This document shows, piece after piece, positions 1 through 64,000 of a DNA stretch of 64,000 bases. Every line of letters begins with the position of its first letter. Position 1 is the first letter of the stretch. This stretch comes from Elsinoe ampelina (Eukaryota), in assembly GCA_010093995.1 (NCBI GenBank), contig ML992520.1, forward strand, positions 1 to 64,000, in the 5' to 3' direction. The notes under the pieces were generated by a model. The model did no database searches, had not been told where the DNA came from, and worked only from the letters and a program-made list of their open reading frames with translations. Both the position numbers and the translations under genes were made by a program.

Positions 1-1786
1 GGGCAGGATCTTGTACACAAGCCATTCGCCAATATTACTTCGTGCATCGATTACTGCAACGATTATGGTTCAGCTTGCAAGGCAATAGTCTGGGTCCAGA
101 GAGGTCTCGACGAGCAACAATGCTTCTTGAAGAGTTCAACGGCAGTGACCGGCACGGTCGCGTCCGGATTGACTGCCTTTGCAGCGTCGCCCGTCACCTA
201 CTCTCCGCTGCAAGCTTGTCCTGCTGCGCACAACCAAGCTTTCCTGGACGCTCAGGGCCAAGTCTATCAAATCAAGTGCGCAACGGATTACACAGGCTAC
301 GACCTTGGCTCTTTCTCCGGCTACAGCTCCATGGAAGCTTGCATCAATTTCTGCGATACGGATCCTGACTGCAAGGGTGTATCGTATGCTTACAACGGAA
401 CGTACAAGACACCCTTCTGCTACCCAAAGTACCAGATGACCGACGTTCCTCTCAACAGCACTGTGTACAAGTACAAGATGGACTCTGCTGTCAAGCTCTC
501 CAAGCCAGTCTACAAAGCTCTGGGTGCTTGTCCGGCGGTGGACAAGACCAACTTTTACGACAAACAAGGCAACACCTACCGCATCTCGTGCGCTACAACG
601 TACGATGACAATGACATTGTGCAGAAAGATGGTATGAAGAATTTGGAAGAGTGTGTCAACGCTTGCGATTCAACAGCCGGCTGTCTGGGAGTGTCCTACG
701 CATACGATGGGTACTATGGCAACAACCCTGCGTGTTTCCTAAAGAGCGCACAAAGCGCGAACACTCGTAGCAGCAGCTCCTTCTCTTTCACCGTGGATTC
801 TGCCTTCCTTGTCAGCGCAAAGACCTCGTTGAAGAAACGATCTCCCGCAAGAGTAGGCCATAAGGGTGCTTTGACAACCACGACGACCAATGCTTTTGGA
901 TCTACAGTCACCATCGTTTCGCCGGGTAGAACGACTACCATCTCCAGCTTGACCGCGGTAACATCAGTGACGAGCATCAAGAAGGGCAAGAAGGCGACAA
1001 GCACGTACACAAGTAGCTTGACAGTCGCCTCGACTACTACTGCCCACGACTCGATATCTACTGTTGAACCCAACATCCTCGCTGACGTAGTCCTCAATGT
1101 TACGATCACCGACGCCACCAAAGCATTCCAACTTCTTCCTGGCGACGACGGCAGCGTTTACCTATCCACGAACTACAGTGCTGCCACTGCTATCAAACTA
1201 TTTGTGTACGAAGACGGCATCATCACATCCGATCTACAGGAACGTTTCTTCCTCTACTTCCCAGATCTCATGGCCACTTATGGTGCCTCCCGTTTCCGCC
1301 TGGCAAAGTGGGGCAAAATCCCCATCGGCGCGAGGATCATCACTCTCATGCCACTCGATGTCGGAGGTAGCACCGTCCTGGTAGCTACCGACACTCTCGG
1401 CAACTACTTCTTCCCCATCACCTGCGCCTTCGACGGCAACGCCAACCTCAAGGTCTTCTTGGTGAAGGACAGATCGCCCCGATCTGTCCTTCATGACGGA
1501 CAAGAACCTCCGCTTTGTCATGACGGGTGGTGTTGTCGCAGATTGTAATCCCGTGTCGCTGACGGCGGACGGAGTGTCGACGCTGGCCACGGCTCCTGAA
1601 GTGACTGATTCCAGTGGGGACGATTCAACTGATGGGAGCGGCTCGACCGACGGAAGCGGCTCGACTGATGGAAGTGGCTCGACTGATGGAAGTGGCTCCT
1701 CCTCGGGGTCGGACAGCGGAAGCTCAACCGACAACGGAACGAGCACGGCCACTGATGGTGGGGATACCGCGACCGCGACGGCGTAG
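1..1786 (+). CDS. 5'-truncated, probably secreted multi-PAN/apple-like domain protein with Ser/Thr-rich linker and C-terminal domain; apparent frameshift near 1470
   Basis: Frame 1 is open from base 1 (GQDLVHKPFANITSCIDYCNDYGSACKAIVW...CFLKS). At least three Cys-patterned repeats (C-x-TDY-x-G-x-D...C-x3-C...C-x-GVSY...C-x2-K). The C-terminus (MTDKNLRFVMTGGVVADC...) continues in another frame, 1493-1786. Confidence 0.75.
1625..1696 (+). repeat. 18-bp coding tandem repeat x4 encoding STDGSG
   Basis: tcaactgatgggagcggc / tcgaccgacggaagcggc / tcgactgatggaagtggc / tcgactgatggaagtggc. Confidence 0.9.
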
Positions 1787-2205
1787 ATGTTCTCGTAGAT
1801 ATCCTAGCAATGTTATTTCCTTCTGCACGCTTCCAGCTTACGCTCCCCATTGTGGCCGCGACCTTTGCGAGCGTTGGGTGACAATGAGCCGCTGTTGTTC
1901 TCGCCTGTCTGCGACTCTCACCAAACAAACGCATGGTTGTCAGACCCGTACATCCACACAGCAACGACCATCACTATAATTACTACTACTGGCACCAAAT
2001 AGTTTTGACGTGGCCCCTTGCTATAGAGGGCAATCCGCATATTCATCGGACAACTCGACAAAGTCTTGTTTCTTCAAGTAAAGTCTCATTTGATATATCA
2101 CCATCTAGTCTACAGCTGCTTCAAAGCCGTTCCAACCTCATCGTGGCTCTTCTTTCCACAGAGTCCTCGTCGCCCATGCTCAAATGCTCCAGAGTGAAGC
2201 GTCTC

Positions 2206-3260
2206 TTAGGCCGTCACACTGAACGCCACTTTGGCGATCTTCCAGGAGCAGACGCCGCCAGGATTGACCGCCGTGACCCTGAACGCGAGATTGGCCGGCT
2301 CGCCGTCCGCGGCCTCGAACTCGAAGCTGGTCTGCTTCGTCTTGGCGGCACCGGTCGTCTTGTCCGTGGGCCCGGTGATGGCGTTCCACACGGCGCGACC
2401 ATTGAGGAGTACCTGCTGGGTGCAAGTGGCGTTGTCGGTCCATGCTACCTGGTTGAACGTCAAGCGGAAGGGGTTGGTGCTTTCGCGGAAGATGGGACTC
2501 TGGGAGATCTCGGCGATGTTGGCGGAAGTAAAGTTCAGCCCGGATGTGGCCAGGGTCACCTGGTTGCCCACGGGATCGGCGAAAGTGGGGGGGTTCACGG
2601 CGACAGCGCCTCCGGCATGGTTCCAGAAGGGGAGGTTGAGAGTGTTGTAGACGCCGTCGCCGGTCGCGACGCCACTGCCGCTGAAATATGGGTTCTTGAA
2701 AAAGTTCTGTGTGGCTTTCTTGTCCCCCACGATGGCTTTGCAGTTGGCCTTGAGTAGTTTGACGCTCATTGTGGAGAATGGGCTGGCGGTGATGCCGCCT
2801 CTTGGAGATGTCAGACATGGTGATATACATTTGGAAGCGCATGAGGCTTACTGTGCGAGGATGAAGGTACAGAAACCTGTCGGATCGGACACGACCTTGC
2901 TCATGGCATTGAGTGCCTTGTTCTTGACCATTTTGGCTTTGGGCAAAGTCGACTTGGCCTGAGTCGGTGTCAATAGCAGACATGGACAGCCCGAGACAAA
3001 GGCCGTCGCATCGACGTCGGGGAGAGGCGAGATTCGGTCATTCCTAGCATGTGTCAGACAGAGCTCCATGTATGGGTTTGGCTGCTACCGTACAGATACA
3101 AAAACCAGTAGCAGGCGAGCAGAGGTTCCTTGAACGCTGCATTGATCTTGCCAACTGTAGATTCGCCGGTGAAGCAAAAGCTCGCCGAATCCTGCCGTAC
3201 TTCGAGTGCGCCAGCCGAAGCCACACTCAGGAGAGTTGCGAGACTGATGATCTTGTTCAT
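2206..3260 (-). CDS. Secreted protein (~317 aa, 3 exons: 3260-3094, 3043-2852, 2800-2206) with two Cys-containing modules and a beta-rich C-terminal domain
   Basis: Signal peptide MNKIISLATLLSVASAG then LEVR|Q. Introns GTACGG..CTGAC..TAG and GTAAGC..CTGAC..AAG join three ORF fragments in frame (954 nt). Confidence 0.8.
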
Positions 3261-4270
3261 GTTGAGATTTTGAGCAGGGGAGTAGGTATGCTGCCACTTC
3301 TGTGGACATTGCACCTATCCTTATACTGGTTTGATCCCGAGGTCTTACCTCCATCACCTAGCCGATGGTCGCAGCCAAGCATTGTCTATTGGTGCGGTAA
3401 TGGGATAATTTCCTGATACATCCACTGACTGGAAACTCATGTGCCGCAGACCGATGGCAGACAGCGGCTTTAGTGCCCCTCGTACGTAGGGCGAGAAGGC
3501 CCTGTATGAGTACAAGCAAGCGTTGCTAGCTTTGCAACGTAAAGAACCTTCCTCATCTGACATCCGTGCAACGCTCATTGATTCAGAGTCGCTTCGATGA
3601 TCACTCTCCAGGAGATGCTCCGAGGTGAGGACGCTCTTTGCCTAACCAAAGCACGGAGATCAGACTAGGCTGAAGAGGCTCACGCTTGAGCTCGCACGTA
3701 TCTCTCGACATGCTTCCATCTCAATGCGCTCTGGTACTTGTTACATTCAATCTCTCGTAGACTATTGTCCATTTACGTTGTCATTCAGGACTCGACGGAT
3801 AGAGGCGTTGCCACAAGGACAAGTGCCCGTTTACGATATTGCTGAGCCGCAACGGCTCCGGATCCGTATAGCGAACTAGCTCCGTTGGAGGTTAGTTTGG
3901 ACTTTCCCCTGCTTCTCACACCCGAGGTAAAGCAACTTGTTTGGAAACGTCTCTAGCATCCTGCCCGCAAATGGCCAATGCGCGTGTTTCCTAACGTCGA
4001 ATGGACAGAATCTCGGTGCTGAAACCCCTTTCTCATCCACATATCGTGGCTTTGCGCGCCGTTTGACGTTCCTTTTGCGTTCGAGGCTCTGATCTGTATA
4101 TTGTCTGCGGCGTAGCAAGTCTCTTCATCTTAGCGGTATGGATACAGGAAAGCTTCGTGCCCCTATCATGGAGACAAAAGCGCTGCACTCCTCCACACGT
4201 TCGTCCGCAAGCACGGCTACGTCCCCGCTCGGCATTCTCAGTTGCAGGTGCACAGCATCAGCCGTGTCAC

Positions 4271-5629
4271 ATGATGCCTGGTACGAGCGATGTCAGCTAC
4301 AGTGCTGTGACTAAGGACGACTACGAGAAAGACGAGGAGGCCAGCAACCCAGAGATGCGTTTGTTCCTACACAATCATTCGAGGCACACCGCGTGGCACG
4401 ATTTTCGACGTCCATCGGTACTAGCGCTCGCTGCAAGCATTGTGTGTATTACCATGTTCCTAGTAGGATTCGGCTTCGGAAAGATGGATGGGCATTCGCA
4501 AAGGTCGTAAGTTTAACGAACCGTCATATGCATATTGTCCTGACGGACGCAGGGTTTCGGCCTCTGTTGTCAAGCAGTTACTACACATGGAACAAGCATA
4601 CGTAGCGAAAGAGAGCCCTGCCCACGGGTCTGCCACGAGTCTAGGGGCCGGAACAGCCGAGACAAACACAGTATTCGACGTTCTGAGGTCCTTACCCCCG
4701 ATTGATCTTTATCAAGAGTACGGAATGCGCCATGGCGAGCTTGCCCTCTATCCAGAACCTCTCAAAGACAGCATCTGCCTAGTGGACGTCGATACTAGGA
4801 AGTGGAAGCCGCACAGAGTCGATGAACCCAAAGAGCCACTTCACTTTGGCTATTTCAACCATTACCTATACGGTATGCTGAGCCTAACAACCCCGAGGTG
4901 AAATTGACACTGACATACTCCTCAGCGAAATTACATGGATATGCTTACAAGCACATGCAAGTCCCGGAGCTCTCAAATCTGAACACCACATGGGTCAAAG
5001 TGCGCGAGCTATACAGAATCACCATGATGGACGAATGTCGATTTGTCGTCATGGTAGATGGCGATGTCATCTTTCCTGATCTTCGGGTCCCAATGGAAGC
5101 GTTACTGAGCCACTGGAACATCACACAAGATATCATGATCGCGGGCGGGATAGATCTCGACAACACACATGATGTCCGTGGTAGACCGCAGTTCAATACC
5201 GGGTTCCTCGTCACGCAGGACACGCCTTTGTTCCCTAAGATGATGCAAGATTGGATCGACTGCCCGACGGATGTCAAGTACAAGACTTGTTCTCAGTGGC
5301 GCTGGAAATGGGCTCGGGAGCAGGCTGCCTTCTCAGGCTACATTCGATATGATCCGGAATACAGCCCATATATCCGTCACATCCCCGTGGAGGACGTTCA
5401 TCAAGGCCGATTCACTAAACACTACTGGGGCTATTCCAAGCGATTCCTCGCAAAAGCCTCCAAACAGGCCATTCTGGATCGTTTCGTGCCTGATATTTAC
5501 AAGGGCCTCTTGGATGATTGGTCGCGAGTACACGAGCACGTTACAGAGGACGTCTACGAAGACTTGCAAAAGTACACCCAACATACGGATGTCGAGGACA
5601 AGGGAAAGAACCTAGCTGTCCCTCAGTGA
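4271..5629 (+). CDS. GT34/GMA12-MNN10-like type II membrane glycosyltransferase (exons 4271-4506, 4553-4872, 4926-5629)
   Basis: N-terminal TM (VLALAASIVCITMFLVGFGFG); NHYLYAKLHGYAY, WVKV, DXD motif (MVDGDVIF), FNTGF, EQAAF; canonical introns restore frame. Confidence 0.8.
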
Positions 5630-6283
5630 TGTCAAAAGGTCTTCAAGAGGGCTTGGACGCATGTCTATGATGATAACGATCCTGATTATGATGAATTCGG
5701 GTTGTGTGTATATAGAATACTTTCAATGGCCTTTGCTGCCCAAGTTCCGTTCGCCAGATCAAACTTGAGTAGTAAAGTGAACGATTGCAGCACGGGCGAA
5801 TGAGTGCAAAGTAGAGCAGACGGATCACGCGTTGTACTGTAGCCACCGAAGCTCCAATCTAGCATGACGTCTGCGACCTACACATCGTTTCCGGCACCAT
5901 CGCTCCAGGCGAAGCATTGGCACGTTTAGTGGTTACCGTATGCTGACATCGACGCCAGTGTGGTGTGGGGCGAAATCGCTTCAAAATGCCCGCCGCTCCC
6001 CATAGAAATTATTAATCAACACCAAATCCATCGACGAAATATGAACAACATGGAACAGTCGTCATCACAATCGTTGCGGAGCACGTCCGGGATCGCCGGC
6101 AAGATCGGTATCTGCATACAAAAGCTGCCCTGATTGATTAGCCACGGCGGGTTTGCCGCACCGTTATGCCCAGGCGCCTCCTTGTTGACGGCCCCTAAAG
6201 AGCGCAGACCCAGATGGCACCGCTCAAAATCAGCATGCAAGTCTGTTCATGACCTGCTCGATCACTTCACGACAAGCAAAACA

Positions 6284-7530
6284 ATGATGAAAGGCATGTA
6301 CGAGCCGCTGGATGTGGCCCACAAGAAGACATTCACCCCGGACGACGACGAGCCATCAGCTTTCGTCGATGACGAAATGCTGAGGAATGCCTCGAGGCGC
6401 GCAAAGTCCCAACAACGCAACCTTCATGGGTATGGAAACATATTCGATCAGATAGACCGCAGGGCAGAAGTACTCTTGGGACGTTTGAGCACATCGACCA
6501 AGTTGGCGATCTTCGTCCCCATCTTGCTTAGTGCTGTGCTGAGTCCTATGCTCCTGATTATGCAAAAGTGAGTCGATGCACTCTTGTTGATGCCATTCGG
6601 TCATGGATACATGCTGACACGTGCAGTACCCGGCTGACGGCACTGTCGAGCGATATCCCGGCCATGCTGAAGCAGATGCCCTGGAACCCATCTATGCTTC
6701 CCCCATACCCCGTCCTAGACCAATTCAGAGAGCGAGCAGACTTTTCAAGTAGTCGATTTCCCACACCGCTGGGCGGCAAGGTGGTTCTCCTTGACGTCGA
6801 CACACGGCCTTGGAGCATCCCGGATGCTTCCAACATGACTCAAATATCTTATGGTCGTGCTAACCACTGGCTGTATGCCAAGATGCATGGCTATGATTAC
6901 AAGTACGTGCAAGCGCCGGAACTGCCTGGGGAGATCCGACAGACATGGGTCAAGGTCGACGCTATTCGCAAAGTGCTCCTGGAAGGCTATCAATTCATCG
7001 TGTTTACCGACTACGACATTGTCTTTCCCCACCTCAAGATACCGATCGAATGGTTCTTGGACTTCTGGAATGTCACTCCGGAGATCATCCTCACCGTAGG
7101 CTCGGTTCCGAATCGCACCGACAAATACGATCAATTCCATCGTCACCTTAGTATCAATACCGGCTTCATGATCATCCAGAACGCCCCGCATGCGCTTGAC
7201 ATGTTGAAAGATTGGGCTGAGTGTCCATCCGAGGTCAAGTACCCTGGATGCGCGCAGTGGAAGATGAAGCTGTCAAACGAGCAGAATGCCTACGCTGATT
7301 ACGTACGGTACACTTACCCCAACACTACGAGGGACATTGAATGCGACCAGGTCACTTCGTCCGAGTTCATGACCATGCCACGGGCCAAGAAGTGCAGGGG
7401 AACTCTGATCCAGCATTTTTGGTCGAAGAAGGACGAGGTCAAGAATGCAGTGCAGGCATCCATAGCCAATCTGATATTTCCGGAAGTCGTGCGGGAGATG
7501 AAGGACACGGTTGTCCCACATATAGAGTAA
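6284..7530 (+). CDS. GT34-like glycosyltransferase, tandem paralog (exons 6284-6567, 6627-7530)
   Basis: TM (LAIFVPILLSAVLSPMLLIM); NHWLYAKMHGYDY, TWVKV, FTDYDIVF (DXD), INTGF, CPSEVKY, EQNAY; intron GTGAGT..CTGAC..CAG. Confidence 0.8.
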
Positions 7531-7898
7531 TAGCTCGTGTATAGAATAGATCGATGCAGGGTCTGTCTCTACCTAGTGCACGTGGTCGCAGCCAAAGTTG
7601 CGCCCTGTGATTGGTTCGAAGCGCAGCTTTCTTCTCCGCATATCGTCACTGCCCGAGAACGCAGTTCAGCTGGCTGCACCTCGCCTGCTGCTCCTACGAT
7701 CGATGCACTCCATCTTTCTCCCGTTTCGCCCTGCTCCCGAAGCTGTACCACACCTACGATTGCTCCATGTATAGCGAGACCGACATCATTGACTATCTCG
7801 TCTAGTTTCGCTCCGCCTTTGCGCTAGTCTGCGTCGGAGAAGGCCCTCCAGGCACTCGGCCGTTGCGCCGTATGCGATTGCGCGACTAGGCCTTCGCC

Positions 7899-10800
7899 AT
7901 GGCCAAAAAGGCGCGTCAAAAGATCAGCTACGGTAGGCAAGGTGAAATGAGAAGCCAGTACATAATGACTGATGGTCTTCTACAGTGCTGCCACTGGCAA
8001 AGTCTGCCGGTGGACATCGTTTAGGCGTCAATGGTCTTGCTATTGACCCCACCAATTCCATATTGTACCTCGACCCTCGACCAACAGACCTGACCACATT
8101 CACGGACTAATTCCGAACAGATACTCCGGCGGCCGTGACGGCGTGATTTGCGCATGGGATACACACCTCAATCTTCAGGAACCTCAAAGCCCGCTCGCGG
8201 ACGGCGCAAAGAAGCCCAGCCCTCCTGACACCACGTTCAGGCAGCAAGTTCAGGCGCACACGAACTGGATCAATGATATCGCCTTGGTTCAATCCAATTC
8301 CGCCCTTGTCTCCGCATCATCGGATATTTCAGTAAAGGTCTGGCGACCAGCGGCCCAAGATCCTATCCCGCCTCAGACTGTGGGTCTTCATTCAGACTAC
8401 GTCAAGGTCTTGGCCGTCCCAGATGTCCACGAGAGCTGGATCGCAAGCGGGGGTCTCGATCGCCGAATATCCTTGTGGGACTTGAGCGGGTCGGGTCAGA
8501 AGCTCAGTATCCATGTCGCTGAAGACGAAGGCGGCACTGCCAACAAGGACAAAGGCAGTGTGTACGCACTCGATGTCACGCCTAATATCCTCGCCAGCGG
8601 GGGTCCAGAAAGCGTGGTCCGTGTTTGGGATCCAAAGAGCGGGAAACGGATAACCAAGTTCGTCGGCCACACCGACAACATACGGGATATCCTCATATCC
8701 AAAGATGGGGAGACAATCATGACAGCGAGCAGCGATCAGACCGTCAAAGTCTGGAGCGTCACGGCTGGCCGATGTATGCATACGCTCACGATGCACGACG
8801 CAAGTGTCTGGTCTCTCTGGTCGGACGAGCCTTCCTTGTCGGTCTTCTATTCGTCCGACAAGTGCGGCTTAATTGCGAAGACAGATACCAGAGGATGTGC
8901 CGAGCTTGATGAGGGGTTGAGCATAGCGGTCGCTCAAGAGCACGAAGGCGTACACAAGCTCGTGTCTGGGGGCGACTATATTTGGACCGCAACAAGCAGG
9001 CCCAGCATCAACCGGTGGAACAACGTCGACACTACGAATGCCGAAGCAGACTTCCCGGAGAGCTATCGGGCACATCGCTTCAGCGTCTCGACAAGCCGTT
9101 CCAAGCTGACATCAAGCACGTTCCAGAACCAGACCACCAGCCCAACTCGACAGAACAAAAAGCAGATACCACTCAAGCATGTATTGCGATTGAGCAATAC
9201 CGCCTTCTTCCCGACACAAATTTTTAGTGACTCGGATACAAACACCGAACGCGGCCCTCGCAGAGGTACTGTTCAAATACTTGACGCGGAGCAGCACATG
9301 GCCCAGCCCGTGCACGCTAGCCCGGAATCTGCCATCGAAGGACAGAACGGCTTGATAAAGCATGTCATGCTCAATGATCGACGCCGCGTGTTAACACTGG
9401 ACACGGCCGGGGAGGTCATCATGTGGGACCTTTTGAAGGTGGGCCAGTGCCAAATTTCAATGCATTCTAAGCTCATTTCACCCAGTGTGTACCTGTAAAG
9501 TCTTTCGGAAAGCGTCATATGGAAGATGTACAGCCCGAGGTGAGTACTATGGAGTCGGTGCCCAACTGGTGTACAATCGACACGCGGACTGGATCGTTAG
9601 CCATTACGCTGGAAGAAAACACCTGTTTCGATGCAGAACTCTACGCCGATGAGATGGAAGAATACCATGACATTGAGTTCAAGGATGACCAGAGAAGTGA
9701 GGTAACTCTTCCAAGTCTCTAGGTGCTGGGATCTGACAATGTATAGTAAACCTGGGCAAGTGGGTTCTGCGATACCTCTTCGATAGCATAATTGCTGAAG
9801 AGATCAAACGCGATGTGGAGTACAGGCAACATACTCTGGCGTCGCATCAAGCTCAGCGCATGGAACGGGCGAACGCACCTCTGGGCATCCAGATTCCACC
9901 ACTTCCGACCGACTTCAATGGCATCGGTGATGCAGGGTCGGACGCCACTCCACGACCCCACGATGTCGCTCGAAGCCCCATCACGCCAGGTCTAGCCATC
10001 TCATTGGCAACACCGGGCGGTTTGACGCAAGCCAATCATGCTGTTTCGAGAGATATCGGTAGCGCCATCGCTGAAGAACAACCACAAGCCAGCGCAAATG
10101 GAGAAATCATTGGTCTCAATGCCAATCGTCAATCCGGCGATTACTTCTCAGCGAACGCCTCTCCCAACCCTGCCGCTTCCCCACAGCCTGCCAAAGACCC
10201 TACTACACCGGCTGCGGCCCCTGTTGATGAAGGGAAAAAGTCACCAGAGGAGCCCAAAGATGGCGAGAACAAAGATACACCCAGCAAATTTGGTAAGAAG
10301 TTCCGCATGAATATGACGTTCAGCATGAAAAAGCTGGGACGCACATCGACATCTGAGAAGGAGAAGCCTGCCGAGGAGGAGAAGAAGGAGGACAACGAAA
10401 GCGATTCCCGTTCCAACAAGACCAGCGATTCCCGGCAAGTGGACGAGAATTTCCTAGGTGTTGTACAGAAGATTCATTTCGACTACAGAGATGCCCTAGC
10501 ACAAAAGGCTCAAGCGCAGTATGCTCAGGACGCTGCTGGTGGTGCACTTGGCGACGCACAAGACGTTGACCTGGAGACACTGATCCAACCAAGCTTACCA
10601 TCCGAGACGCCCGTGCTAAAACCACCTCAAAATACTACCATCTTGATTCAAGAGGACAGGCCCGAGGCGGGAGGCGTTGCTGATCTTTTCGAAGGCACTG
10701 TCGGAGAACTTCTTGATCACATCGACACAATCGAAAGAGTGGCCCCAATGTGGTTGGGTGAAGTCCTGTTGAAAAACCAGATACCGATCAAAGATGTTGT

Positions 10801-11251
10801 TAAGATCAGCTTTGTTTTGGACCCGTGGAAAGGAGAGCTCCCCATCATTGCCACAGACGGGTAAGATAATGTCAAGCCCCCTTGATTGACCAGAGCTGAC
10901 TTGGACAGTAACAATCGCCTGAATGCGAATAGAATGCTCCGGGCAAGGAAGATACTGGCTTACGTCGCTGAACGGATCGAGCCTGCTCCAGCCGACGGCG
11001 TGTACTACGACGATGAAGGACAAGCAGTCCAACCCGAAGACTATCTGGAGTTGTGGTGCAACAACCAACGGGTGCCTCCAAAGATGACACTCGCGACGAT
11101 TCGTGCTCACATCTGGAGAGGCGGAGGAGACGTAAGTCTCTACTACAAAGCTAATGGCAGGAGAAAGGTTGGACCTGCACCTATGATCACTCGTGCGCCG
11201 GCAGACTCCGAGGAGATGCGACTAGAACAAGACGAGCCGCCAGCTCCATGA
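7899..11251 (+). CDS. WDR48: WD40-repeat deubiquitinase cofactor, WDR48/UAF1/Duf1/Bun107 family (6 exons; introns 7933-7985, 8065-8120, 9439-9485, 9697-9746, 10861-10908)
   Basis: Spliced N-terminus [14 protein letters not shown]...[11 protein letters not shown]...[28 protein letters not shown] repeats; [13 protein letters not shown]-terminal [17 protein letters not shown]...[17 protein letters not shown]. Confidence 0.9.
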
Positions 11252-11642
11252 TTGGTATTTGTCGCGGGAGAAACGACCAATTACCTGTGGGAGGCAATTG
11301 ATATCAAGTGCATTCACATTGAGATATGAAGAAAGAGATACCAAAGAAGCGTTGATAGTTTACAGTTCTCATGAAAGTTCACCGCCGTCTTACAATTCCC
11401 TCTGTTTGCCGCTGCAATGTGAACTGTGAGAGTCACATGTCACATTGCTTGCCTCTCACTCTCATCAGCAAAAGCAGCCCAAAAGACAACCCACACATAG
11501 CAAGTCAAAGCATCCATAAATTCACACCTCTTCCACTTCTCAAGCTCTTCCTCTCAACAACCCACACTAACACTAGAATCACCAAGCTCATCCTATCATC
11601 CACCGGTCAGACATGCCCCCCAAGCAAGCGAACAACTCTAGC

Positions 11643-12126
11643 ATGTCCAACATCACCTTCACCGAGCGCGAGATCGCCGTCGTGGCCGCCGTCTTCGCCG
11701 CCATGGACGGTCCTACCCTTTCCGTAAGTCTGGTCTGGCGGTCACGGTCAATTTACATGTGAGCGGGACTGACCCACCGCTCCTGTAGGCAGAGGAGTGG
11801 AAGTCCATCGCTGCCTCCGCGGGCATCACGAATGGAGACGTCGGTCGCAATGCCAAGTTCGCATTCGGGTCGGTGAAGAAGAAGTTTGGTGTAAAGACAG
11901 ACGGGGGAAAGGCGGGCAACGGGAAGAAGAGGACTACTGGTATGATGTTGGAAATCCGTGGTGTGACGATGAGAGCTGACTCTTTGCAGGTGAAGATGGG
12001 GATGAGGATGGGATCAAGGATGAGGATGCGGATGGGACGGCGGAAGCGGACGATGGGGAGGGGGGGAACCGGGGTGCTGTGAAGAAGGGGAGGGGACGTG
12101 TGAAGAGGGCGAAGAAGGAGGAGTGA
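11643..12126 (+). CDS. Small (122 aa) basic/acidic putative nuclear protein, 3 exons (11643-11723, 11789-11939, 11990-12126); not present as one ORF in the track
   Basis: Introns GTAAGT..CTGAC..TAG and GTATGA..CTGAC..CAG give MSNITFTEREIAVVAAVFAAMDGPTLSAEEWKSIAASAGITNGDVGRNAKFAFGSVKKKF...GKKRTTGEDGDED...KKGRGRVKRAKKEE* (369 nt). Confidence 0.75.
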
Positions 12127-12417
12127 GGGGCGTGGCGTGACTGGTTCGGGAGAAGTTCAGGGCGGGCGAGAGGTGTTGCTGGCAGTCTGATGTGGTGGTG
12201 AGTGATGACAATGACCACTCCAAATCGTGTCACTGGACAAAGGCGTCCAGGGGACAATTGCTGGATGAGAGACTGGCGGAAGATCGAATGATATCTATTC
12301 AAAAACAAGGCTGTCTGCCTTGGTTTCATGGTATCGTGCGCCATATCCGATGCATTTGCCTTGAACGCCACGCTTGAAGTGATGCCGACCCATACCACAC
12401 TTCGATACCGTCGCCCA

Positions 12418-13098
12418 TCAACCCAGTGTCTTGAGCTTTGCCTTCTTCTTGACCCCACCAGTCTTGCTTCCGCCCTTCTGGAAGTCCCTCCAGCTATCGA
12501 TCCTCCCTTCCCTCGTCTTCTCCCAGTTATTCTCGAATTCTCTCTTCCTTTTCCTCTGCTCCATCTCCTCTTCCTCTTGCTTCTTCGCCCTTCCTTCCTC
12601 CTGCATCTGCGCCTTCATTTGCCTCTGTCGTCTCTTCTCTTCATCCATCAATACCCAGACCGTCTTTGCTCTCCACGCGGATATGAACTCGTCATCCGGA
12701 TCCTTGACCTCCTCGTCGTCGACCGTCAGCTTTCTCTCCCTCATTAGCAGCATGCGTGCGTCCGCGATGCTCTCGTCCAGCTTTTCCCGCTGCTTCTCGT
12801 CCAGTAGTTGCTGTTGCGCCTTGGCCAAACGATCAAAGGCATCGGGGGCTTTTGGGTTCGACGTCTTGTCGGGGTGTATGAGGAGCGACTTTGTGCGGTA
12901 AATTTTCTTGATTTGAGACTCGGGTAGGCCAGGTTGTATGTCGAGGATGGCGTAACCATTGAGGCGGAATTCGCCCAGAATGCGTTCGATCTCGGCGTCC
13001 TTGTCGAATTCTTTGCCGTCCTTCTCTAGCATGGCCAACAGCTCAGATTCCGTCTTTGAGTCTGGCGCCGCCACATGTTCGGATGCTGAGTCCGACAT
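12418..13098 (-). CDS. spf31: J-domain co-chaperone, Spf31/DNAJC8 family
   Basis: J-domain with SLLIHPDKT; C-terminal coiled coil and WEKTREGRIDSWRDF motif. Confidence 0.88.
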   Translation of the reverse strand: MSDSASEHVAAPDSKTESELLAMLEKDGKEFDKDAEIERILGEFRLNGYAILDIQPGLPESQIKKIYRTKSLLIHPDKTSNPKAPDAFDRLAKAQQQLLDEKQREKLDESIADARMLLMRERKLTVDDEEVKDPDDEFISAWRAKTVWVLMDEEKRRQRQMKAQMQEEGRAKKQEEEEMEQRKRKREFENNWEKTREGRIDSWRDFQKGGSKTGGVKKKAKLKTLG

Positions 13099-16000
13099 GG
13101 TGAGTGGAGTGAAGGCGAAGATGCTAGACCGTGATGCGCGGAAATCACAACTGCTCCAGATGCGGCGATCTTTGGATTCTTATCGATAAGCCGGCTCGGA
13201 ACGGGAACTGGCTTGAATCATTTGCGGAAATTCTGCCGGGGACTGCCGTCTATTCGGACGACAATGCTAGTTCAGCTACCTTTCTCAGCTACTATAGCGC
13301 CTGCTACTATAGCGCTCACCATCAGACTCATCTAAACCCTGTGGACATGTCGGACAGTCGCCCAATGAACATCAATCTCGAGCAAAGACGATTGCGGCGT
13401 ATTCAGAAACACACCTTCCTCTCGCCCTTGTGGCTTCTTGTTGCATATTACACAGTGCTCCGGTACAGGACGCTTCCGGTCGACGGCGCTCATGCGGGCA
13501 TCTCAAGCACTTCATTGGACTCGTGAACGTTGTGCGTCACTCGTGCCGTAGTGCAATGGCTTCGGGGATTCCGACCCTCGACGAAGTGGAGAGAGGACGT
13601 CGGTGACTGTCGTGGACGTCCAAGTGGCCTGGTCCGTCAAACAGCTCACATGGAATGACCTCTTCTTGCTAGTGCTGCATTCCCCAACTACAGCACCATG
13701 GTGCCGAGGTATGATCATGCTGTCTGTTTTCTGCTGGTCGACCTGGATTGACGCTCATCATGCTTGCTGGCATCCGAGATCTGGTCACTCGGACGATACG
13801 CGGAGCAGCTAAATGGTCCGCGAGCTCGATTGTCATGCTGACGGCCCACCCTGTTGCGAGTTGCAAGGTCCCGGGACAGTGCAGAGGATACTGTAGGTCA
13901 ATTTCTGCGATCTTGCAGGGTGGGGGCTCATGCACGCGAGTGGCACTGCATAATCTGCACTTTTGCCAAGCAAGATCTAGACTGCTCTTGCGGCGTGGTG
14001 ATTCAATACCGAGACCGTGACTAGCCTGAGCTTCCCGAGGCTGGTGTGAGAGTCGGGCGGTCAAGTGTGCAAAGAAGACTTAGTGCATGCATCCTTCCTG
14101 GTGGATTGGTGGAAGGATTTCGCCGCACCCACATGGCAAACCTCCATGATGGTTGCGACCAGCTTGGCGTTGAGGGAGGCTCAACAATGTCCAAAGCGGA
14201 TAATACACAGTCGGCCCCGCCAATGAAGTACCATCACCTCTGATCGGCTACTGTGGGAAAAGCTGGCTACATGTCGCGTATGTCAGCGGCGTGGAGATTG
14301 CCTAGATTTTCGTAGGCTTCTGGCTCCCTTCTTGGGACGTCGATCGGTAGCAGTCAGACGTAATTTCTGGTCTTTGTAGACCGGTGTGAGGCAGCATTGT
14401 GCTGCGAGAGCGACTGCTGAATCTACGATCCACGTTATCTTAGGATGCTGAAATCCAAGTCAGCGCAGGTTGTCTACCCGATAATTGGAATGGAGCGCTT
14501 GGTTTCAGAGTTTGAGGCTCCGAAATTCCATCTTCGGCCGATCGCGAGCTTGATCTCCACCCCTTGCAGATCAGTTCTATGATCGGACTAGCCCTTCACC
14601 AAATCACGTCAAAGAGGAGGCTTCACCGGTTGCCACTTCTCCATCTCCTGCATGCAGTCGACTAGAGCCTCGCCTTTTCCACCGGTGAGCTCCTAACCCA
14701 GGCTTTCAATGCAAGCGTACGGCGCAGCACCCATCCACTCTCGAACAAAGGCTGCCCCAAATTCCTTGGTCCTTATCTAGCGCGCCCCGCGATCCTTTGA
14801 GGATCATGTTGCCGAGCACTTCAGCGCCATGAGACATCGCCTTGACCAATCGGTCCGCCGTGTGCTGGGAATGCTGCGGCGTGGATGGGGATCAAGTGCT
14901 TGTGGGTCGGGCATTTCCTGGTAGCTGCAGCTGATGTACCCGTCAGAGTGCGGTTTTGCTCGCGAGACTGCCTCAAGAGATGTCTGAGCGACTCTAAGGG
15001 ACTGTACTATTGAATCAGATGCAGCCATTGACTGCGCACTGATCCCTCAGATTCACTTGGCTTCGTGCGAGGTCGCATGAGGCTACGACGTACTAGCAGG
15101 ATCTTTGAGGCGCCGGGAGGAATCGACTTGGGCTTTGGTGGTCAGAGCTGCATATAGACTGACCACTGCATCCATTCCGCCTGGATGTGCCCATGTAGCA
15201 ACGCAAACAGATATGTTTATTTTTGCAGCGCCTCCGCAGTAATGCCAACGTTTTAGCTCGCTCTCGTCGGACGCCAACTCGAGGCGATTTCTCATGGCTG
15301 CAGTAGTGGAAGCGTCTGGACCCATTATGTGCAACTTCATCTTCAACAACTCGTTGTGCCGAAGTCACCTGGTTCATATATCCGGTCTTCAGTGGGATCA
15401 AAGCTAGGACGGGCGGTGTGCAGTATGACAGCTACGATTCCGCGGTACTGTGCTCATACACGGATACCATGAAGTCGCACACGCGGATCCATTCTTTGTA
15501 TTCAGGGGCAGCGACAATCACTACGGGTCAGTCCCTGCATGGCCAGATTGTCACTGCATTACCTGCATACTGTACACCCTACACAGCTAGCCAAGTCATT
15601 AGTATGGGATTTGCCTCCGTTGCAGATGCTCTACATGCCTGGACCACCCCAGGACTGGACGGTAGTTCAGCCACAAACGCAGCATTGGACGATCATGAGA
15701 GGCCCTGTGAGCTCTTCGGCGCTTTGAACGTTGGGCTACCAAGCTCTACTGCAGACAACACTGGTCCTGTGAGCCGAGAACCTAGTGTCATCAGTCTTAG
15801 CTCTCAGACGATCAGCTTTCGGCGACTGATGGTGTAGGAAGCTACGTCCATTTTGGCTAGTGTCGGCCGTCTCCCTTGTCCTGTCGATGCTGCATAGTTC
15901 ACCTTCCAGGCCCTTAGGAAGCTGCATTGAATCAGATGATCAAGCGCGTTGAGTACGCCACCATCTCAGCTCCATGGCGGCGGCCGCACCACCGCTTTCG

Positions 16001-16160
16001 GTCTGCGAGAACAGCAACGACCGGCGCCAACATTCTAAGCGATGTACCCCGTGCGAAGCCGCTCTTCATGCCGACATGGCGGTCAATCACGAAGTCTTCG
16101 AAGCTTCTCATGGGCATGGTAAGATACCTGGCCGACAGCATGGAGTCTTCCAGCCAGCAT

Positions 16161-16172
16161 TATAAATTATAA
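16161..16172 (+). promoter_or_regulatory. Putative TATA box of secreted protein gene
   Basis: TATAAATTATAA about 100 bp upstream of ATG 16270, followed by a CT-rich leader. Confidence 0.4.
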
Positions 16173-16269
16173 TCCCCAGTCCCGCAGTCTAAAGACAAGC
16201 TCCCCAGTCCAGTTTCTGATTCACATCTGCCTTTCAAAAACTTGTTCCTACACCATCGTCACTCCAAAC

Positions 16270-17112
16270 ATGGTCATCCTTTCGAAACCTGTCAAGCCTC
16301 TCACTGGCCTAGCATGGCTACTCACCTTCTCCAAGATGGCCATCGCTGTCAACTACAATGACGCTTATTTCGGCGCCTTTGGTCCCAGTCCTGTCTCTTC
16401 TTTCGACGTGACTACGACTGACCAGAACAACCCGCTCTACTTGGCTGGCACAGTCAGTGGGGCCAACAGCTACCCGACGACAGACTGGCCAGCCTGGTCA
16501 GATCAGGTCGAATGTGTCACACCAGACAACCCGACTGTCACCGTTGGGGGGCCATGCGCTCGTGAGGCGATTACGCAGGTGGTACTCAGTGCCCTTATGC
16601 AGGTAGCTAACGATGCAAATCCTGGCGACAACTTTGCAGGGATGAGGTTCCTCTCAAGAGCGTCGACCGCAGCATATCAGGCCTACTCGGTGGAAGACCG
16701 CGGGCAGGGATTATCATGCCCGACATGCCCCGCACCCTACAGCGACCAAAGCTGCCCTCCTTTGGACAATCGCAGCTACTGGTTCCGCAAACCAGGATTC
16801 CGATTCGAACTCAAGACGAAGGCCATCAAAGTTACCTGCAAGAAGACATGCAAAGATTTCCCCACGCTCAACGAGGCTAATGTCGAGGCCACGCTGCGCC
16901 TCCTTGCAGGTCAGATGCGTGGCAAGCGCGGACAAGTCGCCAATATCCAGCTTTACCGCCCTAACAACAACCGTGAGATCATCGCCAAGTGCAGGGTCAC
17001 GCTGCTCAGTGACGCTACACCGTACGGAGGACAGAACTGGCTTGGTACCGCATCGGCTTGCCCGGATCTCGTCTACGACGCTGGATCGCCCGGTACGTGC
17101 ACGCTGCCATGA
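16270..17112 (+). CDS. Cys-rich secreted effector-like protein (280 aa), paralog A
   Basis: Intronless ORF with hydrophobic N-terminus and ~10 Cys; shares GQG, K-x-IKVTCK-x2-C, CR-x-T and CPD-x-V...CT motifs with 22593-23372. Confidence 0.8.
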   Translation: MVILSKPVKPLTGLAWLLTFSKMAIAVNYNDAYFGAFGPSPVSSFDVTTTDQNNPLYLAGTVSGANSYPTTDWPAWSDQVECVTPDNPTVTVGGPCAREAITQVVLSALMQVANDANPGDNFAGMRFLSRASTAAYQAYSVEDRGQGLSCPTCPAPYSDQSCPPLDNRSYWFRKPGFRFELKTKAIKVTCKKTCKDFPTLNEANVEATLRLLAGQMRGKRGQVANIQLYRPNNNREIIAKCRVTLLSDATPYGGQNWLGTASACPDLVYDAGSPGTCTLP

Positions 17113-17737
17113 TGAAGGCTCCGCGGCGAGGGTCCCGGGATGACCAGCTGACGGCTGTGTTGGACATGGTTGCAACCACAGTTTCTACAGATGCTTCATG
17201 CTTCAGGTTTGCATTGCGCAATGTCGACACACTTGGCCCCTTTGATGTCAATTCTACTTCATATACTCTTTCAATTGAATGAAACTGCAGCTCGTTGAGC
17301 AATCCTACTAAGCGAAGCTTATGCCTTACCTTGACCACAGCAGTCGACGAAGCAAGTTCCTTGAAGTTGCAGACACGGTCGGCAAAGAGGCCGATATTTT
17401 GCTACGATCCTGGAGATTGCGCTCATCGTCGGGTAGATTGACATTCTGGCAAGAAAACCTTTCCTAGACGTCCTCTGGAGTTGCGCTTCGTGACTGGGCA
17501 CAGTCGTCGCTCAGATTAGCGCCCATGAGCCATGAGACGGATCCGGTAGGGACGATTGTGTGTGAGGCATCGAATGCAATTACGTACATTTCTGTGCATA
17601 GAGGAGTCGTGTCGGTGAGAGCATACACGCCTCACGGTGTCTCCAATGCGGGAGCATTTTGGAAGGCAAATGTGTCAATCCTTCGCCAGCTGGAGGCTTA
17701 GTCCAACGCGCGGAAAATCGAGCTGCCAAGCCGGATA

Positions 17738-17870
17738 TTCTCCTTTGCAAAAGGGCTGGGATTTGCTTGGCAAATTTGCTTGTAAACGTCAGCTTAAACG
17801 ACCATTTTTAGCCCAATAGCTAGTAACTCACCAATCTATCGATAATTAAAGCTGAAAAAAGGTGTAATAG
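17738..17870 (+). repeat. Left terminal inverted repeat (outer 35-bp block plus inner 22-bp block)
   Basis: Outer block 17738-17772; inner AAGCTGAAAAAAGGTGTAATAG 17849-17870. Confidence 0.9.
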
Positions 17871-17951
17871 TGAAGTTGGTGCTGTCGAATTTAGTGATCG
17901 AATAATTGACCAATTTGCAGCCAATTTACGTGCGCCAGCGTCGCGGTCGCA

Positions 17952-19006
17952 ATGCCTCAAACATACCTCATTTTATCGCCCTATCACGTCAACCGCATCC
18001 ACGAGCTCTTCCTCTCTAGTATGAGTGCTAATGACGTTGCCGACCTTACAGAAGGCCTCTCGAGGTCGAGATCGTACCGCTTGAAGGCTAATTGGCTCAC
18101 CTTTAGTCATATCGAGCGTCCGAAGGCGTTAAAGAAGGGGGGGCGGCCACCCCTATTACCACTCGAGGTGTTGCTAGATATGCAAAGGCTATTCGAGGAG
18201 GAGTCAGATATGTACTTAGAGGAGCTACAGGATCATTTGGAGTCCTATTGGTCGATTGATGTGTCAATTAGCACCATCTCCAGAGGGCTAAAAAAGTCGA
18301 ATTACACCTATAAGGTATTAAGTCGTGCTGCTGGCCAAAGGGACGAGGTACTCCGTGCAGAGTACCGTCAAGAGATGGAGGCCTTCACTGCCGACTAGCT
18401 CGTGTGCGTAGATGAGACTGCAGTCAATGAGAAGACTCTATGGCGCTGCTCCGGCTGGTCACTGAAGGGGTTACCGGCCATGGACCGCTCGGTGAGAAAG
18501 ACGAGCAAGCGCTGGTCAGTACTTCCAGCGCTTACTATTGACGGTTACCTCTGCGGCGTAAAGGTGTTTCAAGGCTCAATTACAGCTGCAATATTCGAAT
18601 GCTGGCTTCAAGAGGAGGTACTGCCGCAGTGCTCACCTTATCCAGGCCCACGGTCGGTGTTGGTGTTAGATAATTGTCGAATTCACCGGAGGAAGGTGCG
18701 TGAAGAGTTTGCACTCGCCGCCGCCGGCTGCTTAGCTAATCACGTCAGGTGGTAATTAACCTTTGTCAACAGCATGGTGTCATAGTGCGGTTTTTGCTAG
18801 GCTATTCGCCAGATTACAATCCAATTGAGCCTAGCTTCCATATATTAAAGCAGTACATGCGGCGTAATAGGAAGGAGGCACCGCAGCTTGATATAGAGGG
18901 ATACCGGCGTCAGTTTGAGGTCTTCATCCACGAGTCTTATGAGGACTTCCAGAGCGGCGTTGACTTTAAGGAACTATTCAAAAAGTGCGGATATAGGCTT
19001 GAATGA
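17952..19006 (+). pseudogene. Tc1/IS630-type DD34E transposase (intron 18696-18748; one in-frame TAG at 18396-18398)
   Basis: GRP motif and HTH region (DMYLEELQ...VSISTISRGLK); catalytic VDET, VLDNCRIH, YSPDYNPIE with 34 residues between second D and E after splicing GTGCGT..CTAAT..CAG. Confidence 0.92.
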
Positions 19007-19012
19007 AGTTAT

Positions 19013-21100
19013 CTATCTATCACTGTTAATCTGCTGTGATTGCGTGGCACGCTCGGATTGCTCCTCCTCGTCAGACGAGATCATGCCAGGTATCTGCCTT
19101 ATAAAGAGGCCGAGGTGCTGCTTTACCTTCACCCTAATGCCGTAAGGAGGGATCATCCTCTCCAGCATCTTATCACTCGATCGCAAGAGCAATTTAAGAT
19201 CCTAGCAGTCTGCAATAAGCCGCCGAGCGGCGTCACAAAGAGGCACCTTAAAGCGAGGGTAGCGCTGCACGAGAGAGTCAAAAAAGCGAGTGATATATTG
19301 AGGGTCTTCAACCTCAAGGGGGAGAGAGCTTGACCGAAGAGTTTCGAGGTTGCCAATGCTCGTCGTTGGCGCGGAAGAGGGGTGGGGGGTGGTCGGAAGG
19401 GCTGAGGGTGACTCTGAACGAGGGGCTGGAGGTTGGCCACCATTATAGAAGTACTGGTTGAAGATAGGGGTGGAAGGAGGCCCATTAGGAGGAGGGTTGG
19501 ATTTGCCTTGTTGCCTCTCGTGTTGCTTACGCTTTGCTGACCGCTTATCCTTACGAGCCTCGGTGGCGGCGGTGATGAAATTGATCATATAGACCGACGG
19601 CCTGCTGGCAGTGGACTGGCCTGCAGTGGTATCACGCCGCTATTCGTTAATGATATTGGCATCGATAGCATAGTGAGTGCCACCAATGACAATACACGCC
19701 ACCTTATCCGCATTGGGGCATCGGCCAGTTTTGCATTGGTAAAACTCCTTAATATCGCGCCAAAACCGCTTGCGGAATATCTTCTCAGCCTGCGCATTTA
19801 ATGCTGATAGTCCTCGAGGTGCATTGTGGTCTGGTTGTCGTGGTATAGCTTAGGGGGGGTGGGTGGTGGTACCTCGGATAGTACGGGGATTGGCGGCATC
19901 AGCCGGTGCCAAGATATCCTCCTCGGCAGAAGTACTCTGCTCTGAGGAGAACCTCCCCTATCGATTATTGACATGTAATCGTAGCTCCTTCTTCTTCAAA
20001 CTATGGTAGTGCCTCATGAGGTCGATGACCTCATGCCACGGAGATCCTAGGACCTAGAAGTCGTCCACAGAGTTGACGGGGTCACCCTTTGCAGAGGTGA
20101 TGAAGAGCTCGGCCTTCCGAGAGAGGGAGTGGCATTGCAGGCCTTGTGTGTGAGCAAATAGACGGACGGCAGTTGCCGCCTCATCACGGATGCTGCCAAC
20201 ACCACTATTAACATTGCAAAGCTTGTTGAATCGCTTGAGCTCCTTGCCATCAAAGAGAACTGTCCACACTAAGACGAACTAGACGTTTGGAGGAGGTGTT
20301 GGTGATCGCTGAGTCTGAGGGTCAGCGGAAGGACTTGGCGATTTTCGTTGACGGCGACGACGAGGTGGTTTCGACTTGGATTGACTCCGCTTCTTCCCTG
20401 ATGCTTAAGGTGCATCCTGTGATGCTCCTCCACCAGTTGCCTCATTATCCGATTGCTCTTGTGTGGCGATTGCTGAATTGGAAGGGGGGGGGGATGTCGG
20501 TTAAGAGACACGCCTTCTCGGCACTGATTTTGCAGCACTCCGGCGAGTGACCCTTTGACTTTTTTGGATAGGCGATTCAGCTTGTGATTCAACCTCTTCC
20601 ACCTCTTCAACTTCACCTCCTTCTTCTTCAACAACCACAGGTCGACTTTGGCGCTTGCGCTTCCTCTGAGCACTCCTCATGGTTGGAGCCTCCGGATCGA
20701 GGTTCTTTGGTGGCTTGCCAGCATTCATGCGTGCTGTCCTTCTCACTGGCGCTTCTGCATCACCATCGCCATCATCTTGTGAAGTTTGAAGGCCAGCAAA
20801 CTTGACGTGGTGTGAGGATTAAGCCTGGGCCGACTGAGGGGGGGGGTCGATAATTTCGCAGTATCCATCCGGAATAGGCGACGGTGAGAGCTCCGATAGA
20901 TCACTCATTTCTGCAGGATATCCAGCATTTGATCCATCTTCCTCCACCAACTCTTCATCACGCTCAATAGAGCCAGAGGCTGAGGCACCGAGGGGGGGGG
21001 AGCTTGGTGGTGCTGCAAACGCGCTAGGGTCGAAGTCGTCCATCTCGGCGATCAACCGGTCAATTTGCGTGCGAGATGGATCAATTGGATTGAATGACAT
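19013..21100 (-). pseudogene. Transposon second ORF (~695 codons, single frame, 9 premature TAA/TAG stops); unknown protein with CCCH and SAM-like motifs
   Basis: ORF-track fragments 20819-21109, 20501-20746, 20054-20269 and 19202-19588 share one frame. Manual translation through the stops gives a continuous protein from ATG 21100 to TAG 19013-15 with no frameshift. Confidence 0.85.
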
Positions 21101-21119
21101 GTAATCCAACTCGGACGAG

Positions 21120-21252
21120 CTATTACACCTTTTTTCAGCTTCAAAAAGGACGAATTGGGCAAGTTGTGGTGGTTTGGGTGAGAACTGGTCAATTTGGTGG
21201 TGGTTTACATGCTAAAATGCCAAGGAAATCCCAGCCCTTTTGCAAAGGAGAA
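21120..21252 (-). repeat. Right terminal inverted repeat
   Basis: Inner CTATTACACCTTTTTTCAGCTT 21120-21141; outer TGCCAAGGAAATCCCAGCCCTTTTGCAAAGGAGAA 21218-21252. Confidence 0.9.
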
Positions 21253-22592
21253 TAAAGCTGCCCAACCCTCTCAAGCAGAGACCGTCTAGATGCGCGGCGG
21301 CGCGACGCTTTGCTCGGTCTAAATCCTCCTCTTTATGCATGCATGCCACCACCACAACATCACTAGCTCCGTCGTTCCTTTTGCTCGAGACGCACACGAG
21401 CGGCGCGGCCGCTCCTCATCCTCATTCACAGGCAGTCGAATGCAGGTTTCTCGCTGCCACTTTGAGATTGTGTGTATCCCGCCAGACACCGCAGACCAGG
21501 TCGTTTCCTAGCCTGGAGTATGGACCCTCGATCGATCCAAGGACCGAGGGATCATTGCGAAGCGGTCTGTTGACACCCCTCTAGCTTGCTGCAGACATTT
21601 CCTCCTGCAGATGATCTGTCCTTGGTGGTACAATGCCTCAATCTCGCTTGCTAGTGGATAAGCGCTCTCAAATATGGTAAGCTGGATGCAGGGCATGCAT
21701 GAAATCTCCATGTAAGGTTTCGGTTCTACCAACCTCATCTCCGAGACTGAGACCCCTGTTCCCTGCCTAGGTTTCACTGCAGGAATTGCAACAGGCGGTG
21801 CGGACCTTGGCAATGCTGGATGCTCTATCCGGATTGAGCATATGTGCGGTTATAGCGCGACTGCACTCGACTCCTCCCTCGACGGTTATGGACGGTTGTG
21901 GCATAGCACCGAGCACGCACTCTGACGGCCACGCCAGTTGAGGCTCGCGATGGGTGTGCCCTTGCATGGATCGAGGAAATCCATGGCATCCTGCATTGTG
22001 GCAAGGTCCTCTGACTGTCAGGACCTCGTCTACCACTAAAAATCTAGTTGGATGCTCGCTCTTTCATACGTATTTGTGGCAATTGCTCCGTATCTACTTC
22101 AATTCAGAAGGACCTGAAGTTGCGGTGCAAGCCGTACTAGCCCTCCCGCCATCACGAGACACTATAGCAGCCCTGGAATGGAGCTATGCCTCCTCGCACA
22201 TGATGCGCCTCACGTTGGTAACGTTGCACTAATGCAGAGCTCGAAAGTCCTGCCAAGATGCTCACCGACTGGCATGACTGCAGCTATACCCCTCTTCGAA
22301 AGGAGCACGGTCGACGCCACGGTCTGAGGACGTCTCCGGGAAGTCCGCAGTGCGAACACGGTCGATTGTATTACGCGACAGGAACATTCACGGCATCTCG
22401 TATGGGAGATTTCGGCATCTCTGTGAGGGAGACAAGGACGGCCTCAACTTAGGATGGACGAACATAAATAATCGAGGTCCTCCGCCACTGGGGCATTCAA
22501 TCACACCTGCCTTCTCAAGTCTTGAAGACCTACTTATTTCTCCAATCTCGTTCCCGAAAGTCACACAAGACTCTCCATCATTCCCCCTCAAG

Positions 22593-23372
22593 ATGAGATA
22601 CGAACATCTCTTGCTTGCCACTGCTGGCGCTTCTTGCGTTGCTCGTGGCTTCGGCGAAGGCAATCAGGGTTACAACTACGATGGCACCTACTACAGAGTG
22701 ACCTATTCCTCGGGTGGCGCTCGACTCACCACGAACAACTTCGGGACATTCAACCCAACCAACTTTGCGTTCTGGATGGGCAACACGAAGTGTATCATTG
22801 GAAGTAATCGAATGTCTGGCGAGGTCTGCGCAAAGGGAGCCGCCCGCACTGCGTTCAAGGACGCAGCCCAAGTGAGTTCAGACACTGGCGATAAGGCCAA
22901 TATCATCGGCTTCCGGAATGAATCTTGGAGTCAACAAACCCCGGGGCAGACGGGAGTCAAATCCTACGTCCTCTCCAACCAGGGTCAAGGCCCATCCGTG
23001 TCCGGGCCGGAGAACAGTACACCCCCCCAGACCTGCGATTCAGCGCAGGTCGAACATAACGCTGGTGGCAACCTCTACTACCCCAATGTCAAGGGTATCA
23101 AAGTCACCTGCAAAACCGCCTGCGGTACGCCACCCATGCTCGACTCCAATCTGAATGCTCTTTTCGATCAATTCTGGGAAGATCTCAAAGTCGATGGTTC
23201 ATTCATGGCTCAATACATCCTGTGGAGCTCCGACACCAGCACAGCTCGTGTGCGCTGCAGACTCACAATCGCTGACCGTTGGCAAGACGTCGATACATGT
23301 CCCGACTTCGTTCCTAGCAAGGGCTGTACCATCAATGCGCAGGAGAGGAGGCGCATGAAGCTTATCAAGTAG
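22593..23372 (+). CDS. Cys-rich secreted effector-like protein (259 aa), paralog B
   Basis: ATG 22593 MRYEHLLLATAGASCVARG (signal-like); 8 Cys in mature part; KGIKVTCKTAC, RCRLTI, TCPDFV..GCT; TATA-like CATAAATA at ~22463. Confidence 0.8.
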   Translation: MRYEHLLLATAGASCVARGFGEGNQGYNYDGTYYRVTYSSGGARLTTNNFGTFNPTNFAFWMGNTKCIIGSNRMSGEVCAKGAARTAFKDAAQVSSDTGDKANIIGFRNESWSQQTPGQTGVKSYVLSNQGQGPSVSGPENSTPPQTCDSAQVEHNAGGNLYYPNVKGIKVTCKTACGTPPMLDSNLNALFDQFWEDLKVDGSFMAQYILWSSDTSTARVRCRLTIADRWQDVDTCPDFVPSKGCTINAQERRRMKLIK

Positions 23373-24620
23373 TGCCAAGGTGTGTGCTGGAAGCAAGTCC
23401 CCAAGCGAAGGGCGAGCAAGTCGCAGGCGGGCTCGGACTTGGGCATGCTGCGGATAAGACATGGCGGGTCGGGCAATTGGGTTGAATTTGCAAGGCAGTA
23501 AGCCGATCACATTCGCTTCACATCATACCTGAATCTTACGATATAACTGAATGGAAGTCCCTGAACCAGAAACTGATCCATCCGTGAGCACGTCGACACC
23601 TAACTTTTGCCGTGCACACGATGGGAGTGGTGCAAGAGTGAGTCAAGACACGCTTGCCTGCAAGATTGTCCATCTTCGATTACGAAAGTGACACAAACGT
23701 TCTCTTGCGTCTTCACGGCAAGACACACAAAGCTTTTCGGAAGTATGCCATTCGTGTTGTGCTGTATCGACACGTCCGTCCGATGGCTTGCCATACCTCG
23801 AGCTCGTCCACGCCCGCATCAGCTCGTCAATTCGGAGGTCGTGCCCATCATCCATGTCTAGGTTCGAGGTGGCGACAAGTCCTGTTGCGCATACCTGTGC
23901 AGCCGCGTTAGGGAGAAGACGGGCGGGACATTGCGATTCAACGACGTTGCGCGTCACGGCATACTGTACATGCTGTTTACAATATGTACTGTGCAGTGTG
24001 CACATCCTTTTCCTGCCAAGCCGGAGCGAATCCGCCCGACACTTTAGAGGGTCTCGCTGCCGTGGACCACTCGTGCCACTTATCTTCGTGTCGCGCATGA
24101 TCGGGTTGCTCAGCTATTGCTACTGGCACTTCCCAGGCCGCCATCATAGTTCTCGCTGTGGTTTTTCAACCTTCTGCGAACCGCGCGGCATTCATGGCAT
24201 TCATGGCATCCGTATCTCCGCGATACATCAAGCCTCGTTCCCGAGCAGACGCCAGGCAGGCCTGGTCTGTCGCGAGTCTCGATCTCATGGACTTCCTTGT
24301 ACGTGATCGTTCTACGAGATCCTCACCTGTAGGTACTGCACTCCTGGATTGCATGCTGTATCCACCGCAGCGCTCTACGAAGTACTTCCATTGGCGCCTG
24401 GAAAAGACCGTTCAACGGCGATAGGGGTCAACGGTCGCCATGCTACTACTGTAAGTTACCTTATTATTGCCGACTGCATCACACATTGGCAAAACATGCA
24501 CTGACGTTGCCCCTTCCTCAATAATCTCTCCTCAGGATCTTTATAAGTTGATGATCCTGGTACATCCCAAGTCCCTTCCTTCATCGCCGCCAGCGAAAAG
24601 CCTCACATTCTTCTACCACA

Positions 24621-26711
24621 ATGTATACGTTCCGATCATTGCTCGGCTATGGCTTGACACTTCTCTTGGCTGTCGACAACTTGCCGCTCGCACTGGCCGA
24701 CATCAATCCTTTTGTAAAGAGCGAGGAATACATGAAGAGCATATGGGGCGCTCATCCGCGACAGCGTTATTTATCCGACCTGGTCGCGATAGGCCCTGTG
24801 GGAAACATTGTCAACCGCACGGCGGAAGGTCGGTCGCCCAGCAGATATATCCTTTATGCTCCATACGGCCCACTACACCCCCCGAATGCCCCCACAGTCC
24901 TCGACGCAGACACACTTTCCATGGTTTGGTACGGGCCCATCCATGGCAAGACGACAGTGGGTCCGACGGTGCATACCTGCAAGGGAGCGCAGTACCTTAC
25001 TTTCTGGTCTGGTATGCAGTTGTATGATCGCCCAGCTGGTAGCAACTACTTTGTATGTCACTCGAGAAGAGATTGATCTCAGGACTTGCTCGCTGACCTT
25101 GTCTAGTATGACACAGAATACAACCTCAAATGGAACGTAAGCACGCAGGGTCACCTGGAATATGCCGACTCGCATGAGATGTTCCTCACGCCACAGTGCA
25201 CTGCCATCATCAGCGCCTTTCAGACTCGACCATACGACTTTGCTCCATTTGGACCAAGCGAGGGCTTTCTCAAGGATTCGTTCTTTCAAGAGGTTGATCT
25301 AGAAACTGGCAAATTGCTCTTCGAGTGGCAGGCGTCCGCACACGTCGACCTCACAGAATCGTTTTGGAACCCCAGACCAGGCGAAAAATTCAGTCCTCTT
25401 GCCGGTTTCGACTTCTTCCACATGAACAGCGTGGCAAAGGATGAGCACGGAAATTACCTGATCAGCGCTAGGCACACCCACACAGTCTATTACATCTCTG
25501 GCCGTGACGGGACCATCCTTTGGAGATTGGGCGGCAAGCTCAACGACTTCAAAGATCTCAGCGAAGGACACGCCACGGATTTCAAGTGGCAGCATTTTGC
25601 CCGCTGGATAGATGCAAACACGATCTCCCTGTATGACAATGCCAACGCAGAGCATCATGCTCCTGCCGTGGGCACTTTGTCGCGCGGCCTTGTACTAAGA
25701 TTGGATTTCGATGCCAAGACGGTTCGCATCGAGCACTCTTACATTTCAACCAACGGCATCCTCTCCATGCGAGACGGGAGCATGCAATACCTGCACGACT
25801 CTCCTCAGCCTGGAAATGCCCTTCTTGGGTATGGAGGGGATCCTGGATGGACGGAATATACGCCTGACGGGGCTGTCGTGGACGATGTCATGTTCGGGCC
25901 TGTTGGCGCTGACCGTAAGAGCGCAGACAACTATCGAGCCCTCAAGGTGAACTGGACGGGTACGCCGCAGTGGATGCCAACTATTGCCCCAGGGCCCGAT
26001 CTTTTATATCACTTCGATGCCGAACACTCTATCTTTCAAGTGCTACTAAATGAGGAGTCCGGTGTGCCTAGGCCCAACACCACGGCTTACTTTAGCTGGA
26101 ACGGAGCCACTGAGGTTGCATATTGGGTAGTGCTCACATCGAATACGACTGCCGATCTGAACATTGCTGAACACTTCTGGGCTCAGGTCCCGAAGAGAGG
26201 GTATGAAGACAGCTGCTACATCGGCTACGGCACCAAGTACGCCCTGGCTCTGGCGATTGATACATCTGGCAATGTTCTCGGCAGCACCGACACCATGGAC
26301 ATGGCGAACTATGTCAATGGCCAGACGGGTCCAAAGACGGGTCGATCTCGCAATACCGAGGACTTGACCGCTGCACTCCGGAAGTATGTGTCTGGACATC
26401 CTTCGGGGTCTCTTATTGCACAGTTGCAAAAGCAATGGCATGGCGGGGTCGAGGCAATTGCTCAGCGACCGCACATCTCCCTGGCTCTGATTGGACTGCT
26501 GGTGCTTTGTATTCTTGCATTCCTGATCGTCCTTAGAAGGATGCGGTGGAGTAGGGGTCGCTCAGGATACTTTCGATCCAAGATGGCGAACATGGTCCTA
26601 CCCCGGTCAAGTCGGGATGCGTGGTCGAAGGACTACTCGGACGGAGAGGAGATGACGGAGGACAAGGATATGTTGATGAGAGATTCATCGAGGGATCCTA
26701 GAGATGACTAG
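24621..26711 (+). CDS. Arylsulfotransferase (ASST)-domain type I membrane protein, paralog 1 (intron 25053-25106)
   Basis: Signal peptide; DSHE, FQEVDLETG..FEW, FHMNSV.KD..GNYLISARHT, WQHFAR, SWNGATEV motifs; C-terminal TM (ISLALIGLLVLCILAFLIVL) followed by RRMR. Confidence 0.88.
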
Positions 26712-26970
26712 TTTTAAAGTATAGCATGAATCAGTTGATCATTCGTGTTGCTCGGAAAGTTTACATTTTGACTCGAATCGATCACTTACCTTTGATTCCG
26801 CATTTCTGTAGAACATCTGTCCCGGAAATCCTCGACTCCATCGTGATGTCTATACGTCTGGTCTTCTGCACGGGTCCGCGATGACAATCAGAGTCTTACA
26901 TCAGCAGCGATCATGGAAAGGCCTTCTCGACATCATCGCTCACAACAATTGAGATCGCTATCCATCCCAG

Positions 26971-28335
26971 ATGGACCGTGAGGATAAGATTGACGCAGGC
27001 AGTGTCGTGGCGATACTGGCGCCACGAGAGCAACTCGGTCATATCAAAAGCATTCTTGAGGCGTTGAATCTGCTGCATGGCGCCTTGAAGATACAGCCAT
27101 GCCACTCGGGCGGTCATGCAGGTCTCCTGGCGATCCCAACAAACCTCCGAGCGAGAGAGTCAAACGCGGCACTTGTACAGCCGCTCGATGAGCATCATGC
27201 TGTGCTTGCAGACTTTGAAACAAGCACCCTCCCGCTCTCCTTCTTCAGCACCCGTAACCGAGCACCTCTCACACCCAGGACTATCATCCGCGAGACATTC
27301 CTCAACTTCCTCTCCCAAAACCCCTCTCACGACTCTCTGTCTTCCCTCATCCCCCGTCTCCCCACCTCTTACACCATCTACGGCCCCCTCCTCCTCTTTC
27401 CCCCGTCCGCCTTCCCTGCCATATTCGACCCTCACCTCCGCCACCTCACTCCCTTCTTCAGCCTCCTCACCACCCGCCTCTCCACCACACACATGGCCAC
27501 CAACGCCCCGATCCCCCTGCACCTCACCGGCCCCAACATCCTCCGCTCCCCGACCTCCCTCCGCCCTCTCCACGGCGACTTCGGCCCCCTCCTCCCCCCG
27601 TCCCACAATCCGACCGATACCGACTTCGCCTCCGCCTTCTGGACCACGACCACGCAGAACGGCATCCACCAGGTCTGGGCGCCGCGGTACACGATGTTCT
27701 CGGCCGGCAACATCAGGGAGAAGACGCGCCTGCTCAACAACGCCGGGGTGCGCAAGGCGGTGGAGGGGGGTCCTTGCGCGGCGGTGGATCTGTACGTTGG
27801 CATTGGGTATTTTGCGTTTTCGTACCTCAAGGCGGGGGTGCTGGTGGTGGTGGGGTGGGATTTGAATGCGTGGAGCGTGGAGGGGGCGAGGAGGGGGGCG
27901 GCGAGGAACGGGTGGGGGGTACAGAGGGGGGAGCAAGGGGGGAAGGTGCGGGAGGGGACGAGGTTGGTGTTGTTTTGTGGGGATAATACGGGGACGAAGA
28001 GGGGGTTGGAGGGGTTGGGGGGGCTGCCGGCTGTGAGGCATGTGAATTGTGGGTTGTTGCCGAGTAGTAGAGGGGGATGGGGGACGGCGGTGGAGGTGCT
28101 GGATCGGGAGATGGGAGGGTGGGTGCATGTGCATGAGAATTTTGGGGTGGGGGAGATTGGGGACAGGGCGGAGGAGGTGAGGAGGGAGATGGAAGGACTC
28201 GTGGGGAGGACGCAGGGCTGGGCGGCTGGGACGCAGGTGAGGATTGATGAGGTGTTCAAGGTCAAGACGTATGCTCCGGGGGTATGGCATTGTGTGGTAG
28301 ATATACATATTGATCCTCGGGGATCATCTAATTGA
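26971..28335 (+). CDS. TRM12: tRNA wybutosine-synthesizing protein 2 (SAM-dependent aminocarboxypropyltransferase)
   Basis: QNGIHQVWAPRYTMFSAGNIREKTR, VDLYVGIGYFAFSY, RHVNCGLLPSS, HVHEN, KVKTYAPGVWHCVVD motifs of TYW2/Trm12. Confidence 0.88.
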   Translation: MDREDKIDAGSVVAILAPREQLGHIKSILEALNLLHGALKIQPCHSGGHAGLLAIPTNLRARESNAALVQPLDEHHAVLADFETSTLPLSFFSTRNRAPLTPRTIIRETFLNFLSQNPSHDSLSSLIPRLPTSYTIYGPLLLFPPSAFPAIFDPHLRHLTPFFSLLTTRLSTTHMATNAPIPLHLTGPNILRSPTSLRPLHGDFGPLLPPSHNPTDTDFASAFWTTTTQNGIHQVWAPRYTMFSAGNIREKTRLLNNAGVRKAVEGGPCAAVDLYVGIGYFAFSYLKAGVLVVVGWDLNAWSVEGARRGAARNGWGVQRGEQGGKVREGTRLVLFCGDNTGTKRGLEGLGGLPAVRHVNCGLLPSSRGGWGTAVEVLDREMGGWVHVHENFGVGEIGDRAEEVRREMEGLVGRTQGWAAGTQVRIDEVFKVKTYAPGVWHCVVDIHIDPRGSSN

Positions 28336-28440
28336 CAACCCATGCTTCTTCGGTTGATGTTGTACAATGCTGGTCTGTCGTCTTCTTTGCATACACATCG
28401 TCACTCGTCACCTCGTCACCGGTACAAGCACCGCTGCCAC

Positions 28441-29055
28441 TCAGCCAGCCCGCTTGAACATGCTTGGTATATTTCCCTCTTGTACGCCGTGGCTCTCCCT
28501 TTCTGATTTGTCCAGCTGCTCCTGTAGCTCGTCCAGCCTCTCATGCATAGCGAAGTGTGCTTTGTCTTCATCGTGAATCAGATCCTCTTCCTTTGTATTC
28601 TCATCGTGGTACTTCTCAAAGTGGTGGATCTCATACTCGTACTCATCGTCTCCATGATGGCCAGGACCAAGCCCAAAATCGGGTAATCGCACACCGCGGT
28701 CGAATGCTTGCGTAAACTCTTCCCTCGAGACGAAACCATCATGGTTGCTGTCATATAGTCTCAAGATTGACGATACGACCTCTTCCTTCTTCGATGTCGG
28801 CACGTCCGCGGCCGTATGATCAAGCAGTCCATAGGTCCTCTCAATATCGTCCGTATCCCACCAGCCTCGAGACGAATAGTCGTGTAGGTTGAATATGCTG
28901 CCAGAGTCAAAGACTGATATGTGGTGCTCCGAAGCCATGTGTCTGGTGATCCAATCGCCACCTTCCGCGAGGGGTTCTTGATGGTGGTCCAGGGGAGAGT
29001 GAGCAACTACCAGGGGTACGAGGCAAAGCAGGAGAGATGCTCGTAAAGAAGCCAT
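28441..29055 (-). CDS. SSP120: Secretory-pathway EF-hand protein, Ssp120 family
   Basis: Signal peptide from ATG 29055; W..RHMASEHH, FNLHDY, EF-hand DSNHDGFVSREEF, GPGHHGDDEYEYEIHHFEKYH. Confidence 0.88.
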   Translation of the reverse strand: MASLRASLLLCLVPLVVAHSPLDHHQEPLAEGGDWITRHMASEHHISVFDSGSIFNLHDYSSRGWWDTDDIERTYGLLDHTAADVPTSKKEEVVSSILRLYDSNHDGFVSREEFTQAFDRGVRLPDFGLGPGHHGDDEYEYEIHHFEKYHDENTKEEDLIHDEDKAHFAMHERLDELQEQLDKSERESHGVQEGNIPSMFKRAG

Positions 29056-29359
29056 TGTGGTAGTTGAGAAGGTGTTTGGGATTTGGTTTGGTACCAGGTG
29101 GATATTTGCTATCGGCTGCGTGGTATGTTGCAATTCGTCCGCTGGTATGGACGTACAGTCGTTCTGGTAGGATGATACATTACATTGACGGTACAATTGC
29201 TGTTGACATGTATACGGTGCTCTTTATCTTCATAGACGTCGTGCCGATCGGGATCAATTCCGCCGGACTCGACGCGACGCGATGTTCCGCCCATTTGCAT
29301 CTCTCCGACCTGCCGATCAGCCTTTATGCGAGACTGCCAGACAGCGATAGCAGATCAAG

Positions 29360-29684
29360 ATGGCCACTACCAATAGATCCCAGAACGATGTGGGGGGTCA
29401 GAGGACCTATTTTGAACAACAACGCGAGCTGCTTCTCAGCGAAATCGCCACGAACATGGAGAATGTGCTCCAGAACATCAATAGGTTGAATCGCAGTCTG
29501 GAGGGTGTGATTGCTGTACGAGCATCATTGATTAATCAAATCCTTGCTGACTTTACCACAGGTCGGAAACGAGTTCAGCCAGGTCGAAGGCTTGTGGTCA
29601 ACATTTGAAGGAGTCATGACAAAGCCGGAAGAGACACCAAAAGACGAACCGGCGGATGCAGGCGCGACAAACACTTCACGATGA
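29360..29684 (+). CDS. DAD1: DASH/Dam1 kinetochore complex subunit Dad1 (intron 29516-29561)
   Basis: [13 protein letters not shown]...[33 protein letters not shown] after splicing GTACGA..CTGAC..CAG. Confidence 0.92.
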
Positions 29685-30027
29685 GAACGAAAATCTTGAT
29701 CAATGTGTCTTGGGCGGTTCGACTATCTGCCTGCGGTCCCGCCGTCGCCTCTCCCTGAGCCATTACCGGAACGGCCATCTCCAACATGCCTTTCGTCTCT
29801 CAATACATCCCAAGCGCGCCCATGGAAACGCCAGTCCAAAAATGCCACAAAACTTTCGTATCATGCTACCCGACATACACCATCCTCCTCACGCTGGCCA
29901 TCAGGCGATGCATTCGGACGAAAATGTTCGGGGTGGGTTGAGGGGGCCGCACGGCTTCGATGTCGGCTTCTCGGAGAGTATCTATGCGGGAAAAAGTGTC
30001 AATACATCGTCAAACAGGAAAGGGGAA

Positions 30028-30959
30028 TCAGAGGATCTTGCATGTGCTCCTCTTCTTCCTCTTCCCTGCCGGCGGTGCCACTGCGCCCATGTCGCCGTTC
30101 ATCGAGTCGGCGCGGACCTTGAGTCCTTCCTGCTCGGCAACAACAGTGTCGATGGCTCTGTCGAAAATCTCGTGAACGCCAATCATCTCTTTACTCGAGC
30201 ACTCCATGTACATGGCACCCATCTTCTTGGCGACCGAGCTTGCTTGGGCGGTGGTGACCGGGGTGAGACCTTGTGTCTTGAGGAGTTCGATGCAGGTTCG
30301 TTTGTTGCGCAGATCTGATTTGAGGCCGACGAGAATGACTGGGGTGGTGGGACAAAAGTGGAGGACCTCGGGATACCACTGCGACATGTCAGCATAGTCA
30401 TTGAAGAAGAAAGTCGTTGACGCGTACCTTGTCCATGACGTTCTCGAGTGAATTGGGGCAGTCGATTGCGAAGCAGACGAAGAGCAGATCTGTCTCGGGA
30501 TATGAAAGTGGTCGCAGACGGTCATACTCTTCCTGTCCGGCTGTGTCCCAAAGGGCGAGCTCGACGCCCTTGCCTGAAGGCTTGTGCTCGACATGTGTGA
30601 TGTAGTTCTCAAAGACGGTCGGGACATATTTCTGAGCCTTGTCAGCCAGGTCACCGATCCATCCCGGTCGTATGTCTCACCTCTGGGAATACACCCTGAC
30701 TGTAGCTGATCAAGAGACAGGTCTTGCCGCAGCCTCCGTCACCGACGACGACAAACTTCTTGGAGTAGGCGGGTGGCATTGTCACCGCAGTGCTGGCCGA
30801 GTGTCGGCCGGTGGATGAATTTGTGCTGTGGACGGTACCGTTGCTGTTCCTCTCGCCCTCTTTCCTGCCTCTTTTCGAGGGTGACGAGGTCAATGTGCTG
30901 AGCCTCGAGTTCTTTCGTCGCAGGTAATCCAAGTTGGAGTTGGCCTGGGCAGCCGCCAT
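30028..30959 (-). CDS. rho4: Rho-family GTPase, Rho4 type (exons 30959-30681, 30631-30428, 30378-30028)
   Basis: N-terminal extension, [57 protein letters not shown] box CKIL. Confidence 0.92.
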
Positions 30960-31561
30960 TGTGTTTGATGATTTCTCGCTCTTGTCTCCTGAGCGCGCGT
31001 GCAAAGTACCTGAAGAATGCTGTATGGCCAGCTGGTACGCTAAGAAGAAATGTGCAATGTCAAAGAATTGGTCGTTGTGATGGATTTGAATAGCTGCAAT
31101 GACCAGAGACTTGAGCTCGTGCTGAGGCGGAGCGTGGAGCTTTCCGGGTTTACTTTTGCTGGTTGACCGCGCAACGACTCGCCAAGCTTTCTCCGGGCTG
31201 AAGCTCGGGCCGGATTTGCTTCGAAAGTGCCACGCGAGAGAAAGATGATCATCTACGGTTATCCATATCAACCATTTTCGTTCGAAAGCCTGCCTTGACA
31301 TATCCGGGGTCGCAGAACCGGTCGCCTGACAGTGGCACCACCCGCGGAGTCAGATCTGAGGATATACGACCGTCATACTGGATGCCAACACTGATGCTGT
31401 GGTCGACGACTGCTATCATCGATAAAAAGCATCTCCGGGTGCACGGTGTGCCTTGCAGCTCACCACGGGTTGCGATGCGACTCGGGTCGATATTGTCATG
31501 CAAGTGGAGATCAGACCTGACCATCAACATTCTTCGACACAGCTGAGCTGGCGCATGCGCG

Positions 31562-33225
31562 ATGCAGGAGAAAGCAGTTGGCATGGAAAAGGTCAACGTC
31601 TCCAAAGATCCTGATGCTGGGCTGAAGGCAGAGCACCATTGTACACATGTCCTCGCTGGCTCGGTCAACAATCACTGACTTGGCTAACAGATATTCGTCG
31701 ACTACCACCGTGGCGATACCAGCTCAGAGAAGCCCTCTTGCCACTTGTGCGATGGGAAACACCACATCTCGCGAGAGTGCAAAAGGCAGTACGATGCCCT
31801 AGTCTGGACTCTTACTTTGCCATGACTGCAAATCTCGGGACGCATACCTTTTTCATGATCTTCTTACCTATCTTGTTCTGGTGCGGCTATACAACGGCGG
31901 GGAGAGCGTAAGTCCATCCGCGAGATCTCTACCTTCTCTCACTAATGTTGCACAGTCTTGTCCATATGCTTGCTTTGGGTGTCTTCTGGAGCGGATGGGT
32001 CAAAGATCTCGTCTGTCTTCCCCGACCATTATCGCCACCCCTGCAACGCATCACAATGTCAGGCTCGGCAGCACTAGAGTATGGTTTTCCGTCCACACAC
32101 TCGACCAACGCCGTGTCGGTGGCAGTCTACCTTCTCCATGGCATATACACCGATGATCTCCGACTTAGTGGCATGCTGCGGACCGCTGCGCTCTTCGCCT
32201 GCTACTGGTATGCTACGTCTATCATCATCGGCAGGCTCTACTGCGGTATGCATGGTTTCTTTGACGTGGTAATCGGCACACTGCTGGGCATAGTGATCGC
32301 CGTGGGACAAATCGTGGTCGGACCAAAATTAGATGTCGCGATTGCTTCTGGAGAGTGGACTGCCCCGTTACTGGCCACCCTTGTCGTCTTCGTTGCAGTA
32401 CGGTTCCACCCAGAACCGGCGGATAATTGTCCCTGCTTTGACGACAGCGTCGCCTTTGCTGGGGTTGTTGTAGGAATACAGATTGGACATTGGCATTTTG
32501 CGAATTCCGGCTATGCTTGGAGCGAACCTGTCCTGGGCACTGCCCCCTATAGTCTGGCTACGATTGGATCCATCAGGACAGCATTACGTTTGTTGGTCGG
32601 AGTTGTCATCATCTTCTTGTGGCGAGCCGCGGCGAAGCCCACTCTGCTGCGAGGACTTCCACCACTCTTTCGCCAGATTGAGTACGTCGGTCTCAGCTTA
32701 CCACGCCGATTCTTCAAACGGGCAAGTCAATACACCCGGGTGCCAGTTCTAGATCAGGATGACAATGTTATCCCGCCTGCCAGAGAGATCCCTGCATTTT
32801 TCTCAACACTGGGCAGAGGAGGTCGAAAGAGGACAGTGTCGGTCGGCCCCCAGTCCGAGGCCGACGCCAGAGAAATGCTAGCTCAACAGCACATTCAGAG
32901 GAAACGATCAATCAGATCATTACAGGGATACGCGGTGAATGAAGACGGTGCCTTTACATCTTCGATGGCGACGACTCCATTGGAAGAGATAAAGCCGCGT
33001 TTCGATGACCGCCTTTCACCACCTACGACGAACAGGCGGGAGACATCTTCCACACCAGATGGAAGTGATACAGAGCAAGACAAGGTAATGTTTGAAGGGA
33101 TTGAGAAGCCTCGTGTCCGCTACGACGTGGAGGTGGTCACCAAGTTGGTCATCTACGCGGGAATCGGATGGCTATCGGTGGAGTGGAATCCGATTTTGTT
33201 CATGTATATAGGACTTGGTGTCTGA
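31562..33225 (+). CDS. LCB3: PAP2-family sphingoid base 1-phosphate phosphatase (Lcb3/Ysr3-like); introns ~31640-31690 and ~31908-31955
   Basis: KDLVCLPRP (C1), EYGFPSTHS (C2), GRLYCGMHGFFDV (C3), HPEPADNCPCFDDS, RVRYDVEVVTKL; multiple TMs. Start codon (31562 vs 31583) uncertain. Confidence 0.88.
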
Positions 33226-33795
33226 ATGATATTTCCTGGACGCTGTGCGGTCAATCTTTGAGCCAAGTCCGGATATCCTTGAATAGATACCTCAAGGGTC
33301 ACAAAACGGCGCCCAGCCGTGCATTGACTGCCCGTACCGTATTGCTTGGCACTGACCCGCGCCATTTCCTCCTTCTTTCATCATTATGTACCCCTTGTCC
33401 TTCCGTGGCAGATTGCCTCCGAACTTCAATGATGACAAATTTCAATCGAGTAGTTTCAAATCGAGCAGGCATGGAGATAGGGCTACCGGATTCCTCTGTG
33501 ATACCATCGCAGTACGGACAAGATAAGTTGCGGCGTGTCATGCCTTTGAAAAACGTCGCGCCGCAGTCTGGAAGATACTGGCGTTAGTCCAGGGGGGCGA
33601 AACGGCCATGCACAATGGCAGATTGCCCGTGATCAACGCTATCCCTTCACCATAGTCCTCCACAACAAATCTAGGATGTATTGCATCGTTTAAAGGTACA
33701 GACTGCCTGGATTCTATCTCATGCGATCTCACTGCCCACCAAGTCTCGCTGCCCCGACTTCATTTCGCCATCAGCTTAGTTTGCAAGTCGACAAC

Positions 33796-35817
33796 ATGTT
33801 CCTCAACATTCTCTTCTTTGCGGTTTTGTTCATCAAAGACGGGCTTTGTGATCTCCCGCCTTTCAATAACAGCTCAGACTATCTCAATGGCAAATACGGA
33901 AACTACACACGACAACGCTTCTTGTCAGACGAAGGAGTGATAGCGCCTGTTGCGAACGTTCTCGTGCCCGCTGGCGAAGGCGTCTCTCCGAGCAGACACA
34001 CTCTTTGGGTACCAACAGGGCCTAGAGTCGGCGTCACACATCCTATCCTCCTTGATACCAAGACCCTTTCTGTCGTGTGGCACAGCAGCATGAATGCAAA
34101 ACTCGGCGCTGCGAAAGGACGGTGCAATGGTACGGATTACATGTATCACTGGTCGCAAACAGGCACACAATTCCATGATGGAAGGTTCTTCTTCGTGTGT
34201 AATCGCATCTCATTGTTGTTCTCCCATGGCTGATTCATGTCAAAGCACAACTCCGAGTATGAGCTAGTCTACAACGTCACTACAGTTGGAAAGTTTCCAA
34301 GCGCGGATGCTCATGACTTATATCTGACGCCAAATTGCACCGTAGTCTTTCCCATCGTCAAAGAGCACCCGTTCAACCTCACGGCATACAATATTACCAA
34401 TGGTGTACTGAAAGATGCGTATTTTCAGGAAGTAGATCTCGCTACCAACCAGTTGTTGTTCGAGTGGAGAGCAAGCAAGTTCATCGATCCTTTTACCACT
34501 TATTGGGACCCGGAGACTCGCAAGGAAGGGGTGCCGCGGGATGCACCATTCGATTGGTTTCATATCAATAGCGTCCAGAAAGACGACCGCGGCAATTATC
34601 TGGTGAGCAGTCGGCATACGCATTCCATCTACTATGTTTCCGGATTGACTGGAAATGTCATCTGGACCGTTGGCGGCAAGCAGAATAACTTTCGGGACAT
34701 GAGTTCAGGAAAGGCCACCGACTTCGCTTGGCAGCATCACGCTCGGTGGGTTGACACTGAAATGACGAAGATTCAATTGTTCGACAATCGCAACACGCCT
34801 TGGCACAGCGCCGAAAGACCGTACTCCCGGGGTATAGTACTTCGTCTCGACACAGTCAGAAAAGAAGTGTGGCTAGAGCACGAATACCTATTTCAGCCAC
34901 TCAAGGCCGTCCGTGAAGGAAGCATGCAAGTCCTCACGGACTCCCCGAGAGGTCACACGGCCCTTGTGGGCTATGGGCAACAACCAGCGATCACAGAGTT
35001 TAGCGAGGACGGCGCTGTTATCTGGGATGTGGCCTTCGGACCGATGCACTTGGACCGCGAAAGTGCCGATAACTATCGTTCCCTCAAATTCAACTGGACT
35101 GGGACACCTGCCTGGAAGCCCAAGATTGCTCCCGGCCCTCAACCTCAATACGCCTTCGAGAGTGAGAATAGCACTTTCCATATCGCTCTTCATGACGACT
35201 CGGGGAACAGTATTCCCAACAACACTGCCTACTTCAGCTGGAATGGAGCTACGGAGATCAAAAAATGGATTGTTCTCGCATCCAACCACACATCAGACCT
35301 CGGCATCGACCACATGTGGGCCGAGATACCAAAGCTAGGTTTCGAAACGAGCTCCTTTGTCGGCGAATCAACCAGGTTTGTTCAGGCGTTGGCAATCGAC
35401 GACAAAGACCAAATCCTCGGGCAGACAGCCGTCCTGAGCATGGGCAGCAGTGACGAGTCGCGCGAGTTCTCTCTGAACAACAGCACTGCAGAGCTCCATG
35501 ACTTGACCACCATGTGGCACGCCTACCTCAATGAGAAGGCAAACCAGCCGTTCTGGTATCAGTGGCATACAAAATGGGAGGAAAAGACAGGCAAAGCCGG
35601 CACGATATCAGTGGTCGGAGTTCTGGTCGTGGTCATACTGTTTGGTGTCTTGGTCCTGGCCGCGAGGCGGTACTGGCGGAGGCGTCGAGGAGATGGTGTT
35701 TACAAGGGGCGATCACCTGGGTCATTCGCCGACACTGATGTGGACGATGAGGCGACTTTGTTGGCTTCGTATTCGGACGCTGGTTCTTCTCACAAATTAG
35801 AAAGCGCATGGAGGTAG
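33796..35817 (+). CDS. Arylsulfotransferase (ASST)-domain type I membrane protein, paralog 2 (intron 34195-34245)
   Basis: Signal peptide MFLNILFFAVLFIKDGLC; DAHD, FHINSVQKD..GNYLVSSRHT, WQHHAR, SADNYR, SWNGATE; C-terminal TM plus RRYWRRRR. Confidence 0.88.
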
Positions 35818-37385
35818 TCGTAGGCTTATACGTGCGTGTGGTGTCTACAATCGATGTTCCAATGTGCAGAGACTAAATCGAGTGTGCGATCTTCAATCGC
35901 GGTGTTTTGTTCCTTACAGTACTGGTGTCAAGACCACCATCTCAATGCCATGGCAGCATTTCCGATCGGAAACAACGCCAGTTATTTTTACTTCGGAAGC
36001 AGCTAGGGTAATATGGCTGTGATGTTGTCATTCACATGGTCTGCCATTGATAGAGGCGTGTTTTCGCTGTGTATCACGTGATGCTGCCAAGTGAGCGGAA
36101 CGTCTCTTCAACCACTCAAACGACACTCGATGTGGGACACGCACTCGAACTCGATTGTCGTGCCTGACTTGTCATATTTGCTCGCAACCATGCTCTGGTC
36201 TCTTATACCATCGCCAGGAAGCTACTCGACATCACTCGGTGTTCGAACGTCCTCGACCATCAGAGTCGTACTGCGAGAGCATGGTACAAGGCATATGTCG
36301 CTGCTCCCTCGGTATGGGACCCGCTTGACGACACTCGGTGCATGACAGACGGAAGATCTGACCTGTCCACAAAATGGTCAGTTTGTCCCGGGATGCCCGC
36401 TTGGGCTCGACTCGAGTGAGTGGTATCGATTGAGAATTCTTGGATGACTCGCTGGTCTCACCTCATCGAGGGCAATAAGAAGAGCTTGGGAAACAGTGGA
36501 ACGTACAAGGATAGATAGAGGGGTCCACGGATAAGTCATGCTGAGTTCAGAAGTGCTGTTCAAGATGGTATTGGAGGTGATGTAGGAGGCAGTGTGAGAA
36601 ATGCTGCAGGAAGCGGTGGTCAGGCGTCATGGAGATCATGGTGTGAGGGGAACTCTGGTCCAAAACCGAGGATTGCTGGTGAATTTGAACTTCTCTTGCA
36701 TCGTGATGCTGGTGTTAGAGCTCTCGTCGCCGTCTGGTGTTGAGCTACGCCTTCATCAACACATGTGAGTGCACAACAAACCGAGTAAAAGCAGGATAGC
36801 TGACTTGTAGCCATGGTTTGATGTCGGGCTCGTCGTCAAGATCACAGAGATAATGAAGCGTCATGTGCGCACTGTGGATCCGACAATCCGAGCACTGGTG
36901 ATTGCAGCCATCTTTACAGGCCGCTTGTGATCATTGAATTATGGGTATGGCAGACGCAAGTACACCTGAAGCTGGCGTCCGATGATACTGTCATCAGCAG
37001 TCAAGACAACCTCTTGTTCGAACACGCATCTGATTTACGAGAGTGTGACCGCGGACAGGCATGATATCAGTTCGGAAGGAGCCCAGATGGAATCGCCGTC
37101 TGTTCACACTAGGCACTTCATCATTGGCTTCCGACTCCGTTCCGCCACCTCAAAAAGGTATAGTGCTAAGCCGCTGTTTGTCGCTCGCAACGCCGCTTCT
37201 ACAAAAACTCGCCCTCACTCTTCTCTTCCAAATTTCTCCTCGCCCCTCCCATCTATCTTTGATCACATACACTCCTTGTCCAACACCATCAGCACATCAA
37301 ACCCAACACATTTCTGCGATCGCATCAAAACACGTCAAACGGTACCAAACAACAGGCTTTCCACAGCGTGGCGGTGGCAGACAGC

Positions 37386-40300
37386 ATGGCGGGGCTCAAA
37401 GAGCTCTTCAACCATGTGGTTCTGCCGCCAGACCTTCCCACGCAGGAAGACACCAATCTGCCTGCCATAGGTGATGCTCTGGCCGCTCGTCTGCAGTCTG
37501 CCTGCAATATTATGGTCAAAGAATCCTCTGGATCGCTTGCAGCCACATACCAGCATCTTCACATGTCCCTCCGCCTAGCTAGACAGCTCAACTTCGGTAG
37601 GCTGGACAAGGAGAAGCTTCTCGATAGCCTCAACAAGCTCCAACCAAACGAAGTCATCATCCTGGACGTCACTAAACAGAACGCTGGTCTCCTTATACGC
37701 ACCTCGCCGAAGTAAGCAACGTCATCTATAGCACACGAACTCTTCTGACTTTTCACAGTGACAAAGATGAGACTTCTGTCATCTTCGAGACGTTCGAGAC
37801 GAGTGCGCCATCTGCTATAATTCTTCAAGCTGCCGACAGCCTGCAATGGGACTTCCCTGGACGCGCTGTGCAAATCCCACTTTCCACCTTCAACGACACA
37901 TCTTTTCAAGAAGCTCTGGCTACCTTTCTCGAGCGTGCAAGCATGGAATCCCTTCACCAATTCCAAGCAAAGGTGCAAAAAGCGGGAAATACGGTCATCG
38001 AGGTCCGGGATGTGAGCGAACCGACCATCATCTCCCAGATGTTGATGTCGATCATCGAAGCAATGGGTTCTGCTGTCGACGTTCCCCACCTACGCAAACG
38101 AGTGCGCGACGACGTAAATTTTCGCAACGCCAAATTGCCGTGGAGGCGCCATCCCTACTGGCTCGTTCTCCGCGTTTCGCTACAACGTCAGCTCGGCATC
38201 ACACTTGGTGCTGAGACTGGTCGTGCCTGCTACAAACTCCTCATGGCTCAATTTCATGCTGAGCTACTCCTGGACTGTACTGGAAAGCTGGCTCCACAAG
38301 CTGTTCATTCCCTGCGATCTAAGCTGTGTCGGCGTATGGCGAAATTGGCAAATCAATCGCCGGGTGGGTCTGCGGAGTACAAAAGCATGTTCGATCTCGT
38401 TCATTCCAGGATCAGTCGTCGTGTTGAGGGTGCTATTCAGAGCGCTACGTCGGCCATTGAAGATGCCTGGTCGCAATTCAAACGAAGGAACATGCGTCCA
38501 GTACCTACCTTGCAGAAGCACGCTAGTCTTCACGACACAACTCTCGCCCTCCATAATAGCGGTTTCTATCTGGACCACGTTCTGCATCTACATTCCCAAT
38601 TTGTGGTCCCCGGTCATCACATCACACTGCCTGTGGAAGAACTCTCCAAGACAACTGAATCTCAACAGCTGGCCTCCAAGCACATGCAATTGGCCAAGGC
38701 GGATCGTGCAGCCCAGAGGCAACTCGCTGAGTATGCTGCGACTGATACAGCTACGGAGGACCATATTCAAGCCGTGGCAGACAAAATCATCGAGCACATC
38801 GCCACGGTTGGGGAAGCATACAAGGGCGATCCTCTCTTGATAAGCTCTATGCTACTCACTGTCTTCGAGCTTTGGGTCGCTATGGACAAGGCTGCTGTCG
38901 AGATTTGTCCAGAATTGAAGCAGTATCACCCCGTCCTGACTGCACCTTTACTGGACACCCTTCAGCTGGAACGCCATTCTGATCTGGACCGCCTTGCCGC
39001 CATCCAAGACTACCTCTTCGCTCGCTGCTCCGCGTCGAAGTCAGCCGACGCCTCTATCTTTCACCAGAACGGGCGGTGGAGTTTCGCCTTCAATTATTAC
39101 CAGCGATCGGCCACTCTGCAGAGGCTCTTTGGCCGCATCCAACGGGATTCCGCAGCAGCGCGGGCGAGAAAGGAAGAGGAATGGGAATCAATGAAGGATG
39201 AGTATGCGGATCTCTCACGTAAGATTGAGCAAGGCACATGCATCTGCTCCATCAACGCAGATGGCTCTCGCAATGTGAAGGGCTGCAACAAATGCTGGCA
39301 TTGGAGGACGAGAAATCGACTTCAGATCAACGTCCATGAAGACTTTCTGCCCGCGGACGCTCAGGCTGCAGCCATTGTCGTCTTTGAGCTGGGCATGCCA
39401 GACTTCCTTCGCCAGTATCGCGATGTGACGTTCAAATTGATCTGCGATATCGCACATCCCAGCAATCTCTCAGACAAGCGCGCAGCACCTGTCCTCATGC
39501 TTCAGGACTACTCCCAGTTGAGGACATACAGTAAAGGATCGTCGCGTTTCACCATGGCATCATCCACCAAGTCGCATCTCACTTCTCATTACAAAGTGTC
39601 GCAAGTCAACGCATCGGCAAATACTGTGCTCACGAACCTCGGCGCAACGTTCGAGTATTACGATACTTCTTCTCGACAATGGCTTCATGGCTTCCCGCGC
39701 ATCCCTACACAACTCACTCTGCAGCACCTCTGCGGTGTCTCGATACCGCGAAGTCTCAAAGTCGTGCTTCCTCATGCGCCTCACCCGCCGATCAACGGAA
39801 ATCACAACATCTCCTCCTACCAGATACAAGCCAATCGTGCCAAGTGTCCGAAGCATCTGCCCGTCCACGAATTCTCCTCCCTGCAGAAATTGGTGTCGGC
39901 CTCGTCTTTACGCTGGTCCAACATTCTCGTGGAACTCTGCGCTTCCAATCTCAACTTCTCCAGCGCGGAAACCACTCAGCTGATCTGCGAGTTGTCCACT
40001 CAGGCTGGCCCACAATCTCCCGGAAAAGACGTTCGCGACTATCATGCCATGTTCCTGGACTCGTCATTCATAGAGCGTCTATGTGAACAGGTCGAAGCTA
40101 AGCTACAAAGCATCTCCACCAATTGGGGTGAGCTTCACTGCATGGACCTCATCATAACTCTGTCATTACGTATCCTGTCCATGACTGACGGGGCGAGTCA
40201 GTCTTCGGCTCTTGCTTTGATTTCATCAGCTCGCGAGGTCACCGTCACGTGGATTCGTCATTTCCGCGAGGAGTCCGAAACAGCATCAACTTCTGCTGCG

Positions 40301-43300
40301 GCAAAGAAGTCTGCGCAGAACGCTGCGTGGGCTGCTCTACTCTGCCGCAAGACGCTCTCTGCGCTTCTGCATGTGTCTTCCTCAGGGATGGGTTCACAGG
40401 CCCTGACCATCTGGACCGAAGCTTCGATTTGTCTCCATGATGGTCTACCTCCTGATCTTGCCTCTCTACCACACGTCCTCCGTCGTCTGCTTCAGAGGGA
40501 TTCACATTATGCTGCCGCGCTGGAGAGAAAGGTCCGCACAGCTATCAAAGATCATTCCCGGTCCTTGGAGATTGCCCTTCTGTCATGTGTGGATACTTCA
40601 ATCCAGCCAACGTCAGATCCGACGCAAGACAGTCACTTCACTCCATGGGAGGAGACATCAGGCACACGCCGGAATTGGATCTCGTCGTCGTCTGGCGCAG
40701 ACACGTACTGTTTCAACTACATGACTGGAAGGCTGCTGGTCAATGGCAGAGCTCTTGGCAAGCTGCCACAAGATCTTGCAGACTGTGACGACGTCAGGGA
40801 ACTCTTCGGGGATCGTCACCTGCTTGCTTATCCGTCTACATTGCCTGGAATGACGCATCGTCTCAGTAAGCAGATCGAGGGCAATGTGGTCCACTTGGGC
40901 AGCCGTGATGGGTCTGTAATCATTCAAGCACAAAGCCCAATGGGCCTGCTGGAATTTGTTCCTCGCAGGATTTTCGAAAAGGGAGGGACTTTCGACCTAC
41001 CAAAGGAATTGATTGCAGCTTGTATCCACTGGCTCAATCTCCGGGATGGTGAACTTGAATGTCGTCGCAAGCCAAACATATGGCACCCTACCTTACGCAA
41101 CTGGATCATTCACACACGCCAAAGGGAAGCAACGCGATCCAAATCACGCCTGATTTGTCCGCACTCGCACCTCTTTGCCAACATCTATCGTTTGATTGAG
41201 CACTTTGAGAAACCAACTCGGATCACGGCTTATGCTGCCCAAAGCATGAGGATCCATATTGCGCTTCGAGATCTTGAGCTCTCCTTCACAGTCAACGGCC
41301 ACGGTCTTCTGGAATGCAACGAGCTTCATGCAGAGCTTGATCCGAATCAGGATGCAGGGACTCTTTACGGTCTTCGAAGCAAGCTGGTTCTACGTGATAT
41401 CAGGACAGACCAGCGTCTTGTACTCGTACCTTTGGATCCTCCAAGCTGGGGCCGGGAGGGAATTCACGTAGGCGTCACGTCTACTGGAATTTCTGGCTAT
41501 GCCAAATTCGAGATCGACGAGATTTTGGGTCGACTGAACTGTCCGCCCGAGCCGCGTCTACTCTTCACGAAGGCGCTCATGCATGCTCTCACTTCTTTTG
41601 TGGTCCCGGATCGTTTGACCGGGAAGACCGGCACTGAAGAAGCTTTCGACATTCTAACATCCGCTGCCGCTCAACCTTGGTCGCCGCTCAACGATCCAGT
41701 TGTTGATGCTCTGAAGTCCATACAAGGACTCTGTCCTCGTCGTGAGTTTTATCCGACGGATCGCAAGACACTACAGACAATCACTTGGGATGAACATCTC
41801 TCACCCTTCATCCAACACGATGCGTTTGATGCTATCGTGCAAAGGATCCTGGACAAGTCTTCCAATACAAGCGCTTTCAGCATGTCTGATGCCAATCTTC
41901 TGGCAGATAGTTCCATTTCTTGGCTGCGCCAGCGGGCTTCCGTACGCAGAGGCTATCGCGAAAGAGCAAATGCTAGCACAGCCTCGATCCTTGCCATTCC
42001 GGCTGAAGATCTGTTGTATGAGTCCCGAGACAAGGAAACCAATGCGAAGCGGTCCGTCGTCACCTACAATAGCACAAAGACAGTACTGGACCAAGGTTAT
42101 CGTATCAACATCGAGACCGACTATCACAAGTTGCTGTGCAAGTGGGGCCTGATTGGTGGCGTTGGAGATAACGTGGAGCTGCTCTCCAGCTCTCTCGCAG
42201 GACTTCTTGATACAAAGATTGATGAGCATTGGTTTGGACTTCTTGATCTTTGCACTGGAGCGACGAGATATGAACTGGTCTTCATTCTGGGGGCGCTGGC
42301 ATTCAATCGTCAAGGCAACCAAGAGATCCTCAGTATCCTTGCAGCTTACGGGTGCATCAATGAGCTGAAGGATCTCGACTTACCAGAATACACTTCATTT
42401 GTCAATTACCAGTCTGCCGGAATTCCTGACGAGGACGAGATGCTTGATCTGATCTCCAGTACCTTCACAAAGCACGTCCCCGATCTGTCGATGAAGAAAG
42501 CCCAGCGCGACCGGCGAATCCGGGAGCATGAAGCCCGTTGTCGTCGTGCAGCCACACAGTCGGTTCGCAACCTGCTCGAACAATGGCCCGTGTCTGAGCC
42601 AGTATTCGACAACGACGATGCGGCAGATGCCGATGTATTCGATCACGACAGCGCCTTGGCACTCATTCTTCCCGAATGGGATCGACGCATTCGTAACACT
42701 GCACTCACCGACTATGTCAAGTCTGCACAGTCCATCCTCGACCACCACCGGCTGCTCGTCGTTGGCAATTTTCCTCTGCGTTACACACCGAAAGATCCCG
42801 AGACCTGTCGACCTGCCGGTAGCATCAGTCCTGTCGTTCCCGTGAGTCTTCATGATATCGCTGTCAAGGTCTCACGGGTGTCCAACGAAGTCGGCTCAGG
42901 TCCGAATGTTGATCTGCTCATGGCCCCTGGCATGACACTGTCTACTCAGTCTTCCGCCGTCACCGATGTGACTCTCAGTCGTACACTTGAGACACTGCTG
43001 CGGGTCTTCGCAAGCTCTAAGGATCATCTTCGTACTACTTATGCGGAGAACCTTCTCCTGAGCTTGGAGGCCGCACGTCGGGGTGGACGGGTCAGTCATT
43101 CGGTCAACGTGACAACCGGGCTGGATCTGGCATTGTCTCGAGCCCTTCAGGCTGCAACCATTGAGCTATCTGATGCACGAAAGGTGATCAGTCAAGCTAT
43201 GGCTAATGAGGACAGTGGTTTCATTTGGCTCGCACGAGCGGGTCTATGGCCATCCGTCAGTCTGACTTCACTTCTCCCGCTCCTCCGCGCCGTCGATCTG

Positions 43301-46300
43301 GCTCTTGTGAGCTCGCCGATGAAGGATGGTCTTGTTCACTTAGCTTTATGCGTCCACCAACTACAGCGCCTGAAGCGTATCTATGCAGCGTGGCGCAAGA
43401 ACGATGTGCCTACAGTGAAGTCGGAATTGGCAAATCGCGGACATGAGAACTGGGTTCCCTCTGAATGCTCTGATTGGCTCTTGATTGAAATCGATGGTAA
43501 CATTACAATTCGTCCCGAGCAAGTTGAGGTTGCAAGAGCTGTCATCGCTCCACCATCTGGTCACAATTCCGTCCTGCAGATGAACATGGGACAAGGCAAA
43601 ACGAGCGTCATAGTTCCACTTGTCATGGCTATTCTGGCCGACACTTCTCAGCTTGTCCGTCTTATCGTGCCCCGACCGCTCATATTCCAGACCGCGCAAG
43701 TCCTGCAGTCTCGTCTTAGTCTTCTGGCTGGGCGCGAGGTCAGTCACCTGACATACACACGACGAACCCCGACAACTTCGGCCATGCTTGGGCATTATCG
43801 TCAGCAGCACGAGAATGCCCTAAAAAGCGGTGGTCTGATCATCACATCTCCCGAAAACCTCCTCTCTTTCAAGCTGAATGGGTGGCAGTCGCTGTCCGAC
43901 GGGAAGCTCGAGGTAGCCAGAGAACTGTTGCAAACACAAGCACTTTTTGAACAGAAAGCCCGCGACATCATCGACGAATCCGATTTCACCCTTGGTGTCA
44001 AAACCCAGCTCACTTACCCAAGTGGCGCGCAGACTCCTGTTGATGGAAATCCGTGGCGTTGGGAGACTGTACAGAAGCTCATCGGGCTTATTGAAGCTCA
44101 ACTTGCACAAGTGCGGGCAAAGTTCCCAACTGCTATACTTCTGGTTGATCGGAAGCCCGGCTTTCCTATCATCAACTTTCTACGAGACGAACCTCAAGAA
44201 TTCCTTCAGAACGAGATTGTTGAGCAGATTGCGTTCGGACGCACGTCCGTCATCCGCTTCAATGGCAGAGTCACCAACGAAAAGGCAGGGATGGTCAAGC
44301 ATATCCTCACCGCCGAGAAGCTCGAGGAGAAGACTTTCAAAAAGGTGGTCCGTATGAGTGCAGATAGGTCGTCCGCCCCAAAGATCCTGTTGACGGCCCG
44401 TGGTCTGCTACTCAACCGCATTCTGCTTCTATGCTTGCGTAAACGATGGAATGTACAGTACGGCCTCGACCTCGACCGATGTCCGGTAGCAGTGCCATTC
44501 GAGGCCAAAGGTGTGCCATCCGAGCGTTCAGAATTTGGTCATCCGGATGTCGCCATCTCTTTGACGTGTCTCTCATTCTACTATCAGGGTCTGAATGTTG
44601 ATCAATTCAAGGACGGACTGCAAAGGGTTCTTCGCTCGGATGATCCAGCAGCCGAGTACGAGCGCTGGACAGGGAACACTTCTCTGCCTCCGACTCTGAG
44701 CCAGTGGAATCTCATCAACATAGAAGACGCTATGCAAACGGACAGACTCTGGCAGCATCTCCGCCTTGAGAGGTCGGTCATCAACCATTACCTGAACCAC
44801 TTCGTCTTTCCCATCCATGCCAAGCAATTCGCGGTCAAGATTCAAGCATCAGCATGGGACATACCACTCATCGGTGGCAAGTCAATGACCGCTGCATCAC
44901 AAGCAAGGACAACGGGATTCAGTGGGACCAACGACGTTAAGATCGTCCTACCAGGCACAATCAAGCAAGACGATCTCCCTGGTCTTGTTCATACCAATGC
45001 AGAAGTGCTTGGATACTTGCTCCAAAGTCGCAACAGCGGCTATCGCGTCACAGCTTACGATAGCATACGCTGGACAGAAAGTCAGTTCCTGAAATCACTG
45101 GCCAAAACCAACATCCGTGTCTTAATCGATGCTGGTGCTTACGTTCTGGAGATGGACAACAAGACACTAGCTGAAGCATGGCTATTTGCTGATACCGATG
45201 CAAAGGCGGCCGTATACTTTGGTCGAGATCACCGCATCTGGGTCAAATATCGCGGCAAGACGGCCGATGTACCGCTACTTGCGACCCCGTTCGCCGAAGA
45301 TCTCAGCGAATGCGTGGTCTACCTGGATGAATCACACACTCGTGGCGTCGATCTCAAGTTCCCTCCATCTGCAAAGGGTGCACTGACATTGGCGCTTGGC
45401 CAGACCAAGGACCACACAGTCCAGGCCGCCATGCGCCTTCGCCAGCTCGCAACCACTCAGTCTGTCGTTTTCTTTGCCCCACCCGACGTCAATCAGAGTA
45501 TCATCGACCACTGTAAGCCTGGTGGAACGATCACATCGGACCATGTCGTTTCCTGGCTACTTGAACAGACCTGCAAGGCCAATGAAGACATCCTTGGTCT
45601 GCATTTTGCCCAAGGACTGGACTTCTGTGAACGCAAAGATGCAGAGTGGGCGTACGACCCCGAACACAGCAGCGAAGAAGACAAAGAGAAGGCACTGAGC
45701 CGCTTGCAAAGCCCTGAAAGCCGTACGCTTGCTCAGCTTTATGGTCACGGGTCGAATGATGTCGAGAGACACGCTTCATCAGAGCGCATGACGCCAATAC
45801 TGAAGGGGTATGCCGATGATATCCACGCCCGCCGTGCGCGAACTGCGAAAAAGGCTTTCAACCAAGATGCCTTGGAAGAAGTCGAGCAGGAGAGAGAGAT
45901 TGAGTTCCAGGTTGAAGAAGAGCGGGAGATTCAAACGCCCAAAGCACTTCAGCCTTTCATATTCCCAGGTCTACATCCAGCTCTATCGACATTTGCCCGC
46001 ACCGGCCGACTCGACACCGAGTGCGGCTTTGAGACGGCTTTCGCTTTTCTCGCAACGACAGAAACAGGCAAGAAGTATGACGTTAAGGACGTCAAGTCGA
46101 AGTTGTTTGTGTCCAATGAGTTCACCAGGACTGTTCAAGGTCATAAGGACAAGGCGCCGGGCGATGAATACGTGGTAAGTTGTCCAGCACATGGCATTCG
46201 GGGACCGTACTAATGAATGGAAGCGTTCCGTCGATTGGATACTCTGGAGTCCGAAGCAGCGCACTGGCGTCGTCCTGATCGCGGAGGAAGCCAACCTGCT

Positions 46301-46712
46301 TATGACAACTCTAACCTCCCCTGGACATGCCGCCACTCACCTTCTCTGCTACGCCGCGCCGGTCACGAAGTCTATGCGTCATTTCAGCAAGCTTGATTAC
46401 TTCTCGATCCCGGCAATGCCCGCGAACAACGTACCACCAAGCTGGTTTGCTACCGAGATCGGTATCCTCGCCGGGCGCTTATACTTCGAAGGTAGCGAGC
46501 TAGAAGATCTCAAAAAGTACATAGGGATGGTGGATGGAGGAGCCGGCGGGGTGGAGAACGCCACAAGGTTCAGCCCCAACCAGGCAGGCTTTTTGCTGGA
46601 GTGGTTGGCTCTTCGCCGCAACACTCGCGATGTCCTGCACACTCCGATGGGTCACCTTTGTCTTGGCCGAGATCTGATTGAGGGGCATCCTTTTTTCAGC
46701 GCGGGAACTTGA
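37386..46712 (+). CDS. Giant (~3,076 aa) DUF3638/DUF3645-type P-loop protein (introns 37712-37758, 46175-46223)
   Basis: LFNHVVLPP.LP N-terminus; RKRVRDDV..PWRR; DWLLIEID..I.IRPEQ; QMNMGQGKTSVIVP; DIIDESD; RWNVQYGL..AVPFEAKGVPSERSEFGHPDV; TGFSGTND; YLDESHTRGVDL; QAAMRLRQL; EQEREI. Confidence 0.85.
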
Positions 46713-47270
46713 GGCTTGCTAGCAATATTGGGCGTCCTCGGACCACAGGCTGGTGGGGAGACGACAATAGTGAGGTTCGGGAACAGGACGTCCGCAATGT
46801 GCAAGGGGTGTATAATAGATTTCATCGATTTGAATAGCAAATGTGAAGAAATCCGATGAGACAGCTCTGTGATCTCGGAAGAGGTGCAATATGTGACTAT
46901 CGCAAAGGGAAGGGAGTCCAGCTGATTTGCGGCAGCGGAGAAATCCAAGGCCGCGGGGGACGCGGGGCGGAGCGGAACTCCGCTGGTTGCTGACTCGTGT
47001 TTCATCTTGGCAGGGTCGCGCTTGATTGACGCGTGACAAACGGACCGAACAATTTCCAGACGCAAGCTCAAAGCATTCACCTTGCCACAACAAACGATCC
47101 ATTCAACATCAGAAGTCTCGAGCTTTTGGGGATCACCCATACCGAAAGACAATCTCGGCCTAGTCAGCTCCATTCCTGAGAGCTTCCTACATTCGTCAAG
47201 CCAATCGACCTTTCTGGAGCTCTGGTCTGGGAGTGGTGGACTAAGCCTGCATGGCTGCGCTACGAAAACT

Positions 47271-50200
47271 ATGGAGGATCCGTTAGTTGAGACGAATGGC
47301 GACACGAATGGCGTCACGAAAGAGGCCGGAACTTCACAACTTGACTCTGATCAAGTCATAGACTACCTGGTCTCTGTTCTAGCTGCGACCTTGGGGGCGT
47401 CAAGACAAGACTTGGAGGCGGAAGGATGTCTTTTGTCGCCGACATTGCTGGATGATACAATTGAAAGGTGCAACAGATTCGCGCAAGAAGCACAAGTGGC
47501 AATATACATACAAAAGGAGGCTCGACCGCAAGAAAATGGTACCCTCAAAGCTAGAAATGGAGCTGGCTTCCACGGGCCTCGTTATTTCCTCACCTCCAAC
47601 ATGAGCTACTCACCTCGCACACTGTCATCTATAGCGATTCTCAAGCGTCCGGTCCCGATCTTGCCCACCCTGCCGCTGAACAGCCAATTGTCTGTCATCA
47701 ATCTCCCAGGGTCTGCAGCAGTCACCGCGAAGGACAATGAGCTATCTTCAGGCACACCACTCGAAGCGCTACACAGCTTGGTACATTTCGCACTTGCTCC
47801 CTACTTCGAAGCATACGCGCGCGCTCGGGAATCGAAGTCGACGTATGGCAAACAAGCCGACCTGGAGGCGAAGACGGGGATACCGGCGGCGAAGAGGAGG
47901 ATTGCGGAGTTGGAGCTGAGTCTCAGAAATCTCCAGCAGAACTCTGAGGTTCCAGAACTGGTGTTGCCTATACATCCACTCATACAAGAGGTAGTGCAGG
48001 AGGCGAGGGCGAAGGGAGAGAAGCCCAGCCTAGCTTTCTTACCGCAGAATCTACTCTCGGACTCCAGCTTCCTCAACAGTCTGCAAGGTGCGGTCAATGG
48101 CTGGATCAAAGCGATACAAGAGAGCACTCAACGGACGCGCGACCCAAGTTCGGGAACTGCAATGCAAGAGAAGAACTTTTGGTTGTCTATGGAGGGTGCT
48201 TTGGAGAACATTGACCGGCAACAAAATAGCGAGGAGGTCCAATTGTCCTTGGAAATCTTGCGTCAAGCGAAACGACATTCGACCGCGGTCAGCTTCAATG
48301 CGGATACGGGATTCAAGGACGCCACGGAAAACGTGCAGAGGTATAACTCGCTGCTACGAGAACTTCCACTCGAGGAGCTACTTTCTGCGACCTCGCTGGA
48401 AAAGGTTCAGCATGCGCTTGATGGCATCTTCGACCATCTCAACAAGAAGCTCAGGGTGATCCCATATCCAATCAAGAGAGCACTCCCCCTGGTGGAAGCG
48501 GTGTCTGGAGATATGGACCTCAGACTTCGCAATTTGCTCCACGGCCGAGCCATCATGCATCTGGACTACGCTGAATTCCAGCATCTCCTCGACACTGTGC
48601 ATCATCTCTGGGATACCTGGGACGAAAATATCCGCGACTTCACCAACGTGTCGAGAGACGCCATAAGACGGAGGAATGAAAAATTCATTGCCATGAAGGT
48701 CGAGCCGCGCTTCAAGCCACTTCGAGAGCGGCTTGCCTACATCGCCACCTTCCGAAAGGGCCATGAGCAGCTCCGCAACACCATTGCCGACGTCCTTGGT
48801 GGTGACGATGGCGCAGATGGACAAGACAAGTCACAACCGGTTGTGGTGGATGAGATGGGCGATGTCGATGCCATTGAAGAGATTGACGAAGCATACGCTG
48901 TTCTTAAGGACGTTGATGTGCTGGATGTGTCTGAAGATGGTACCAGGATCTGGACACAAGCTGAAAATCTGTACAACGAGCGCACATCCAGAGTCGAGAA
49001 CTCCATCATCGCACGTCTTCGCGATCGTCTAGCTTTGGCGAAAACATCGAACGAGATGTTCAGAGTCTTTTCGAAGTTCAACGCCCTCTTCGTTAGACCA
49101 AAGATTCGAGGTGCCATCTCCGAGTATCAGACTCAGCTGATTGGCAATGTCAAGAACGACATTGTGGCATTGCAAGAGCGCTTCAAACATCCATACGGAC
49201 ATACCGAGACTCACGCCATGGCACAACTGCGCGACCTCCCGCCAGTATCAGGAGCCATCATTCGAACGAAGCAGATCGAGCGGCAGCTGGACATCTATAT
49301 GAGTAAAGTCGAGGATGTCCTCGGCAAAGATTGGGCCATGCACGTTGAGGGCGGCAAGCTTCAAGCTGAGAGTATGCAATTCCGCAAGAAGCTCGACACC
49401 AAGCCGGTTTACGACGAATGGCTGAGAGAGGTCAATCGACGCCAACTATCCGTGTCCGGCCGTCTTTTCTCGATCTCGCGCAATCGTGCAACAGGCAATG
49501 TGCTGGAGCTGAATGTCAGCTTCGACGCTCAGGTCATCACTCTGTTCAAGGAAGTTCGCAACCTCATGTGGCACAATTTCCAAGTACCACACGCCATCAA
49601 CACTACTTCCAAAGACGCTAGACGAGTCTATCCATATGCTGTCAGTTTGATGGAGAGCGTCAATACATATGCTCAGACTGTCACTGTCATTGATTCACTA
49701 CCCGAAGTCGCTATGCTGCTACATGGAGCAAGAAGCGAGGTTCAACACCTGGTAGCGAAGGGACTCCCACTACGATGGGAGAGCATCTCAGGAGCCTACG
49801 AGGTGAATGTCCGCGTTGCTGAGAATGGAGACCTTGATCGTCCTAGCGAAAGCAAGCATGTGCAATTTGTGAGGGACTTTGCTCGAGCAGTACGGGACCT
49901 GCAGCAGAAGACCACCCTCCTGGTTAGCATCAACAAGAATGTTCAGGCAGCTCTGTCTGAGCTTGAGGCGGGCGCATACTCTCCGCTAGCACTACATCAA
50001 CCTCTGGACACAATACAAAAGGCAGTCGATCAGATGAATTTGCAAGGATTCGTGAATCTGCGTCCTTGGGTGCACCAAATTAATGAGAAGATCCAGACGG
50101 CACTGCTTGCGAGGTTGAAATTGGCACTCAACAGCTGGATTGGCGTCTTCATCGGCGACAATGATGTGGATCAAGATGCCAAGGATAGGCCGGTCATTGA

Positions 50201-53200
50201 CACCAACACGCACGAAGTAGCGATGCGGAATCAGTCTATCTACCTTGATCCGCCACTGGAGCACTCTCGTGCACTCTGGATGGAGCACCTCCATCAATGG
50301 CTTTCGGTTGCTTCGGATCTGCCAAAGATTCACGCCGCCCGCTTTGAGATGGCGCTGGGCAAAGGCAGCGAAGCGGGATTGGAGACTTTCAGCGAGCTCC
50401 CAAGACTCTGCGTTGAGGTCATCGGTGAGGCTCATTCTGCCATCGAAGAGCGCTACAGACAAGTGGAGGCGTACGTCAACGAGTGGCTACAATACCAGTC
50501 GTTATGGGATCTGCAAACCGACCATGTTCATCAGCAGCTTACCGACGATCTTTCGAAATGGCTGCAACTCCTCCAGGAGATTCGCCGCATGCGCGACACA
50601 TTTGACACCACAGCAAGCAAACGCGATTTCACGCACCTGACCATCGACTACGAGCAGGTCCAGCTGAAGGTCAACGCCAAGTACGATCAATGGCAGCAGG
50701 AGTTGACCACACAGTTTGCTCAGCGTCTGGGTAACAGGTCTACGGAAGTGTATGCCGAGCTGCAAAAGTCTCGCAAGGATCTCGAAGGGCAATCTCTGGA
50801 GGCTTCGTCCACAGCTCAAGCTGTCTCCTTCATCACCACGGTACAACAGGTGAAACGCAGGGTCACAGTCTGGGAGCCAGAGATTGTCACGTTTCGAGAT
50901 GGACAGCGCACTCTCTCGAGACAGAGATATCAGTCTCCCTCAAATTGGCTGTACATCGAACAAGTAGACCACGAATGGGCAGCATTGAATGAAGTCTTGG
51001 AGAGGAAGGGCAAGATTATCGACGATCAGACGGATGCCTTACGGTCGAAGATCCTGGCCGAGGACAAGGTGGTCAGCCAACGCGTGCTAGAGCTTTCGCA
51101 ACAGTGGAACGAGGAGAAGCCAATCTCGGGATCCATTCCACCAGATGAGGCAGTATCTTCGTTGTCGAGGTTTGACGCGTCCTTCACACAGCTGCGGGAT
51201 CAGCTCGACATGGTGTCCAAAGCGAAAGAAGCCCTCGACTTACCGCCCAGTGCTGAGGGCAATCTGCCAATTCTTCTCGAGGAAGTTCAAGACTTCAAGT
51301 CTGTCTGGGCGAATCTCAAGACTGTCTGGGACGGAATCGACGACTTGAAAGAGCAGTCATGGTCCGCTGTCCAGCCTCGGAAGCTCCGTCAATCACTCGA
51401 CAATCTCGTCAAGATGACCAAGGACATGCCGAGTCGGATGCGACAGTATGCGGCTTTTGAGCATGTTCAAGGCGTGCTTCGAGGACTTCTCAAAGTCAAT
51501 CCTCTGCTCTCCGATCTGCGTTCAGATGCTGTGAAGGAGAGACACTGGCTCAAAATCTTCAAAGCCCTCAAGCCAAATAAAAGGTACTCACCAACAGCGC
51601 AGACTCTTGGTGATGTCTGGGATCTCCAGCTTGGCCCCAGCGAGGTCATCATAAGAGATGTCATTGCACAAGCTCAAGGCGAGATGGCACTTGAGGAGTT
51701 CCTGCGCCAGGTCCGGGATACCTGGCAGAATTATACCCTCGACCTTGTGAGCTACCAGACAAAGTGTCGCTTAATACGAGGATGGGACGACCTATTCGCC
51801 AAGTGCAGCGAGAACCTCAACTCGTTGCAAGCAATGAAACACTCGCCGTACTACAAAGTCTTTGAAGAGGACGCCTCGATGTGGGAGGACAGATTGAATC
51901 GAGTGCATGTTCTTTTCGATGTGTGGATCGACGTTCAACGACAATGGGTCTACCTGGAAGGTGTCTTCACCGGTAACGCAGATATAAAATTTCTCCTTCC
52001 GACAGAAACAAATCGGTTCATCAATATTGACAACGAGTTCATGACCGTCCTGCGCAAGGTTTACAAATCTCCTCTGGTTCTGGATGTCCTCAACATTCCG
52101 GGTGTACAGCGATCGCTTGAGCGACTTGCCGAGCAACTCAATAGGATCCAGAAAGCGCTCGGCGAATATCTCGAGCGGGAGCGGGTTTCCTTTCCTCGCT
52201 TCTACTTTGTTGGAGATGAGGATTTGCTCGAGATCATCGGCAACAGTAACAACACTGCTCGTGTGGCTAAGCATCTCCGCAAGATGTTTGCAGGTATTTC
52301 TGGTCTGCTCACCAATGACGATGGGATCATCACCGGCATCAGTTCTCGGGAGGGCGAACAGGTCACCCTGAAGAATACCATCTCTCTTGCAAAGACTCCG
52401 CGTGTCAATGAGTGGCTAGCACTGCTGGAGACGAGCATGAAGGAGACCATCGCCGATCTTCTCACACAAGCCGTCGCCCAATTCCAAGACGTTGCCGGAG
52501 GCGATGAAGTCGAGGATGGGGCTCTTATGAAGTTCATTGGTTCTTTCCCTGCGCAAGTCGTTGTCCTTGCTGCGCAGATCTGGTGGACACAATGTGTACA
52601 GACTGCGCTTGATCAAGGTGGTTCCCAGCTCCAGTATTGGTTCGACCGTCAAGTGCAAGTCTTGCAGCTACTTGCGAGTGCGGTACTTGGCGATCTCGAT
52701 GCTTTGCAGCGCAAGAAGTGCGAGCATCTCATCACCGAATTTGTGCATCAAAGAGATGCCATCGAAAAGCTCATCATCGCAAAGGCAGCATCTTCGTCAC
52801 ACTATCTATGGCAGCTGCAAATGCGGTATGACTTCAGTCCGGACGCGAACCTCCTCAACCGAGTGCAGATCGAAATGGCCGACGCCGTGCTCACTTACGG
52901 ATTTGAGTACTTGGGCGTTCCGGACAGGCTCGTGAGGACTCCCTTGACGGACCGCTGTTTTCTAGTCCTCACTCAAGCGCTTGCACAACGCCTCGGCGGA
53001 TCACCGTATGGTCCTGCGGGTACGGGTAAAACCGAGTCTGTCAAAGCACTTGGACTTCAGCTTGGACGTTTGACTCTTGTCTTCAACTGTGATGATACAT
53101 TTGATTACCAAGCAATGGGGAGAATCTTCCTCGGTATCTCGCAGGTTGGAGCCTGGGGTTGTTTCGACGAGTTCAATCGTCTCGAAGAACGCATCCTGTC

Positions 53201-56200
53201 TGCAGTGTCTCAGCAGATACAGAATATCCAGCTTGGCCTGCGGAGAAGCACACCCGAGAAGCGAGCACAGATTGAGCTCATTGGTCGCCAGCTGAATGTC
53301 CACGAAAACACTGGCATGTTCATTACCATGAATCCAGGATATGCAGGTCGCTCCAACCTACCTGACAATCTCAAGAAGCTCTTTCGAAGCGTAGCCATGT
53401 CAAAGCCGGACAAGGAGCTGATCGCCGAAGTCATGTTGTTCTCGCAAGGCTTCTCCCTTGCAAAGAACATCTCTCGCCAGACTGTGCCCTTCTTCGAGCA
53501 GTGTCACAACAGACTTTCGAAACAGCCTCACTACGACTTTGGTCTCCGAGCCCTGAAAAGTGTACTGGTCAGCTCTGGATCTCTCAAGCGGGCTCGGATC
53601 ATGAAGCAGGCGGAGAATGACACAAGCGATGACATTTTCGAACCACAAATCATTGTCCAATCTCTGCGTGAGACAATCGCACCCAAACTTATCCGACCCG
53701 ATGTCGATATCATGAGGCAGATCGAGGATGAGGTGTTTCCTGGCGTCAAGTATATTCCGGCTGCTCTGGAGGCGTTGAAAAAGTCGATCGAGCATGTCGC
53801 AACCGAGAATCGCCTCAGTCTTACTGAATCTTGGCTAATCAAGATCATCCAACTCTACCAAATACAGAACATCCACCACGGTGTCATGATGGTGGGGAGC
53901 TCTGGTACTGCCAAGTCAGCCGCCTGGAAGACATTACTTGCTGCGATGCAACGGGTTGACGGCGTCGAAGGCGTCAGTCACATTATTGATCCGAAAGTCA
54001 TGTCCAAGGAGGAGTTGTATGGCAGCATGGACAGTACCACCCGAGAATGGACAGATGGTCTGTTTACAAGCATTTTGCGGAAGATCGTCGACAACCTCCG
54101 CGGTGAAGACTCAAAGAGACATTGGATCATCTTCGATGGCGATGTCGATCCTGAATGGGTCGAGAATCTCAACTCTGTTCTTGACGACAACAAGTTACTG
54201 ACTTTGCCAAATGGCGAGCGGCTGAGTTTGCCCCATAATGTTCGCATCATGTTCGAAGTGGAGACCTTGAAATACGCCACGTTAGCCACCGTCAGTCGCT
54301 GTGGTATGGTTTGGTTCAGCGATGATACTATCTCGTCAGATGTCATGGTCAGGCATGAGCTGGATGAGCTGCGACATGCAACCTTTGATGACCTGGACGA
54401 AGAAGCTCTGGCCTCCGTTTCGGGAACGACAGCTACCAAAGATCTTCAAGCGCAGATCGCCGATCTTTTAATCCGTAAGCTCACTCAAGATGGTCTTTGT
54501 CGCAATGCTCTTGATGAGGCAAGGAAGCTGCCGCACATCATGGAGTTCACCGAAATCCGGGCGCTCAATACCCTTTTCTGCTTGGTGCGGAAGGCGTGCA
54601 AATCAATTTTGGAGTACAATGGGAAGCATCCAGAGTTCCCGCTCGAGCCTGAACAGATAGAGGCCTACGTTACCAAGAAACTTGTTCTCGCCGTTGTCTG
54701 GTCATTCTCAGGCGACTGTCCCTTGGCACACAGGAAGACATTTGGTGATTATATTATCAGCCAGACTGGTCTAGAAATGCCGATGCTGGGAGAACAGACG
54801 TCAGTCATTGATTTCGACGTCTCCTTACCCGAGGCTCAGTGGGTACCATGGCAGAATCAAGTGCCTTCCATTGAGGTGAACACCCATTCGATCACCCAGA
54901 CCGACGTTGTCATTCCTACGGTCGACACTGTAAGGCATGAGGATGTGCTTTACTCCTGGTTAGCCGAACACAAGCCATTGTTGCTCTGCGGTCCACCAGG
55001 ATCTGGAAAGACGATGACATTGTTCAGTGCTCTTCGCAAACTCACGACCATGGAGGTTGTCGGACTCAATTTCTCCAGCGCCACAACACCGGAATTGCTT
55101 GTCAAGACTCTCGAGCAGTACTGCGAGTACAAGAAGACTCTGAATGGCACCACACTCTCTCCTACACAGATCGGTCGCTGGCTGGTTGTGTTTTGTGACG
55201 AGATCAACTTGCCTGCACCGGACAATTATGGCACTCAGCGGGTCATCTCTTTCCTTCGCCAAATGGTCGAACATGGTGGGTTTTGGAGGACATCTAACAA
55301 GACTTGGGTGACGCTGGAACGGATACAATTTGTCGGAGCTTGCAATCCTCCCACTGATGCTGGCCGCACTCCACTTGGCCTCCGATTCTTGAGACATGCG
55401 CCGCTCGTCATGGTAGATTATCCTGGGGAGCAGTCCCTCGCGCAGATCTACGGAACCTTCAATAATGCAGTGCTCAAGGTCATCCCCTCACTCCGCGGCT
55501 ACGCAGAAGGCTTGACAAGCGCCATGATACAACTGTACAGCGAGTCGCAGAAGCGCTTCACCGCAGACATCCAGCCACATTACGTTTACTCTCCTCGTGA
55601 GTTGACAAGATGGGTCCGAGCTGTCTACGAATCCATTCGACCACTAGAGAGTCTTTCTCTCGAAGGTTTGATACGCATCTGGGCGCATGAAGCTCTCCGT
55701 TTGTTCTCGGACCGATTGATCGATGAAGAAGAGCGTCAATGGACTGAAGAGGCCGTCGATCGGATCGCACTTGAACACTTCCCAAGCATTGACCAGACTG
55801 TCTCGCTCAAACGGCCGATTCTCTTCTCGAACTGGTTGTCGAAGAACTACGTACCTGTGGAACGTGAGCAGCTTCGAGACTTTGTCAAAGCTCGACTCCG
55901 TACTTTCTGCGAGGAAGAGCTTGATGTCCCGCTTGTGCTGTTCAATGATGTGCTTGACCATGTCTTGCGGATTGATCGTGTCTTTAGGCAGCCACAAGGC
56001 CATCTCATCCTGATTGGCGTGAGTGGTAGTGGCAAGACCACACTATCGAGATTCGTGGCTTGGATGAACGGTCTCAGCGTTTTCCAGATCAAGGTTCATG
56101 GCAAATACTCATCCGAGGACTTTGACGATGACCTGAGGAATGTCCTTCGTAGGTGCGGCTGCAAGGGCGAGAAGATCTGCTTTATCATGGATGAGTCAAA

Positions 56201-59200
56201 CGTACTCGACTCTGGCTTCCTGGAACGCATGAACACCTTGTTGGCCAACGGAGAGGTTCCTGGCTTGTTCGAAGGCGATGGGTTTGCATCGCTCATGACT
56301 TCGTGCAAAGAAGGAGCGCAGCGAATGGGACAGATCCTGGACTCGCAAGAGGAACTGTACAAGTGGTTCACTCAGCAGATTGTTCGCAACTTGCATGTCG
56401 TCTTCACCATGAATCCGCCTCAAGAAGGACTTTCCTCGAAAGCTGCCACCAGTCCCGCGCTCTTCAATCGTTGTGTACTTAATTGGTTTGGAGACTGGTC
56501 CGACCAAGCGCTCTTCCAAGTTGGGTACGAGCTCACCCAGTCCATCGATCTTGACAAAGGCAACTACACGAGTCCTGACAGTATACCTGTCGCTTATCGT
56601 CAACTCAACCTACCTGCCACGCACAGAGATGCGGTCGTCAACTCTATGGTCCACGTCCATCATTCTTTGCACAAGTACAATGCAAGACTCCTCAAACAGC
56701 AGAACAAGAAGACATTCCTCACGCCACGACACTATCTGGATTTTGTCGCACAATACGGCAAGCTTTACAACGAGAAGCGCGAGGACCTCGAAGAGCAGCA
56801 ACGGCATCTGAATGTCGGTCTGGACAAGCTGAAAGAGACTGTATCCGAAGTTGACGAGTTATCGAAGAGTCTTGCTGGCAAGAAGATAGAGTTGGAGAGG
56901 AAAGACACCGAAGCGAACGAGAAGTTGCAGGGCATGATTGCCGATCAGAGAGAAGCTGAGAAGCGAAGAGGCATCTCGCTTGAGATCCAAGCAGCTCTTA
57001 GTAAGCAAGACAAGGAGATATCGGAGCGAAGAGAAATTGTCGAGGGCGATCTCGCCAAGGCCACTCCGGCAGTCGAGGAGGCACAGAGGAGCGTCAACAA
57101 TATCAAGAAGCAGCATCTTACGGAGGTGCGATCGATGCAGAACCCTCCGGCAGGTGTCAAACTGGCACTCGAAGCTGTCTGTACCCTTCTTGGCCACAAA
57201 GCCACGGACTGGAAGACCATCATCGGTATCATACGCAAGGACGACTTTATCCCTAGTATCGTGCACTACGACAATGAAGCGCAGATGACAGCTGGTCATC
57301 GGACGAAAATGGAGCGTGAGTACCTCACGAAGGAAGAATTCAGCTACGAAAGAGTCAACCGCGCCAGTAAAGCTTGTGGACCGTTGGTCCAGTGGGTTGA
57401 GGCGCAAGTCAGCTTCTCCGGTATCCTTGCTCGTGTAGGTCCATTGAGGGCTGAGCTGGCGGAATTGCAAGACTCGGCGTTGCAGACCAGAGCGGAAGCG
57501 CAAGCGATCAATAATGAAGTGGAAGATCTCGAGAAGAGGATCGGCAAGTACAAGACGGAGTATGCGACACTAATCAGCCAAGTTGAGGCGATCAAGGGTG
57601 AGATGACGAGGGTGCAGTCCAAGGTTGAAAGAAGCAGGAAGCTGCTAGACAGTCTCTCCTCCGAAAGGACAAGGTGGGAGGAAGGAAGTAAATCGTTCGA
57701 GGAGCAGATGAACACGATTGTCGGAGACGTCTTCCTGGCCGCAGCAGGTATCTCGTATGGAGGACTCTACGACCAGCAATACCGCAAATCCATGTTGGAG
57801 GATTGGGGATACCAGCTCTCCGCTTCTGGCATCCAGTACAAGCCGCACAACCCGATTGCAGACTACCTCTCCACCGCCGACGACAGATTGCAATGGCAAC
57901 AGAATGGTCTACCTGTCGATGAGCTGTGTACCGAGAACGCAGTCATGCTCAAGCGATTCAACAGATACCCACTGATCATCGATCCATCTGGCCGGACTAT
58001 CGAGTTCTTACAGAACGAATGCAAGGATCGCCGACTCACGGTGACGAGCTTCCTCGACAGCGGGTTTACGAAGCAATTGGAATCGTCGCTGCGTTTCGGC
58101 AATCCCATTCTCATCCAAGATGCCGAACACCTCGACCCTATACTCAACCATGTCTTGAACAAGGAATACCAGAAGACTGGAGGCCGGGTGCTCATACAGC
58201 TCGGCAAGCAGGAGATTGACTTTTCGCCATCGTTCAAGATGTATCTGACAACTCGCGATCCATCTGCGACCTTTGCGCCGGACATCTGCAGTCGTACGAC
58301 ATTCGTCAATTTCACTGTCACACAATCGAGTTTGCGTACACAGGCGCTTGACGACGTGGTCAAATCAGAACGACCGGATGTGGACGAGAAGAGATCCAAT
58401 TTGATCAAGTCTCAAGGCGAATTCCGATTGCGACTCCGCCACTTGGAGAAAGAGCTACTTCGAGCCCTCAACGAATCCCAAGGGAACATTCTCGACGACG
58501 ACAAGGTCATTCAGACACTCGAAACACTGAAGAGGGAAGCCAGCGACATTACTGCAAAGGCAGCAGAGACGGATGGAGTCATGGCAGAATTAGAGACCAT
58601 CACGGCACTGTACAATGTGATTGCTCAGTCCTGCTCGACAATCTTCTCGGTTCTGGACCAGCTGCACCATCTTAACCACTTCTACCAGTTCTCACTGCAA
58701 TTCTTCTTGGACATTTTCAATGCAGTGTTGAGGAAGTCAAAGGATAGCTCAATCACTGGCGCACAACCAAGGATCGATAATATCGTCAAGGAGCTATTCT
58801 TGACAACCTTCCAGAGCACAGCAGTGACGTTGCTGCAGAAGGATAGGATCACGCTTGGTCTGCTCCTGGCTCAGGCTTCCCCGGTACTGATGGACAAGTC
58901 TCTCATCGATAACATCCTTGACGACTCTCTCGAAGGCATTGATGCATCGTCAGAACCTGACAAGATTGAGGCAGCTCTGACTCGAGCACGTAATTTACGT
59001 CCGCTGAAGGATATTGTGCCAACGACAACAAATTCAGCCTGGTCTAGCTTCTTCAGCACAGAAGAGGCAGAGTTGAATCCGCCTCCCTTGCCGGAACAGG
59101 ATCAATCCGTCAACGTGGCTCTCCTTTCTCTGCTGCTGGTGAAGTTGTTCCGCTCTGACCGTCTCGTGCCTGCCACTCAACATGTGGTCACGACCATCTT

Positions 59201-60286
59201 CAGCCCGTCTTTCTTTACCACTACAGATCCTTTGTCTACCATTGCTCGTTCCGCCACACCAACGACTCCTATCGCACTGAACTCCACGCCTGGCTTTGAT
59301 GCCTCCTACAAGGTCGACCAGCTTGTCACTCGCGTTGGAGCAAAGTGTACATCGGTAGCTATGGGCTCTGCAGAAAGCATCAGCAACGCCGACACCGCCG
59401 TGGCCTCGGCCGCCGCCAGTGGCAACTGGGTCCTGGTCAAGAACGTCCATTTATCACCCCAATGGCTAGGCAATCTAGAAAAGCGACTCTCAGGTCTCAA
59501 GCCGCATGGAGACTTCCGCCTTTTCTTATCCATGGAAAGCAGCAATAAGATCCCTGTCGCTCTCCTACGAGCAAGTAGAGTAGTCACGTACGAGCGACCC
59601 GCGGGTGTTCGTGCAAGTTTACGTGACAGTCTAAGCGCAGTCGAAGACGGCAGTCCCATCGAACGCACCCGCGTATTTGTGCTCCTCGGTCTAGTCCACG
59701 CAGTCGTACAAGAACGCCTCCGCTACCGCCCCTTGGGCTGGCGCGGAGGCTGGGAATTCAGCGACGCCGACGCAAGTCCCCCTTGTCCCTCCATACAAAC
59801 ACATGCTAACCTGCCTTTTAGTTCGAAGTCTCCCTCGCCATCATCACCCAACTCATCGACGGCGTGGCTCAAGGCCGCTCCAACGTCGCCCCCCGCAGTA
59901 TACCATGGGACCTCATCCGCGTCCTGGTCACGGAGATGTACGGCGGCAAAGTCGACGACGAACACGACTTTGCGTTGCTGGAGAAGCTGGTTTCGCTGCT
60001 CATCGTGGAGGAGGCGTTCGATGATGGATTCGATGTGCTTGCGCGCATGAGGTCGCTCGCGGGCGATGACGTCGCTGGAGGGGCGCAGTTGTTGTTGCCT
60101 TCTGGGACCGGGAAAGGGGTGTTTGATCGTTGGGCGGAAGACGAGTTGCCGGAGCGAGAGCCGCCGAGTTATCTTGGGTTGCCGGGGAATGCGGAGAAGT
60201 TGTTGCTTGTTGGGCAGGGGAGGGAGATGGTGAGGCAGGTCAAGGTTGTGCTGGGGGTGTTGGATGAGGGGGAGGTGGAGATGTGA
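47271..60286 (+). CDS. nudA: Cytoplasmic dynein heavy chain (~4,321 aa; GC-AG intron 59772-59821)
   Basis: P-loops [74 protein letters not shown]; stalk/MTBD; spliced C-terminus WEFSDAD|FEVS...[19 protein letters not shown]. Confidence 0.98.
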
Positions 60287-60728
60287 TTATTTGGGACGGT
60301 CAAAGGGGGGCATAGAGATGGTGTTGAGGCGAAGGGAATACCCCATTTGAGATTTGGTGTGGGATTGGTTTTCTTTGTAACTGTCTATAAGAATCAAGAT
60401 ATGATCGTCTTCAAATGTCGTTGTTGCCCTTGTGCTGTTGCTACCCGGTAATGCTAAATGCAGAGTACAGACTTACAATCCCAATGCCATGGTTCTAACG
60501 ATGCCCGGTGCAACCCAGCCATGCTGACATGCTATCCTGGCCGACCCCCATGCTGCCATGTTCATACCTGTGTCTATCCAGCGTGCTTTAGGGCTGGACT
60601 CAATGTCTTTTTCGTAATCATTGACTTTGTCCTGTGATGTTCCAACCAAGATCTGTGGGGAACCATACAATGCTCCAACTTCCTCACGCACTCCCTCTAT
60701 TCCATCTCCTCTTCTCCATTACGAGCTT

Positions 60729-62298
60729 CTACTCCCTCTTCCTCCCCATCCTCGGTAACCCCAACCAAAGCCCCAAGATCATGACCAAAAGCGCCAAAAT
60801 AATCGGCTGCAAGACCTGCACCCCCTTGGCCTGGGCCAACGCCCCGATAGCAAACGGGAATATCGCGCCCCCACTACCGCCGAAAGCGGCTGCGAAACCG
60901 ATGCCCGAGACGTGCAGGTGTTTGGGGAGGAGTTTCGTGCAGGCGACGACGGCTGCGGGGAAGAGGGGTCCGAGGAAGAAGCCTTGTAGGGCGACGGCAA
61001 TGGCGGAGACGAGGAAGGAGGGGACGAGCCAGAAGATGAGTTGGAGGGCGGCTGCGAGGGGGAGGTAGATCTGGGTTGTGTCAGCTTGGGTCACGTAAGA
61101 GGGAGGACGGGGGTCATGGTGATCAGTGGTTGATGGGATGAATGGGTGAGCAGGAGTAAGGATGTTTGTAAACGAGATGAAGACGTACCATGATGCTCAA
61201 CTTCTCCCCGATTCTGGGTGTCACGAACCCCAACACCAGCCTACCGACAGTGATCCCCAACCAGAACCCCGTCGCCACCACCCCCGAGCCAAACGCCGCC
61301 CCATCCCTCTCCCTAATCATAAACAACACGATCCACCCACCCAACGCCACTTCCGCCCCGACATACCCCAGCAAGAAAAACGACATCAACCAAATCACCC
61401 TCGCCGACGCCGGCGTGACCAACGCCTCCTTCAGCCGACTCCCCTTCCTCTCCCCGACCCTGGGATGCGACTCCCTATACGCCCTCCCATCCGCGCCCCA
61501 AAACGCCCACACACTCGACACAAACTCGACCACCGCGGCCCCCAACATGACCCAATACCACATATACCACGGCCTGGCCCCCCTCACGATCAACGCACTC
61601 GCGCAAAGCGGGGCCACGGTCGCCCCCGCGCCGTACAACGCATGCAGCACCCCGAGCACCTGATTCGGGTTGCGCATGGCACCGATCCAAGCATTCCACG
61701 CCGCGTCCGCGAGCCCATTCCCGAAGCCAGCGAGGAGGTAGACGACGACCAGCACGGGGAAAGGGGGGTGGAGGGCGACGATGACGTACGCCACGACGTG
61801 GCATGTCGGTGTGACGATGGCGACGCCGCGTTGCCCGAACCTGGTGTGGATCCACGGGTTGAGCAGCGCGGACGTGGTGTAGCCTGCCATTGGGGAGAGG
61901 AAGATGAGCGAGACGACGATGTAGGAGAGCGAGTAGTGGGTTTCGATGTACGGGATTACGGCGCCGTAGGTGGCGTCGTTCATGCCGGTTAGGAAGAGGG
62001 AGAAGAAGGCGGCCAGGGTGCGGTGGAGGTTGGTGCGGGGGTGGTTCCATGATTCGAGGGTTTCGGCGGCGGGAGGGGACGAGGGGTTGGGGGGAGAGGA
62101 TTCGAGGGTTAGGGGGGGTTGGTGTTGGACTTGGTGGGCGAGGGAGCCGAGGGAGATGGTGTCGGTGGACGGGGAGGGACCGAGGATGTGCCCGGTTTGG
62201 TGGGATTGGAGCTCGGAGGTCTTGATGGAGGTGGACTTGGGTTGGGTGGGGGGTGGTGAGGTGACGACGCAGGTCGAGGACCCATTGGAGAGTGCCAT
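60729..62298 (-). CDS. Major facilitator superfamily transporter (Bsc6/FucP-like; intron 61188-61071)
   Basis: ~12 TMs; GMNDATYGAVIPY, LHALYGAGA, YVGAEVALGGW, FWLGITVGR, GFFLGPLFP, FGGSGGAIFPF; intron GTACGT..CTGAC..CAG. Confidence 0.9.
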
Positions 62299-62836
62299 GG
62301 CGAGGAGTGGGAAGTTGATCGTTGTTGGCTTACCGCACTAGCATAGAGCTGACAGCTGCTGATGCGTGACACCACTCAATGACCAGGAGCTGCTATCAGA
62401 TTGATATCCAGAGCTGCAAGATGGCTGCTGGTAGGACGTCGTTATATTGACTGCCAGAGTGTCGTCCTCGAGGATACCGGGCAATCATATAAACATCAAC
62501 TGACACTCATCTTAGTTTCTGATTTATCAGAACCCGTGAATCATTCTCGTCATGTACATCAACGGAACACTCATTCCGTCAGTCGGACCGACATGAGATC
62601 ATCGGCATTTCCCAATCGGGGTCGGGGCGCTTCACACTGCACATGACGAACTCCGAGGTCTGGCTTCATCTGTATTCTCAGAGATCTATCTCATCGCACC
62701 AGCATCGTACACTCCGAGCACAGCTGGCCTGTTTCAGCTTTGCATCACCGTCTCAACATTTGGATGATGGTCAATCCAGAATCCCCATTCATCCAACCTC
62801 GACGTAACGCTCGAGCATGCTCACCAGTTGGATGCC

Positions 62837-64000
62837 CTATCCCATCTGCTTCTGCAGAGCCTGACCAATGCGATACGATCCTATCACATCGGCAAAGTCA
62901 TTCATCATCTTCTCACCCGCATTCTGAATCCCTTGATACTTGGCCGGCGCAAACTTCTCAGCAACATAATCCCTGAACCAACATTAGTTTCGGTTCAAAT
63001 CATCTTCAACCAAGGGCTCGCTCACCACATCATCCTCTCACAGGCCAGCTTCTCTGCCCTGTCCTTGCCTTGAACAAAACAATCAATCACTTGCTGGATC
63101 CTCACCATAGCGACCAGATGCACATACTCCGCCCCATCGACATGGCTGGGCAATTTCTTCAGCCAGATCATGTGATGTTGGATCGAAAGCAGCGCCTTCT
63201 GAAATTCGGGCATCTTGGCCGCACTACCAGCCGGTGTGGTTGCTGACCAAAGACACGACGTCAATTTCCATCCCGTCATCCATGTAGAATAGGCAGCGAC
63301 GTTGGCGGACGAGTATTCCAGGTACATGGGGCATTCTTTCATTAGCTCAGAGGGGATCAAGCGGGTTTTTGCCATGTTGACCCATGCAAGATGTCCACTC
63401 AGAGCGAGGATGGCGAGTCTGAATTTCTGGGCTTGCTTCCCGCCCTTTTGTGACTTCTCGAAGTGTTCCTTCCAATTGGCATCGCCCAGGAAAATGTCAC
63501 GAGTAAGGTGACCCAGGCAGGTAAAAATCTGGTCGCTGCCGGGTTCATACTGCTTGAAGTGGTTGATGGCCTGGCTGTAGGTGAAATTGCGAACCTTGTC
63601 GGAGAAAGCCTTGTCTGCCTCGGCCTTTTGCAGCTCTTGCGATTCCGCTGCCTTGAGAGTTTCGTTGAGACATGTCTCATCTTTGTCGGCGTTTATCTTG
63701 GCTGCTTTCTTGTTGGCCTTTGCCCGAGCCTTCTTCGCCTTGTTCTTCTCAGTCTTGGTGAGAGATTGCGGTAGTGCGCTACCTTTGACTGCCTCTCCCT
63801 CGGCAGCGGCGCCGAGTGATTTGCCCTCGGTGACGCCCAAAGAAGATGTATCTAACACTTCTTCGGATGAGAGGATCGTGCTGGTGGTAGATCCGGCCAA
63901 CCCTCCAATGGCCTGGACATGGCTGGTGGTAGTTTCGTCCAGCCCTTCGGCGGCCGGGACCTCGAAGTCGACGGCCGGCTTGGGTGAGGGCGCCTGGTAG
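62837..64000 (-). CDS. Hypothetical protein, 5'-truncated by window end (intron 63025-62973)
   Basis: Frame open to 64000; Lys-rich segment KTEKNKAKKARAKANKK; intron GTGAGC..CTAAT..CAG extends the protein ...MMW-DYVAEKFAPAK...QKQMG* to 62837. Confidence 0.65.

Follow-up and report, generated by a model that had tools for sequence, protein, structure and literature searches.

Tc1/mariner elements serve as the standard example of a transposon stripped down to one gene and independent of its host, and they are widely used as tools for gene transfer. A locus in a 64,000-nt stretch of Elsinoe ampelina DNA (the window) raises the question of what a second long reading frame is doing between the inverted ends of such an element, and why it is interrupted by stop codons. 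This frame (ORF2) is probably a defunct copy of one of the two genes carried by a Tc1-like (DD34E) fungal DNA transposon, the other being the transposase gene. Within a lineage of two-gene Tc1-like elements ORF2 is an accessory gene that has been conserved, and we infer a biochemical role for it below.

A decayed second gene inside a Tc1-type element

The element spans 17738-21252 (3.5 kb) and is a Tc1-type DNA transposon with TA flanks and inverted ends of ~133 nt (Table 1). At both ends, TA is followed by TTCTCCTTTGCAAAAGGGCTGGGATTT. Inverted-repeat detection returned matches of 81 nt at 79% (I1) and 25 nt at 96% (I5), a further comparison of the ends gave 136 nt at 73.5%, and the two arms align with each other. 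The transposase is ~333 aa long. Its first exon, with a single in-frame TAG (18396-18398), matched Pfam DDE_3 (PF13358; E 4.3e-12, 46.6 bits with a cut-off of 28.6) as well as HTH_33 and HTH_32, and its second exon matched DDE_3 positions 100-138 (E 1.2e-5). In the spliced reading, LDNCRIHRRK|VVINLCQQHGVIVRFLLGYSPDYNPIE, the distance from the second Asp to the Glu is 34 residues, which is the DD34E spacing; in the intact transposase of a related locus (L002) these residues are D235 and E270. The transposase reads inward from the left end and ORF2 from the right, so that the two genes converge with their stops 7 nt apart. The DDE_3 transposase, the 34-residue spacing and the terminal inverted repeats (TIRs) with a TA target-site duplication are those of a Tc1-like DD34E element; the single-gene organization of such elements is missing. 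Because the inverted ends also enclose a second, conserved gene, we call the element a variant and not a plain Tc1-like member.

Table 1. Positions of the element's parts and of the ORF2 domains in the window.
Feature	Position	Strand	Basis or remark
TA flank, left	17736..17737	.	sequence read; target-site duplication, paired with 21253-21254
Left terminal inverted repeat	17738..17870	+	outer block ~37 nt and inner block AAGCTGAAAAAAGGTGTAATAG
Transposase exon 1	17952..18695	+	248 codons; helix-turn-helix regions and first two catalytic Asp
Transposase intron	18696..18748	+	GT..AG, 53 nt; sequence; X3 contig omits exactly these 53 nt
Transposase exon 2	18749..19006	+	85 codons and TGA; catalytic Glu
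ORF2	19013..21100	-	695 codons, nine in-frame TAA/TAG stops, terminal TAG; translation and homology
ORF2 residues 593-674, SAM-like helical bundle (predicted)	19079..19324	-	AF2 pLDDT 93-96; X633 inside
ORF2 residues 427-532, Cys/His module (putative)	19505..19822	-	long helix, C456/C461/C469/H476 knuckle and β-hairpin, basic helix; X487 inside
ORF2 residues 270-385, β-grasp, β-β-α-β-β-α-β (predicted)	19946..20293	-	AF2 pLDDT 89-97; X349 and X381 inside
ORF2 residues 1-269, N-terminal half	20294..21100	-	aligns poorly between relatives; acidic runs, RKRKRQ, KPPRRRRQRK
Right terminal inverted repeat	21120..21252	-	repeat detection and arm alignment
TA flank, right	21253..21254	.	sequence read

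The initial annotation had described ORF2 as one frame of about 695 codons with nine stops and no frameshift, and both the translation and unbroken alignments to relatives bear this out. Its closest relative (P0002) aligned in one BLASTP segment covering residues 129-533 (191/414 identical, E 4e-113), and HMMER aligned full-length relatives in single stretches over residues 76-678 (P0004) and 24-675 (P0006). Numbered by residue, the internal stops are TAA at X94 (20821-19), X200 (20503-01), X232 (20407-05) and X417 (19852-50) and TAG at X274 (20281-79), X349 (20056-54), X381 (19960-58), X487 (19642-40) and X633 (19204-02), with no TGA. The sequence features quoted in that annotation (RKRKRQ, KPPRRRRQRK, FVLVW...LRLHV and YITRFFDSL...GLF) are all present in the translation, as is FWRDIKEFYQ-C-KTGR-C-PNADKVA-C-IVIGGT-H-Y, which corresponds to C456-x4-C461-x7-C469-x6-H476.

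We also considered a frame left open by chance. Over the same interval the ORF2 frame has 10 stops, terminator counted, and the five other frames have 16-50; 2000 mononucleotide shuffles averaged 28.1 +/- 5.0 stops, with a lowest count of 14, so that none was as low as 10. The shuffles and the stop counts in the other frames rule out a chance open frame.

TAA and TAG make up all 10 premature stops of the element. Three of those in ORF2 occupy columns that are aromatic in relatives: Trp in 37 of 42 sequences at X487, Trp or Tyr in 33 of 41 at X633, and Trp, Tyr or Phe in 23 of 36 at X381. Only 3 TGG codons remain in ORF2. In DNA run X1, the 333 differing places comprised 123 C>T and 134 G>A as opposed to 21 T>C and 14 A>G, and this predominance of C>T and G>A differences between copies from the same organism is the signature of repeat-induced point mutation (RIP). 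The window copy has a TpA/ApT index of 0.76 and a (CpA+TpG)/(ApC+GpT) index of 1.33, near the values of its flanks; as these lie outside the RIP range, the copy is lightly mutated. The window copy of ORF2 was killed by RIP-type mutation.

The restriction of the stops to TAA and TAG would also fit a copy that still functions through readthrough or recoding, and the window copy, or an identical one, may be transcribed. A contig from run X3 equals the window sequence over 17921-21100 minus the 53-nt intron, with at least 255 nt on each side of the joint, and in runs X4 and X6 both genes are represented by copies ~90-93% identical to the window. Labelling X3, X4 and X6 as RNA is a guess, and the spliced joint of X3 fits either RNA or an intron-less DNA copy. 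We regard a functional window copy as hardly credible. Neighbouring genes of 2845 and 4337 codons run without TAA, TAG or TGA, so these are not sense codons here; the conserved aromatic columns at three of the stops and the RIP-type decay of sister copies also oppose it.

Domains, conservation and selection

ORF2 relatives appear, by sequence, to form a small fungal family. Among 1.84 billion representatives, 19 relatives were found at E<=1e-3, the full-length ones being 670 and 701 aa long and the closest (P0002) 46% identical; identities within the lineage fall to ~20%. A word-indexed protein search gave two named relatives, both Elsinoe fawcettii models, one truncated at 433 aa and the other (439 aa) fused with a Myb-type protein and without the Cys segment. 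Automatic annotation thus fragments the gene, as had been foreseen, and ORF2 accounts for a group of "hypothetical protein" models that are truncated or fused. The same type of search with profile A1 returned P0002 alone, its candidate list probably being filled by low-complexity words. No Pfam family matched ORF2 or any of its relatives, the ORF2 profile found nothing below E 0.5 among PDB sequences, and none of 115 pattern matches was confirmed in a metagenome scan with ORF2 alignment A4.

The N-terminal half, taken to be disordered, holds four of the nine stops (TAA at X94, X200 and X232, and X274 at the domain edge). Conserved in it are two short motifs, [RK]-x-V-[RKH]-[FW] and R-S-T-x-G-[KQ]-x-P. 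Both are absent from many members, and we note a resemblance to a PP1 docking motif and to the tail of histone H3. At E<=10, PDB sequences, histones among them, gave no match to a profile built from five sequences over these motifs.

Three folded domains are predicted in the rest of the protein, and the model of all three together gave no Foldseek match at E<=0.001. The β-grasp model matched PB1 domains with middling scores (Z 6.3 at rmsd 3.4 Å over 87/88 residues, then 6.0 and 5.8); its Foldseek matches were at E about 1e-2 (3e-2), with superantigen and SUMO β-grasps scoring close behind PB1. A β-grasp domain did not appear in the initial annotation's layout of ORF2.

The Cys/His module, modelled alone (AF2), reached a pLDDT of 91.3, and 39 of 41 sequences carry a net positive charge there. 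The four residues are invariant in 18 of 18 sequences, and in the larger set covering the module they are kept in 39, 39, 40 and 39 of 41. The exceptions carry Tyr, Arg or X (L019, L038, L040, L047 and L059); all of these copies except L059 contain in-frame stops. The proposed conservation of the Cys/His residues is borne out in homologs, with a variable spacing of C-x4-5-C-x7-10-C-x6-17-H. The classical CCCH zinc finger is spaced C-x8-C-x5-C-x3-H. With a different spacing and no Pfam match in ORF2 or its relatives, the segment is not a finger of that class. Compared with solved folds, the model had a best Z of 4.3 in VIA, with none at 5 or above, and a best Foldseek E of 2. We describe it as a putative zinc-type module, with four near-invariant candidate ligands on a predicted knuckle and β-hairpin.

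The predicted C-terminal bundle, compact and of five helices, superposes on SAM domains with Z 8.6-7 (rmsd 1.8-3.4 Å over 61-72 residues for those at Z 8.6-7.5), where for helical bundles a Z below ~13 may reflect a common arrangement. The best match was the SAM domain of tankyrase-1 (5jti_A; Z 8.6, rmsd 1.8 Å, 61/63 residues), followed by 3bq7_A (Z 8.2), and among the 50 matches listed the first 19, and ~35 in all, were titled SAM or SAM/Pointed. A SAM-like C-terminus had been proposed from the sequence alone, and the confident model agrees. Pfam SAM_1 and SAM_2 matched 0 of 19 family members at E<=0.1 and 0 of 30 at E<=1. The SAM likeness of the modelled C-terminus is confined to the level of fold. 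An ESM Atlas cluster named "putative SAM domain-containing" appeared at rank 11 with a score of 0.89 and serves as a lead only.

Comparison of dN/dS among homologs had been suggested as a check on ORF2, and the values lie far under 1: five pairs gave 0.227, 0.184, 0.297, 0.21 and 0.178 (NG86). By domain, dN/dS was 0.41 in the disordered half (L003 vs L044), 0.18 in the β-grasp, 0.074 in the Cys/His module, 0.34 in the linker and 0.046 in the SAM-like domain. These data show purifying selection on ORF2 relatives, with the Cys/His module and the SAM-like domain as the most constrained parts.

Linkage to the transposase and possible roles of ORF2

Linkage was assessed in 80 metagenome loci fetched by the transposase profile alone. 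These loci are presumably fungal, an attribution taken solely from the named relatives. Their transposases are 31-52% identical to that of the window over the best-matching segment. The ORF2 profile matched in 31 of the 80 loci. Thirty of the matches lie on the strand opposite to the transposase, 17-679 nt (median 265) past the transposase match, and the 31st converges on a second transposase within a neighbouring TIR-bounded element. Matches numbered 0 in 147,854 nt upstream of the transposase vs 31 in 154,148 nt downstream. Where at least 1000 nt of downstream sequence was present, 25 of 39 loci carried ORF2; with at least 1500 nt, 12 of 33 had no match. Of the 30 two-gene loci, 10 were examined for inverted ends, and in all 10 these bracketed both genes. 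The termini of L003 and L006 read TA|TTCTCGCTTGCA, similar to TA|TTCTCCTTTGCA in the window, and the two-gene elements of the lineage measure 2.8-3.9 kb. The matched part of ORF2 is stop-free in 19 of 30 loci, and both genes are open in L002 (transposase 343 aa, ORF2 640 aa).

In the transposase tree, ORF2-bearing rows fall to either side of the midpoint, and close ORF2 pairs are close transposase pairs too. Transposons do capture host genes, and ORF2 has no known family or function, so it might have been captured once as a passenger without a role for the element. This explanation is close to refuted by the presence of ORF2 in 31 of 80 related loci across the whole tree in constant position and orientation, by its co-divergence with the transposase in close pairs, and by dN/dS of 0.05-0.3 between element copies. 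The initial annotation had treated the single gene, and the fixed place of ORF2 in an entire lineage of transposons goes beyond it. One-gene relatives also exist; they are short (1.3-1.75 kb between inverted ends) and nested among the two-gene elements. Since they are nested in this way, ORF2 is dispensable in cis and possibly altogether.

Our tentative proposal, which is to be taken jointly with all of the steps that follow, is that the intact ORF2 protein would be an element-encoded cofactor of the transposase. The protein would enter the nucleus by means of its basic tracts and self-associate through its SAM-like and β-grasp domains. Its zinc-type module and the basic helix that follows may bind nucleic acid or chromatin. 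By analogy with the Myb-like protein of Harbinger or TnpA of En/Spm, ORF2 might then aid assembly of the transposase on both ends of the element. An uncontrolled complex prediction for the L002 transposase with ORF2 residues 240-640 scored 0.00, a value that is uninformative either way.

The same linkage and selection would also fit an ORF2 that acted on the host, as a chromatin or silencing antagonist or adaptor. Such a protein would use its polymerising domains, together with the short motifs of the disordered half, to guard the element against heterochromatin, RIP or RNA silencing. The two conserved motifs in the disordered half speak for such a role, SAM and PB1 domains are frequent in chromatin and signalling scaffolds (by the titles of the structure matches), and the existence of one-gene relatives means that transposition chemistry may not need ORF2. 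The analysis yielded no host partner, however, the motif profile is without a PDB match at E<=10, and the motifs are missing in many members; we consider a host-acting ORF2 somewhat unlikely. ORF2 could also be a self-limiting regulator that represses the activity or expression of the transposase and keeps copy number tolerable. The convergent layout (3' ends 7 nt apart here, median 265 nt in relatives) permits transcriptional interference or antisense overlap, and both genes occur on the single X3 contig; however, contigs of the sequencing runs show neither strand nor transcript ends, and no domain suggests repression. We judge repression improbable.

Returning to the proposed cofactor, a broader version would make this large fungal Tc1-like lineage a two-component system in which a polymer-forming ORF2 is required together with the transposase, for an end-pairing complex or for shielding against heterochromatin or RIP-type silencing through the motifs of the disordered half. 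We hold this to be possible, if doubtful. If true, a two-component lineage would break the rule of one-gene self-sufficiency in Tc1/mariner. A second strongly constrained gene kept through long divergence suggests an unrecognised requirement, or a defence, in fungal hosts. Two further products of the lineage are a protein family absent from Pfam and a zinc-type module that is predicted with confidence and matched by no solved fold.

Comparison with known systems

Full-text literature, with Repbase and subscription journals outside its scope, returned neither a two-gene fungal Tc1-like element nor the ORF2 family, and an earlier description may exist in those sources. Neither is described in the consulted passages of PMC3158057, PMC7325037, PMC4112212, PMC3562529, PMC3441728, PMC5751038, PMC2836289 and 10.1101/2025.11.13.688278.

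At the level of domains, the predicted C-terminal domain of ORF2 superposes over nearly its full length on SAM domains such as those of tankyrase-1, DGK-delta, CNK2 and Ste50; unlike these, the ORF2 family has no sequence-level Pfam SAM match. The model of the middle domain has a β-β-α-β-β-α-β topology and may be of the PB1 or another β-grasp (ubiquitin-like) type.

As a whole, the element resembles Tc1-type members of the IS630-Tc1-mariner group (DD34E) in its TA duplication, two-block TIRs and DDE_3 transposase with helix-turn-helix. Classical members are given one gene and ~1.3-2.4 kb in the general description of PMC3441728, whereas the present lineage is longer and has a conserved, convergent second gene. 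The ciliate TBE and Tec elements likewise have a Tc1/mariner-type transposase beside further ORFs, one of which, in the account of TBE that PMC7325037 offers, encodes a zinc-finger protein; they differ in their ciliate hosts, their three ORFs and their layouts, and the likeness to ORF2 is by description. PIF/Harbinger elements belong to another transposase superfamily, the present transposase being DDE_3, and ORF2, which matches no Pfam family, has no Myb/SANT domain. The resemblance to PIF/Harbinger is limited to layout, that of a TIR transposon with a transposase gene and a gene for a non-catalytic protein, and it is this layout that provides our working model for ORF2.

A stop-interrupted gene inside a Tc1-type transposon

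Translation of ORF2, the frame beside the DD34E transposase, yielded a single run of 695 codons with nine internal stops (four TAA, five TAG and no TGA). This frame holds 10 stops versus 16 to 50 in the remaining five frames of the same stretch, and shuffling the stretch (n = 2000) produced 28.1 ± 5.0 stops with a minimum of 14. In comparisons with relatives, homology passes across the in-frame stops with the frame unchanged. The initial annotation had proposed a gene of about 695 codons, recoverable by reading through nine stops without a frameshift; translation and the homology across the stops confirm it. Every motif that it cited was likewise found in place, including C456-x4-C461-x7-C469-x6-H476.

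ORF2 is enclosed by an element of 3515 nt, both termini of which read TA followed by TTCTCCTTTGCAAAAGGGCTGGGATTT. The arms measure about 133 nt; two blocks within them are conserved, an outer one and an inner one, AAGCTGAAAAAAGGTGTAATAG. The transposase and ORF2 are convergent, ORF2 starting 20 nt inward of the right arm and ending 7 nt from the transposase stop codon. The transposase product (333 residues) has helix-turn-helix regions, DD34E spacing and one in-frame TAG, and its Pfam DDE_3 match exceeds the curated cut-off. Its relatives in the protein search were at most 49% identical, the named ones being 'Tc1-like transposase DDE domain' proteins of Basidiomycetes. The window is eukaryotic DNA, and its named relatives suggest a fungal source.

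Features of the window and of related metagenome loci
Sequence	Feature	Position	Strand	Remarks
Window	Element	17738-21252		encloses ORF2
Window	Transposase exon 1	17952-18695	+	gene start at 17952
Window	Transposase intron	between exon 1 and exon 2	+	53 nt, GT..AG
Window	Transposase exon 2	to TGA at 19004-19006	+	
Window	ORF2	19013-21100	-	terminal TAG
Window	ORF2 N-terminal motif region	20696-20818	-	residues ~95-135
Window	Arylsulfotransferase (ASST, PF14269)	25107-26711	+	one of two paralogues ~9 kb apart
Window	Arylsulfotransferase (ASST, PF14269)	34234-35817	+	second paralogue
Window	DUF6606/DUF3638/DUF3645 gene	37676-46213	+	single 2845-codon open frame
Window	Cytoplasmic dynein heavy chain	47037-60050	+	single 4337-codon open frame
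L002	Two-gene element	5311-9179		60-nt ends 97% complementary
L002	Transposase	5516-6544		open frame, 343 aa
L002	ORF2	7052-8971	-	open frame, 640 aa
L022	One-gene element	163-1500		
L065	One-gene element	2233-3604		
L072	One-gene element	5653-7024		
L052	One-gene element	5634-7382		
L067	One-gene element	5718-7249		
L031	Element	1-3821		3.8 kb; 131-nt ends 99% complementary
L031	429-codon open frame	2526-3812	same as transposase	no ORF2-profile match

The window copy of ORF2 is a pseudogene. The whole element carries ten premature stops, all TAA or TAG, and only three TGG codons are left in ORF2; a change of TGG to TAG is a G>A change in TpG context, the change made by repeat-induced point mutation (RIP). 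As the RIP indices of this copy are close to those of its flanks, it was only lightly hit. In a DNA sequencing run from the same organism, 133 contig pieces fell on the element, with C>T (123) and G>A (134) differences versus T>C (21) and A>G (14), and summed contig depth at the element ends was many times that of the flanks. These transition-rich differences and the raised end depth indicate that further copies or fragments, more heavily mutated, are present, and the end depth may point to numerous deletion derivatives or fragments that retain an end. Summed depth, which is not a copy number, was ~2000-2400 at window 17682-17963, 1457 at 21066-21206, 147-756 over ORF2 and ~150 in the flanks.

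Contigs from three further runs bear on expression. In run X3, one contig (3128 nt) equals window 17921-21100 minus exactly the 53-nt intron, which matches what spliced RNA would give; the RNA label of the run is a guess, and contigs reveal neither the strand nor where a transcript ends. Both genes recur in run X4 (same organism label) and run X6 (another organism label), in copies that differ from the window at 54 positions in 774 nt of the transposase and 207 in 1986 nt of ORF2, the ORF2 alignment being free of gaps and its transitions balanced. In X6, the contig runs on across the same splice site.

Linkage of ORF2 to the transposase

The main new result is that ORF2 belongs to the transposon. 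Metagenome loci were fetched by transposase alignment only (595 pattern matches, 367 confirmed), and all six frames of the best 80 of the 367 were searched with an ORF2-family profile. An ORF2 match was present in 31 of these 80, and in 30 of the 31 it lay on the opposite strand directly past the transposase, separated from it by 17-679 nt (median 265). The remaining locus, L072, has its ORF2 in a neighbouring TIR-bounded element of 3.4 kb whose own transposase lies on the other strand, making this pair convergent too. By side of the transposases, there were no matches in 147,854 nt upstream versus 31 in 154,148 nt downstream. Where the downstream sequence reached 1000 nt or more, ORF2 was present in 25 of 39 loci, and where it reached 1500 nt or more, in 21 of 33; its 3' part was visible in five of the 41 shorter loci (<1000 nt). 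At locus L003, positions 3244-4524 encode the database protein P0007 letter for letter.

In all ten two-gene loci examined (of 30), the two genes lie together between inverted repeats (29-184 nt), giving elements of 2.8-3.9 kb, and the termini of L003 and L006, TA|TTCTCGCTTGCA, resemble that of the window element. L002 carries an apparently intact two-gene element; the L003 copy has an ORF2 99.5% identical to that of L002 and an interrupted transposase frame. In five one-gene relatives of 1.3-1.75 kb (table), inverted ends surround the transposase only. The open frame past the L031 transposase may be a different second gene. Many transposase relatives (P0023-P0031; L009, L012, L013, L020, L037) have frames of only ~234-255 residues, possibly through a missed upstream exon; these begin after the first ~85 residues, the first helix-turn-helix region, which is present in the window, L002, L021, L061, L075, L059 and L042.

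A quick maximum-likelihood tree of the transposases comprised 80 of 81 rows, L010 being omitted as too short. ORF2-bearing rows occupy both sides of its midpoint, and the window transposase clusters with four two-gene loci, L002, L003, L044 and L006 (SH-aLRT 89). Presence or absence of ORF2 changes at least eight times among 43 labelled rows, with the five one-gene elements nested among two-gene ones. The close ORF2 pairs or groups (L002/L003/L044, L009/L025, L040/L042, L019/L037 and L016/L038) are neighbours in the transposase tree too. Given its long branches and weakly supported deep forks, we take the tree to show only that the lineage has carried ORF2 widely and for a long time, and read no order of events from it.

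Conservation and predicted folds of ORF2

ORF2 relatives numbered 19 proteins at E≤1e-3, seven at ≤1e-10 and three at ≤1e-30 (HMMER, 1.84 billion representatives), with full-length ones of 670 and 701 aa. The closest relative, annotated in Elsinoe fawcettii as a 'hypothetical protein' of 433 aa, shares 46% identity across residues 129-533. In a second E. fawcettii model, P0003, an ORF2 relative without the Cys segment is joined to an unrelated N-terminus of Myb type; the model's annotation, 'telomeric DNA-binding factor trf1-like', does not describe ORF2. Pfam gave no convincing family match in 19 aligned sequences or in a later set of 30, and the ORF2 profile found no match among PDB sequences.

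As a gene borne by the element, ORF2 is conserved and under selection. Its matched part is stop-free in 19 of 30 loci and has 1-13 stops in 11; the seeming stops of L002, L003 and L044 fall past the true terminator. Nei-Gojobori dN/dS, which the initial annotation had proposed as a check, was well below 1 in five pairs of related elements: 0.227 for L003-L044 (614 codons), 0.184 for L040-L042, 0.297 for L019-L037, 0.21 for L009-L025 and 0.178 for L016-L038, two of these ratios being rough because dS is near or above 1. Within L003-L044 it was 0.41 in the disordered half, 0.18 in the β-grasp, 0.074 in the Cys/His module, 0.34 in the Pro-rich linker and 0.046 in the SAM-like domain.

The three Cys, the His and P501 are invariant in 18 sequences spanning the Cys/His module. 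In a 44-row alignment (L002 and P0007 removed as duplicates of L003; three rows lacking the module), C456, C461 and H476 are each kept in 39 of 41 sequences and C469 in 40. The deviating copies, L019, L038, L040, L047 and L059, show Tyr, Arg or X; four of the five have in-frame stops and L059 none. The Cys and His residues that the initial annotation had singled out are conserved; the spacing varies between relatives (x4-5, x7-10 and x6-17). Three stops of the window copy replace conserved aromatic residues. Trp stands at the X487 stop column in 37 of 42 sequences; Trp or Tyr occupies the X633 column in 33 of 41, and Trp, Tyr or Phe that of X381 in 23 of 36. All 42 of 42 sequences retain G654.

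AlphaFold2 modelling of residues 268-695 from 20 aligned sequences (mean pLDDT 78.7) predicted three confident domains joined by low-confidence linkers. The suggestion of a SAM-like C-terminus held up in the model: residues 593-674 superpose best on the tankyrase-1 SAM domain (Z 8.6, rmsd 1.8 Å, 61/63 residues), then on DGK-delta (Z 8.2), CNK2, Shank3, SARM1 and Ste50, with SAM or Pointed titles in the first 19 rows and ~35 of 50. Since a common helical arrangement can yield such Z values and Pfam SAM gave no sequence match for this domain, we call the predicted C-terminus a SAM-like fold and not a SAM family member. The first domain (residues 270-385) is a predicted β-grasp, superposing on PB1 domains at Z 6.3 (rmsd 3.4 Å, 87/88 residues), 6.0 and 5.8; the β-grasps of superantigens, streptokinase and SUMO score just below. 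Modelled alone (113 residues, pLDDT 91.3), the Cys/His module is predicted to run from a long helix through a loop with two Cys, a β-hairpin with the third Cys and the His, and two short helices to a further long helix. A fold search of 48,161 chains with this module returned nothing at Z≥5, and Foldseek nothing at E≤0.001. Net charge is positive in the Cys/His region in 39 of 41 sequences and in the following helix in 42 of 43.

Two short motifs, [RK]-x-V-[RKH]-[FW] and, ~25 residues on, R-S-T-x-G-[KQ]-x-P, are conserved within the poorly aligned N-terminal half, also in P0004, P0005, P0006, P0018, L003, L044, L027 and L013. They are reminiscent of a docking motif for PP1 and of the tail of histone H3; among PDB sequences, a profile of this region found nothing at E≤10.

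Possible roles and related elements

We infer that the ORF2 protein is a cofactor acting together with the transposase. By analogy with the second protein of Harbinger, it might, tentatively, assemble the element ends: it would enter the nucleus through its basic tracts, the zinc-type module and basic helix would bind the ends or chromatin nearby, and the SAM-like and β-grasp domains would self-associate to pair or scaffold the ends. The nesting of one-gene relatives among two-gene elements argues against an obligatory role in cis. A host-directed anti-silencing factor is an unlikely, though serious, alternative to such end assembly, and a self-limiting regulator a distinctly improbable one.

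The window element has all the defining features of Tc1-like DD34E transposons save their single-gene layout. Within the literature covered, with Repbase and subscription journals outside the search, we found neither a fungal Tc1-like element with a second gene nor a description of the ORF2 family. TBE and Tec of ciliates are multi-gene relatives of Tc1-like elements (PMC7325037), and Harbinger represents two-gene TIR elements in other superfamilies (PMC3562529). Multi-gene layouts are thus already known in ciliates and other superfamilies, and what appears to be new, within that literature, is a fungal Tc1-like element with a second gene.
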